64,000 nt of DNA from Raillietiella orientalis (GCA_036172245.1 JAYWIR010000028.1:1054001-1118000); one strand, 5' to 3'. Shown: positions 1-64,000, numbered from the stretch's first letter. Translations and numbers: made by a program. Notes: generated by a model from the sequence alone, not told the origin.

Positions 1-3000
1 CCTTGGAGGCAGCGACTGCACCGACTCCGTTCCTCCCAAACGTCCTCTCGTCAGCTACAGCGAAATCCCTCTCTTCCGTTCCTTTTCGTGCCCTCTTCTT
101 CTCGCTCCTCTCCCCTCCCCCTCTCTGCTTCTTTAGGAGGACCTGACATGGGACCGCCTTTGCTGCGTCCTCAGGGTCTCGAGGGGGTCCATGGCTCCCT
201 TCGAAAGTTCGTTGCTCTCCTCGTTGAGGTACCAAGCGCACGCTCCGCAATACGTATCTCTTGGCGCGCGCAACCTTGCCCTGGAGCCTATTCTTTAGGA
301 AGAGAGGGAAATGGAGTTCTTATCGCCTTTTTTTTTGGGGGGGGATCTTCCGCGATGAGCAGGCCGCAGCAGGGACCTTCTCCCTGAGACGAGATTGGCT
401 GGAGGGCCGAGACACGTGGCTCGCCCCTGCTTGTGACCCGGGAAAATCGCAGAGCTAGAGGATGTGGATGGAGTGGAATGGAGGATGGAAGGCGCGAGGT
501 CATCCGGACTGGAGCTGTGTTGCTTTTCTCACTGCCGAAGGCTGATTCTTTGAGGAATCCGGTCTGTTGCTTAGCGATGCAGCAGCAGAGCCGCGAGGAG
601 TTGCGGGGAAGCGGATCCAAGCTTCCCCCACCCCCATTTTTCGTTCCGCACCGCGGGCCTCAGGGCATCCTACCTGCATCCCAACAAGTGAACAAGCTGA
701 TTAGTTAGGGGCCTTCGAAGAGATGCAGGGTGGCATGCAGGGGCTCGAACCGGTGAGAGGAAGAAGGCTGAGACGAGAACCTCGCAAAAAGCGCCGTATG
801 CCCAACGCCATGGCCTCGCCGTCCCTTTTGCATCCGCATCCTCCGGAGGCAGTTTTCCCTTCGCGGTAGCCGGGATGAGTCTTCTTGCTGCTGCTTCTGC
901 CACCATCGCCGGTTTATGGACGTTTCCCGACGATCACCGCGCAGGTCGCCTGTGAGGACCACTAGGGGGCGCGCCTTCAGTCTTTCAGATGTGCGTGGAG
1001 TAGTCGCAGGGTCTTCCCGGGCGAGCCGAAGTGGCCGACTACGCTGGTCGTGACGCCGGCGCTGCGACTTGGGGAACGCGCGCAAGGAAGGACCCGTGCC
1101 TACGACTCGTGTCCTTCGGGAACGTCTGGTCTTTCCCCGCTCGAACCCAGGAGAGCAAGGAACACCTGAAACAGCCCTCTGGAGTTGCGCAGGTGCTCCC
1201 GAGGGAAACCGGGATCAGGCAGCCGCCGCGGTGTGCGCCTCCTTCATGGATGGCGGAATCGCCTGAAGACCAGGAGCCCAACGGTGGACAGGAGCGAGGG
1301 GAGAGGAGGGGCGTTGGATGCACGAGCGGTTTTATGTGAAACGGGACATCAGTTTCCTGGCGCTTGCGCAGCAAGGTGAACCCCGAGTTCCGCATCTCCG
1401 CGAAAGGCGTGCTGCATCTTCCAGCCTCCTCGCGGAGAGCCCAACGTGCATGTCGTGAAGCGCCTACAAATTTGTGCCTCAAGAACGTGCGCGTGCGCAC
1501 CATTTCCACGCGTGCATAGTGCATAGGTCCAGCAAAACTCCCGGAGTTCCATTTGAACCGTCATTTTCCTTCGTGGTTTCCTATGCACGAGCCCGGCACA
1601 CGTGCACGACGCCCGGGGGAGAGGGAGGGATAGGAGGCTGGGCGGACCAGCGCGTCCTTTCTCCCCAGGAAACAGAACAGTCTTGGAGCTTTCGAAAATG
1701 GGAGAGCCAGAAGGAAGGCGAGGTCGGGAAACCTAAAGTAAAGGAAGCGGATTCCACGCAGCACCTCTTGATGGCGCAGAGTTTTCCCCTCATCAGCGTA
1801 AAGGGGATAACGGCAGTTAGCGGGCAAAGCTGCAGGTCGCTGCCGACGCCGCTCTCCTCGTGGACCTTGCGTTTCAGCAAACTGTCCGCAGGCCAAGAAA
1901 GAAACTTCCGTCTCCTCCAGCCAGAACGAAGGGCGCATCGTAGACGACAGGAGGGAATGCTTCAGAGGGAGACGAGCCCAGAACTGTGCGGAAGAGTGAG
2001 GCAGGAATGGAAGTCCGGAGGACGGCATTAGGAGCACCTAAGTTCAGTTGGCAGCCATGGAGAATGGCGCCTCGGTGGTAAACGGGAATTTTCTACGCTC
2101 GCCACTATCCGCTCGAGGAACCTCGGGTGATCCTCCGAACCGAAGACGCAACGGTTTCTCTCGAATGGCACAGCCTCTCTCGATACCTGGGTCGTTGTTG
2201 AATTGGCTGGAGGCGGAGGAATACGTCAGGAACCCCATGTTTTGATCCCCCTTCAAGACTTGCGGAGATTCGTAAAGGAAGGAGGGGACGGCGAAAATAA
2301 CCAAGGATCATCTCATCACCTGCAAGTTGGTCCGGTCACCGTATCGTTGGTTGTGCTGCCTCGCCTCGAGCGTTCTATTTTAAGATGGACTCGCGTCCCG
2401 GCGAAACAGCGACACGGTGACCAGATTTCCCCTTTCCATGAAGGGCAGCTGCAGGTGGAGGGAACAGACGTAGGTTCTGGCGGCGGAAGCCCAGTGAGCT
2501 CCGCCGCACGACCTACTTCGGTCAACAGTCGCCAAATGTCGGAGACCAAAGAGACACGCGCATCCACGGCGCGAAAACCGGTGTGTCTCCTGCCGTCCAC
2601 CAGCCCAGATGGCGAGGGAACATCGACCCCAAAAGGGAGGGAGCAGCTAGAGCCTCCGAATAAGACGAGCGTTCTCCCAGCTGCTGCAGAGCCTCATTTC
2701 GAGGATCCCCAGATACTCAGCAGCCTCCGTTGCCGAAGCGCAGCCGTTACGCCTCCGCGGCCTTCAGTTGACAGGAAAAAGCAGTTTGGATGGTCCGAGG
2801 GCGCATCGGGAGTTTCTCACTGAGAGAGGACGGACGCCTCAGGATGCACGAACCTCGGAGGCCCGGCGATCCGGAGTCGGCAGGCCCTGCGCTGCGGTGT
2901 CGTACAATCCGTGGGGCTCTCACTTAGGCAGTCAGGGACAACATGGATCGGTGCTCGTGGATCGGGCGGCCACTCCGTCGGCAGCGCGAGCCTCAGAGAC

Positions 3001-6000
3001 GTGGACCTCCTCCTCCTGCTCGGGACCAGGAGGAGAAAAAGGGAGAATGCAGGAAGGGAGGCGATGCGCTTCATTGAGCGGCGGATGCCCGTTCATGGCA
3101 ACAAGTGGGGATCGGGAACTTCGCAACGTGGTAGCAGTCGTGCCGTCATGAGCGTGCACGTGGGCAGGTGGGCTCCGTGGACGGTCACAGCTCGCTTCCT
3201 TGCACCGCTGCGGGAAGGCGGGCAGATGGCCAGATGGTCTGGTCTGTCAGGGAGCGAAGGATGAGGAACGAGCTCACGGGGGAATCGACTCTCCCACGAA
3301 GTCCCTGGTCAGCGGGAAGATCTTGGAAGTCGCAACTCGCTGCGTCCCAACACCCCTAAAACCAACCGAGATCGCACCCGCCGGAAACTCTCTCTTTTGT
3401 TGCTAACCGCGCCTGCGTGGGTGCACAGAGACTGGAGCTGGCTGGCCGGCAGTAGCAGCGCGAGACCGCGTCCATTAGGGAGGAAACAAGTGGGCGGGCC
3501 CTCGGCATTTCCATGTCCCTGTGTGCTTCGTGGCCCCAGTCGTCATGAGTTGCCGCGCGCCCCTGAGACCGAAAGGTCTCGGTGGATCCGGAAGAGCGAT
3601 GAATTTGGAGCCCCACTCCACGTACGTCCCGAGCGATCCACCCTGCCTGCTCCCGGTTTGTAGTCTGTCACAACGCCGGTACTCGAAAGAAACCAAAGAA
3701 AAAAAAAAAACTCCGCTACCACCACGTGCAGCGGCCCCGTTCTCGCAGCGACCTGCGTCTTCGCTGTGCTTCGAAACCGGGTCTCCTCTTCGTGGGTACG
3801 CGAAGGGAGGTGATAAGCGTCCTGCAAGGTGGCGCGCAGGAAGTGCTTCTCTCTCTTCACCGCGGTTCCTCTGCTGAAACCTGATCACATTCCATCTCCC
3901 CACATTCATCCTTGGTTCCTGCAGTTGCATAACCGAGGTGCCATGTTGGATGCGATCGCTCCAGGCTATCCCTCTCGTTTTGTTTGTCTGCTGTTGGTTT
4001 TTGAGTGTTTCCCCCCCTCCCTTCCCCCCTCCCTCTGTTCCATCTTCTCCCACGGGTTTGTTCCCATCTCGCGCCATTGTGTTGGCACAGATTCTCCCAA
4101 TGCGACGAGGATTCTCCCAACAATGAGGAAAGGCCACCTTTTTCGCCCCTCCCTCCCGTTCCTCGGGGTGTCACATGCTGGTTACGCTGGTCATCCCCCT
4201 TCGCACGTGTTCTCTTCACGTTGCATGCTCTCTTGGGCGGATGGATGGTGGGTGATAGCAGGTCAAGTAGCCTTTTCCGACCCAAGAAACGGGGTGAGGA
4301 GCCACCACTGGCGATTCGGAATTCCCCACAGACTTCCACCCCCCACTCCACCCCACCCTTCTTTTTCCCGTTCTCAACCGGGCTGATTGGTGCCAAAATC
4401 TCAAAGGGAAAACGTGAAGTGCCGACCGATGCCGGCATGCGACATCTGGGGACGAGCTACCGGGAAACCCGTAGGGTGGCAAGGGGGAAGGCGGGAGCTC
4501 CTGCGAATCGGAGGGCGATCTGTGCCAGAGTGGTCACCTGGCAACCCTCGGACCGGAGAGAAAAAGTTCTCTCCAGCGTTCTCCTGCCGGTTTCCTTCCG
4601 GACAAGGGTCCGTCGAGCAGTGGAGGTGGACGAGGCCCGTTCGTGTCTCCGCCGCGAGAGCGTCTTATCGCGCCCGGAGATCTCCCGTCGAGGGCGCCTG
4701 AACTTCGACCCGGATAATGGACCCAGCCCAAAATGGAAGGAGCAGTAAAAAGGGATTCCATTATCTAAGAGGCAGATATGAATCTTCGGGACTGCATCCC
4801 CAGCGAAGAGCCTGCAAGAAAGGAGAGGGGAGGCCAGCAGAGCTCCGCGGCGCGACCTGCGCGGGAGGACACCAGCCCCGCCCTTACGGAGAACCGGCGG
4901 GGGCTGGCGGAGGAGTCCGCAGCAGTCCAGCTGCCTCCTGGGCCTCCGGACACCCAGCCTGTAGGATTCATCCCGGCTCCTTGGAGGCAGGCGCGTGGAA
5001 GTCCGTTCACCTCTCTTCGTCCTTTGAATCTTCGCTCGCGTGGCCGCTGCCGTAGTCCAGAATGTCCTTGAGCCATCTGAGGAATCTGAGTGAAGTTGTT
5101 GATGAAGCGGAGTCCTGCTGCGCAACCGTGGTCCCTGTCCCTCTTTCTCTCCTTTCTCAGTTCAGGAAGAGCGCGCTCCCTTTGCTCGATCTCTCCGCAC
5201 CCTGCAGCAAAAGCGGGGAGCTGGCCTCGCGGAAGCGGAAGCCGATCAAGGTCGAAAGACTGGAAGGATGCAGCAGATAGTTTTCTTGTTGCCTCTTTTG
5301 ATTCCCTCCCGGACGTCTGAGGTGGCTCGTACCTCTTCTCCCTTGGCAGAAGCTCCCACTCGGCAGGATCTATATGTTCCCGCACATCCTTCGGGAAGAC
5401 GCTTTTTTGAAAGTCAACTTTGGGGATCCTTTTGAACCTCGGCTCGAAGCCTCGTATGTTCGAAGACCATCTTCCACTTCGTCCTTGAGGATGCTGGAAC
5501 TTGTCGGTTTCTGGCGTTCGGAGGAAGTGGCTGCTGTCTCGCTGGCCAAAGCTCGTCTTGGTCATGGCGAAAGGTCCAGCGTCCTGCCGACTCTCCTGGA
5601 ACGATCCCCTCGGATGGCACTTGCTCCTTCCAAGATGCGGCTTCCCAACCAAGAAAATTCCGGAACTGGTTTCGTGTAAGAAGACAATCAACCACAGATT
5701 CGACGCCACCCTTGGAAAATTCACATTCTCGGGAGTCTGTTTCTCTCCTCCTCCCTCTCTTTCCGTCATGCGCGTGGTCAGACGCTGGCCGCCAGAGCTC
5801 AGGAGCAGAAACCCTCCCCCAGCGTGTTCCATCGTTCTTCGCAACGCAATCCACCCCTTCCGGAAAGGAGTGGCTAGAACACCCTCTCTCGGACCCACTT
5901 CTGTGACCGGGGTCATCTCCGCGAATGAGCGACTATTGCTGCTCTCTCCGAAGCAGGCAGTGCGGATTCCACTACAAGGAAAGAGAGGAAGTCCCAAAGG

Positions 6001-7965
6001 GAGGGGAATCCAAACAGATGCAACAGCCTGAACAAAAAAGCTGCTGATCTTCCCTCCCAGATGAACAAGAGGAAGTACCTCTCTACACGTTGGGTTACTT
6101 GCCCTGCATTCCGGGCGCGCGCCTAACCGGGCCGGACGTGCTTCTGTGAAAAAAGCGCCCTCACGGAGCCACGAAACGTCACCTTCGGCGATTTTTTTTC
6201 CGGGGGGGGGGGGGGGATGTCTTTGCCTGTGAACATTTGGCAATAGACTGACAGACCTCCTAGTCCAGCTACCCACGTCCCCAGGGAACCTTGAAGAGAA
6301 GCAAACTTGCACTTCTGGGGAGCTGCGGCCATCCCTGCAGCAGTGTCCTTGCGGACTGGTGAACCCGTCTCCTCACCGTGATCCCAGTCTCGCGCTTTTG
6401 TGGATTCGCAGTGGAAGACTCTGGAGACCAATCGCTCCTGGGGGAATTGAGCGGCACTAGCCGTCACACAGTGCCCGGTCCAAGGATCGTGGGCACCGGA
6501 AGACCGTAGGAGGCGTCCTACGTCCACCCTTCGGGTTCGGCAAGCTCTTTGAATAGGGAAGGGGCTGTGGTGCGTGACGGATGCCTGACAGCACTGGAGA
6601 ACATCCCGGGACGCAAAGGCGACTCTGAGGAACGATCCCACCCATATCCCAGTCAGTCAGAGACGCTTCCCTCGCGACGGAATCGGAAACCACCGCACCT
6701 CTCCTCCCTGCAGTTTGGCGGACCCCGCTGATCTCGAGTGGCGGCAGCGAGTAACGCGCAAAGCATCCCCAGGGCATGGTCCTCAGTCGTTCCCGACCCT
6801 TTCCCTCCAGAAGGTTCGATTCGCTCTGCATCGTCCTTCTCCCGGCAGGGTGGACCACCCATGCAGATGCTGCATCGTCTGCCTCCTTCCGGGGATCTCC
6901 GCATTCCCGCTTCCCAACTATCTCCCGTTCTCCCTCTCCTGAAAAAGGTTAGCAAGGCCGCCGAGAGAAGGAGCTGGTCTCATCCTCCTTTCCCCTCCGT
7001 CCTCTCATCTTCTCCCCACCCACCCCCACCCACCCACTCCCACTCGCCTTCTGCGGTGCGCATGCGGGTCCTGGATGTTTCAGCTCGTGCTTAGCTCATG
7101 TTTTGGTCTCCTCCTTCAACGGCGGCTACACAGCCGAAATCGAGGAGGGTCGAAGCGCCGACATCGGCTGTGCAGGGAAGGGCGGCGTAAACAGGGTGTG
7201 CGTGGTTGACGCAGCACCTCCCATCCCGCCCGAGGGCCGCCTACACCTCCAGGAAGGGAGGGAGGGAGGGAAACCGAAGTCGTAGGCAGGAAAGGAAAGG
7301 CAGGGGAAGTACCTCAAAGTCGGGATTTTCTGCATAAGGGTGGCATGGAAGCGATCCCCCCCCCCCCTTGAGCTTTCTTTCGCACTGCCACCCGCACTGC
7401 CTTGGCGGCGGCATCTCTAAGCGGGTGCGTCCGCCCGCAGACGGACGACCACGCGCCGTTCCGGCAAGAGATGACCGACCAGCACGCAGAAGCACGGAGT
7501 CGAAATCTTCAGGACGCCAGGGATGGGGCCAGGAGCTCGGCTGCCGCTGCCCCCCATCTAGGACGGCAGCGTGAGCTTTTGCTTCCCTCCCTCTTCGTGG
7601 GGATGCCTCCTTGGTGAGCGGACGAGGGGGAAGGAGGTGGTATCCCTCTCCTGCTTGCCTCCCAACTCCCTCTTGGAGCGACCCAAACCAGGGGAGGATT
7701 CCGGAAGCTGTGTGACCTCAAAGCTTCGGGCACGTCGGCGGTGACCTTTCTTCCAAACGCCTTCTTCCCTACAGGAGGCAGGAGAAAGGAGTCTTTCCCT
7801 CTTTCCTCCTTACTCGTCCCTCCGCGTCGGTCGCGTTGACCTCCCGGAATCTGCACCATTGCTTTTCTCTCCCTTCCTTCCTCCCGTTTTTCTGCTCCAC
7901 GAGGGCCCCCCCTCCCCCGCAAGCCCTACGGCCTGCTCGTGACAGAGGGACTGCTCCGTCCTCAG

Positions 7966-8101
7966 GTGCTGCTAAGCCGCTGAGCTGCATGCCTGCTCCC
8001 GAGTGCTCCGAGGTCTGCAAGTGCTCTGAGGGAATTATGGATTGTCGAAACAGAGGTCTCACCACTGTCCCGGATCACATCCCGGATGACGTCACGGAAC
8101 T
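7966..8101 (+). CDS. slit: slit exon w1: LRRNT cap of domain D2
   Basis: ctcag|...[33 protein letters not shown]|gtgagt. Confidence 0.92.
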
Positions 8102-11100
8102 GTGAGTTTCGCTTTCGTCTTTTGTATTTGTGAGCTATCCTCTCCTCCTTTCCTCGTCCTCCACTTTGTTCCTCCCCCTCCCTTCCTCTTCCTTTTCTCC
8201 TCGTCCTCTTCCCCTGCCGCTCTCCTCGGACTATAAAGCACTGCGGTTCGTGAAGACTCCGGCAGGAGCGTTCTCGGCGCCTTCCACTCTGCTGCATGCG
8301 GCGCTTTATGCGGACGCTTCTGGCGTCTTGTCTGGACGTTTCTGACGTTTTTCCGGCTGCTCGCAGCCTCTTCCGCCGCTGTTGCGGTTTATTATTTTCG
8401 GTTTTTCACCAGTCGTTGAGGCTGCTCCTGTCAGGGCGCGCTCCCCGCGATTCCTTGTGAAAACTCCGCCGGAGAGGGGAAGTCTGACGGTCGGCCCGGA
8501 GACCGGAATCGCCTCCAGGTTCCCGTCCTCGATCCGGAAGAACGAGCAGAAGAGAGAGGAAGAAAGAGTACGCTGTCGGCGAAGGCTGAATGAACTTGCG
8601 AACACCCACGGGAATGCGCAAGGGACGGACGGGGAGTGTCAGAACCACCACGTCCTTGCGAAAGTCCGCGTGTAGTGGCGGGCCGGCTGGGGTGTCATTT
8701 CAAAGGATAATAATAATAGTAAAGAAAAACCTCTGGGGAAGGGCCTGCACTTTCCCATAGGCCATCTTCCTCGGATGACCACTCATTTCCCTGCCGCTTT
8801 CCCTCTTTCACCCTCCCAGGAACGGTGTTGTCCCGAGAGGTGCCATCCGGGGCCAACGGCAGCCCCAGCTTGACTGCCGGCTGCGGAAGGCGACCGGATA
8901 TGCCGCAGGTCTCGGAGCAGGGCCGCGCCCCTTCCTCCTCCCTGGAAGAAGCTTTTTTGCTCCCCTGAGCCCATCCTCTCTGTCTGTTCCACTCCTTTTC
9001 GGAGCCCTGGAGCCCATGGGGTCTGGGCAGGGTTTCTCCAAAGACATCTGCGAGCCACCGCTGGAAGAAGCGTGCGGTACCGCTGCTAGAGCACCATTGG
9101 CGCGGGTTGTGGATGTCCATTTGAATGCACCCCTTCTCCAGACGGGGAGGGAAGGACGCACCTGGCCGGCTTGAGCTCCTGGATTTTGCTCGGCGTTCGG
9201 CGGGATCTGAAGTGATGAACGTGGGGTTCTGAAGAGGAAGCAAGAGGTGGGGAGGGGGGAGGAGGAGGTCGTAAGGAGTCGGACCCCTCAGGAAAAAAGC
9301 AGAAGGCGAAGCCGCACACACCTGTGAGTGAGAAGAAGGGGGCGGGGGAGGGGGATGAATCGCAAGAAAAGAGGAGGAAGGACGAAGGGCCGTGCAGAGG
9401 CCGTGGGGTGGTTGGTCTTCTGACCTCTCTGGAGGCTCCTGAAGAGGAGGCACGTGGACAGGTCCTCTTGCGCCGAGTGAAGGAGGGAGGGAGGGCCTCC
9501 CGACCACGCTCTTGCTTCCTTCCCCGGGAGCAGTCTCACCAGGAGAGCTGGACTCGCCTGATGTGAAGCCCGGGGAGGCGGCAGTTCCCACCAAAGTCTT
9601 CATTTCTTCCCCGCCTCCGGCACTGCTCGTGAACCTGGAGCAAGGAAAGTTCTCCCTCTCTCCTCCCCCCAACCTTTTTTCCCGAGTGTTTTTGTGTCTC
9701 CATATCCGCAAGACTCCTCCTCAACCTGCAGCGGGATTTCGGGAAACAACACATCTCCTAACGCCGATTCGGATATTGCCCCCCTCCCCCCTTCCCGACC
9801 TTACTGCGTTTTCCCGTGTCACTTTGCTCTCGGTGACAGCCGCTGCTGCTGCTGTTGGCGCTTCTCTCCTCTCCTGCGCAATTCCTGCATGGGAAAGCGA
9901 CAAGAAGGGAGGAAGAAGAAGGAAAAAGCAACCGGGGCGACTTTCATCCTCCCTGAAGCGACCTCCGGGCGAACAGACGGAAGCTTCCGCGTTCTCAGAT
10001 GTCCTGTGGTGGCAGGACGACAACAGGGACAACGGGCTGCTCGCCGTCGTCAGGAGCAACCGTGCTGATCCCGTCGCAGCCTCTCTGCTTGCTCCTGAGC
10101 CTGTTACGTGGACGTACGCCCAGAGGTGCTGCTCTTGCGGCCATCAGGAGCATCGATGGCGTTTCCTCCGTCCAGATCGGTTTTCCTTTGATTGCTGAGC
10201 AGCCGTCACATGCACGATGGCAACCATGGTTGCCATCGTGCATGATTGTTGGCTTCTCCCCAACAATCGACCAAACAATACTGGCGACGAACATCGTTGA
10301 CAACAATACTGCTGTCGCTGTTAGCAACGTCAACTGCGTGGTTGCTGATCCCTTTGCGATGTCGAGCTTGTTGCGTTATTAATGGCGGTGTTGTTGCGGT
10401 AACAATGTTCATTAATTAGTCACGTATGTGTTGTTGCTATTATAAAGTGTGCAAAAACTTCGCTCCAAATCCGGGCTTATCCGCGTACGCTCATTCAAAA
10501 CTCCTGCGCCCTGCGATCAGCCGAGCGGTCGTCCACTGTCGGAGGTCGCGATGGCAACTAGCGAGAAATTCACTCGCCTCCTGATGCGAGAACTCCGTGA
10601 ACCGTCCGCTACCGCCGAGCTGCTGCCCAATGCCCCATGTCTCATGAAATGTTGCCAAGTCTCGGATCGTCTGGGTGATCGTCTTCCGATTTCCGTGTTG
10701 CCCTTTGAAACGACGGCGTGTCTGCCCCCATCCAGCGGCTTCTTGTTGTCATCCGCGGAGTGCTGTCGTGTTTTTCCCACAGTCCTTCTGCGACGGGAAG
10801 GGGGACGGGGGAGGACACTTGCCGTGCAAGTCATGTTGCCAGGACTTCTGACCGGTGCGCAGACCGATCAGAAGTTCTTCATCTGCGGCACCTCCGTCCG
10901 TCGATTTTGACATCTCGCTGTTTCGTGAAATCCGAAACACATCGCACTGGACTTTTGGAACCCGAAAGGTATTTCCCGTTCGTTCAGAGCACTTTCAAAA
11001 GCGGCCGCCTGTGCGCCCTCTCGAAGACTGTTTCAGGGATCATTGCTGTCTTGCTCGCAGACCAGCTTTTTCGCTACCCTCAGCTCTGAAAACACGTAAA

Positions 11101-14100
11101 GTCATTTAATCGCCCAGAGTAAGATGAGGTCAAAGGGGGACGGGTGTGACGGGGAAGACATGCACAGGACGGACAGGAGAAGCCTCTGTGGAAATACGAA
11201 CGAAGGACAGGGCGCCCTGCTGAACAGCGGGAAAATTGCTCTCAAGACGCCCTGGAAGCTAATCGATGGGTGGTTGGATTCGGAATTCGACGCAGGAGAG
11301 GTGAAGAGCGGATGAGTTTCGCTGGGAAGCGTGTCCGTCGTGAAGGCAGCTTATCCGGAGGGCTGCCGATGGCCGTCCGAGAGAAAGGAGGAGGGTGAGG
11401 ATTGGGGCGTCGAAATGGGGGAGTGGATGCGGAGTCGCAGCAGTAGTCAGCACGGCTTGTGTTCACACAGGGTCGCGGTAGGGCTGCCGGGTGGAGATGC
11501 CCAAAATAACTTAGATCGATACGGAGGGCCTCTTGGAATCCCTTACTGTTGCTCCTCTCATATGTCCTTCCCAAAGATGATTTATTGTTTCGTTATGAAC
11601 CACGAACTGACAGAAGCTGTTTGATATTTTAATCTTTCTTTTTTCTCTCCTCTCTTCCAGCCGCCTAGAGCAGAACCAAATCACGGAAATTGGACCCCGT
11701 GCTTTCTCCTATTACAAAAAGCTGAAGAGAATGTAAGTGACATAGATGCATTACTGTGGCAACAATGCTGTGATGAATCGGCACCTTCGTTCGGAAGTCT
11801 GAGATCACTCCGACTCTCGGTATTCCCGGGCTCTTCCCCCCACGGATTCGTCTCAGCACCGACGTGGACGCCGCGTTCGGCGTCAGGCCCCTCCCCCGCG
11901 ATCCCTCGAACGTCCCCTTAGGAAGGATCGCAAGTCGTGCTTCTCAGAGGAGGACTCTCTTTTTGGCATCCCGTTGTCTCGGGACTCCGACGCTGCGAAA
12001 GCGCCACTGCACGGTCTGCCGGCAATCGCAAAGCAGGTCGACTTGACGACGGGTGGACGGCACACTCCCCGGGTCCGTTCTTCGTGGCGTCCGTCTGGAG
12101 TGCGGCTCCTGCGGGAAACTCGTCGCGGGTTCCGGCTGGTTCCTTCGGCAGATACCCCGAGGCCGCAGCAAGCACCGTCGAGTCGCGACGAAGCCTCGGT
12201 GGGGTCCGGTCGTCCCTTCCCGAGCCAGGCGGATTGCGATCCGAGGCCAGTCCCGGATCGTTGCCTGCGTTGCTCCCGCTCGGTCTCCCGAGTCATTCTC
12301 GCGAGCATTCGATGCGGCTCCGGCGAGAATCGAGCGCCGTGGTGCGTCCCACGCGCCTCGCCCCGGGATAGAATGAAGAGCGACGGTGACTCCCCGCGGC
12401 GCGCTCTCGAGGCTCTGGAATGAATTCTGGAGGGCGAGGGCGAGCTGCTCGCCATTTCGGCCGTCAGCGATTTTTCAAGGGAGCGGCGGCCGCTGAGCAC
12501 GCTCGCGGGCGCAGCTTCCGGGGACGCCGCGCGAAAGACAAGGGGGGAGGAGCTGTCCAAACAGCGTCGGCGCCGCTTCAGCTCTTCGCCGACGTAATTC
12601 CGCTGCTTGACAGCGGGTGTGCGAACCCAGGCCGAGCAGCCGAGGAGTTTTTCCGCCTCGGTCGCCTGGGCGGGTGGACGCGCGTCGGCCTGACGGGACG
12701 GCGTGGCGTTTCCTTCTTGTTTGTTTTCAAAGAGAAGGGGCCGTTTGGTTCGGAGGGGTCCGGGATCGGGGCCGAAAGAACCAAGTCCAATAAATCTTAT
12801 TTAATTTTCCATGTAAAAACGCTTTTCTGATCTTGTCCCTCGCGGCTTCAGCGAAAGAGGTAGAACGCACGAGCGAAGGAGAGGAACTGCTCCGGAGAAG
12901 AATATTTTCGGTCGTGGCGCGCTCCAGAGGGGGCGAAAAGTGGGCAGATTTACGAATCCCGCGGGTCGGAGGAGCGCCATGCGGGGCGGCGTCTCGTTCG
13001 ACCAGGCACGCCCTCCCGTTGGGTGGCGCGTTTGGCGGAGTGGCACGCAGTCTTCTGCGCTTGCAGGCCCCTCAAGGTTTGTTCCTCCGGATTGCGCTTT
13101 CCCTTCCGTGTTTTTTTTTTTTTTTTTTCCTTCTCCCGTGGTTCGTCAGCTTCGCCCTGCCCGTAGCAGCGTTTCCCGCGGGAACGGCGAAGAAAACGTT
13201 CAGGGAAACTCGCAGGGGGAGTCGAGAACCACGGGAAGGCATCGCCGCCGCTTTTGAAGATCCTCGAAAGACCGACGGATGGTACGCGGCTTGAGAAAGC
13301 GTGCGCTCCCGTCTTCCTGCACAGTTGGCTTGGTCCTGAGACTTAAGCGTTCCGAAGCCCCCGAGTGTGCAGAGGACTCCTCTCATCAGCATAGAGAGGC
13401 CGTGAGGCGGAACGAATAAAAGATGCGAGACTGATCCGAGAAGCGATCAACATATATTTTTTTTCTTCTTCCTTTCTTCGAAGAAGCTGTCATCCGCAGA
13501 AAACGTACCAGAAACTGCATGCACGCACACTGAGAAGAGCTCCGCGCCTTCAGGAACTTTTTGCCCCGTTCCCACCAACCACGCGCGCTCATGCGTGCCA
13601 CGCTGCGTTCTGTTTGTTGTGCGCCGCTGAGGCTGCGTCACTCTGCGATCCGCGGACGTGGGGTTCTTGGGGTCCATCAGTGCGGTTGTCAGGTTCCTCG
13701 ATTCGGCAACTCCGCCGCCTACGTACACGCACGGTATTCCTTGTCTTACGTTGTCGTAACCACGGCCCGCGTCGGAGGCCGTGTGGTTACGGTGGTCTCT
13801 GCGTGTGGCACCACTAAGAGTCGCGGGTTCGAATACTCCGAACTGAATCGACACGGTGCGTCGTGGGTTCGAGTTCACCCCATAAGATGACGCTGGTTGG
13901 CCTACATTCATCCGGGTGCGGCACTGGTAGCGGTTCAAACCGGATGCCCCCGATGGGGGCCGGGACAAATGGGAGTCGATCTCCGGGTGCTTCCAGCAAT
14001 CATGGAGTTGGAGCTCTCCCCTCCGGTTGTGAAGGAGAGGACCCCCATTCCGGGGGGAACCCCTCCGCGTCGTACTGATGGAGTAGGTGTGTCGCCACCA

Positions 14101-17100
14101 CCTCTCCAGAGAGTGCAGAGAAGCGCGCCTATCCCTTCGGGGAAGCTGCGTCCTTCTGATTTTCGGAAGTGTCCCCTTCTGGGTTCTCTTCAGAGGAGTA
14201 AACAGGAGCGAATCCCTTGCGGGGGGTCCCTTCAGAGAAGAAAAAATGGAGGACCCCCTCGGGGGTCCCTTCGGAGAGAATAAGCAAGGAGATTCCCTCC
14301 GGGATTCCCCTTCGGAGACAAGCAGGGTGGAGATGATCTCCATTTACAGGGTTCCCTCCCCAGGCGTGAGAGGAACGGACTCCGAGTCCTTCCTGGATTC
14401 ATAGAGTGGACCTCTCCCGGGGTACCCCCTATCTTGAAGAATTATGCACTCTCGGGTGGCGTGGAACCGTGTCGAAGTGTTGCGAAGGGACGGTAGAGCG
14501 AGAGGGACGCTGGAAAACGCACGGAACCCCACCTTCTCTTGGCGGCTGCGGCCGGAAGCAGTTGGCCCGGAGACTTCAGCTCGTGGCTTCCTCTCCCGTC
14601 ACGAGGCATCTTCTCCGCACCTTCATTGTTTTTTGTTTTTTTTTCCCCCTTTTTTTCCTGTTTGTCTCACCCCCGCCATTTCGAGAAAACGGTTTGCAAT
14701 CTAAAGGAGCGGCATCTACAGCCACTTCCAGCGTGCGCTCTCCGAGTACCGGAAGAAATGTTCAGGAGAAGAAAGCGAAAGCGCACGGTCCAGACGATTC
14801 TTTTTCGGGAAGCCATAGCCGGAAGCAGTTGCCCCGAATCGGATGCGGCTGGTACACGGCGCGCTCCTCCGGAAACCCAGCATTCCACGGATACGTGCTA
14901 TCTTCCCCCCTTCCTTCTCCAGGGGAACTCACCCTCTCTTTCCGGGCGCGCATCCCACCCGCACGTGTGGCACACATCTTCTCCAAGGAAACTGATCGCC
15001 TGGCTTGTTTGTTGCAGAGATCTAAGCCACAATCAAATCTCCAAGGTTGCCGCCGACAGCTTCCAAGGATTGTCGTCCCTGACTTCCATGTGAGTTTTCC
15101 TTCCCCTTTTGCTTTCTCATCCTCGTTCCAACAAACTCTCGCTGTTCTTTTTGTCCTCTCTGCCTCTTTCAACTTGCCTTCCAATGACCTCCTCTATCTC
15201 TCTGCTGCAGAGTTCTGTACGGAAACAAAATATCTTCCTTGCCCGCTGGGATCTTCCATGGATTGCGCTCCCTGCAGCTACTGTAAGTACATGCTCGGTG
15301 GGCCTTCTTGGGCCAACCGAAGACGACCAGACCGGATGGCTTCCTCCACGCAACAACCTTCCTCCTCTTTCAGGCTGCTGAATGCTAACAGGATCAAATG
15401 CATTCGACGGGATACGTTCAAGGATCTGACGAACATGCATCTTCTGTGAGTACCCCCTTGGGCCCGCGTAGGGAAGGCATGCTTTCCGAAGGCTGGGTCC
15501 CCTCCTCCTGTTGCACCGCTGCTCCCGAAATTGCTGCTCCCATTGCAATGCTGGGGAAGAACCACCGCTCTTCCATCTTCCCGAAGGAATTTTTTCGCGG
15601 TGTGTGTGCGCGTGTGTGCGTGCATTGGGAGGGGGGGGGGAGGAAGGAGATCAATCTCCTCGTCGTGGTCCTGTGTTTGTTTTTAACGTGAAAAGGGGGG
15701 ATCCGAGCAGCTCCTCCAGCTTTTGTGCCGGGAAGAAATCGCTGCGACGAATGATGGGCTGGAGTGCGGGGCGGTGCCCGCCGATCAGGCGAGGGTGGCG
15801 AAAGAGACCTTTTTTCTTCGCACTCTCTGCATTTCCAAGTGATCCGTGTCAGGCGGACGCGCTGCCAAGGACCTTCTCATCTTGGAAGCTCGTTCCAGAT
15901 GACTCTCGAAGTGCCGGAGGAAAAAAGAAAAAAAAAATTCCCTCTGCCACCTTTCTCAAGAAAACCACAGAAAAGACATATGGCGTTCATTTTTCTTGCA
16001 CGTTCGCCGGGAATGAGGGACCTCGTTTGTCTCCGCGTGCTCTCCAGGCAGTCGCCCACTCGCCAAGCTTTGACTTAGGGAGTGAGTGGGTGATCCATTA
16101 CTCAAGCTCTTTCTGGGGTCTCCTGGAGTTGTCTCTTCGACGCCTTTCCATAGGACAAGCCGATCCCTATGTCTCCTTCGTCAGGATCATTCAGCACTCC
16201 TTGGTCGCCGTCTAAAATCCTTTCGACCTTTCCCAGGGAAACAGAGTTGCTTGGTCTCCGTACGCAGCTCTCGATGTTGCGGATGTTCTCGGGATTTCTT
16301 CGCGATGCTCGTTTCTCCCCCTTTCCTGATTTCAAGAACTCCTCCGGGAGCATCCGCTGATTGGGAGCCACGCAGGCAGTTGGGTGGCTCCCTTCCGACG
16401 CGAGCGCTTCCTCCCCCGTACGGGGGACCAGGTCGGTAGATTTTCCGCCTGCAAACTCATCCCCTTCAGAGACGAGCAGCCATTGTGCTGCAGTAAGCAT
16501 GAGGCGGACCATCTTCATCTCCCTTCCCTCGTTCTCGGCCCCCTTACGTAGCTTTCCTGAATAAATGAGTTGAGGGCTGCCCCTACCCCTATAAACCTCA
16601 TTTCCGATTACTTTCGCTTCCGTTTTCGTCTTTTCTCATACGTGTTGATGACCTCCGAAGCGAAATAAAATATGCATCACAAGATGCTGAGCGAAAGGGA
16701 AAAAAATTTTTTGTTTTCCGGTGTGTTGAGGAAACACACCAAGAAGAAATTCATCAGCAGCGCTGGGCTTTTTCTCTGTCCTACTTTCTGGATGCCAGCC
16801 ATCCTGGGGGAAACGGCCTTCAGGCAGTTCTGTCGATTGCTGGTGGTGGATGCCTGAGACTTCCAGGTTTTCGACTGTTGGCAGGGGAACACCGGCGACT
16901 TCCGGGTTCCCCGAAGTCCTCCCGAATCCGTGCATTTTCTTCAGAATCCTCAACGAGGAGGAGAGCTTGTTCTCCTTACTGCTAGAGAGGGAACGACGTG
17001 AAACAAAGAGTCCACTTACCTCCTTCAGGAAGTCTGCGCGTTTACCGTGTGCAGGAAAGCAGCACGTCGCGCACCATGGGATTTGGTACGTGAAGTGGGC

Positions 17101-20100
17101 ATCCGCGCCTCACCGCCTGACCTGACAGAAACCTCCCCTGCCAAAGGAAGTGACCCGCAGGCCGGTAAAAGCTTCTCCAGTGGGAGCGGTGCGCTTTCGT
17201 GGAAGAACTTTGGCGGTTGTGCCGCGCCGGCGGTTGTGGCACGCCTTGTTAAGGATGGGTGCGCCTGTGGCGCAGGACGCGAACAGGTGGCGGCGGGTCG
17301 ACGATAGGGGACGTTCCAAGAAGCTTTTTTTTTTTTTTTTTTTTTGGATGGAACCAGCAGTCTTTCTGCAATGTCATTGAGACTCTGTTCAGCGGCTTGA
17401 TGCCTGCATCGCTGCCTGGATTGAAACCCCAAGGGAGATAAGTGGAAAGCCGTGTACAAACGAGGGGCGGGCAGCGAGAAGATGTGAAACCTTTCGTGTC
17501 GGAGAAAGCAGCGACGCTCTTGCAGAGAGAGGATTTACTCCTGCTAAGCTTTTTCCGAAGACGTGGGGGGGGGGAGGGAGGGTCTTCTGTTTAGCTGATG
17601 TCAAGGCAGCGTTCAGCCATGGGCCAATGTCGAATACTCCGAAGTGCGCTGAGTCGTCCGAGAAGTCCCCGAGAACCTTTTCTGCTGAAAGTTTCTATCG
17701 GGGAAGTGCGGAGGCAATGAATACCGGAAAAGGACGCGTTGTTGGTCAGGCCACTTTGCCAGCAAGACGGATCTGGAAATTTAGGGTGCAGATCCGGGGC
17801 AGCGATGCTCGTGGCGGCACCAGCGTCCAAGGCGTTGCTTCGCAACGACTGGGATGCGTGTCCCGGAATCCTTTTCCTCCCCTGGTATGCATCCCTCTTC
17901 TCTTGCGTCGCCCATGCGTCTGGCGCTCCTAAGAGCTCGCGCGTTGCGAGCGCCACCTTCATCCATCGCTTTCCCACTCTGTTATGCCGAGCCCGCCGTA
18001 TTCCTCTTTCTCTTTCTGCTGCCTCACTCCTCTTTCCTGCGTTACATGGCGAACGCTTCTCATTCTCCAAAGGCCACTTTCAGCGCATGCTGCTTGATTC
18101 CTCCTGCTGTACCCAGCCTCATAATGTCACAAGATGATCTCTCCCCGTCTTCGCGTTCTGGATTATCTCTTGCGGCTCCTTCTTGAAGGGTACGATACCG
18201 TCACTAAATGCAGGAAGTGCTTGACTTCCTGGAGCTGCACGGTCCTTCTCTTTTTTCAACCCTCTAATCACCAGATCTGTGGATGAGGTTGAGCATCCCC
18301 GGTGATTCTTACCCGTCTCTAGGACCATTCACTCAGATTAATCCCTCAGTTTACGGTGTCCATGGCTCCAGAAACTGGTTTGAAGCCAAAAACGGGCATT
18401 CTCCTTTTCCATCAACTTTCGGATTATCCTTTGTTTGAAGGTCGAGCTTTTATTATTCGAATTTCTCATTTGAGCAAACTACACACAGAGACGCGTAGAG
18501 ATATGTAGATAGATAGATGTAGTCGCACTTTCTCTCTCCTTTCCACAAAGCAGTTCGGATGTTGTGGTCATCATCCAGGAGCAACCACAGGGAAACCACT
18601 ATCCAATACCTGCTGGTCGTTTTCGAACGCCAAAAAAACCACGCAGATGTGCTCTTCAGTCTGCATCCCACCGTTTTCGGTTATTGGTCCGAGGAAGCTG
18701 TCAAAGTTCGCTTCCAGAAGTTGGTCGTTTGGCTTCGTGGGACTTTCACAGCACGGAGCTTTTTGGTGCTCCGAAGAAACCTTCTCCAAGTTTCGTTGCG
18801 TGAGGCATTGCTTTGCGCCAGAAATAGTTGGTCTGCCCGTCAGCTGCCTCGTCTTTGCCCCACACAGGTGGCAGGATCCAGGGTCCATTCTGCGGAACGT
18901 TCCGAAACAAGTGACGGCATCCTACCGTCATTCAGTGCTGTGAAACACTGCGTGTTCGAATGTGAAGGGAAACGTCACTCTGCTGAAGAAGAATTTGCTT
19001 CCTTCAACGGGGAAAGCTCTTTTAAACGCTTTCTTCCTGCCATTTCTTCCTTCCTCAGGAAATTGCCTGTCGTCTCCATCGTCTGGTTCGAACCCGGCTG
19101 TTTTTCGTCTCCAGAAGCAAGGAACCCTCGGAACCTGCGATTGTAGCAATGTTTTCCATAACGGTGTTTTCCACATTTTCGATTCCGTGTTCCTTTATTC
19201 GTAATTAGCCACGTGGGAGCCATTTCTGGGAAAGCAGGCTGGGTTGTCGATCGTGGCGGCACTCATCCAACTCCTGCCCGGGATTCGCGTCTGCAGTTCC
19301 AAATCTCCCTCTGCCAGGTGGATTCGGCAATCGCCTGCTGGGCAGCAAGAAGGACACGGATCTGCTTTGCACCTTCTCGCACCTTTCTCCTTCCCAAAGG
19401 ATGTTCCGAGCATCCTCGCGCAACCAACGCGCTGGTCTTCGGTTCTTTCGTTCCACCCCCGCGTTGCGTCTTCTTTAGGCTGCTCTTCCTACTGTCGTGG
19501 AAAAGTGCTTCCGGAGCCCAGCATGTCGCGGATAGAGCTGCTTGTCAGACTGGCAGTCGAGTATGCTGCAGACGAAGATTTAGTCGGTGGCTGGTTGGCG
19601 TATAATTGTGCTGATCTTTAGGATGAGACACACTCGTTAGCGCGTTTGGACGGTAAGACACACCAGGATGTAATAAAAGATCGGATCGCGCTTGATCTCT
19701 AGAGACCACTCTCTTGTGTTGGTCTTAGTCGAAGCATCAGTCCTGTGCATGTTTTTCGCTCAAGCAGTGAATGCTTGAGGTTTCCATTCCGGCGTCTTCT
19801 ACACCGGTTTAGTCACTGTGCTTTCATTGCGTTGCTGCGGGCTAAGACGGTTCTGGTTGGGTTTGGTTTGCTCTGTACCTTGGTTGAGTTGCCCTCGGGA
19901 ACGGTTCGACTTCGGAAATCGATCGCCCTCTGGCTTGCATTGCGCGCAGCATCCCGTATTTTCTCATCCGTACTGATTTTAATTTACGCGAAAGGTTCGC
20001 GTGAGTGCCTGCTTGGTGTTCTCTCTTCGCCTTTTCCCGGAGAGTGTTGGGGAAGTTCCCATCCGGCGCTCCTTGTATTCGTGATTATGCGTAGTGGACC

Positions 20101-23100
20101 GTGGTTTTCATCTTCCAATTCTGTAACTCCGATTTTGTCTTAGCGAGTTGCTTGGGAAGCTCCTGGGAGAGAAAGTGGAAACTCGAAAAAAAGCTGTCCA
20201 TTTTCTTCTTTTGCATCTGGTATCTTGTTGCCAAGGTCGTGTTTTGCGTTGGCCACTTCCAAGTCTCAGCATCGTTCTCCCGCTTGAACGAAAGAAACCC
20301 ATTTCTCAACAACTGGCCTTCCCTTTCCGAGTGGCGAGTAAGGGATTTCAGCCATCTTCTGAGGTTGGCACGGAATGAAGGGCTGCGAGCAGAAACGGCG
20401 GCAGTGGTCGGCACGGGTGGTGCACGCACGAGGAGGAACAAAGAGGAGTCATTGTGCACCGAGACTTCGGATGTCTCCCGATTTTTCCCGCAGGACCGTA
20501 TCCGCTGTGGGGGACGTGACGTAAAGCCACACGTTGAAACGCGCGCCAGCGGTAGCTCCCAAGCCAAACATCTCGTTCAGCAGCCTCCATTCGCGAACGT
20601 GGAGCCGAAATTCAGAGGGCGTGCTTTCGCGCAAACCTACTCTTCGCGCGGTCTTGAAGTGATGTCAGTTGCGTGAGCGGCGATTTCGAGCTTTGGGAGT
20701 GGGAGCTCGTGATGCTGGCGGGAAATGCTCTGGAGCAGACGAGAGCAAGTCCGGACGACGTCGGCCGCTCTCCATGATGAGCGAGCCGGCTCTCCGACTC
20801 GGCTCGCTCATCGGCCGCGCTCCTGGTATTGAGAATTCGGCGTTTGGCCCCGGTTCGGTCGACCGGGGAGAAATGCTCCGGCAGATGCGGAAGCGAAGTC
20901 GTTTTCTCTGAGGCGGCGTCCTGCGTGAGGCTGCGTCGGAGCCTCGGCCACCCAACACCCTCCCGGCAGCACGTGATGTGCGCTGGAATGCGAAGAGACG
21001 CGTCTCTTCCAGCTTCCGAATGACCTCATTGAAAGTCGAGTGAAGCAAGATGGCGCCCGGCCTTGCTGGAGCACCAGTCTCGTGCGCGCGAAAGAGAGGT
21101 CCGCCGCGTCTCCAGCGCGGGACGGGAAGGCGCGTCCCACCTCGGGCCTCCGGGTCGCAGGCTCTGGGAGCGAACGCGGGATGCGCGCGAAACCACCGAC
21201 AAGGCGTCGGTTCGCACGTGACACGGCGGAGCGGTGGTTAGAGTCCAAGTCCGCGGGACCTGACGAGGTTTTTGTCACGGGGAAGGAGGAGGGGGAAGGA
21301 AGAGAGAACGCTCGTTCACGGTAACTACACGTCTAGTAGCATCTTGGTCCTCCTTCGACGCAGGAGGAGATGCTGATCTGGAGGCGAACTTTCTCGACAG
21401 CTCAGGGGATTCTTCCGCAGGGTTCCTAAACCACGCCAGGAGGGGTTTGCTCGTCATTCCAAAGTTCGCTTAGCCCCGGGACCAAAACCCGGGTCAGGAA
21501 GATCGCGGGACCAGCCGTAGGTCGATCCACCCGGAAGTCCTGGGATTTTCTTCCGGAGACTCCTCCTTGGAAAGCGCAGATTTCCTCAGCGAGCTCCTTC
21601 CCCTTCCTCAATCTGGACCTTTCGTTCGTTTGGTTCGGGACGCCGGCTTCAAAGGCCGGACTAAAAGGGCGACCCCTCTCTCCTAGGGGCGTTGCTCGGG
21701 AGTTGCTATGGAACAGCAAACGAGCAGCGCAAGGACTGCCACTACCGCGGATTCTGGACACCTAGGAAACGTACCCGCACCCCTCGGCTAGAACTCGCGA
21801 TCTCCGAGAGCCCCCTAGTAGGCTGGTAGGTGGTCTTGCGTCGTTGGCAGTTCAGGTCCGTTCGCCTCCAGGGACGTTCCCAAGGAATGCGGTCCCATTG
21901 CTCCAGTAGGGAGACCCACCGATGCCCCAAGGCAGATCTCCCCCCTCTTCCCATCTCCAGCACTGCCGCCGCCGATATGGCGTTCCCTGCTTGCAGAGCG
22001 AGCGGTCTGCTCCCGCGTGGTCCAACCTCGCTAGTTCAGCGAACTAATCTCCCCCCCCCTCCTTCTCCCCTTTCTTCAGCGCGGACAAAAATGGGCTGCA
22101 TTACAGCCGCATGAGGGAGGAACCTTGCGGTCGCCGCCTCGACTCGGGTCGCGCCAGCCAGTTGGATCCCCTCAAGGGAGGAAAGGGGTCTTCACCTCTT
22201 CGAAGCATCTCCGTTTCGAATCACGGTCCTTTTCGTTTCCATGGCACCCCACCCGCTCTCACCCATAGGGGGTTTGTCGGAACGTCACGGAGGACTTTTC
22301 TTCCCTTGAGGCTGTTGCGAAAGGAGCGCCCGAGGGTCCGGGATGCAACCCTTTCACGGGCTCTGAAGGACCTCCACCGAGGTGGAGGTAGGGGCTCTCC
22401 CCTGTCTCCCTTCCATTGGGCGAACCTTCCTTCCTCCCGGGGTCACGCCGCGGGAAGAAAACGGCGGCGCCACTTCGAGGTGGCTTCTGGAAGACCCCGT
22501 TCGACACATCCCTTTATCTCCCAGGGGGCGATCGGGGGAAAAATAGTAAGGGGAGGAGGGCGTGGGGGTACGCATGTGGTCGCCGTCTTGAAAAAAAAAG
22601 GGGAAAAAAATCGGTTGTTCCCCTTCCCTACCTCCTGCTTTTTCTGTAACCTAGCGATGACTTCCCTCCTTTCCAGGTCGCTCTACGACAACGAGATCCA
22701 GTCGCTTGCTAACGGCACCTTCGCCAGCCTGAATAGGATCCAGACGATGTGAGTCAAACGGCCCCATGGAGGGAGGGGGCTCTCCCGAAAGGGGCCGGAA
22801 TGGCATCGCGGGACAGTCTCATGTCCATGGGAAGGGAGCGAGGCTGGCCGAGAGGCTCGGCCGCGATCCATGTCCTTCCCCCATCCCCCCAGCTCGCACC
22901 TTCGGTTGCCAGGGCGACGCCAGGAGCTTTGCCTTCCCCGGTAGCTCGGCGAAGGTCACCCTCTGGGTCGGAGGAGAAGACGGACGGGCAGGTGGAGGGA
23001 GAGACGCATTTTCCTCCTGCTTTGCCGTCCTGACCGGGCCTTCCGTCCGCCCTAGAGGGAACGCAAGGCTCCCTTCTTCGAGGGCTGTGCCCCCTACTCT

Positions 23101-26100
23101 CCCGGAGGCTGGCCGCCAGGCGTCGGGCGAGCCAGCGCCCAGGATCGAGTGAGGGCGGCCAGAGACGCTAGAGAGCACCACCACCGCCACCTTCTCTGGC
23201 GCGACGCGCACTTCCCGAGTCGCGCCAGATTTCCTGGCGGCTCAGGACGCCGGCTTTCTCCTCCTTCCCTCCCTCCTGACGTCAGACCCCTGACTTGCTG
23301 GTTTCCGACGCCGTGGAGGCGTGGGGACAAGGCAAGCCCTGACCCGTCGAGGTGAGTCACGGGGAGGGAGGAGGAGCGACCGTGTGCTCAGTCGGAAAGC
23401 AGCGTGCGGGAATCCCCCATTCACCCCATTCAGCTGAAGGAAGCAAAAAAAAAAAAAGGTGGTGGTGGTGGTGGCGAGGAGTCTCTAAGGGTGCAGCAAG
23501 AGCTGGGTAGGTGGGCGAGGGCTGAGAGCGGCCTGTGGGCAGGTCGTCTTGGAGCGTCGGTAAGAGGAGAAAAGATTTTGGTCCAGTTCGAACAGCTTCC
23601 ACGAGCGCACACTGAACTCCAAAGCGCTCTCAGTTTGCATCCGAAGCGTTCGAACCGTCCTCCCTCTCGCGAGACTTTCGATAGCGCAGATCTTGGAGGG
23701 GGGCTGGAAGGAAGGATGCAATTTCAAAAGTGCCTTCTCGAAGCCGGGTGCTTCCTCACTGCGCCTTCATCTTCCGCCATCTGCTCTTGGTCTCCGCTAG
23801 CAAAAGAGGAAGAAAGCCTTCTCGCGAGGAAAGCGTCACATCTGCCGTGCTCCTTTCTCTGTCGTTCGTTTCCCTTCTCTTCACCTCCCAGGTCTAACAG
23901 CTTCCGTGCATTCTGTCCAGCGGGAGGTTTTTCCTCCTCTTTTTTTTTTTTTTTTTTTTTTTTATGTGCTTCCATCTCTTTCCTTCTCAGAGAAGCAAAG
24001 TCAGTTTCTTAAAACTGACGCGAGGTGTCAGCAAACAGCGCCAAAATCGAACTAAACGGAGCACGGTGGTAAGTCAGCGCTTAGATACCCCAGACGACGC
24101 CTTTCCTTGCTCACTCCTTTGAGGCGCATCTTCGAAACTTGTTGCCCTCATCTTTGTCATTACTGTAAAAATGAAAGAAAAAATCCTTCGAACGCACCCG
24201 TGTGCATCCATGTGTGTTTTCATCTGACGATCTTGGCTCTCCAATCAGGCACCTCGGACGAAACCCGTTTTTCTGCGACTGCAATTTGCAGTGGCTCGCC
24301 GGATACTTGCGCAGGAACGCCATAGAGACGTCGGGTCCCCGCTGCGAAGGTCCACAGGCTGTATCGAAGAAGAAGATCACGTCCTTGTGGGAATTCGAAT
24401 GTGGGTCTGCCACTGTTTCTACGATGTTTTACTTTTCCCCTCCATCTTTGGCAGGTTCCGACGACGACCCTTCCAACCATCTGGGAGAATGCCTGGTGGA
24501 CCCGGATTGCCCCGACCTGTGCGTGTGCGTTGGCAGTTTAGTGGACTGTTCGAGTAAAGGGCTCACCGAGGTCCCGGAGCGTCTCCCTCTGTACACCACA
24601 GAACTGTGAGTAGTCGGGTGGAGGGTGTTTCGAACGAACCGGCTGTCCCCAGCATTCTCAGCGACAACAGCATCCACATCGTGAGGGCCACGCACCTGTT
24701 CTCCAGCCTTCCCAACCTGCAGAAGGTGGACCTGAGGCGCAACAAGATCTCCAGCATCGAAGGTGGATCTTTTAAAGGCTCCGCTCATCTGGTCGAGCTG
24801 TATGTGCGCCTCTTTTTACTTACAGATGATTGAGAAAGCGTGACGTCATTCTTGTTTCCCTAACGTCGTGCACGCCGCTGCTGACGATTTCACGATTCGA
24901 AGCGCCTGCTGTAACCAATTCTCGCATCAGTACCATGCAGATGGTTAGCGAACGGCTCATCAGCAGGTGCTCATAGCGATGTAGCCGGGTCTCACTGTGA
25001 CCTCCCAGCATCAGATCATGTGCCTTTTCGCGTGTCTTTCAACCTCGGATCTGTTGCTCTGAGCTTCTTCTTTGGAAATTGTGTCTTCCGCGGTCGAAGT
25101 TCTGATCTGCCTTCCGCAAAGAATCTTTTCCCGTTTTTTTTTTTTTTTTTTCCCTGGGAGGAAGGGAGTTGATCCGGGAATGCATCAGAGATAAGGAAGC
25201 TGCGTGTGGAGGTTCAAGGGTGCAATTCTCGAGAATAAACGACGGCTTCACCAACTGGCGATTTCCTCCCGTCCAGCCCTTGCTGCGGGTGATAAGGGAG
25301 CGACCGCGAGCAGGCAGGTCTTCTCTCTTACAGCATCTTCCGCCTACCTCCGTCTTCCTTTTCCTCTCATCTTTTCGAGATCCTCTCCAATATCCTCGTG
25401 TCCGTACCTTGTTTCAACGATGAAGCCGTTTTCTCGGTGCCCCTCGCCGGTCCGCGCCCTTGGATACTTCCGCAGATTCGGACCCTTGGTCCCCGTGCAG
25501 GCTGGCGATCGGCTGCAGAGAAATTCGGCGCAGCATCGTAGAATCCGGGGCACATGCCATCCGCAACCAGTCATCAGCATCTCCACCCCCTTTTCCACTT
25601 CCGTGGCTCGTTGCTTCGCGCACCTCTCCTCCAATAACTCGGGGTCTCTTCCACCATGAGAGGCGAATGCGCCGCGACCAGGAATCGGAGAACGTGTGCG
25701 TGCGGAAGGAACGCGTGCACAGTGAGGTCCAGATGTGTGTCGTCGGAAGGGGTCGGGGCTTGGCGAAAAATGCCCGCGTTGCACAAGCATGGGTGCTGCG
25801 AAGGCCCTGTGGGCCTTCCGGCGTGTCCGCCCTCTCGCTTTCTCCTCTTTCTTCCGAAAAAAGTGAGTCGATCTCTTGGGAGCGCTGCTTGACGGCGAAG
25901 GACCTGTGTGGGGGGGGGGGGATGTCATCACCGAAGGGAGCGTGAGTGAGGTTTGCCTCTTCCCGGAATTTGATCCGCATTAAAAAGCATTTCCAGCGAG
26001 CCGCAGTCGTGCTCATCTTCTGCACTAAGCTTGTGGCCCTTTGCAGGTTGCTGGCAGACAACAACATCCGTGAGGTCCACAACAAGATGCTCGTAGGCCT

Positions 26101-29100
26101 GGAGAACGTCAGGCTGCTGTAAGCCTAAGCCTCCTGTGCTGAGCGGAAACGCAGAAATGTACTTTCAGGTCACTGAACAACAATCGCATCACGTGCATCT
26201 CCCCCGGCACTTTTGACCACATGACGGCGCTTTCGACGCTGTAAGTTCTCCCGATCCCCGAGGCGTCGTCTCTGTGCCCACACACAACTCGAACCACCGT
26301 GGCTTCGTGCTGGGGAGGATCGCAGGCCGCGATCGTGGCATCTTTTCGAGCGTACTCGCAACCGTACTTTCGTCGCCCGTTTCCAGACACTTCCGTACGC
26401 GCGCCGAGCGCGGACGGTTGCGGATGCAACTCGGCGGATGTTTCGGGCGTGCGCGTACTTCGTTTTTCGTGCTGTGCGGACCATCGCGTACGCATGGCAG
26501 CAAGTGCTCGTCTCGCCAACCCATTCGTCTGGCAGCGTCCTCTTCCCTGGAGCACCCCCATGTTCCCGCAGAAGTCACGAGCTCACGTGAAGATGCGTCA
26601 CGTTGCGAAGCGATTTCGGCGCTTCCTCCTCCGGATCCCCGCACTCTTCGTCCCGTAGCACTTCGTGCTCGAAGGTAGACGCGTTGCATCTGGAAGGCGG
26701 CTGCGGCGTGCGCGGAGGTCGGTCGCTTTTGACTCTCCCTCCGGGTTTCCGAAAGCGGCTGAACAGATCCGCGGAATCGATCACGGAGTCCCGGTTGATT
26801 CTTCGTGGAATTTTCATCAAGAGCGGGGTTCTTCCCTGAACGCACGCTGTTTGTCTTTGCTTTCCGCGAAAAAAAAAAAAAAAAATTAGTGTTCCAACAC
26901 GCCATCTGCCTCGTGAACCGTGGATGACGCATGACGATTTCGGTTCGATGATTTGTGCACCAAGCAGAGTTTACTTGGGCCTCCTGAAAATCCACAATCG
27001 GGTCGCGTTCCTGTTGACGTGTACGAACGCACGGAGCTCTCTCGGAGGAACGAAAGGATGCATTTTGTGTGCTGCACTGCAGGGAGCGTCTGATTGCTTT
27101 GACCGCCCCCGTATGGATTCGCATGGATGCCTAGGAAGATGGCGTACCCTTTGGAGAAACTTGAATGATCAGTGCGCAGCGTCCTTCTTCAGCCTGTTCT
27201 GAAATCCGTTCGGGAAGACGTACTGGTGGCGTCGTGCAGCGAAAGATTTTGATGGAGAACCGGATAAGGCATGCAGGACCCCATCTCTTCGGATCGATAT
27301 TCCGCGCACCTCTTGAGCTTTAAGGCCGCGATTCCGCATCCCCACTTTTCTTCAGACCCGTGTGGCAGCTGCCTTCTTACTCTGGATCGGTTCTCAGAAA
27401 AGGGCATCAGCTGCCGTGGGGTAGGACCTCAGTCTGTTCCGAAGCGATACCGAAATGCTTTAATACCTTGGCGTTCTTTAAACGGCGCGACGCCTCTTCT
27501 TCGACCAAACTCCCCGCTTGCCTTCCTTCTGCACCTCTCCGTCCAGCTTGAGCTGGGCTGAGAGAGGTGTGCATCTTCTTCTCCGTACGGGAGAAAGTCG
27601 GCACATCCTCATCGACTTGCTCGTTCCGGTGCTCAGAAAGGAGACACGCCCATAGGCAGTCCACCGCCCTTCGTTGCTTGCTGGATCGATGTGAAAGTTT
27701 CGGATGCCGCAGAGCGCAAATCAGGGATTCAGAATGAGTCAGTCATGTGAGAAAGGAAGCGATAGTAGAGGGGGAAACCCCTGTCTGGATAACGGATCGG
27801 TGGTTTTCGTTCAGGCTACCTGCGCAAGACTTCTTTGGCCAGCATCTGAACAGGCCCAAGTAGAGGATGCTGGATGGAAGAGTGATTCCCCTTGCATTGA
27901 TTTTAGAATTTGGGAACTTGAAAAACACACACACACACATCGGAGGAGTTCCTTTTTGTCTTTTTCTTCGTCTCTCGATCCATGGAGGACTCACCCGATC
28001 GCGTGAAGTTGGATGCTCTTTCGGTCACGTGCCGCTATTGGCAGGAATTTCAAGAGTGTTGCTGAACGTTCGCACCGCCATCTCGACATGCCTGGTGACC
28101 GGGCATTTGTCCTCCGAAGGCGGAACGAACTCGACTTCGTCGATCGTTTTGAAAATCTTCCGGCTGGTCCACCGTGGATCGAGTCCGTCGGAAGGTCTGC
28201 GTGCTTTCGGAGCTCCATGCATCACGCGGCCCCGAAGGAAGAGGATCTGTTTGCCCGCTTTCAGCATCCGAAAGCGAAACGGCGTCACGTGCGAATGTCT
28301 TGTGACCAGTCCCCGCGCTTTCACTCCCTCACGCCCGACAGTTGGACCTGCGAACCCGTTCTCCGGTAGCGACCACCGTCGCTTGGCTGCTCGTGGCTAC
28401 AAAAGTCAAGCAGCACACGCGCTGGAGAGTGCGCTCGATAATCTGGAGCGTCAGCACCTTTCAACATGTCCCCGGCTGACCCAGAGGTCACCTCTTTTCT
28501 GCGAGCGTCTCTGGCCCGGACCTCTTGTTCAAGAAGAGCGCCGGAGCGCTGTTTCTCCAAAGAGGATAGCAGCCACCGAGAGAATCGTGGTCGTCAGTTC
28601 TGAGGGTTCCCTTTTTTCGTGTTGGACAAAATGGGAGCAAGCAGGGCAAACCACACGGCGCACCCACGAGGTGTCAGCTCGACATGTTTCGTCACTTGGT
28701 GTTTTTTTGCCGGTTGCCATCGAGGTCACGTCCCTCAGGAAGCGGGGCTCCTTTTGGCCTGGGGGAGCCATCATGATCTCGGCGGCTGTAGAAAGCGGCC
28801 AGGAAAGGCAAGGGAAAGTGTAAGGTGAGAGAAGTCCTCAAAGAATAGTCAAGGACTTCTCCTCTCCCTCTCATAATCCCTATTCTTCCTTTTCCTTTCC
28901 CCGAGGATCGCAGTGTTACCGAAGTGAGCCCGAGTTCAGAGGAGAAGAAGCAGCAGGACAGCTTCGTCGTTTCTTGTGCGCGTCCATACCCTCCCACGCG
29001 GTCGCCGGCCGCTCATCCATCGGCATTCCCCTTGTCCGAGGAATTGCCTCCGGGAGTTCTGCGAGTTCTGCGAGCGGAGTCCCCACCACCCGACCGTTCC

Positions 29101-32100
29101 TTGTGCTCAGGGGCGTCCAGGAACCAAGTGCGTTTTCCTCCCGCCAAGCTGTCGTGCGTGGCCACCGCGCTGGAATGCCTTCCGGAAATCCGCTTTACAA
29201 TCACCCCGTCAAGACAAACACAACCAGGGCAAACGCAAGATTTCCAGCTCCCGTACTCCCTAAGGGCACTACCGCGTGGGTTGAGCTTGGAACGGCAGAC
29301 GCCGCCGTGACCCGTGTGGGCACTGCCACCGACCTCTGCTTTCTGGAAACGGAGGGAGCAAAGGGAGGGAAAAGGCGGAGGAAAAAGTGCGCGCGGCGGC
29401 GAGGTGGCGCACCGCTAGCTGGAGATGGGGGGAAGGGGGAGGAGGCGATGCCCCATTTCTGAACTCACATGTGGGTCAGCGACTGGAGGTCCCTGAAGGT
29501 CTCCTGATCGATCATGGACACATCGTTTGAGTGCAGCGACCTACGGTCAGCACACACAAAAAAAAGGATGGGGGGTCGGGAAAAAACCTCGGCGGAGGTC
29601 ACACTCGGCGGCAGAGGCTGCGCCACATAAAGGATGCGGAGATCCCTCCGTCTGTTTTGGAATGCACCCCCGAGAATCGAGATGGGCGGAGCGTCGTGCC
29701 TCCCTGCAGGCATGTGGAAAGGCAAACGGAAAATAGCTGCTGATGAGGCCGCGGTGCGCTTTCGGCGGCTGCTTCAGGGCACCCCGTGCGGAGCTGGAGG
29801 TCCCCATGGCACGCGCGTACACCTGCACGCTCCCATCCTGGCTACTCCTGGCGCGTGCAGCAAGGAAATCATCCAGGAACCCGGCTGCGAGTGCAAGCTA
29901 GCGGAAGAACGAGGGAGTCGTCTGCTGCACGTACACGGCTCCTCGCTCGCTGATGTCGGGTGTTTGCCGTACTCGGAGGTGTACAACAAGCAGACCGAGC
30001 GAGGAAACAAGGGATGGGCTTCCCAGGCGCTGCCGCCTCTCGGGTAGACTGCTGAGTTGCTTTCCTCAGCAGGGATTAAGAAAGGGACGATTAGGAAAAA
30101 AGGTCCACGAGGGAGAGTGAGCGGTCACTCCCTCCGTCGGTGCTCCGCCCAAAAGGAGGAGGACCGAGGAAACAAAAAGACTGGTGGCCTAGCGTTTACC
30201 AGTCTTCTTTTCCGCATCACCCTCTTCTCCCCTCTCCCTTTTTTTTTCTTTTCATTCTCTTCCACTTCCTCTCACTCATCGCCATATTCCTCTTCCTCCT
30301 GCTGATCCTCCTCATCCTTATCGACGCCCCTTCTCAGCGAGCAGATGGTCAGGAAAGCAGATGCCCCCGCTCCATGCTGCCTTCCTGCCACCCCGTGGCA
30401 GCTGGGAAGCCGTCTTCGGCGTGAGGAGGTGCCGTGTCAATTTCCTAGGTGCAGGAGAGTCGTTCCCTCTAGGCGCGTCCTCCATCTGCTACGCGCGGAG
30501 GGGCAGTGCCACTCCGAGCGGCGCCAGCGCACGGTCCTATTGCTCGCCGGCTTTCGTCTCTGTAGCGAGGGTCCGCCGAATTTTCCGGAACGGAGCTCCC
30601 TCCCGAGCGGTTCGCCACTCCCCCTCTTCCTCCCTCTCGGAAGGCCTCCGCCAAACCGATCCCGTCTCTTGCGTTCCAGCAACCTCCAAGGAAACTCGTT
30701 TCACTGCAACTGCCACCTGGCCTGGTTCTCGGATTGGCTGAAGAGGAGGGAGATCTTGACAGGCATACCCAAGTGCGAGTACCCCCTCAGGCTCAAGGGC
30801 GTGCCCATCCAGGACGTGCCTGCCCAGGAGTTCCGCTGCTCAAGTAAGTTCCTACCTCCCTCGTTCGCGACTTGCGTCGACGCGCTCTGCTGGCTTACGT
30901 GTGCGGTGGACGCGCAACGACGGAGGTGAGATGCGCCACAGACGGCGCTCTAGGTCCGTCTCACCACCATTGGGGCGCCGCGGCGGCTCCGCTTTCTGAG
31001 GTTCCCTTCGTTTCCGATCCCAGGGAGAACAGGGAGAGGAGAGACTCTCCCTGAGGGAGGTCACCTTGACGACTGCTCAAAGCCTACGGGAAAGGCAACA
31101 GAAGTTGTACAAACGCGAGATGCCTCCCGTAGGTCGCCAACGCAATCGGGTCGGCTCCTCTCGTGCTCTTCACGCGTTGCCCCTACTGCTCCCCTCCCGT
31201 TCCATCGCAGCCCACCACGCGAAAGTCGTGTTACAGGTTGGACTGCAGAGAAGGCGGGATGCCCCTCCCCTCTTTCCCCTTTGTCCATAGGTCAGGATTC
31301 GGTCGGAAAGGTCTGCCGAACTCGGGAGCACGCAGTCTCCCTCGCTTCCTCAGGCGCTTTCCTGCGAGAGCGGTTCCCGAATCCTGCCGACCTGGAGAAT
31401 GAACTCCCCCTCCCTCTTTTCCGTCCCTCTTTTTCGCTCTGCTTTCTCCCAGAAGGCGGCGACCAGACCTGCCGGGGAGAAGGTTACTGCCCTCCGAAAT
31501 GCAGCTGCCTCAACGGCATCGTTCGATGTAGCCGCGCCTCCCTGAAGGACGTTCCCGAGGACATCCCTTTCGACACCAAGGAACTGTAAGGGGGCTTCTC
31601 CCTCCCTTCGCAGGATCCAAGAACCTACTCCTACTCTCCCCCCAGGTATCTAGACGCGAACGACATCTCCAGCATCCGACCGGAGAGACTGAGCTACCTG
31701 CCGTACCTGTCGAGTCTGTGAGTGGGGGAGGGCGAACTGGGGGAGTCCAGCCAACACCGGCGATCGCCTTCCAGCGATCTGAGCAACAACAACATCACGG
31801 TGCTCCAGGACAACGCGTTCAGGAATCTGACCCTCCTGTCGACGCTGTGAGTATCAGGAAGCCACGGTACCACCACCCATTCCATCCCCTTCCTCACATC
31901 TTCCTTCTTTTTTTTTTTTTTTATCTTCATCCGCTTCCTCCTCAACACCATCATCTTCATCGGCATCATCTTCTTCCTCCTCCCTCTCCTCCTTTTCCCA
32001 CTCATCGTCTTCCTCATCCTTTATCCCTCCTTCTCCTCCTCCTGTTCGCTGAGCGAGTGACTTCCGGGTTGCACCTCCCCCGATGGACCCGCCTGAGCCC

Positions 32101-35100
32101 TTCCTTTGCCTTTCCTTTCCACCGCGGAGGCTCCTTCGTGGTCCGCCGCACCCTTCCTCGGGACCTTTTTTTTTTTATGTGATTTCCCTGCCGTGCCGCC
32201 ATCCACCCCGCATTCCTCCCTCTCCCCCACGGGCAGCGATCCGCACACCTTTGCACTCTTCCGTCTCTTCCAGGATCATCAGCTACAATAAGATCCAGTG
32301 CATCGAGAAGGACGCGTTCGCTGGGCTGAGGGATCTCCGCATCCTGTACGTGGCGCAGCCTCCGCCTGCGAGTGCGACCCCCGCCAAGCTTTTTCCTACC
32401 CCCCATCCTTTTTTTTTTGTGTTGCCCGTAGGTCGCTGCACTCAAACGACGTGTCCATGATCGAGCAGGAGACCTTCAGGGACCTCCAGTCGCTGACCCA
32501 CATGTGAGTTCAGAAACGGGGCATCGCCTCCTCCCCCTTCCCCCCATCTCCAGCTAGCGGTGCGCCACCTCGCCGCCGCGCGCGCTTTTTCCCCTGCATT
32601 TTTCCTCCCTTTGCTTCCTTCGTTTCCGGAAAGCGGAGGTCGGTGGCGGTTCCCACACGAGTGATGGCTGCGTTTTCCGTGTCCTCTAGTGGAGGATAGG
32701 GAAAGCCAGGGAGCTCCTTTCGTGAGGAAGAAGGGTCAGGAGGGTGCGGCGCCTCTGCTCCTCCTTCGTTTCTTCCCCCAGACACCGGATGGCCCGGTGG
32801 TCTTCAGAGCCGCTTCCAGATGAGGGCTTCTCCCTTCCCCTCGCTGCTACCCCTTAGGCAGCTTCAGCGGGTCGTTTCACCGGGTCGGGGAAGACGAGGA
32901 ACGGGTGTGAGGGAAGGTCACGAGGGGTATCCTTCCAAGGACCCTTTCACCCCTATGCGCGAACCTCGAGCTCACGCCCACAGGAGGGGAAGGAAGAGGG
33001 AAAGGAGGAAAGGTGGGTGCGGCCTCCTTTCAGGGGGTTGGTACCTACTCCGAGCGTGGTCAAGGGGTGTCCACCGGGGTGAGAGATGCGGGGGGAACCC
33101 CCCGCGCCACATGTCCGGGAGTGGAGGTGAGGAGGCGTCGCATCGAAGTCTCGCCGAAGAAACCGCGCGAGCGGGGCTGCTCGGCTCAAGGCGCGCGCCC
33201 ACATCGCCGCCCCCTTGGTGTGATGGTGTCAGCTGGGGATCAGGAGACCCAGAGCCCCGCTCTGCCGAGCTCCCATCGCAAGCCGCTTCTTCCGGGGAGC
33301 TTCACGGAGGATGTGGGAAGGCGCACGCTGCCGGTTCCTCCCTTCCCTCCATGCCTCATCTTCCTCCTCCTCTGCCTCATGGCCGCTGAGCTGACCAGCG
33401 CGGGTGACTTGGCCCCCCGGTGTCCCCTGACCGCAAAAGCTCCTGCTCGGGGCTGCCCTCGCGATGCCGAAAACCCAAGTCCCGTTCCCGCCTTCGACGA
33501 GATGCGGTTTGGGTAGGAGGAAAAGGAAGAGAAGGAGGAGGAGGAAGCAGATGGAGAGAAGAAAGAGGGGGGGAAAAAGGAAGATGAAGATGATGCTGAC
33601 GAATGGGAGGAGGAGGAGGGAGAAGAAAATGATGATGGTAGCAACGAAGAGGGGAAAGCGGATGAAAAGGATGAGCAGAAGGAAGAGGATGACCATGACG
33701 ATGACGATGATGATGAGGAGGAGGAGGATGCGAAGGAGGACGAGAAAAAAAAAGGAATATGTGGATAATGAGGAAGAGGAGGGGATGAGTGGTGGTCCCG
33801 TGGCTTCCCGACATTCACAACGTCGACAGGCGGGTCAGATCCCTGAACGCTTTGCCCTGGAGCACCGTGATGTTGTTGTTGCTTAGATCGCTGGAAGGCG
33901 ATCGCCGGTGTTGACAGGACTCTCCCACTCACAGACTCGACAGGTATGTCAGGTAGCTCAGAGCCTCTCCGGTCGGATGCTGCTCTCCGTTTCTCAGACC
34001 CTCCTGTTCGGGTTTTGTGCCAAGATGGCCTCTTCTGGAAGCGGTTGCTCTCATCTGCCTTGAGAGGATCTCCGACTCGCTGCGAGGAGTGATCCTCCCT
34101 TTTTTCTTGTTTTGGGCGTATGCTCAAACCCTTCTTTTCCCTTGTCCTCCCTGATTCATCCGTTGCTGGGAAAACCGCACCCTCCTTCAGTCCTCTCCCT
34201 CCGCCATTTGCTTTTCTCCTCTTCTTCCTGTTTCGAGTGGAAAGCTCCTCTGGCCGCCGACAGGACCTCTTGCCTACGAGGACCCTCAGACCGACTACAT
34301 CCCCTTTCCCGTGGTCCTTCGACTAAAGGGGAATCGGCCCGTTGCGCGTGGCAGGCGGGAGGAATGAAGACGGACGGAAGCGTACGTGGGGATCGAGTTG
34401 GGGACTTCTCGCTTCCTTCCACGCTGTCTTCCTTGGGGAACTCCTCATTCCCCACTTCGCACTTTCCAACCCTTCTTTCCATCAAAAGGGGAAGATCGCC
34501 AGAGTGGCGTGGCGGCGAGAATTTTCCCCTTTCCGCTCGCAGGATGCAAAGAAGGGAGCAGTCATCCCGTTTGAGTATGAATAGGAGGCGGGACCTAGGG
34601 GATTTCCTGCTTCGCTGTCGCCTGAGGCGAAGATCTCACCTTCCCTCTCTTCCGCCCCCCGAAAGGCGCTTCACTGATAAAAAGAGAGGCAGGAGTGGAA
34701 GGGGAAAAAAACCTCTCCAACGGGGAAGAACAAGAGCGGAATGGTTCTTCTATATCTGTCTATCTATCGATAGGGGCTTCCGGACTCTATCGAGGGTGGG
34801 ATGGCGGGTTACGCGCGCGCGATTGCCCTCTTAAGAAATTCCCTGCCCCATCCCCCACTCCCTTCTCATTGGAGGTCTTCAGCGGCGCGTAACGGTGGCA
34901 TATGCGTCAGAGCGGTGCCTCCCCTACCACCAGTCCCACCGTCGTATCTCGATCTTCCAGAGTGCTGGGAGCGAACCCACTATACTGCGACTGCAACCTC
35001 AAGTGGCTGGGCGCCCTCGTAAAGGTGAACTTTGTGGAACCCGGCATAGCCAGATGCGCCGAACCTCCAACCATGAAAGACAAGCTGCTCCTGACCACGC

Positions 35101-38100
35101 CCACCAACATGTTCGTGTGCACCGGTGAGCAACTCCTTCATTGCCGCACGCTCGGCCCGATGGACTTCTTCCCCTCAGACGGGGGAGGTCTGCTTCCGCG
35201 CATGGCAAGAAGCACCTCCCCTGTGCTCGTACGCTTCCCGTTTGTTCTGTTTGTTTGTTGTTCGGCCCGTTCCGCTGACAACGTTTTTCACTGCCCCAAA
35301 CCTACGAGGTCTTTAGTTGTCTGGTGACGTCTCCGTTTAGCCCATCTGCATGCAGCATCCGTGCCTTCTTTTTCGCACGCAGATTCATTTGAGAAGCCTC
35401 GTTGGACGCTCCATTACTTCCTTGACAATTTTTGTGACCATCCTCGAGCCTTCCTCGTCAGATCAGGCAAACTTTTCCAGAGCTTCTCGGTTCCCTCTCT
35501 TCCGGGGCTAGAACGGATTTCTGAGTCTACCATCCTGTGGCGCAAGGAAGCTGCAGGATGCTGTGGAGATGACCTCGCTTCAGCTGCATGCTGGCATCGA
35601 GACCACTGATCTTCTCTTCCGTTATTCTTCTCTCCCGATAGTGATCCACCCGCTCTTCTTACAAGGTGTGGCTCTGCTCTTCTGTGCTTTGCGTACTGGA
35701 CGATCATTGTCTTCAGGGCTGTACTTACGTGTTCCCGTTGTTCCATCGCTTCGGTCTGATGAAGAGGATCCGTTTACCTGCCTCGTGCACAAGCCGCGGA
35801 GGAAGCGCGTGCGTGCTTTTCCTTTTTTCTTTACTCAGCTCGATGCCAAGGAGTGCTTTCTTCTCCCGGTCTTCGTTCTTCGAAGTAGCCATGGGCTCGT
35901 GTGCTCTCTTGAGGCTTTCTCGGTGATTTCCTCTGTAGAGCCTGGAATGAACCCTTCGAATTTGTTTGCGACAACTGACCAACTTCTCTTCACCGGGACT
36001 TTTCTTTGACCCCCTTCATGGATCATCGTCCACGCCATTCATCCAGAATACCATTTTCTTCCCTCTTGCTTTTTCATGGTCCGATGGATTTGGTTCTGTC
36101 TGCTTCCCCTTTTGTCTGTTCTTTGCCTGCTACCGTTCAACACCGGATGTTTCCGCCTTCGCTCCCGTGACTTCTTGTCTGGATTTTCATGATTCTATGC
36201 CTTCAGCACCCGTTCTTGCCAAGCCTGACTGTTGGGAAGAGGTCCGTGCACCTGCGGGAAGTGCACCTATTGCTTCTTCACCCGTTTCCAGTCTCCGAGC
36301 TTCTGAGGTTTCATCTCAGCCTTTCGGGGTACGGGCTAAGGGAGTTTGCGCCTTGAGCTCTGCGGCGCACCCGTTTCCCGATTCCTCCGGCCTCGAAGTG
36401 CTCCTTTCATCATGCTTCGCGCCGGTGCGGTCAGAAAATTGATTTCTCCAAACTGCCTTCTTTTTTTCTTTTCTTTTCTCGTGCCAGGACTTGTTCTATT
36501 CTGTTTAATTTTGCGCGCTCTCGTCCCAGATTTCACCAAGGATTTGATCCCTCGATGCGAATCGTTAATCCAAGAGACAACGCAGATGCTTCCCGAGCGG
36601 CATTCGCTCTAGTAGTCAGCGCTCGAGCAGGAAAAGTCTCTCCCTCGCTATGTGTTGTGAATGGATGCCGATTCGTTGCCAAGTCACCGTCAGTTGGTCA
36701 TTACGACCGTCTCCAAACAAACTTACAGTCGAAGAAAAAAAGAAGAAAACAAAGCTGGGCAGAGATTTGGTGAACTCATCTCGTGTCTGCATGTTAATGC
36801 ATCGCTTCATGGGATCCTTGTCTATGTTCCATGATTTAAAGACATCGTTAAACAGTGTTGTAGGGGGGCCGAGGGAACACATACTGTGCAATACACGAAA
36901 GATAGATCATCCCAAGCTGTAAAATGTAGGTGTTGGTGGACTTTGGGCGGCCTCGTTGTTGTTGCTATTTTTTGTGGGGCGTTTTTTTTTTTTTCTTTCT
37001 TTTTGTTTGGAAGAAGAAAATTGGTGATTGCATCACCGATAAGTACGAAAACACGTCGAAAGATGAAGCAGGATGAGTTTTCCAATACCGCAGCCGTGTA
37101 GGCGTTTATGCAACCGCGAGGATCGCGCACCATCGCTGTAAAGAAACGTTGATGAAAATCTTCTTATTGCAATAGAGATGCCCGCAAAAGTTTGTGATGG
37201 TCTCTTCTTGGATTGCGTGCATCTCTTTGCAAGAGAAAGCAGAGAACCCGAAAAATGCCTCTCTCGGCAAGAGGTGGGTTCCTCGACTAGCGAGGACCAC
37301 AGCAGCGCGAATTCGCTTGGGTGCCGACGCAAAAGAGTTCGGTTTTTCGCGGCGCGGTCGTGGACATTGGACATTGGTCGGATGCGTTGCTTTTCCTTTT
37401 TTTCAATTCAGGAGCGGAAGCGGAGTGGAGCAGGGGGGATCGCCCGTCGGCAACCTTCCATCTTCAATGTTAAAACCAACAGACTCCTTATGTTCGGAAT
37501 TTTCAAGTGAGAGCACCGGGGGAAACAGGAGGAACCTGAATACGACTGCGGACCGATTGACGATTCTGCAACACGAAGCAGATAATCGCTTGCCTGTCGC
37601 GTGATGATGGGATGAAAGGAAAGCTGAGCCTCTCTTTGGAGCGTACTGCCTTGACCACGACGTGACCACTTTTGATTAAGGGCGAAAGTGAAGCGATTCC
37701 CGGCAACCGCTTGGGCACAGTTTGTTTTCTCGCGTTTGCCAGGTCGGTGTTCCTGCCTCAGATCTTCGATTCGGCCTTCGAAGTGCGACCGGAAGAACGT
37801 TCAAAAAAAAAGTGATTTCGTTAGTAAACGCGAGGATATTTCACGTTGTGAAACGGAACCTGGAGCGAGTCCAACGTCACCGAAGAAGTGTGTGGGACGA
37901 CATTCCTTCCTTCGTTCCTCCTTCGTTACGGAGTGACGTCATGCTGTCACGTGAACGAACGCTGAAATGTTGGATGGATATGTGGAAAGACCTGGAAAAC
38001 TTGTATGACTCGGGAGTCTCATATTTCGGTCATCTTCCGAGGTTCCAGACACTTTGGCAGTGGAACATCGACAGAAGGCATTTCTGCCAAATTACGAGAG

Positions 38101-41100
38101 AAGATTCAAGAAATTAAAGTGAAATCAAGGAGAAACATTTTGGACTCTCTCGGGGTCCTCTAGGGATGATGTCCTTCGATCCTTGGCGTTGTGTGTTTTA
38201 AACGCGATTATCTAGAAACAGAAATTGTCCGGATGCAATACGTTACGTGCACACGGAATCCCCATTGGTGCCCAGGGCCCTAGAGCAGACTTTTTGGAGG
38301 CCGCACACTAGTTTCCAGATTAGTGTGGCAGCGGCAACTCACCTCTTCATATCTCTGACGTCTTCAGAAATCTGAAAAACAGATATCTTTCAAATTTCAT
38401 ATTTCGTGGCGAAGATATGGGATGTCTGGATAAGAACTGAACTTAAAAGGGACAATCGCAGCTTCCTCCTGCAGATCGCTGCAATGAAGGAAGAGATGGT
38501 TTGTTGCATCCCATTTGCGCTTCACACGCTGATGCGGGCTTTGCAGCATCCTGCACTTGTTCGTAATCATTGATCAGTCATTGAGTGCGCTATGACTGCT
38601 CTCAGTTCATCGTTACGATTCTCCTTTTCCGGAATACCAAATTGCTGTGGACTACTCCAGACATTTCCTTGTGTGATGGATGAAGAGTAGAAAGCTGCTG
38701 AACGTGGACCGGAATAGGGAATAACCTCGGAAGAATTCGTGAATGCTCTGCGAGTAAGCGCTCCTCATGAGCACCACAAACGATACGAAAATGACACAAA
38801 CAGCATAAAAACATATGAGTACAACAAACAATAAATGAAAGCAAATTGACCTCATGAATTGTATGAAGAATGTATTTCTTTATTCAATGTCTTTGCAATA
38901 GAAAAAATCCCGTCTGCAATGATATCAAAATGTGACTCGTGTTACTCGTCTCCCTGCACGCATGGCTCCACGTGCGTTGCCAGGGACTCCAAGGAATACG
39001 AGTGCAAGTGCTCCCCTGGATACCACGGCCCTAGATGCGAATTTCAAATAGATGCCTGCTATGGAAACCCTTGCCAAAACCAAGGCACGTGCGTCATTTT
39101 GGAAGAAGGCAGATTCAGGTAACTAGATGAATAAGAGAACAAACGAGATGGCTTCTCCTTTGAAATCATCTTCTGACAATGATCTTCCAAGTTGCAAGTG
39201 CCTGGAAGGATTCGACGGTTATAGATGCGAGCACAACATTGACGAATGCATCCACCACCAGTGCCAGAACAACGCCACCTGCGTGGACATGGTGGCCTCG
39301 TACTCTTGCGCGTGCAGCCCGGGTTTCACCGGTCGGTTCACGGAGCGAAAGGGTGTGAATGGGCTGACCCAAGTCCTGCTAGGTTCACGGTGCGAAGTCG
39401 CGGTCCCCATCTGCAGCAGGGACTACAATCCTTGCAAGAACGGAGCCAGATGCGTCGTGCGGGAAACGGGTTACAAGTGCGAGTGCGCTCCTGGTTTCGA
39501 GGGGCTCAACTGCGCCACGAACGTGGATGACTGCGCGAATCATCTTTGTCAGGTGAGGGTGCATCCTGCCTCCCGATCGTGCCATGCAGGGTTTTCTTCT
39601 TTTTTTTCTTTTTTTTTTTTGTGTGTGTCTCAGAATAATGGTGCTTGTGTTGACCAAGTCAACGGTTACGAATGCCAGTGTCCTGAGAATGTTTCTGGAA
39701 AATTCTGCGAGATAGCACCCCTGGCTTCTTCGTTGATGTACCCTAGGACCTCTCCGTGCGAGCACCATGATTGCCAGAATGGTACCTGCTTCCAGCCAGA
39801 TGGTTCCCTAGGTGATTATGTATGCAAATGTTACCCAGGCTTCACAGGTATTGAATTTCATTTCCCTAGTGATGCATGAGAGACTGTCATTATTAGTAGT
39901 TGCTATCTATTTCCGCTTTTTTGCCTTTTTGGCTGTTTGACTTTTTACAGGAAAGCGTTGCGAATTTCTGACCACCGCCAGTTTCACGGACAGCAACTCT
40001 TTCCTTCAGCTGGAACCTTTGCAACCTTACCCCGATGCCAACGTAACTATAGTATTTACAACTTACGCTACTTCTGGTGTTTTGCTTTACACTGGAGAAA
40101 GTCAGCACTTGGCGGTTGAACTCTTCCATGGTCGCCTTAGGATCAGTTACGACGTAGGGAACGAACCAGTGTCAACAATGTTCAGGTTTGATGATGATGA
40201 TGATTGATTTTTTTTTTTTTTTTGCTTTCGATTCCTGACCGTTTTTCTGCATGTGTAGCTTCGAAACGGTTTCTGATGGCCTCCGGCATGTCGTTCAACT
40301 CCTGCTGGTCAAGCAAAACTTCACCTTGGTCGTGGATGACGGTGTCGCGCGCAGCATTGTCAACAACGGGGTCAAGGAGTTTCTCAACGTCAGCACGCCG
40401 TTGTTTATCGGAGGAGTGCCCCTGTCAGTAGGGGAAAAGGCCGTTTCCAGATGGCATCTGAATAACTTGACCAGCTTCCAAGGTAGGACCACACGTCTGC
40501 TCTCGCGGATGTTGCGATTTGCGCGAGGCGGAAGCTTCGAGCTCGTTTTCTCTCGCTGCGACCGCGAAACTATGACTTTTTGTGTGAAACGCTGCCGATC
40601 TTATCAGCGTCCAAGCAAAAGAAATGGGACCAGAGCGCGACCGTCATCTCGCGATGCTGCCCAGCGCTTCGTAGAGCTTGCACCGACTCTGAAGAAGTTC
40701 AGGGAGAAAGGCGAGGCAAGGAGGGACGATCCTTCCACTTCACGAGACCGCTCGTTTCCTAGGGGAAAAGTTCGTCTTGAAACACACATCGTCTCGATCG
40801 GAGATGTAATCTTCGATTCAGAAGATAACGCCATCTTGGTGTAAAATCTACGATACGGAAGAGGGGAAAATCGAGATGCCAAAATCGGCATGGAAGAACG
40901 TACCGAATCCCCTTATCGAAACCGGGTTCATGAAGTAGACCTCTCAAAGCTCAGTCATGAGGGTCAAGGTGGTTACAGCAGCACCGAAAAAAGAAGTCCT
41001 TTTCCTTTTTTTGTTTTGAATACAGCCTTCCCTGTTGGTAATAGAAAAAGTCAAATAAGTCGACTGGGGTAGAATATTTCAATTCTCAGAAAGGGAAGAC

Positions 41101-44100
41101 CACGCAGAAACGCTTTTCTGCGTGGTCTTCCCATCTTGGAAGGGAAGAGGTTTGAAAAGAGAACGAAGCTGAACGGCAGCCATAAGTTTCACATTTAAGC
41201 ACTGGGTCGCCTATTGTGCGTGAATGTATTGTGATCTGATGCTGTGGTATCGTGACTGAGGTTACCATCCAAATGTTTACTATGATATGGAGGCGTCTCC
41301 ATATCGTGGTAAACATTCTGTGCATCAGGAATGATGCTGTTGGATTCCGGATTTCCATGTGGGTTTTTGGAACACATAAAAGCAAAGAAACACTCCACTA
41401 ATTTTTTTTTTTTTTTTTTTCCCTGCTGATTTTGTGGTTCACGAAGCACAAGAGCACCTAACAGATTTAGAAACATTCGTTCCTCTGATATGCCTATCTG
41501 CCGGTTTCCCGCTTCTCGTGGGTGCCTTGTGATCAGCTTGGCAACCACAATGGATCAAAGTGTGCCGCTCCTGGTGATACCGAAATGCTCAAAAGCAAAA
41601 GCAATTTTTAGAGGCGAAAGAGAAACAGCTCTCTCAGCTTTCCCACAATAATGAGCCAGTTTGAGTCAGAGTGGAATGATCCAGTGGCGGACAAATGGAT
41701 CGCCGGAAACTTCAGGATTTTCGTGCGTACTTGGGCGCATCCCCAGGGAACGTATGGAGGTCGGTGAGATGCATCATCTTGAGACTGCTAAAGAAAGTCT
41801 GGAGGATTCACACAGCGGTTTTCGACTGCTGGAGTTTTCGCGATCGAGAAAGAGATGCACCCATCCTAGTAGAGCAACCGACGAGCTGAGTCCCCTAAGA
41901 AGCTGAAGAGGAACGGGTGGTGCTAGAAACCTTCCTATCATGAAGATGCTTGGAGCGCGTTGCCGTACTCAAACGGAAGGAAAGGAAGAGCGTGCGTGCA
42001 TGGAAAGGAAAAAATGAGGCCGTGGAATCTCTTCCTCTTAGTAATCGGATTCTTCTGTGACCGTCTCGATTTTTGCTTATTCTTTGGCAGCCACGATCAG
42101 ATAACCTCATAAAAGCGCGCGCCGCGTTTCGGCCTTTGCAGGACGGAAAATACGATCGCCCAATCTGGAGTTGTTCATCGAGGCAGCAATAGGGCACACG
42201 CACAAGAAACAAAAAAAAAAAATAGAGAAAGTTTTCCGAACTAGTCGAAGGGCGTTGAAAGCTGTTGGTGATTAGCACGAGCCCAACGAGATTCTGGTTC
42301 GTTATCTCGTAAGGCTCAAGAGAAGAACTCAGCTGATGAGACGTAGGAAACACGGAAGCAGCCATGGTTCATTTTTTACAGAAGAACGATGCCGACGTCG
42401 TGATCCTTAGGGAGCGAATGCACAAGGAATGGCAGGCGGAAGCAAGCAGACCTACCAGATCTATTGCGAACGGATGGATAAGATGGAAGTCGATTGGAGG
42501 AATCATTTTTTTCGGTTTCTCGAGGTCCCCCAAGACTTGAGAATACCAGTTTTGTCCCTAAGGAGGGAAGAAGAACTCGAGTGAGTGAATCAGATCGAGC
42601 GCGATTTAGAAGAGCAGAGAGAAAGACCGGGATGGCTTCCAAAGAAAGACGAGAGGAAGAATAATGTAATCAGTTGAAAATCTCCAGGCTTCGAGAACCT
42701 GGAGATGAGGTGTGGATCCATGTTCGTTTTCTGCAATGATGCCGTACGTGTTATTCTGCACTTGACCTGTTCATGATAACTCCCATAGAACGAAGCGTTC
42801 GGATGGGACAGTGGATATCTCTGACGTAAGGGTGCTGATTGAGCCGAAGATTCGCTTGCAAAGAACGAAATCACGGTTTCCGATGTCGCTGAAAACTGCT
42901 TCATCCTGCTTTGGAAACCGTAAAGTTCATTCGATGAACGCATTGAAGCGGCATCCGACAACGAAGTGGAAGAAGTGAAGGTCACCTTTGATTCGCACCC
43001 GTTTTCTTCGGGGCGTTCACTGTAATCGACAAACACACAAAATTAGTAGGAGCGCAGGCCCCTCAGCAAGTCCTACTAAATGAAAAGCATCTTTAGTAAA
43101 ATCGGGATTTTTTTTTCCCCCCGCTTCGAACTCGACTGAACACTCCTCAAGTGACGCCCAACATCTGTTTGTACGTCTTCGCATAGCGGCACACCCAGAA
43201 AAATGCATCACCAGGAAACCCAAAGAAAGAAAACCGTAAGATTTCATCAAGGGAATTTGAGAACACCTAAAGCAAAGAGGGAAATAGTTTGGAAAGAAGA
43301 GTGTGGGTCCGTTCATGCTGAAAGGCGCACTGTGGAGAGGACACCGGGAAACCTGAAGAGTCTGAAGGGATACCGGCGTACCATCCATCAGTGTTAGTAG
43401 TAATTGAAGACAGCAGCAGACGACTGTATTGGGAGAAGGGAACATGAATACTGACTGTCGTCAGAAATCGATCTGAAACCCTCGTGCAAAGAGACCTTTT
43501 TTTTCTCAGACGCTCGCCAAACAGCACATTGACTGGGAATTGAGGGAGGAGTTCCTCGTTACTGAAGCTCCCTCGATGAAGAACAGGACAAAAGCGAATG
43601 GAAGGGGGGGTCTCTCTCGAAATCACTCGCGAGGCTTCCGAGGAAACGGAATGCCGGCCGAATTTCCAGCGGCATACCAGAAGATCCTGTTCTTCAGGAG
43701 AAATGAATCTGGATAAAAAAAAAAAAAAAAAAAATCAGGGATGGCCGTGAGAAAGACCGCGACGACCGTCAGAAATGAAGCATAAACAACGGGAAAGCGC
43801 ACTGCGCACACAAAACAGACAGAAGCGTATCCCGGTGAAGCAGTGTTCCAGTTTTGGGTCCCGCATTCTGGTCCCCTTCAACTGCAGAAACTCATGAGGA
43901 AAAGAAACAAGAGGCTTGTGGGGGGGAGGGGGATTTTCGTTAACGGGGAAGGAAGGAGGCTAAGAGCAGCACAAAGTCTCGAAGCAAACGAAGAGAATAC
44001 GACAGGCCACCAGCAAATAGCTAAGCTCCACCACACAAGGAGCCTTCGCAAAGAAAATGGACAGGCGGGGCACACGGAAGGGTTGAGGAAAGTTGGATCC

Positions 44101-44495
44101 GCAAAGCTCTCGAAAGAAGGAAAGATCATTTTCACTCGGAGAGTCAAGTGTTGTGGATGGCCTTTAGATAGACAAAAACGGATAATGCCAGGGAAGCGGA
44201 GCACGGATATAAACGAGTATCCATCGAGAAGGACCTGCGAAAATCAAGAGAATCTACGAAACTATCTAAAGGCCATCCACAACATCCACACGTGTTTGGT
44301 TTCCACAGAAATTCCCGACTTCCTCCCTTACTTTTACCACTTGGGTGCTTCACAGAAAGTCTCTTGTGGATTTTTGTGTGTGCTCGTTTAGAACCTTATT
44401 TTTTTTGGCCGGGAGTCGCCAGAGCCACACTATAACAGTAGATTCCACCTCTCATTTCTTGTACTCTCTCTATTAACTCATGCAGGTCGCATGTG

Positions 44496-44531
<36 letters not shown>

Positions 44532-46282
44532 CCTGATTGCAGTCCACGCTCTATCTCTGTATTCGATCGCGAAAAAGCTCGATAGATGTTTCCTTGTAGG
44601 TGCTTCCGGTGTTGTGGATGTTTTGGATTTGTTTAGAAATAATGTTTTTATAAAGGTGATTGCCACTTTAAGCATCGTTCCCGTGGCAGACTTATAAAGT
44701 GGATACCGCTCAACTCCTCTGTTTTCTCTGCATCCTAGATTGCTTCAGGGTCCAGCGATTCGATTGGTACTTTGTGGTCAATACGTGTGTTTTGGTCTTG
44801 ACTGAATGCACGAACGATCGGGTCACGTAAACGCGTGCACAAATCATTACGGAGCATGAAAAGCAAATTTCAAAAAATATTCGGATGAATTGATCCACAA
44901 CACTCAACTCTCTGAGTGAACCGATCTTTTCTTCTTCTTTCGTATCCCTTCTTTCTTTCAAGAGCTTTGCAGATAGAACTTTTCCTCAACTCTTCCGTGT
45001 GCCGTCTGTCAGTTCTGTTTGCGCAGGCTCCTTGTGTGGTGGAGCTTAGCTCTTTTCCGTTGGACCATCCTGTTTTCTTCGTTTACTTCGAGACTTTCTC
45101 TCCTATGTGTTTGGATCTCCTTCCTCGAGGACTTCGAATTTCCCGTTCTCTCTCTCTCTCTCTCTCTCTCTCGATGTTTCTCTCTCTCTTTTGTGGGTGC
45201 CCGGAAGACCACAGCAATTAGGTGTGTGTGCCGGTTGGATGGAGCTCAACTACACGCACTTCCGCAAGGTTTCCATGTTGACCATAGGGAAGCTGCACTT
45301 GCAAGAGATTCGAACTTTTTGTCTCAGCAGTTCGTGATTCTTTCGTAATGTTATGTCGAAAAAAATTTGCTGCTTCATTCGATACGGAGTGACCACTTCG
45401 CGCTACGCTTCGCCGCAAAACCAGGCTCGAGGGGGAAGGACGTTTCAAGTTGCTATGTAACGTAGCTTGCCATGGTAAATTGAGTCAAAATAAAGTACAA
45501 GCCGAAGTTTTGCAAAAAAATCATTACATTCGTCGTCGAATTCTTTTTCAAATCTCGCGTTCGTCTTTATCGAAATCTGCATCGGTTTGCATTGGAAAGT
45601 TTACCGATTTCATACCAAGGTCGTTGTTGTTACGAACCCATCTTTAGTCAGGGAAAGCTAATGTGGATTTTGTTTTGCACATTTCCTTCAGGATGCTTGG
45701 AACGCCTCATGATGAATCAGCACGTGGTGAACCTGGGATCGGTGGCGAAAGAGCACAAGGTGCATCCCGGATGCATCGAGAACGACGTGATGCCAGCGGG
45801 AAACTTCCATTACGAGGACGACATGGAAGTCGACGAACCGCCATCTTTGCAGGACGAAAAGCCGAAGGTCCCATACAAATCGGACCCCTGCGCCGACGCG
45901 AAATGCGAGAACGGAAGGTGCGTCCCGAGAAAGGATGGTCTCGATTTCCGATGCATTTGCAAAACGGGCTATGGAGGAAAGTATTGCAAAGGTAGAGAGA
46001 GAGATGCCTGCCGCCTACAGGTTTCAGAATCATCACGCGTTCTTCCTGCTTCCAGCTCCGACTTGTCAGAAGGAAAAGTACCGGGATCACTATTTGGAGA
46101 ACGGTTGTCGTAGCCGAAAACCCATCACGAGCGCACGATGTTTAGGCCCTTGCGGAAAAAACTGCTGCATGCCAAAGAAAATGAAAAGAAGACGGGTACG
46201 GTTCATATGCAACGATGGAACCAGCTACAAAAAAGAGATAGAAGTAGTGCGTAAATGCGGGTGTTCCAAAAAATGCTACTGA
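7966..46282 (+). CDS. slit: Slit axon-guidance ligand, 5'-partial, 26 exons in window
   Basis: join(7966-8101,11661-11732,15018-15089,15211-15282,15374-15445,22677-22748,24249-24400,24455-24605,24653-24799,26047-26118,26169-26240,30680-30843,31453-31585,31646-31717,31775-31846,32274-32345,32432-32503,34961-35124,38902-39118,39192-39331,39383-39552,39634-39847,39951-40185,40259-40482,45692-45991,46056-46282). All introns are GT-AG with compatible phases. The domain order LRR D2-D4, EGF1-6, LamG, EGF7, cystine knot ending [12 protein letters not shown] is diagnostic of protostome-type Slit. Confidence 0.97.
10209..10244. repeat. Perfect 36-bp palindrome in a slit intron
   Basis: CATGCACGATGGCAACCA|TGGTTGCCATCGTGCATG is its own reverse complement. 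Confidence 0.95.
11661..11732 (+). CDS. slit: slit exon w2: 72-nt LRR (D2)
   Basis: ttccag|[23 protein letters not shown]|gtaagt. Confidence 0.93.
14171..14340. repeat. Degenerate ~40-bp minisatellite, about 4 copies
   Basis: Units start near 14181, 14221, 14261 and 14301, each with a GGG(G/T)TC(C/T)CTTC(A/G)GAG-like core followed by a purine-rich stretch and (T/C)CCCT. Confidence 0.7.
15018..15089 (+). CDS. slit: slit exon w3: 72-nt LRR (D2)
   Basis: ttgcag|[23 protein letters not shown]|gtgagt. Confidence 0.93.
15211..15282 (+). CDS. slit: slit exon w4: 72-nt LRR (D2)
   Basis: ctgcag|[23 protein letters not shown]|gtaagt. Confidence 0.93.
15374..15445 (+). CDS. slit: slit exon w5: 72-nt LRR (D2)
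   Basis: tttcag|[23 protein letters not shown]|gtgagt. Confidence 0.93.
22677..22748 (+). CDS. slit: slit exon w6: 72-nt LRR (D2)
   Basis: ttccag|[23 protein letters not shown]|gtgagt. Confidence 0.93.
24249..24400 (+). CDS. slit: slit exon w7: LRRCT cap of D2
   Basis: [35 protein letters not shown]...FE|gtgggt; the donor of the 54-nt in-frame intron is inferred. Confidence 0.88.
24455..24605 (+). CDS. slit: slit exon w8: LRRNT cap of D3
   Basis: ggcag|[49 protein letters not shown]|gtgagt. Confidence 0.9.
24653..24799 (+). CDS. slit: slit exon w9: two LRRs (D3)
   Basis: cccag|[48 protein letters not shown]|gtatgt. Confidence 0.92.
26047..26118 (+). CDS. slit: slit exon w10: 72-nt LRR (D3)
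   Basis: ttgcag|[23 protein letters not shown]|gtaagc. Confidence 0.92.
26169..26240 (+). CDS. slit: slit exon w11: 72-nt LRR (D3)
   Basis: tttcag|[23 protein letters not shown]|gtaagt. Confidence 0.92.
29292..29648 (-). pseudogene. Inverted intronic copy (A') of slit 32328-32680: 3' end of exon w16, the intron, exon w17 and downstream intron
   Basis: The reverse complement reads RDLRIL...[23 protein letters not shown]. The w17 copy (29540-29469) is 70/72 identical and keeps AG/GTGAGT. The copied w16 donor has changed from GT to TT. Confidence 0.92.
30680..30843 (+). CDS. slit: slit exon w12: LRRCT cap of D3
   Basis: ttccag|[54 protein letters not shown]|gtaagt. Confidence 0.94.
31453..31585 (+). 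CDS. slit: slit exon w13: LRRNT cap of D4
   Basis: cccag|[43 protein letters not shown]|gtaagg; the acceptor is CAGAAG, so the start could be 31456. Confidence 0.92.
31646..31717 (+). CDS. slit: slit exon w14: 72-nt LRR (D4)
   Basis: cccag|[23 protein letters not shown]|gtgagt. Confidence 0.92.
31775..31846 (+). CDS. slit: slit exon w15: 72-nt LRR (D4)
   Basis: ttccag|[23 protein letters not shown]|gtgagt. Confidence 0.93.
32274..32345 (+). CDS. slit: slit exon w16: 72-nt LRR (D4)
   Basis: ttccag|[23 protein letters not shown]|gtacgt. Confidence 0.93.
32432..32503 (+). CDS. slit: slit exon w17: 72-nt LRR (D4)
   Basis: ccgtag|[23 protein letters not shown]|gtgagt. Confidence 0.93.
33515..33982 (-). 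pseudogene. Inverted intronic copy (B') of slit ~31670-32045: 3' part of exon w14, the intron, exon w15 and pyrimidine-rich intron
   Basis: The w15 copy (33890-33819) reads [23 protein letters not shown], is 66/72 identical and keeps AG/GTGAAT. The w14 copy has a +2 insertion. The left boundary is in low-complexity sequence and is approximate. Confidence 0.9.
34961..35124 (+). CDS. slit: slit exon w18: LRRCT cap of D4
   Basis: ttccag|[54 protein letters not shown]|gtgagc. Confidence 0.94.
38902..39118 (+). CDS. slit: slit exon w19: EGF1 and start of EGF2
   Basis: aatag|[24 protein letters not shown]...[28 protein letters not shown]...RF|gtaact. Confidence 0.93.
39192..39331 (+). CDS. slit: slit exon w20: end of EGF2 and EGF3
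   Basis: ccaag|[46 protein letters not shown]|gtcggt. Confidence 0.9.
39383..39552 (+). CDS. slit: slit exon w21: EGF4 and start of EGF5
   Basis: gctag|[23 protein letters not shown]...[23 protein letters not shown]|gtgagg. Confidence 0.91.
39634..39847 (+). CDS. slit: slit exon w22: EGF5, cleavage linker, EGF6
   Basis: ctcag|[16 protein letters not shown]...[22 protein letters not shown]...CKCYPGFT|gtattg. Confidence 0.93.
39951..40185 (+). CDS. slit: slit exon w23: laminin-G (ALPS) domain, part 1
   Basis: tacag|[11 protein letters not shown]...[37 protein letters not shown]|gtttga. Confidence 0.93.
40259..40482 (+). CDS. slit: slit exon w24: laminin-G domain, part 2
   Basis: tgtag|[37 protein letters not shown]...PLFIGGVP...[10 protein letters not shown]|gtagga. 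Confidence 0.93.
44149..44284. repeat. Perfect 23-bp inverted repeat with a 90-bp spacer (MITE-like or fold-back)
   Basis: TGTTGTGGATGGCCTTTAGATAG (44149-44171) versus CTATCTAAAGGCCATCCACAACA (44262-44284); no TSD seen. Confidence 0.88.
44498..44530. repeat. (TG)n microsatellite
   Basis: About 16 uninterrupted TG units. Confidence 0.95.
45147..45172. repeat. (TC)13 microsatellite
   Basis: Directly visible. Confidence 0.95.
45692..45991 (+). CDS. slit: slit exon w25: end of LamG, acidic linker, EGF7
   Basis: ttcag|[14 protein letters not shown]...HPGC...[13 protein letters not shown]...[13 protein letters not shown]|gtagag. Confidence 0.92.
46056..46282 (+). CDS. slit: slit terminal exon w26: C-terminal cystine knot
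   Basis: tccag|[22 protein letters not shown]...[39 protein letters not shown]. Confidence 0.94.
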
Positions 46283-46796
46283 CCGCACGGATTGCACAGT
46301 AAAGCATTGCAGCGTCTCCTCGTGCAAAAAAAAAAAAAACCTGCCACCAAGACTTGTGTCCTCCGACCGGCGAAAGTTCCACGAACAGAGAGTGCCATGG
46401 CGACAAAGGCCCCTTCTTACCCAGATGAGAGCTTGAGATGAAGTGCTGCATCCATCCCGCCTGCGCGTTGTGCCCGAGGCTTATCTGAAAGCTTCTGAAA
46501 CTGATCACGGAACGCTTCCCGCCGGGCAGCCCTTCAGAAGATGGACGGAAATGACGTTCGTTGAAAATCAGACCTGGAGCTTTTCGTTTCGAAATTCGGC
46601 TACCGACGTTCAAATCACCCTCTCGACGAAGAGTACCTTCTGTGGTGTTTTTGGTGCACAACTTTAGAGACTTTTTTTTTTTTTTTCCACTCTGCTGTTT
46701 CGAAATACTGATTCGCCTCTCTGCCGACTAAAGATTCCAATTAGCGCACAAGAGATGCTCTTGAACTGGAGGAGTGAATGCATGATTATCACATTT

Positions 46797-46870
46797 TGTA
46801 CATAATTTGTCTGCTGTTCCATATAATCCCTGCGACACGTTCAGATGATTGCATTTTTCACATGTACATA
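46797..46870 (+). promoter_or_regulatory. Two candidate Pumilio response elements in the putative slit 3' UTR
   Basis: TGTACATA at 46797-46804 and 46863-46870 match UGUAHAUA; the UTR extent is not known. Confidence 0.35.
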
Positions 46871-49800
46871 CAGGTGGATAAATATAGAATGGCTGTTTAT
46901 GTTTGCTTGCGACGGTGTACACTTGTGGCGGGCTGACTTGCCGAGTGTGGATTTTGTTGTACTGAGTGCTTTTGATCCACTTCTTAACAAAAAACAAAAA
47001 CTTCCATTTTCCATCATGGAGCAGTTTAGTTTGTAGAGGAAGTTTTGTTCCCTCCAGGTTCTACAGCGATGCAGAAGAATCCCGCACAGGTGTCAGCTGT
47101 TTGCATTTTCCATACCGGTCACAATGGATGCACTCAAGGCGTATCGCACAGTTCAAGTCGAACACCTCTGCCTTCCTTCAATAGAATTTCACATACATGT
47201 AACTCTAGCTTTTGATATTTTAGGAAATTTTCCAAGGTAGCTTGCTAAGAACCGAGGCGTAAGAACACCCCAAGAGAAGCGCAAGCAGTGCGGCGCCCAA
47301 CAGTTTGCTTCAGACGAATTCAAATCAGATCGTTTGCTCGCATGAAAAGTTCCCTTTTTTTTAGAACCACGAGAACCGGCTTCGGTTCCACTTCTTTCTG
47401 CAGAGATTCCAGCTTTATAACTGGCGTCTAAAATCTATGGTTACTACGGCAGTTACCGATTACCAGCACACTGCGTCTGATGGCAGTGTCCTTGCCGGTT
47501 GACTGGGTGTTCATTCGACAACATCGGATAATGCAGTTCGTTAATGTGTCCCCTGTTTTCGCACTGAGACCGTGTGCAATGAATTCACGCTTTCATTTGC
47601 CAGCACTGTTCCATGGGAACCCTTTCAAACCCCCAATAAAACCCATCGATTCCTCGTATCGACTAACAGATAATTTCCATTCAGCACATCCCACGCTCTT
47701 CTCTCTCGAAGTTATAGAAATTTGGAGGAATCCGCTCAGTTGTTCCATAAACTGATCATTGATTGCATCACGATTATTAAAGCTCTCAGAAGCCGGCCCT
47801 GATCCAGGTTATTCCCACTCCTGCCAGATTAGGGGTTGTTCCCGCAGTGAAATCGACCTAACGATCGAAAGCAGTAGGATAGTTGGGCATGTTGGATCGT
47901 GGGTTGTTTTCCGTAAATTTCATACGAGCACACTGATGTGAGTGCAAAGAACACGGAAGTTAAACATGCTTTCCCACACGAAAACGGTAACCGTGCACCA
48001 AATTTCGTTACTGTCGTCGCCGGGTTACCGACTTTTTTCTTGATGTCCCTCTTCGCTTGACAAAAGAAGAAGAAACCACTTGTCGCTCATCAGCGAAGGA
48101 CGCTGTGCTCTCTCCTGCGTCCAGTTGCAAAACCTCAGCAACTCACCGCTGGAACCAGACATGTACTTTTTTTCGTGTGGTCGGTTTTGTGTGTGTGCGT
48201 GTGTTTCGGAAGAAGAGTTAGCTGGTGGCCCTTTTCTTCTGGAAGATGCACCTAATCTCTAATACACTCTGATCAGCTTTTTACTCTTGCTCCACGTTTC
48301 ACACCTTTGGCGCCGCGTAATCAGAGTTCACAACTGCTATTGCTATGGTTTACTTGGTTTTGTCGAAGAAAGCTGGAAAAAAAAATGCTCAGGAGACGCA
48401 AACTGGAATCAGAATGTGTTTCTCGTTGCCAGTGATGGAAACAGAGCATTTGGGTTGTATCCTTCGTGATAACAGATTGGCAAAGTGTTCCAAACATTCC
48501 GTGGCTTGACATTTTTCGGTTCATTTGGTCCCTCCCTGTTTTCAAATTTTAATTCGCCGTCTACTTAATGGGACAGATCTTGATATGGATTTAGAAATCA
48601 ACCACACACCCAAGCTGTGAAATTCACTCGCGGATCTCCGATTAACTCGTATCTCAAAGAAAGAGGGAACCGAGCTACCCTACAGAAATAAGAGCAGAAG
48701 AGCTTGGCAACCTTGATGTGATCGAAATCGAGAGAAGTATTTCGCTTCGTCAGTTTCTCTGTTCCTTCTTTCCTACCGGAACTGGACTCGCCTTCCTTCA
48801 TCCAGCTCTTCAAACAGCATCCCTTTCCAGCACTTCTTCAGTCAATCAACTGCTTTAAGTTCTCTGTTTCATTGCTAGGGGATCACTTGGAATTATTTTC
48901 GGTATCTGCTTCACGCATGATCCTCTAGGTCCAGTCAGTCGGCCCGTAACGTTTGCTTCTCCCTTCGAGGCGTTTTTTTGGAATTGTTTTTTGAAACTTT
49001 ATTTTTGAAATCTACTGAAACTTTGACCAGTTGAGAAACAACTGATTACTAAGGTGTTACTTAAAGTTCCAATCTTTTTGCTTCTCCATAAATGTTTCGT
49101 CTCCTTTTTTACGAACGCAATGGTTGTTTAACAAAAAAGAAATCTAGTTATCAAACTCTTTCATTATTTCTCTTTGAGCCCATCACCAGCACTGACAACA
49201 CGAGAAAGTACAGTTCATCCACTAATACTCAACGCCAGTACCATACCCTATTAGTCGGATCGACAAAATCGGTGGTCTTTGGGCCCATCAAACGCTTTGT
49301 TTTGCTAGCCACCTTTGCTTTAAATGTCGCCCCCCAAAATCAGGCCAACCATTTCAAGGCGAAACACCCCCAGGGCTTGTAGGTAACATCGTCCCGCACC
49401 CACAGCAGAGCGGTATCTGAATTATAGGCTACTAGGTGCCCTTCGCGTGCCTTCGTAGGGTCACCATTTTCTGAAACATCCGATGCGAAACGATCCACAG
49501 AGCTAAACTGTGCACGGATTTTTGAAACGGCAGCTGCTAGCGAAGCTTGCAAGGGGTAGCCGAATTGCAATCTGCATGTTTCATTTCAGATCAAGTGGCA
49601 GATTTGAGTCTCCTTGCTTGGTGTACATAACAACTAAAAGGAACTTTGAGATTCGGGAATACTCAACGAATGGCACTGATTACTCTTCGCTCCTGACAGT
49701 TCTCTGATACTTCGCCTCCGTTTCTCATATAAATTCTCTTTTGTACTTCTGAAGTGGAACGCTCCATTTTTCCTCGCATAATTTACATGAGCTCCGGTAA

Positions 49801-50929
49801 TCTCCCATTAAGCAATGTTTCCAAAAGCACAGAGATACTCCTTTCGTGTTTCGAGATACCCACATCGCTACTTTTGCAAAGTTTGCGATATTTCCGCTCG
49901 ACTATCACATGAACTCGGAAATCGCCCACGGAACAGTGCACTATTCCAAGAGAACTGCTTGTGTCGCATTGGGCACACACATTCCTTTTCGATTTGCTAT
50001 TCGCCTGCTTTCTCTTGTTTGCCTGTGCCACACCCACCCACCAGAACCGAGCTCCAAGCATATGGACAATCAACACACGGAAACATAGCAAATGAAAGCG
50101 AAGCTCATATCAACAAGGGACGCAGATTTGGGTTTGGGTTTCCAAAATCATAAGCAAAGGGTCAGAGAATCGCCGCAGATCTGACGATGGGTGTGCGGAA
50201 ACGAAACACCCAATTCTGTGCAAATTCTACAGCGGTGGGAACCCACGCGCATCGTAAAGCAGGGATGCCAAAATTGAAGCACTTTGCTAATCATCTTTTC
50301 CACCACAAAAGTACCTCAACACTAGAAAATTCCTCCTTACCTGACAAACGCTCCCTGAATAAAAGAAAACTAAGCGATTTCCTTGCCACGTAAATAGAAG
50401 TGGGGATACGTACGAATGACACTGAAAACCTGGCAGGAAGATGTGGAGAAAGGATCTTTCAGATGTACACGCGGCCGAGTACATTTCAAAACAGACTCCT
50501 GGCCTCTGAACAAGAATTGGTGGCAGCTCTAGTTCTTGTATTCTTGTTTGAAAAGAGAAGGACTCCATCCAAATCACGTTCATTACTTAAGGAACCGTCC
50601 TCATGAAATCGAATACTTTGCACTGTTAGTGTGCTGAGAACCAGATCGAACAGCTCTTGCATTTATTCAAAGGGCATACAGACCACTCAAAGAGGACTTT
50701 ACTTTACTTTTATGATACTAAGAGGTGTCCGACTAAATAGCGAAATTTTATTTTCTTTGAAAATTCACCCTTAGAAAATCAGGGAATTGCTTTTCAAAAA
50801 GAAAAGCGCAGCCGCGATTTTCGGTGCTCGCATTTTCTGTTTATCCAGTACATACTGTTTCATCGCTGGCCTCAAAAATACAAGATCAAGCAGTATGTAG
50901 AATATCAGTAAACAAGGAAAATGGAATGG

Positions 50930-50931
<2 letters not shown>

Positions 50932-50963
<32 letters not shown>
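50932..50963. repeat. poly(A) tract of about 32 nt
   Basis: Directly visible; many other 15-25 nt A/T tracts occur in the slit introns. Confidence 0.9.
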
Positions 50964-50965
<2 letters not shown>

Positions 50966-52691
50966 GACCAACAGAAACAAGACAGATGGGGGGGGGGGGA
51001 TACAAATTTGCAGAAAAATAGTAAAGGGAGGAGAAGGGCAAAGCTTCAGAGCTTCCAATGCCGCACAGCCTACGGCAATGCTACGACATGCTCTGACTGC
51101 ATCGCTTAGACACTAACGCTCTACAATTCTTAGAAAACAGGTGCATCACAGTCTTCGTACAAAGACAAAATAGAAGAACTTCATAAGCAGAAAGTAGCTG
51201 CACGATGGAATAAAACGCATTGCGTTAGGCCACAGTACGAGCCCACATACGAGAACTACCAGATAATGGGCTGCAAACAACAGGACAAGATCAACGCAAA
51301 GTGCAAAGATCAGCAGCATCCGATCTACCTCTTGTGCACGACTAACTCCCTGCATTTTCCTATCGCGACCCCCGTTCAAACATGGGGGGCGTGCTCGGAA
51401 CTTCTCACTACTTTGCTTCGCCTCTGTATTCGTTTGCCTCTTATCTGACCCTTTCGTTCCTGACAGATGATCTTGCGAAAGATGTTTTCCACGCGTCTCC
51501 GGCGGCTCCTGCTGATTTTCCCGTTCCCCTTTCGTTAACCTTACTCTCCATCTTGCTATTCTTCAAGGTCCCACATTTTCGGTTCATGAGCAAATTCTGT
51601 ACACTGTGGACGTTCGTGGGGATTCCGATTTAGGAATTTTACCTGGAGCCGTTCCTAATATTACATTGCATTAATTGATCGCACCCTTACTGATGGAAGC
51701 ACAGAGAATAGATTCACAGCTTCTGTCGAACCAACTTCTGTCCTTTACGCGACAGGTTCTAAAGAACTACACAGTCGTGCAAGTGGACGCTTTTTTGCTG
51801 AACTCACTTGGTAGCTACTTCTGCAGATACGAAATTCTGTAAACACTCGTACCTGCCAGCCAATTTACGCCAAATGCGTTTGGTTTCGAGATTTGAAGGG
51901 GGGGGGGATGCTGAAAGGATAATTAAACTGCTCTACGAATTCTTCATACTTTCAGCATTGGATCTCTCTTGTTACTGAAGCAGGATCTCCAACGAGAATA
52001 CCACCTTTGCTCACGAAAAGATGCTATAAGAGATTTCACTTCTTATCGGAACTATTTTTTCGATTATCGTTTGGGATTAATGAGCAGTGTCCATAATGCC
52101 CTAGGAGATAATCGATGTGCTTTTTCTTGCAAACTGATTTTATTTTCGACAGTTCCCTTCAAAAACCTCTCTCTGATTTACGTTATGTTACGTTAACATA
52201 ATTTATGCAATTAGCCGTTGGCGAGTTATTTTCATTTTTTGAAACTCTTATCATACAGCTTTTCATACGAGGTCACATCGTCCAAATGAATTAAGCAAAC
52301 CCCACGCCAGTTATAACTGCGCCATGTATCTAGAATTTGTCCACACTCGACATTCAAATGGGCTTGTTTTGGTTATTAATCTCAAACACAGTGGGCGTGC
52401 AGTAGTAACAAAAACAAGATCTTTTGCTAAGGAATATGGGATTTTTAAAAGGGCTTGTAATTTACATAATTCTGATAAAGAATACTCCCCCCCCCTCCTG
52501 CACCTTTCTTTGGTTTTTGCATAAGAAACCACTAAGCCAGTAATCATTTCCACTTGACAGAAGTTTATTCGTTTACAGATGCTCAGATGAATAGACAAAC
52601 TGTTGTGTGATTCTGTGGGAGTTTTTAAATATAGTCATCTGATTTCCAGACCTAGTCTAATTGGTATCTTCAGCTAGGGCTTGAAACAAGA

Positions 52692-52844
52692 TAGCACCTT
52701 ATGTAGATGCCTGTATCTACATAAGGTGCTACCAATTTTTCATAACCACCAATGCCCACAAGGAGTTCGAGGCACAAGCAAATGTTCATAATTGTATATC
52801 CTACAATCACATTTTGTTTGCTGTATATCCTACAGCAAACAAAA
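52692..52844. repeat. Cluster of perfect hairpins
   Basis: 17-bp stem at 52692-52731; 6-bp stem at 52791-52807 and 14-bp stem at 52812-52844, the last two sharing the core TGTA-TATCC-TACA. Confidence 0.88.
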
Positions 52845-53756
52845 GGAATTACTGCTACACAGCTTAGAATAGAATGCATTAATTATAAAAAAAAAATCTA
52901 GATACCTGAATGTATTTTTCACAAATTGCAGTAATTAATATAAAAAAACAATAATTTATTGTAAAAAGAAAAACTGGGCAAGATAACTGCATTTGTAACC
53001 CAAGAATCTCAATAAGTTTTGAGTAGCATCAGATTCCTCAAAACCCTACAAATAAGCTCAATTCTCTTAAGCAAAAAATGAGCACAATAAGATCTCATTT
53101 GCAAGAACTAACACAATAGATAACAAACACTTTACATTCTTTTTCTAATATCAGAAAATGACGTTTGCTACCTTGACTTCAGTGATTCCCAAATTTATGA
53201 GCACTCGATTCTAAGGCAATAATAAATCACTGCAAAAGTAATGCATAATATTGAAGTGCAAGTACATCCGGAAAATAAGAGGAAAAAAAAACTAGATTTT
53301 TAATACAATCTGACTCCATTCCAAATTGCACATCAATAATGAGATGGAAACTTATTTCTACATGTATTACTACAGTAAGAGTTGGAATTTTGATGCAAGA
53401 TGCAATTCTCCCAATTTAGGTTTACCCAATTAAAGATTCCTTGCCATTGATGATCATATTGCAACAGTCATTGCTTGAAAGCTCATGAAACGAATCAAAT
53501 CAATGTCTTGACTATCACTTCACTTTAATATTTCAATAAGGTTTCAACTGCTTCCCTCATGAAATAGATATCAAGCAAGAACTGTGAAGTTTCTGACATC
53601 ATTAGGTTATTATGATTTCAAATCTTAGAAATCAATTATTCTTTTTGGTAATCATTAACTAACTATTCCTTTATTATCCAATACAGGAAATCACTTATTG
53701 ATTATAAAATCACAGTAAAATGCTCCTTGAAGAAATGTACAAGCAGGATTTCCTAA

Positions 53757-54433
53757 CTACAAGTCCACATTGAATTCTTTCTTGAAGAGCACCCTTTGTT
53801 CTAAAAAACAAGTATAGTTTCTGATATGAACTCAGTACACTAAAGAAATGTTGAAAAATGAAACAAAAGTAATTAGCAACACAGGAATGCAATGTATTTT
53901 AACATTCTTATGTTAAAATATATTTTAACGTACTGCATTCCTGTGTTTAACTTATGTTAAAATATACTGCATACTTGAAAATTTTCAATGCTAATCCAAA
54001 CTATACAGAGATGCAATAAGTATTAGGGTTCTGACTCTGACTTATTTACCTTCTAAAATCATTTTTTTCTCCCTAGCCAACGCTGCCTCTCTGGCTGGGC
54101 GTTCCAACTCTTCTACCTTTCTCGCTCTGATCTCTTGGCTCTCGTGAACTTTGTTTCTGTGCCTACCCCACATAACACCCAATAATAAGGCACCCCATCT
54201 TGATGCCTTGAATCATTTGAAAGCACAAATCAGACTCAGGTAAACAATAATAAATTCCATAATGATACGACTTGATGACGTATGCTTTAGCAATGTTACA
54301 GGCTATACTGTATTTAACATTAATTTACATTTAAAAAATTGTTAATATTTGAATGAAACAAATAAATACACTTTACCCTTATTAATGGTGACACGGCTAC
54401 TGGTGGGTTTAAAACATTCACATATTGCTTCAT
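53757..54433 (-). CDS. ATP5ME: Mitochondrial ATP synthase subunit e, 3 coding exons, 85 aa
   Basis: complement(join(53757-53800,54050-54206,54377-54433)) gives MKQYVNVLNPPVAVSPLIR|ASRWGALLLGVMWGRHRNKVHESQEIRARKVEELERPAREAALAREKKMILE|EQRVLFKKEFNVDL*. PVxVSPLI, the R-W-x-x-L-x-x-G-x-x-x-G transmembrane helix and the charged coiled-coil tail are typical of subunit e. Introns are GT-AG. The third exon is the least certain. Confidence 0.9.
53878..53972. repeat. Nested fold-back in ATP5ME intron 2
   Basis: AACACAGGAATGCA (53878) pairs with TGCATTCCTGTGTT (53934-53947). It encloses TATTTTAACAT-tctt-ATGTTAAAATA, and CTTATGTTAAAATATA is directly repeated just after. Confidence 0.8.
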
Positions 54434-55804
54434 TCTTAAATAAAAGTATAAAGCATGCAGGATAAACCACCACAAAAAAAATTGCGCAGGTTAGCCAAAA
54501 TTGAAGACACAAACGCTCTTTTATTAAAATATTATATTTTTTACACAGTAATGGAATTGATCTGTTGGAATTGTTGACCCCTGTTGTTTTCTTATTATTT
54601 ACATTTAATAAGACTTTCTTGAAAACAGGTTAATACATGGACTGTTGTTATGAATTTTAGAAAAGAAAGCACTTAACTAGGAATGGGAAAGCTCTAATTG
54701 TAGCTATTTTTGTGCTGACATATTTCATTAATAGGAAACTAAGATAAAACTCTTTTAAAAAATAGGTATCTGAAACTGAAAATTCTGTTTACGAGTGGAA
54801 TAATAATATTACCTTAAATGCATGTATTTTTCTTATTGTATATGTGTGTGTAAAAAAAAGAATTACATTCATATTCAGTATAATTAGTAATATTAGTAAA
54901 ATTACAATTAGTATATTAATATTAATCAGTTTAATCAATCTAGTATATTAGCAAAATTGCAATCATATTTAGTATTTCAAAATAAGGTGGGCAATCAGTT
55001 TAAAAAGGTTAATTCTCTTGTACCCTTGTTGATACTCGAATTTCTTCTCTTTCATATAGTACCTATATTCAAACTTTAACAGGTCACCAGTTTTGTAAAT
55101 TCAAAATCATTCAGTTAAGAAGAGCTCACTATTAACATCATTATCTACTTTCACATGAATCCTAGAGATATTCTAAAGTTTCCTTAAAACAGAATTAAAG
55201 AATTTATTTGAGTGACATGTTATGATTGTCTGGACTACGATACTAATGGCTTCATTTATCCTCTCTATGCACTAGACACCTCTCTATCCTGTTTAAATCA
55301 ATAATACGCTAATTTTGTTGTATCGTTTGTAAAAATAATTCCACATGTTCAGTTCTCAGTTTAAATAAATCATTAATATGAAATTATATATTTACTTATT
55401 GGTAATGTAGATTGACTGAACTTCTAAGTTAGGTAACGATTTGATTTATCCTTATGGACAAATGTGTTTCTTTTTTCTTTCTAGTAACTATCGAGATTAC
55501 AAAAACCAGATTCCTGTTTACAAATTTCTATTATCAACTTCTATGGGAAAATGCCTAGGCTTCTATCACTGATTCATATGATGGGGAAAAAGTTAAACTT
55601 GGTATCAAACGCTAATTAATGAAAAGCAAGTGTGCAGTCACTGAAAATCAATAGTAATACAACGCCAATGCTTTTCTTCCGCTGAGAATCGAAAGTCGCT
55701 GTCGATGACGTGCTCCCGTGTGAGCAGCCGTCCGTCGTCATGGCCGCCAACGAGCCGCCTCCCGAAAGGGAGGCGGCCACCTCCACCCCACCATAACCAC
55801 ACCA

Positions 55805-58745
55805 ATGCGTGGGCTCGCCTCCTCCCGCCGCTTGCGAATTACCTGTTGGAACGTCAACGGGTTGAGCAGACGAGAAGGCGAGACGAAGAGGCGAGACGTG
55901 GCCGCCATTCTGCGAGACTTCGACCTGGCGCTTCTGCAAGACAATCACGTGCTCACAGCAGAAGCAGGCCAGGAAATCGAAAGGATCGCAGGAGGGAGGC
56001 TACTGTGGAGGAACGGAACGGACTACTCCTGCGGAGTGGCCTTTCTGCTGATGCCAGCCGTCGACAACGCACTGCACAGTGCACGGTTCGACGGGGACGG
56101 TCGAGTTGGGCAGCTTGTTTTCAAGTGGTCCGACCCGATCGACTTCGTGGTCACGAACCTGTACGCTCCGGTGGGCAGCCACAGGGCCGAGGAACGCACT
56201 GCGTTCTTCGACTCTCTGCGGAGAGACTGGTTGGCTGAAGCAGGCGTGCGACGGGCGCACCTCATTGCGGGCGATTTCGATCTCCGCCTGCTGGCAGGTG
56301 CGCCCAACAGACGAGCACAACTGGTCAGCGAGTTGTGCGCAGCAATGAATGCGCGCAACTTGTTGGCCGGTGATGCCGGGAGAGAAAGGAACATCGATCA
56401 CATGTTCCTGACAACCACCTGTCCACGCGGGTGGGAACTCGAGGAACGCTCCCGGCAGGGCTGTCCGACCATCCACGGCTCGTGCTCGAGTTACATCCGC
56501 GCAACAAGGGCCCTCCCCTAAAATCGTGGCGCCTGCCAGGGGACTGGTTGCGTCTCGCAGGAGCTGCGGAACATCTGCGCGCCTTCCTGCGAGGAATGCA
56601 TCTTGAGACGCTCGCGGAATGGGACGAAATGAAGTGCTCAGTACGCGAGTTCTGCGACCAGTTTCCCCTAGAATGTCTCCAGCTGGGCTTCGGCGTTGCC
56701 ACCCGGATACGCCGGGACGTTTATTAAAACTCGATCTTGGTCAACAGACTACGTGGTACAAGGCCCCACTAACGGCCACACAACACCGGACCTGCCGGGA
56801 TGCCGGGACGCAGCCCGGCGTGGCACTCCTCGGCAGTGAAAGAGGATGGGGGAAAAACAAAAATAAAAATAAACAAACAAAAAGAAGTTGGAGGGCAGGG
56901 AAGGGATCACAGTTCACTGGGAGGAGGACCCATCCGTGGAAGGAAGCCCTCGAGGTCCGTCCGAATATTTCCCGCAACGCCATCATAAATATTTATTTCA
57001 GCGGCCGGCACGTGTACGGCGTGCCAGTGCGCCGCGGCATCCGGCAGGGTGACAGCCTGAGCCCCTTGCTCTTCAGCGTCTACTTCGAGTTGGTGCTGAG
57101 AGCACACAGGGTAACTCTGGCAACCCTGCCGAGCTCGTGTGCCGGCACGCCTGCCGTGTCGGCCTATGCAGACGATCTTCTGCTGCTGCTACCCGGGTCC
57201 ACCCCGGCGAGTGCGCTCGAGGACTTCTTCGAGTTGCTACGCCGCGGGACGAGCCTGGAGGTGAACAGGGCGAAGTCTTCCATCGTTTATGTCGGCTCGG
57301 CGTGGGCTGGACGGTCAGACTGGATCCGCCTGGAGATCCCCACGGGCAGGTGCTTCAAGTACCTTGGCGTTCCGTTGGGAGACTTCTGCGTGACAGAAGC
57401 CTGGTCCGACCGTTTCCAAAAGGCACCGTTCGGCCGTTTTTGGCGATCGGTCCGTTCCACGAAGGCAAGTTTCACTTGCAGGAACGGGCCGCAGTGTGGA
57501 ACGTATTTGCGGCCCCCTTCTTCGCCCCTTACTTTTTGTTTGCCCCGCCTCTCACTTTGTCAAGAAAAGAGCAGCGGGCCTCCTAAGGACAGTCCTTTGG
57601 GGCAAAGGGAGGTCCCGTGTGCGTCTTGAATACTTGTGCGCTCCACGTAAGGACGGTGGACTTGGCCTACTTACGCTGGAGCGCATGGAATTGCAACTAA
57701 GATTTAGGACTCTCGCCCTTGCGGCAGAATTGTGGGACACGCCCTGGTGCGTTCCAGCACGCCTTCTGGCCCAAGGTGCCTCCGGATATGGCGGACTTTT
57801 GTCGTTTCTCTGGGCGCGCGACCGCAGACAAGCACACTGCAGCTTTCACCTGCGTCGCATGGCCGTTGTGGTTCGGGAGAATGCCTGGATCTCCTGCCTC
57901 CCAGGGAACTACTCTGCATGGTTGCACGAGTCAGTCTCCACGTGGGAAAAGATCCACGTTTCGGCGGGCACAAAGAACACTTGCCTGAAAAGGCACGCCC
58001 GCTGGACGCTGCAGGAGATCGTACAGTCCCACGATCAGCTTCTGTGGGCCCTGATTACCCCCCTTGCCCCAGTGCTTCCCTTCCTTCAAAATGCCAGGGA
58101 CAGCAGCGAGCAAGGGATATGGAAAGTGTCCTGCACCATTGACGGTAGGACACAACTGATAAAGGCGTGGACATCTCGGCAGCTAGCGGATGCTGAGACG
58201 CCGAGTGTCTCGCCCAACGGAATTCGACGCTGGGGCGAGCTACTCGGACTATCTCCGGAGGAGATGAAGTGGCCCCCAGCGTCCTGGAACAGTGGCTCCC
58301 TCCCCTGAAATGGCAGGAGGTGGCGTTGCTTGTCTTACACTTGGGTTTACCCTTCAAAGCACGCCTCTCTCACTGCACACGGGGGGCTGTGGATTCCCAA
58401 TGTGATTGGTGCGGGGAAAAAGAGACATTCCCCCACCTCCTTGTTGACTGCAGAGCCCTCCGCCCCCTGTGGGATCGCCTTTAGGCGATTCTTGACATTC
58501 GCGGAGGCACCCCCAAGGACATTTTCAGGCGCCTCTTCTCTCGCGACGCCTTGTCCCCGCCCGCCTGTGTAGCAGTTCTCTGTTGCATTCGAGGCATCGT
58601 GGCGGCTTGGAACGCGACGAGAAGAAGACGTCAGGCCAGCGGCAACGCCATACATTGGACTCGCCTTTTTGTGCGAAACATCTGCAGATGGCGCCATTTG
58701 GGTGCAGCAAGGACGCAGCTTGTTCGGATCCTGAAAAGGATCTAG
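55805..58745 (+). pseudogene. LINE ORF2 (APE endonuclease - reverse transcriptase - zf-RVT), frameshifted and internally deleted
   Basis: EN motifs ITCWNVNGL, NLYAP, IAGDF, NIDHMF, LSDH. RT motifs RGIRQGDSLSPLLF, AYADDL, VNRAKS, FKYLGVPL. Also RKDGGLGL and CDWCGEKETFPHLLVDC. These are spread over several frames with an internal stop at 58482-58484, and RT subdomains before LGFG are absent. Confidence 0.92.
56696..56965 (-). mobile_element. Inverted 3'-end fragment of a related LINE nested inside ORF2
   Basis: The minus strand ends TAATAAACGTCCCGGCGTATCCGGGTGGCAA, against the host end CAATAAATGCCCCGGCATATCCGGGTGTAAA. It also shares GTGATCCCTT, a T-rich block and TCGGAYGGACCTCGASGGC with the host 3' UTR. 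The right boundary is approximate. Confidence 0.8.
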
Positions 58746-60913
58746 AGGACCGCTCCGCTCGCACAGTGATCCCTTACCCACCCTCCCATCCCCAAAACAT
58801 TTGTTCCCACCCCACTTTTGAACTTTTTGTTTGTTTTGTTTTTATTCCCACCCCCGCGCGTCGGATGGACCTCGACGGCCCAGCACCGGCAAGCAGCAAG
58901 CTGTTTTGGTGTGGCGAGCCTTGGGGTTCGCCACGCGATGATGTAATGTATTTTTATTTTTCAATAAATGCCCCGGCATATCCGGGTGTAAACGCTGAGA
59001 ATCGTTTTCTATTAAGCAAACGTTCATTGACAGTACTTTTATCACTTTATGTGAGAAGCGATTGAGACTAATTAGTAGTTTCACTGATTAAGACAGAAAC
59101 TTCCCTGACTTAGAATGAGTGATATAACTCGCTTTAGAGTGCCTAATAAAAAGTAAATTTATAATTTCCCACAGTGGAAAATTTCCTATTTTTTAGGAAT
59201 GACAGTTAGAATTCAATTTTGAATTCTGGAATTCGTAGTGAAATCCTATCTAAGCATTTGTGATAGCTGCTTTTCCATTCAAATGACATGGATCCTATAC
59301 ATTTTCTGACCCTTCTGAGTAACGCTTGATCAGAATCTAGATTTTTTCGATTTCCCCCTCTAAACATCAGAACTGACAGTCTACCACTCTTCTTTGTATA
59401 ATACAAACTTCTTAAGATTCATACCTAAAGTTGTGAAAATCTCTTTGAAACTTCAAAATGACAACTTTTTCTCTTTCGAGAATAACGAGGGAAAAAAGAA
59501 ATAGGAAATAGAGGCTGGAAACTTTTTTATTATTTTCTTTTGAGTCAAGTCAACGAGTACTCAGAGTACTGGATAATTGGCAGAAAGATAAGGAAATTTG
59601 CATTAGTGCAGAATTAAGGATGGGATGATTGGAGAAAAAAAATGCCCCAATGTTCGAAGAGATTTGTCAATGCAGCCATAGTGAACCCAAGATGCCGAAA
59701 TCAGATGTTTTATAGATGCACTGTCGAATACGTATACACAGAAAACTGCTTGCTTCACTACGAGAGAAACGAGGAACTCTGTGAAAGCTGTACACATACT
59801 CATCATGGTCTCGTAATTGGAGGGATAAATGGCTATCAAGGAAATGGGCATAACGATCAAGTGCAACACACGATTGTTGTTCTCGATTATTCGATCGCTC
59901 TGTTTGTTTCTCGGGATCACTCGTTGATCAATCAAGCAATTATTTTCTTTCGTCGTGTTTACTAATCCAAGTACGATTCCATCCTTGGCACTTCCAAAAG
60001 TATCGTTCAAAACATCAGTAAATCGAAATCATGTCATAACTTCGAGCTTTAATTTCATTGCCCTTTTTTTGCTTTTTTCAGAAAGAGCACAAAAAAGTAT
60101 CTCCATGCATTTTCTAATATATTAAGCGATCAGATGTAGATGTAAAAAATATTTTTTTTTACATCTAGGATTCAGAGATACCTATTCTACAAAGAGGACA
60201 GCCAGCCTGTCGCGTCCAGCCATGTAATGCTGCAGCGGCTGCTTTGGAGGCAAACTCGATTTTTAATATCCGAAAAAAAAACTTAAATTGAGCTCAAATT
60301 TTTCACATTTACAAATATTAAAAACAATTTTAGTACCTGATTCTTAATATCTTATTTCGCTTTTGGGTAAAATTAAATTCTCTCGTTCCACTTTGGTATC
60401 GGAAATTTCTGATCGCGAAGAACACGTCTGCACATAAAAGTAACCATAACAGAACGTTGACATTCAGATGAAAAGCCGGTTCATTTTTCGTTTTGTTCAC
60501 AATAGAATCCGGTCTTAGCAATCCATGTGTTCAATTGGATATACTGTACCGCCTGTATACTGTCGTGACCATTACATTGCAAGCACAAAACAGAAGGAAC
60601 ATGAACATGCATTATATAGTTACTTTAATTACCTTTGAATGAGGTTAATTTTTCCAACTAGGTTTGAATAAGCATCAATGTTTTTACGAAAGGCGTCTGC
60701 AATTATTGTTTCCTTACTCCAGCATCAATTGTGCCCGTAACGGAAAATTTCTGATACTCTTCTCTTTCCTTTACTTCAATACCCTCTGTGAAATCGTACA
60801 TAACGACCAACGAATTCTCTTGTGTCGACAATGACCTAAGGTCAAATTGATACAAGCATATATATCGTTAATTTTAATAAATTTTATTTACTTAATAACG
60901 AGTATTCAACAAG

Positions 60914-63519
60914 TTATAATTTATTTTTGCGTGGAGCAGTCATTTTTGTGAAAGCACTTTTCTTAACAAACTGCATGGATAAGTCAAATGATTTCATTTG
61001 CTGAGATCTACTTGCAGCGTTGTTACTAATAGCATGATGCTGAATGTTTTTGGAAGAATTTACAGTACTGCTAGTTTTGCCAGCTATTGGCTGCAAATTA
61101 ACCAATTTTTTTGTTGCGTTGAGCTGGGGGATGCATTCTACAGATGAGATCCCTTGAGATCCTGAACGAATTTGATTGTGATAAACACTAAAATGCTGAC
61201 TGTAATTTTGTGTTGGCAATAATCCTTTGTTTGGCAACTTGAAATTTCTCACAGCCACTTGTGATTTGGGAGTTGTAGTGACAGAAGCATAATTGCTGAA
61301 ACTCAGTGCGGGGTTTGACAAACTATCACGCAGATTTTTTACACATGGTGCTGGTACCAGTTCTTTATTAAGGGGAGTTGAGGTGAGAAAGTTTGCTTTT
61401 GTTCCATGATACAAAGAACCTGGTGTAACATCTGATATACTTGGTTGAACCAAGGAGTCACTAGCATTGTGCTCAACTATAGTATGCATATCACCATATT
61501 GCTCTACATTATCATAGAATGTTGAGTCCCTTTTTTGTCGAATGGGTTTAAATATTAAAAGGAGAAAGTGGAATGTTATCACATTATCAAGACTAGGAAA
61601 CTGTGACTCCATAGACAATGGACCACATTTTACATATGAAATACATTTGGGCTTCAAAGACTGAAAATTACAAATGAATCTACAACGACCTGCAGATGAA
61701 AACAAGGAATTCAATAGTGATGTGGTGAGCTGTAAGGATGAGCTAGAGTCATCCATGCTATTCTCAGATTTCAATTTCTTTGAAAGAGATACCTCCTCTA
61801 CGTCTCTAATGTCACTTCCACGTTTCTTAGCACTGTGGGGTTTCACTGATTGCACTGAATGATCTATACTTTCTGCATTAACTAAAGCCTTAGTTATTCT
61901 TAGTTCTTTGACAAAAGGTGATGGCTCTATTGTATCACCAACATCATCAATTTCAAAGGAAATGGGACTAAGCAGTTGTGGTAAGTGAAACATTTGCAAA
62001 GCTTTTTCTAATGTACCATCTGTTGCTTGTGATTCCTCTTGCATAGCTATTTTTAATGGAATATCAGAGTCTACTGTCTCTGATTCTTCCTGCAAAGCTT
62101 TTCCTAATGCATCATCGGAGTCTGATTCCTCATCCTGAGTCCCCATCTTTGATTCCTCATTCATAGATTTCTCATCATCAGTGAAAAGTGATGGATCTGG
62201 CCGAAAGCTGATACACATAGTAGGTTGCTCATCTTCTGAATCTGAGTCACTAGATAGCATAAATGATACTTGTGGATTTCCAAAGTCCCTATTGGTTTCT
62301 GTATCTGCTGTGGAATCAAAGGAAGCGGAGTTTAATGCTTGAATCTTAGCAATATGGTCAATACCAATTGTCAGAGAAGAACCAGATGGAGACTGAAAGT
62401 GTTCTGCATTGTACTGCTTCTCTACACAAACCAAAGAATCACAGGAAGTAGAACCCTTGTCTTGCCCTTCTTCCAAGTTCCTTTGAGCTGTTTGTTTCCG
62501 ATTTTTTACTTTTTCAGGGAATTCACAAGAAATTTCACTTGCCTGCTGAGTATCTACCATTTCTTTACAATTCAATGGGGCTCCAGGAGTTGCATGGTCT
62601 TCTGGTTCTAAATGTTCAATATCAAATGCAGGTGATGTTGCAGTTCTTGTGACATTTTTCTTTTCTTCTTCAATTGATCTTTGCAATAAATGCACATCAA
62701 TAGCATGTGGTATACTGACTTTTGGTTTGGCTTTCTGTTGTGTTACCTTACAACTGAAAACATCCTTGGTATCTTTATCTAATTCATCCTGAACATCCGA
62801 AATACATGGCATATCTTTGTGAGCCATTTCTATTTCTGGGATAGTTCTGTTACATAGTTCACTCGAAGCAAAATTCTCATCCATCTCAACAAGTGCATCA
62901 ACCACCTGAACATCTCCAGTAGTATTCATATCTTTTACATGTAGCAAGGTAAGCTTTTCTTCTCTCATTTCAACTGCCCTTTGGAGATGGTTTGATGTAG
63001 GTGAATCGTTGGTAACAAGAGCAAAATCTTTACTACTTTCTTCATCTTCGCATTCAGTTCTTGTAACTGTAACACACTCTTCAATTTGAGGCGCAATTAA
63101 TTTATTCTTGAGTCTCCCACTGGTTCTGGGCAGGTTTTGTACATCAGCTGCATCACTAGTGGATAACAAAATACGACTAGAACTACACTGGTTTTCTTTC
63201 ATTTTCAGACGTCTAAGTTGATCTTGTTGGCTCTTGCACTTTTTGCGAATTTGCTTCAGTTCTTCTACAATGATTGAGAAATGTAAATCAACTATTGTAT
63301 ACACAGAATACACTTGCCTTCTAACAGGATAATCTCACTTCGATGTACATCGCGTTGAATTTCAGTTTCTGGAGAACCTGTTTTTTCGAGCTGCAACTCC
63401 AACTTTTCAATTTTTTTCTCAAATTGCTCTTTAGTTCGTTCCCCTGCTAACAACTGATTGTCCAAATGTTCCACTTTGGCATCTAGCAGATGTTTTTCAG
63501 CATTCCATGTTTTCCTCAT
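60914..63519 (-). CDS. Uncharacterised large protein with an N-terminal coiled coil and a long acidic/Ser-rich disordered region, probably 5'-partial
   Basis: complement(join(60914-63264,63318-63519)). A 2.35-kb stop-free exon in AT-rich DNA is unlikely by chance. The upstream exon encodes heptad-like LLDAKVEHLDNQL...KIEKLELQLEK and is joined in phase by a 53-nt GC-AG intron. A minus-strand AATAAA lies at 60888-60883. Confidence 0.8.
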
Positions 63520-64000
63520 CTAGAAATGTTGGAACATTTAAGCAAGAAAAACTTCTCAAACATGCATGCAATCAAAAGTCACTGAAATTGTTTACAATAA
63601 AATTTAAAGTTCTGAGCATATACCAGATTATAAAAAACAATAACACAAACAAATCGTTGAACATTTATACTTTCTTGAAATACAGTAACGGACAGGTACT
63701 TATAGACAGAAAAACAAAAATGAATGCAGCATACAGAACAATTAGATTGCGGGGGCGATTATTTTTAAAGATAAAAATCGAAATTTTTGTTTGCAACTGT
63801 CCCGAATTTTGTGATTATACCCCGAAACATATCTCAGTTATCCCGAATGATCTTCCTCAGTTCTTTTACAAGATTGACTTTTTATCACTGTGTATTTAGC
63901 ATAAGTTCCTGTCGACATTTAGTCATAATGGAAGGCTGTATAACATGCATAAAAGTTCTCCCTAAATTTCTGAAAATCATACCTAAAAGCAGCACTTCTC

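Follow-up and report, generated by a model that had tools for sequence, protein, structure and literature searches.

Interleaved inverted copies of D4 exon-intron segments in the slit gene of Raillietiella orientalis: an old and probably neutral duplication

The slit gene of Raillietiella orientalis carries, within its own introns, inverted copies of segments of its D4 leucine-rich repeat (LRR) exons, interleaved with the segments from which they derive. Do these copies act as competing partners in a pre-mRNA switch, or are they the remains of a rearrangement? We addressed this question in a 64-kb window, i.e., the whole stretch of DNA analyzed, which contains no N. Searches by tblastn with Slit proteins gave collinear plus-strand HSPs that begin with D2 at ~7.8 kb and end with the C-terminal knot at 46.3 kb. 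The top overall identity to a known Slit was 685/1341 (51.1%; 229 proteins tried), and the nearest protein matches in a database search reached 62-74%. The gene is a slit of the arthropod type, encoded on the plus strand: LRR domains with N- and C-caps, EGF repeats, laminin-G and a C-terminal cystine knot lie collinear with Slit proteins, an architecture assessed from D2 onward, with D1 lying outside the window or unmapped within it.

Alignment with Slit orthologues, together with the exon coordinates, supports the earlier assignment of the exons to D3 and D4 (Table 1). Exons w12-w17 each have an AG acceptor and a GT donor, with an open frame and a total of 585 nt, and w14-w17 match the D4 LRRs of orthologues one-to-one and collinearly, as constitutive LRRs. 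The preliminary description had pointed out that skipping w12-w17 (585 nt), or smaller sets of these exons, would maintain the frame; the exon lengths and the w17-w18 junction agree with this arithmetic. However, in-frame skipping is a general consequence of the same-phase 72-nt LRR exons of slit and provides no specific evidence for a switch.

Table 1. Inverted arms, low-divergence tracts and D3/D4 exons of slit, in positions of the 64-kb window.
Feature	Position	Strand	Basis and details
A' (A inverted), within the intron that precedes w12	29292..29648	-	Repeat search, gapped BLAST
A, source: last 18 nt of w16, intron 16 (86 nt), w17 and 177 nt of intron 17	32328..32680	+	Repeat search, BLAST, alignment
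Low-divergence tract of A/A': w17 with its acceptor and donor, plus 80 nt of intron 17	32426..32583	+	Permutation test
A' partner of the low-divergence tract of A	29389..29546	-	Read from the A/A' alignment
B, source: last 48 nt of w14, intron 14, w15 and ~190 nt of TC-rich intron 15	31670..32039	+	Repeat search, BLAST, alignment
B' (B inverted), within the w17-w18 intron	33515..33982	-	Robust match starts at 33606; GA-rich low complexity in 33515-33605
Low-divergence tract of B/B': 23 nt at the 3' end of intron 14 and 49 nt at the 5' end of w15	31752..31823	+	3 differences in 72 columns
Exon w12, LRRCT of D3	30680..30843	+	164 nt, AG/GTAAGT; aligns with Tribolium Slit 636-695; Pfam LRRCT
Exon w13, LRRNT of D4	31453..31585	+	133 nt; orthologue alignment; Pfam LRRNT below curated cut-off
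Exon w14, D4 LRR 1	31646..31717	+	72 nt; orthologue alignment
Exon w15, D4 LRR 2	31775..31846	+	72 nt; orthologue alignment
Exon w16, D4 LRR 3	32274..32345	+	72 nt, donor GTACGT; orthologue alignment
Exon w17, D4 LRR 4	32432..32503	+	72 nt; orthologue alignment
Exon w18, LRRCT of D4	34961..35124	+	164 nt; w17-w18 junction in frame

Self-comparison by repeat search and BLAST bears out the earlier claims that A' and B' are inverted copies of A and B and that the arms follow the order A', B, A, B', with the two pairs crossing. The repeat search, which spanned 28000-35500, returned five inverted pairs and no direct families, and A/A' and B/B' are two of only four self-matches across the window. 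Gapped BLAST aligned A with A' over 357 columns at 89.9% identity (E = 9e-136), the differences comprising 32 substitutions and 4 gap columns; the inverted blocks are 29292-29563/32409-32680 (272 nt, 91%) and 29554-29648/32328-32422 (95 nt, 79%). For B/B', positions 31670-32039 aligned with 33606-33982 over 392 columns at 77.0% identity with 37 gap columns (E = 6e-81), and the ungapped blocks are 89-93% identical. The repeat search resolved this pair into inverted blocks at 31738-31896/33769-33927 (159 nt, 89%), 31907-31997/33664-33754 (91 nt, 71%) and 31689-31730/33920-33961 (42 nt, 93%). A further weak match between 33515-33603 and 31956-32040 (72%, E = 6e-5) falls within TC/GA low complexity; since the 3' part of B/B' is of this kind, the robust core of B extends over ~230 nt (31670-31900).

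The arms had also been credited with two exons apiece, which proved too generous: each contains one whole exon (w17 in A, w15 in B) plus part of its neighbor. The w17 pseudo-exon in A' is near-intact (minus strand, 29468-29539; tblastn HSP 29539-29468) and retains both AG and GT, and A' is complementary to w17 at 70/72 bases, i.e., 2/72 differ. The w15 pseudo-exon in B' is decayed (~33818-33889; minus-strand tblastn HSP 33889-33809), with complementarity to w15 at 66/72 bases and four of the six changes in the copy being non-synonymous. Gaps account for 24 of the 240 columns of the B/B' core; two of these fall in the w14 copy, where a 2-nt insertion causes a frameshift.

Because the arms contain introns and partial exons, they were copied from genomic DNA rather than from cDNA. 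Their junctions are sharp, and 14 local alignments found neither the 288-nt spacer nor further flank copied beside either arm (best scores ~14 matched bases). One potential source of such copies is a transposable element (a Pack-type DNA transposon or a Helitron-like element) that captured gene fragments and reinserted them in the same gene; capture of gene fragments including introns is typical of these elements. The window does contain an element of ~1.1 kb with 150-nt terminal inverted repeats (43973-45097) and a decayed non-LTR retrotransposon (55.7-58.3 kb). However, the hallmarks of capture, i.e., terminal repeats, target-site duplications and element proteins, were absent around A' and B'. 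The A' flanks share just one 5-mer (chance 0.43) and the B' flanks none, no direct word of at least 6 nt is shared at the arm flanks, and the flanks of A' and B' have no other homology in common. Among the 12 flanking ORFs, none matched a transposon-family Pfam domain, with no transposase or helicase domains near the arms, and two matched LRRCT or LRRNT, which are real exons; Rfam gave no matches. Capture by an element is hence very unlikely. More improbable still is an assembly artefact arising from fold-back chimeric reads or mis-joined haplotypes. The arrangement is taken from the assembly, but the arms differ by 10-23%, chiefly through substitutions of all classes, whereas near-identity would be expected of haplotypes or of technical copies, so that a technical duplicate is disfavored. 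The presence of two separate inverted insertions with sharp junctions, in a window lacking N, also speaks against this explanation.

Divergence in the intron parts is similar in the two pairs, at 30/263 (11.4%) for A/A' and 12/96 (12.5%) for the B/B' core, which fits a single age. Among the transitions, 15 give G·U wobble vs 17 that give A·C, alongside 21 transversions; with no excess of pair-preserving changes, the decay looks neutral. Each pair nevertheless contains a tract of low divergence, with 3 differences in 158 columns in A/A' vs 33 in 199 flank columns. These tracts were picked post hoc, for which the permutation test corrects under a uniform rate: the A/A' tract was reached by 1/5000 permutations and its 118-column run with at most one difference by 0/5000, while the B/B' tract was reached by 10/5000 and its longest run with at most one difference by 4/5000. 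Tests at half the flank rate, i.e., with only one arm free to change, do not correct for this choice and gave P = 7e-4 for the A/A' tract, P = 0.008 for its 80 intronic columns (one difference) and P = 0.016 for the B/B' tract.

Judged from the sequence, each pair has a tract too alike for exon constraint alone, which means either gene conversion or selection. Intrachromosomal gene conversion occurs between inverted repeats a few kb apart, patchy divergence of this kind is what conversion tracts leave behind, and we infer that conversion rather than selection caused the heterogeneous divergence. Conversion would explain the tracts as well as a functional reading does, and one genome cannot separate the two. 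The copied non-coding flanks, the sharp junctions and an arm-to-arm heterogeneity beyond single-arm constraint are the features of a DNA-level inverted segmental duplication with gene conversion.

We also predicted how the arms would pair in the pre-mRNA. Predicted duplex energies were -693.5 kcal/mol for A'/A and -538.0 kcal/mol for B/B', far stronger than those of the mismatched pairings A'/B, A/B' and A'/B' (-187 to -219 kcal/mol). The nested fold of 29250-34020 contained 321 A'-A pairs and no B-B' pairs; when A' was removed, B-B' formed 313 pairs that covered the w14 and w15 splice sites. The two duplexes are thus predicted to be mutually exclusive, with A'-A winning. Both form stable predicted stems, with A'-A bracketing w12-w15 and B-B' bracketing w16-w17.

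Such predictions would suit a maintained two-state switch in the pre-mRNA, in which the chosen duplex keeps, shortens or removes D4, or yields circular RNAs. A'-A would loop out w12-w15 and bury the w16 donor and w17, and B-B' would bury w14 and w15 and loop out w16-w17; dropping 72-nt LRR exons in frame would shorten D4, and dropping w12-w17 (585 nt) would remove it. In addition to the strength and mutual exclusion of the matched duplexes, the position of the low-divergence tracts over the splice sites of w17 and the acceptor of w15 and the frame of every proposed skip are consistent with this reading. There are also precedents: inverted Alu pairs favor loop-out exon skipping (PMC13019027), competing pairings control exon choice and such structures are proposed to originate via duplication (PMC6071210), and Slit2 D4 forms a homodimer, with vertebrate Slit2 D4 also binding heparan sulphate (PMC2693880). 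However, the substitutions lack a pair-preserving bias, wobble-type differences within the A tract number 0/3, B' has decayed through indels, the in-frame skips are common to the 72-nt exons of slit, and w14-w17 correspond to constitutive LRRs in orthologues. On balance, we regard a maintained switch as unlikely. Its more elaborate form is a selected bistable switch, built from the gene's own exon-intron segments, that toggles between full-length, D4-shortened and D4-less (dimerisation-deficient) isoforms or circRNAs, with the tracts as its selected parts; this we consider quite doubtful.

The arms could alternatively serve as a cis source of double-stranded RNA, on which ADAR (which would hyper-edit or recode w17 and w15) or Dicer (which would generate siRNAs against slit) would act to achieve self-regulation. 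With lengths of 357 and ~390 nt, complementarity of 90% and 77-89%, and the near-complete match of A' to w17, the arms offer far more duplex than dsRNA-binding enzymes need. Drosophila hairpin-RNA loci with target-exon homology in their arms are described as making siRNAs in the cited part of PMC10317233. However, those loci are discrete units with adjacent arms, whereas the slit arms lie 2-3 kb apart across the target's own exons; moreover, intronic dsRNA is mainly nuclear and lost with the intron, and the DNA sequence holds nothing that favors editing. We give this possibility little credence.

The explanation that we consider reasonably probable is an old inverted rearrangement that drifted neutrally with occasional conversion, and any RNA effect of which would be a tolerated side effect rather than a maintained switch. 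A' and B' would be discrete DNA-level inverted copies of neighboring D4 segments, each ~360-400 nt including intron. Either a single complex rearrangement or two events close in age would have placed them in the flanking introns, most likely through template switching at replication or through templated repair of a break. Thereafter, the copies would have drifted as non-coding intron sequence, while, as the pattern of divergence suggests, occasional arm-to-arm gene conversion re-homogenised 120-160 nt in A/A' and 60-70 nt in B/B'. Very long, mutually exclusive duplexes may form in the pre-mRNA, with A'-A predicted to be the stronger and the earlier in transcription; if splicing, editing or small RNAs are affected, this would be a tolerated by-product. 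The inverted duplication is real and old and, as far as its sequence indicates, probably neutral. Neutral rearrangement debris had been the fallback of the preliminary description, and the absence of wobble bias, the indels of B' and the non-synonymous changes in the w15 copy lean this way.

Some observations weigh against the neutral explanation. The tracts cover w17 together with its two splice sites, as well as the acceptor of w15, as a splicing-control duplex would predict. Harm would be expected from a 357-bp duplex of 90% identity in which a constitutive exon is buried, yet this one has survived long enough to reach 11-17% divergence. It is also a striking coincidence, and counts against pure accident, that both copies come from one domain, lie in crossing order and represent two of only four repeats within 64 kb, although one complex event would account for this.

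If the duplexes act, the composition of the Slit protein would be regulated by the gene itself, through pairing between exons and their inverted copies. The affected domain would be D4, to which the cited passages of PMC2693880 attribute Slit2 dimerisation and heparan-sulphate binding, and competing RNA structures could then arise in one step via inverted segmental duplication. If they are inactive, which is likelier, the locus shows how long an essential gene tolerates a 350-bp inverted repeat that buries an exon. It would further exemplify conversion between an exon and an intronic pseudo-copy, a possible source of mutation for a conserved exon.

The arrangement resembles several known systems in part. 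Like the inverted-Alu and circRNA cases described in the cited part of PMC13019027, it combines long inverted repeats in one pre-mRNA, predicted stems that bracket exons, and in-frame products. In contrast, the slit arms derive from exon-intron segments of slit itself and are not transposon copies in the introns on either side, each stem has a constitutive exon with its splice sites in one of its arms, and the stems cross. With the docking and selector sites of Dscam, as outlined in the cited passages of PMC6071210, slit shares mutually exclusive pairings, of which one forms at a time. However, slit lacks a tandem cluster of mutually exclusive exons (no tandem variants and no direct repeat families in 28000-35500), and two independent one-to-one pairs take the place of one docking site facing several selectors. 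The pairing elements of Dscam are tens of conserved intronic bases of tandem duplication origin, whereas the slit arms span 350-400 nt including exons and are inverted.

As in the exon-complementary sequences (ECS) of ADAR targets, intron sequence pairs with an exon, i.e., A' with w17 and B' with w15. Known ECS are short, imperfect and mostly located in the adjacent intron; in slit, an entire copied segment provides the complement, at a distance of five introns upstream (A') or two introns downstream (B'). Allen and co-workers reportedly described in 2004 how inverted duplication of a gene fragment produces a long hairpin homologous to that gene. Loci for hairpin RNAs and endo-siRNAs share this feature, with perfect-to-good homology in the cases covered by the cited part of PMC10317233, but they are separate and act in trans via small RNAs. 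The slit copies, by contrast, lie inside the gene's own introns and pair in cis with the source exon; the arms fall within its introns and exons, with no separate transcription unit evident. With intragenic inverted duplications and palindromes homogenised by conversion, slit shares DNA-level copies, sharp junctions, similar age and patchy identity. Those palindromes are formed by one fold-back, whereas slit contains two insertions from adjacent segments, interleaved with their sources.

A repeat search of 28000-35500 returned five inverted pairs and no direct families, and gapped BLAST joins these five into two: arm A with its inverted copy A', and arm B with its inverted copy B'. A and A' are 89.9% identical over 357 columns, 4 of them gapped (E = 9e-136), and B and B' are 77.0% identical over 392 columns, 37 of them gapped (E = 6e-81); an extra weak B/B' match reaching 33515 is TC/GA low complexity. 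Only four self-matching pairs at E<1e-10 occur across the whole 64-kb window, these two among them, indicating that the arms are not part of a dense local repeat background. Ten Slit queries detected antisense slit-like pieces at just two places in the window: A', which holds a copy of w17, and B', which holds a copy of w15. The inverted copies claimed in the preliminary description are thus upheld by both searches, and A/A' and B/B' are a real, statistically secure structural feature.

tblastn with Slit proteins places the host gene collinearly on the + strand, with D2 near 7.8 kb and the C-terminal knot near 46.3 kb. Among 229 proteins tried, the top identity was 51.1% (685/1341), and the nearest matches were insect Slit proteins and Logan entries, which marks the gene as an arthropod-type slit from a lineage without a near relative on record. 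An ORF query from the EGF region gave 354 matches at E<=1e-5 among 820 candidates; the 120 listed include no Slit protein of the same or a close species, the listed Slit proteins being 41-50% identical. With w18 as the query, 892 of 902 candidates matched at E<=1e-8, and the 120 listed are all 62-74% identical, none of them close; metagenome contigs yielded 16 w18 loci, 13 sharing 62-71% identity with the query and the other three 36-46%, with no close relative among them. Exon borders were read off the sequence and verified with a script, and AG/GT sites are present at all of w12-w18. The proposal that skipping w12-w17 would preserve the frame agrees with the exon lengths, which sum to 585 nt, and with the open frame across them. 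All LRR exons of slit here share one phase, which makes in-frame skipping a general feature of the gene and no evidence for a switch. GC content shifts sharply inside slit, from 55-61% up to ~36 kb (one 2-kb bin at 50%) to 44-49% at 36-52 kb, and is 33-37% at 52-56 and 60-64 kb; A' and B' sit in the GC-rich part.

Coordinates of the slit exons w12-w18 and of the inverted-repeat arms within the window
Feature	Position	Strand	Length	Description
A'	29292-29648	-		Inverted copy of A, in the intron upstream of w12
w12	30680-30843	+	164 nt	D3 C-cap
w13	31453-31585	+	133 nt	D4 N-cap
w14	31646-31717	+	72 nt	D4 LRR
B	31670-32039	+		Source segment of B'
w15	31775-31846	+	72 nt	D4 LRR
w16	32274-32345	+	72 nt	D4 LRR
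A	32328-32680	+		Source segment of A'
w17	32432-32503	+	72 nt	D4 LRR
B'	33606-33982	-		Inverted copy of B, in the intron between w17 and w18
w18	34961-35124	+	164 nt	D4 C-cap

Several other elements were recorded in the window. A ~1.1-kb unit in a slit intron (43973-45097), one of the four self-matches, carries 150-nt inverted repeats at its ends (43973-44122/44949-45097, 83% over 151 columns), an inner short inverted repeat (~44150-44171/44264-44285) and a (GT)n stretch (~44499-44530), and resembles either a non-autonomous DNA transposon or a foldback element. Another of the four self-matches at E<1e-10 is a perfect 36-nt palindrome at 10209-10244. The GC-rich island at 55724-58305 (59.5% GC in AT-rich surroundings), with frame-broken + strand ORFs matching Exo_endo_phos (E 4e-6) and RVT_1 (E 5.6e-11), is a decayed non-LTR retrotransposon. 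On the minus strand, 60914-63334 holds an 806-aa open frame, rich in serine and acidic residues and unmatched in Pfam at E<=0.01, that could represent a large exon of an adjacent opposite-strand gene.

The arms had been described as copies of D4 LRR exons, two exons each; the exon content holds, and the number does not, since each arm holds one complete exon. A starts 18 nt before the end of w16 and runs through all of intron 16 (86 nt) and w17 into intron 17, of which it takes in 177 nt. B starts 48 nt before the end of w14 and runs through intron 14 and w15 into TC-rich intron 15, of which it takes in ~190 nt. This inclusion of introns indicates that the arms were copied from genomic DNA rather than mRNA. 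TC-rich low-complexity tracts of similar make-up occur on the + strand at 30200-30320, upstream of w12, and at 31880-32040, in the 3' part of B, with no significant homology between them by BLAST; compared with B, B' has an expanded GA-rich part (33515-33760).

Arm junctions are sharp. In 14 local alignments (scores 8-14.5), neither the 288-nt spacer separating B from A (32040-32327) nor any flank farther out had a copy, inverted or direct, beside A' or B'. Three of these alignments (13.5, 13.5 and 14.5) scored marginally higher than the best of 100 mononucleotide shuffles, a score worth ~14 matched bases and not a homologous segment. The lack of spacer and flank copies rules out A' and B' as remnants of one contiguous inverted copy and points to two discrete insertions. 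A staggered-break inversion would give the same crossing order; it was ruled out by reasoning, as it needs A' to adjoin B, A to adjoin B' and the exons between to be inverted, and neither the adjacency nor the inversion holds. Capture by a transposon is a further conceivable source and a very unlikely one, given the absence of transposon signatures around A' and B': neither copy has target-site duplications or terminal repeats, and Pfam assigned a transposon domain to 0 of 12 flanking ORFs, the two that match LRRCT or LRRNT being real slit exons. Rfam gave no matches in the window. An assembly artefact is more improbable still. We consider that inverted templated insertion probably produced A' and B', which would now be decaying, with patches of conversion.

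Intronic positions differ at 30/263 (11.4%) in A/A' and 12/96 (12.5%) in the B/B' core, values compatible with a single event or with two events close in age. Exonic differences number 2/90 in A and 9/120 in B. Gaps occupy 24 columns of the B/B' core; among them are a deletion of 15 nt and insertions of 7 nt and 2 nt, the last of which puts the w14 copy out of frame. Four of the six differences in the w15 copy are non-synonymous, and the two in the w17 copy are one synonymous change and one E to D. When the exon differences were compared with 42-46 orthologue segments, orthologues mostly carried a third residue at the differing positions; one w15 position has R in the copy and L in the real exon, and the R is the closer of the two to the orthologues' K/R.

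The differences between arms are strongly clustered. In A/A', a run of 118 columns (32466-32583) has at most one difference, reached by 0/5000 permutations, and the tract 32426-32583 has 3 differences in 158 columns (1/5000 permutations), compared with 33 in 199 (16.6%) in its flanks. In B/B', the tract 31752-31823 has 3 differences in 72 columns (10/5000 permutations). At half the flank rate, as expected if the real exon side never changed, the A/A' tract is still too clean (P 7e-4), and the B/B' tract gives P 0.016; the intronic part of the A/A' tract has 1 difference in 80 columns (P 0.008). Tracts were picked after looking, and these half-rate tests carry no correction for that choice. The A/A' tract spans w17 and the splice sites on either side of it, and the B/B' tract spans the acceptor of w15. 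They may reflect either gene conversion re-homogenising the arms or selection on both arms, and a splicing duplex would also need these same sites. None of the three A-tract differences is of wobble type, and conversion is ordinary for inverted repeats separated by a few kb; gene conversion is, in our view, the simpler reading.

The order A', B, A, B' had been proposed to make the duplexes cross and compete, and this is borne out in silico. The predicted energy of the A'/A duplex is -693.5 kcal/mol and that of B/B' is -538.0 kcal/mol, against -187 to -219 kcal/mol for the three mismatched arm pairings. Because the arms cross, A'-A and B-B' are predicted to be alternative duplexes: the nested minimum-energy fold of 29250-34020 contains 321 A'-A pairs and 0 B-B' pairs, and removing A', as after splicing of its intron, yields 313 B-B' pairs that take in the donor of w14 and both splice sites of w15. 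From topology, forming both in full would require one strand to thread a closed loop many times. A' is transcribed first and A before B', which would give A'-A a kinetic edge besides the thermodynamic one. Pairing of A' with A would hide the w16 donor together with intron 16 and w17, leaving w12-w15 in a loop. A maintained splicing switch built on these crossing duplexes is nonetheless unlikely, and a role of the arms as dsRNA substrates for editing or siRNA production somewhat more so. Considered as RNA pairs of the + strand arms, the differences comprise 15 transitions giving G·U, 17 giving A·C and 21 transversions, and the near-equality of G·U and A·C is no sign of preserved pairing. Maintained splicing, editing or siRNA function is possible but unsupported, and we favour decaying templated insertions.

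A non-exhaustive literature search surfaced no published case of crossing, exon-bearing inverted self-copies in a gene's own introns, and we do not claim absence from print. Papers on Dscam reportedly describe competing pairings in mutually exclusive splicing. One paper describes competing pairings in mutually exclusive splicing and proposes that these pairings originated by duplication (PMC6071210), and another describes loop-out exon skipping promoted by inverted Alu pairs (PMC13019027). The domain concerned here, D4, is in Slit2 the homodimerisation domain and binds heparan sulphate (PMC2693880). Drosophila hpRNA arms are described as having homology to exons of their target genes (PMC10317233).
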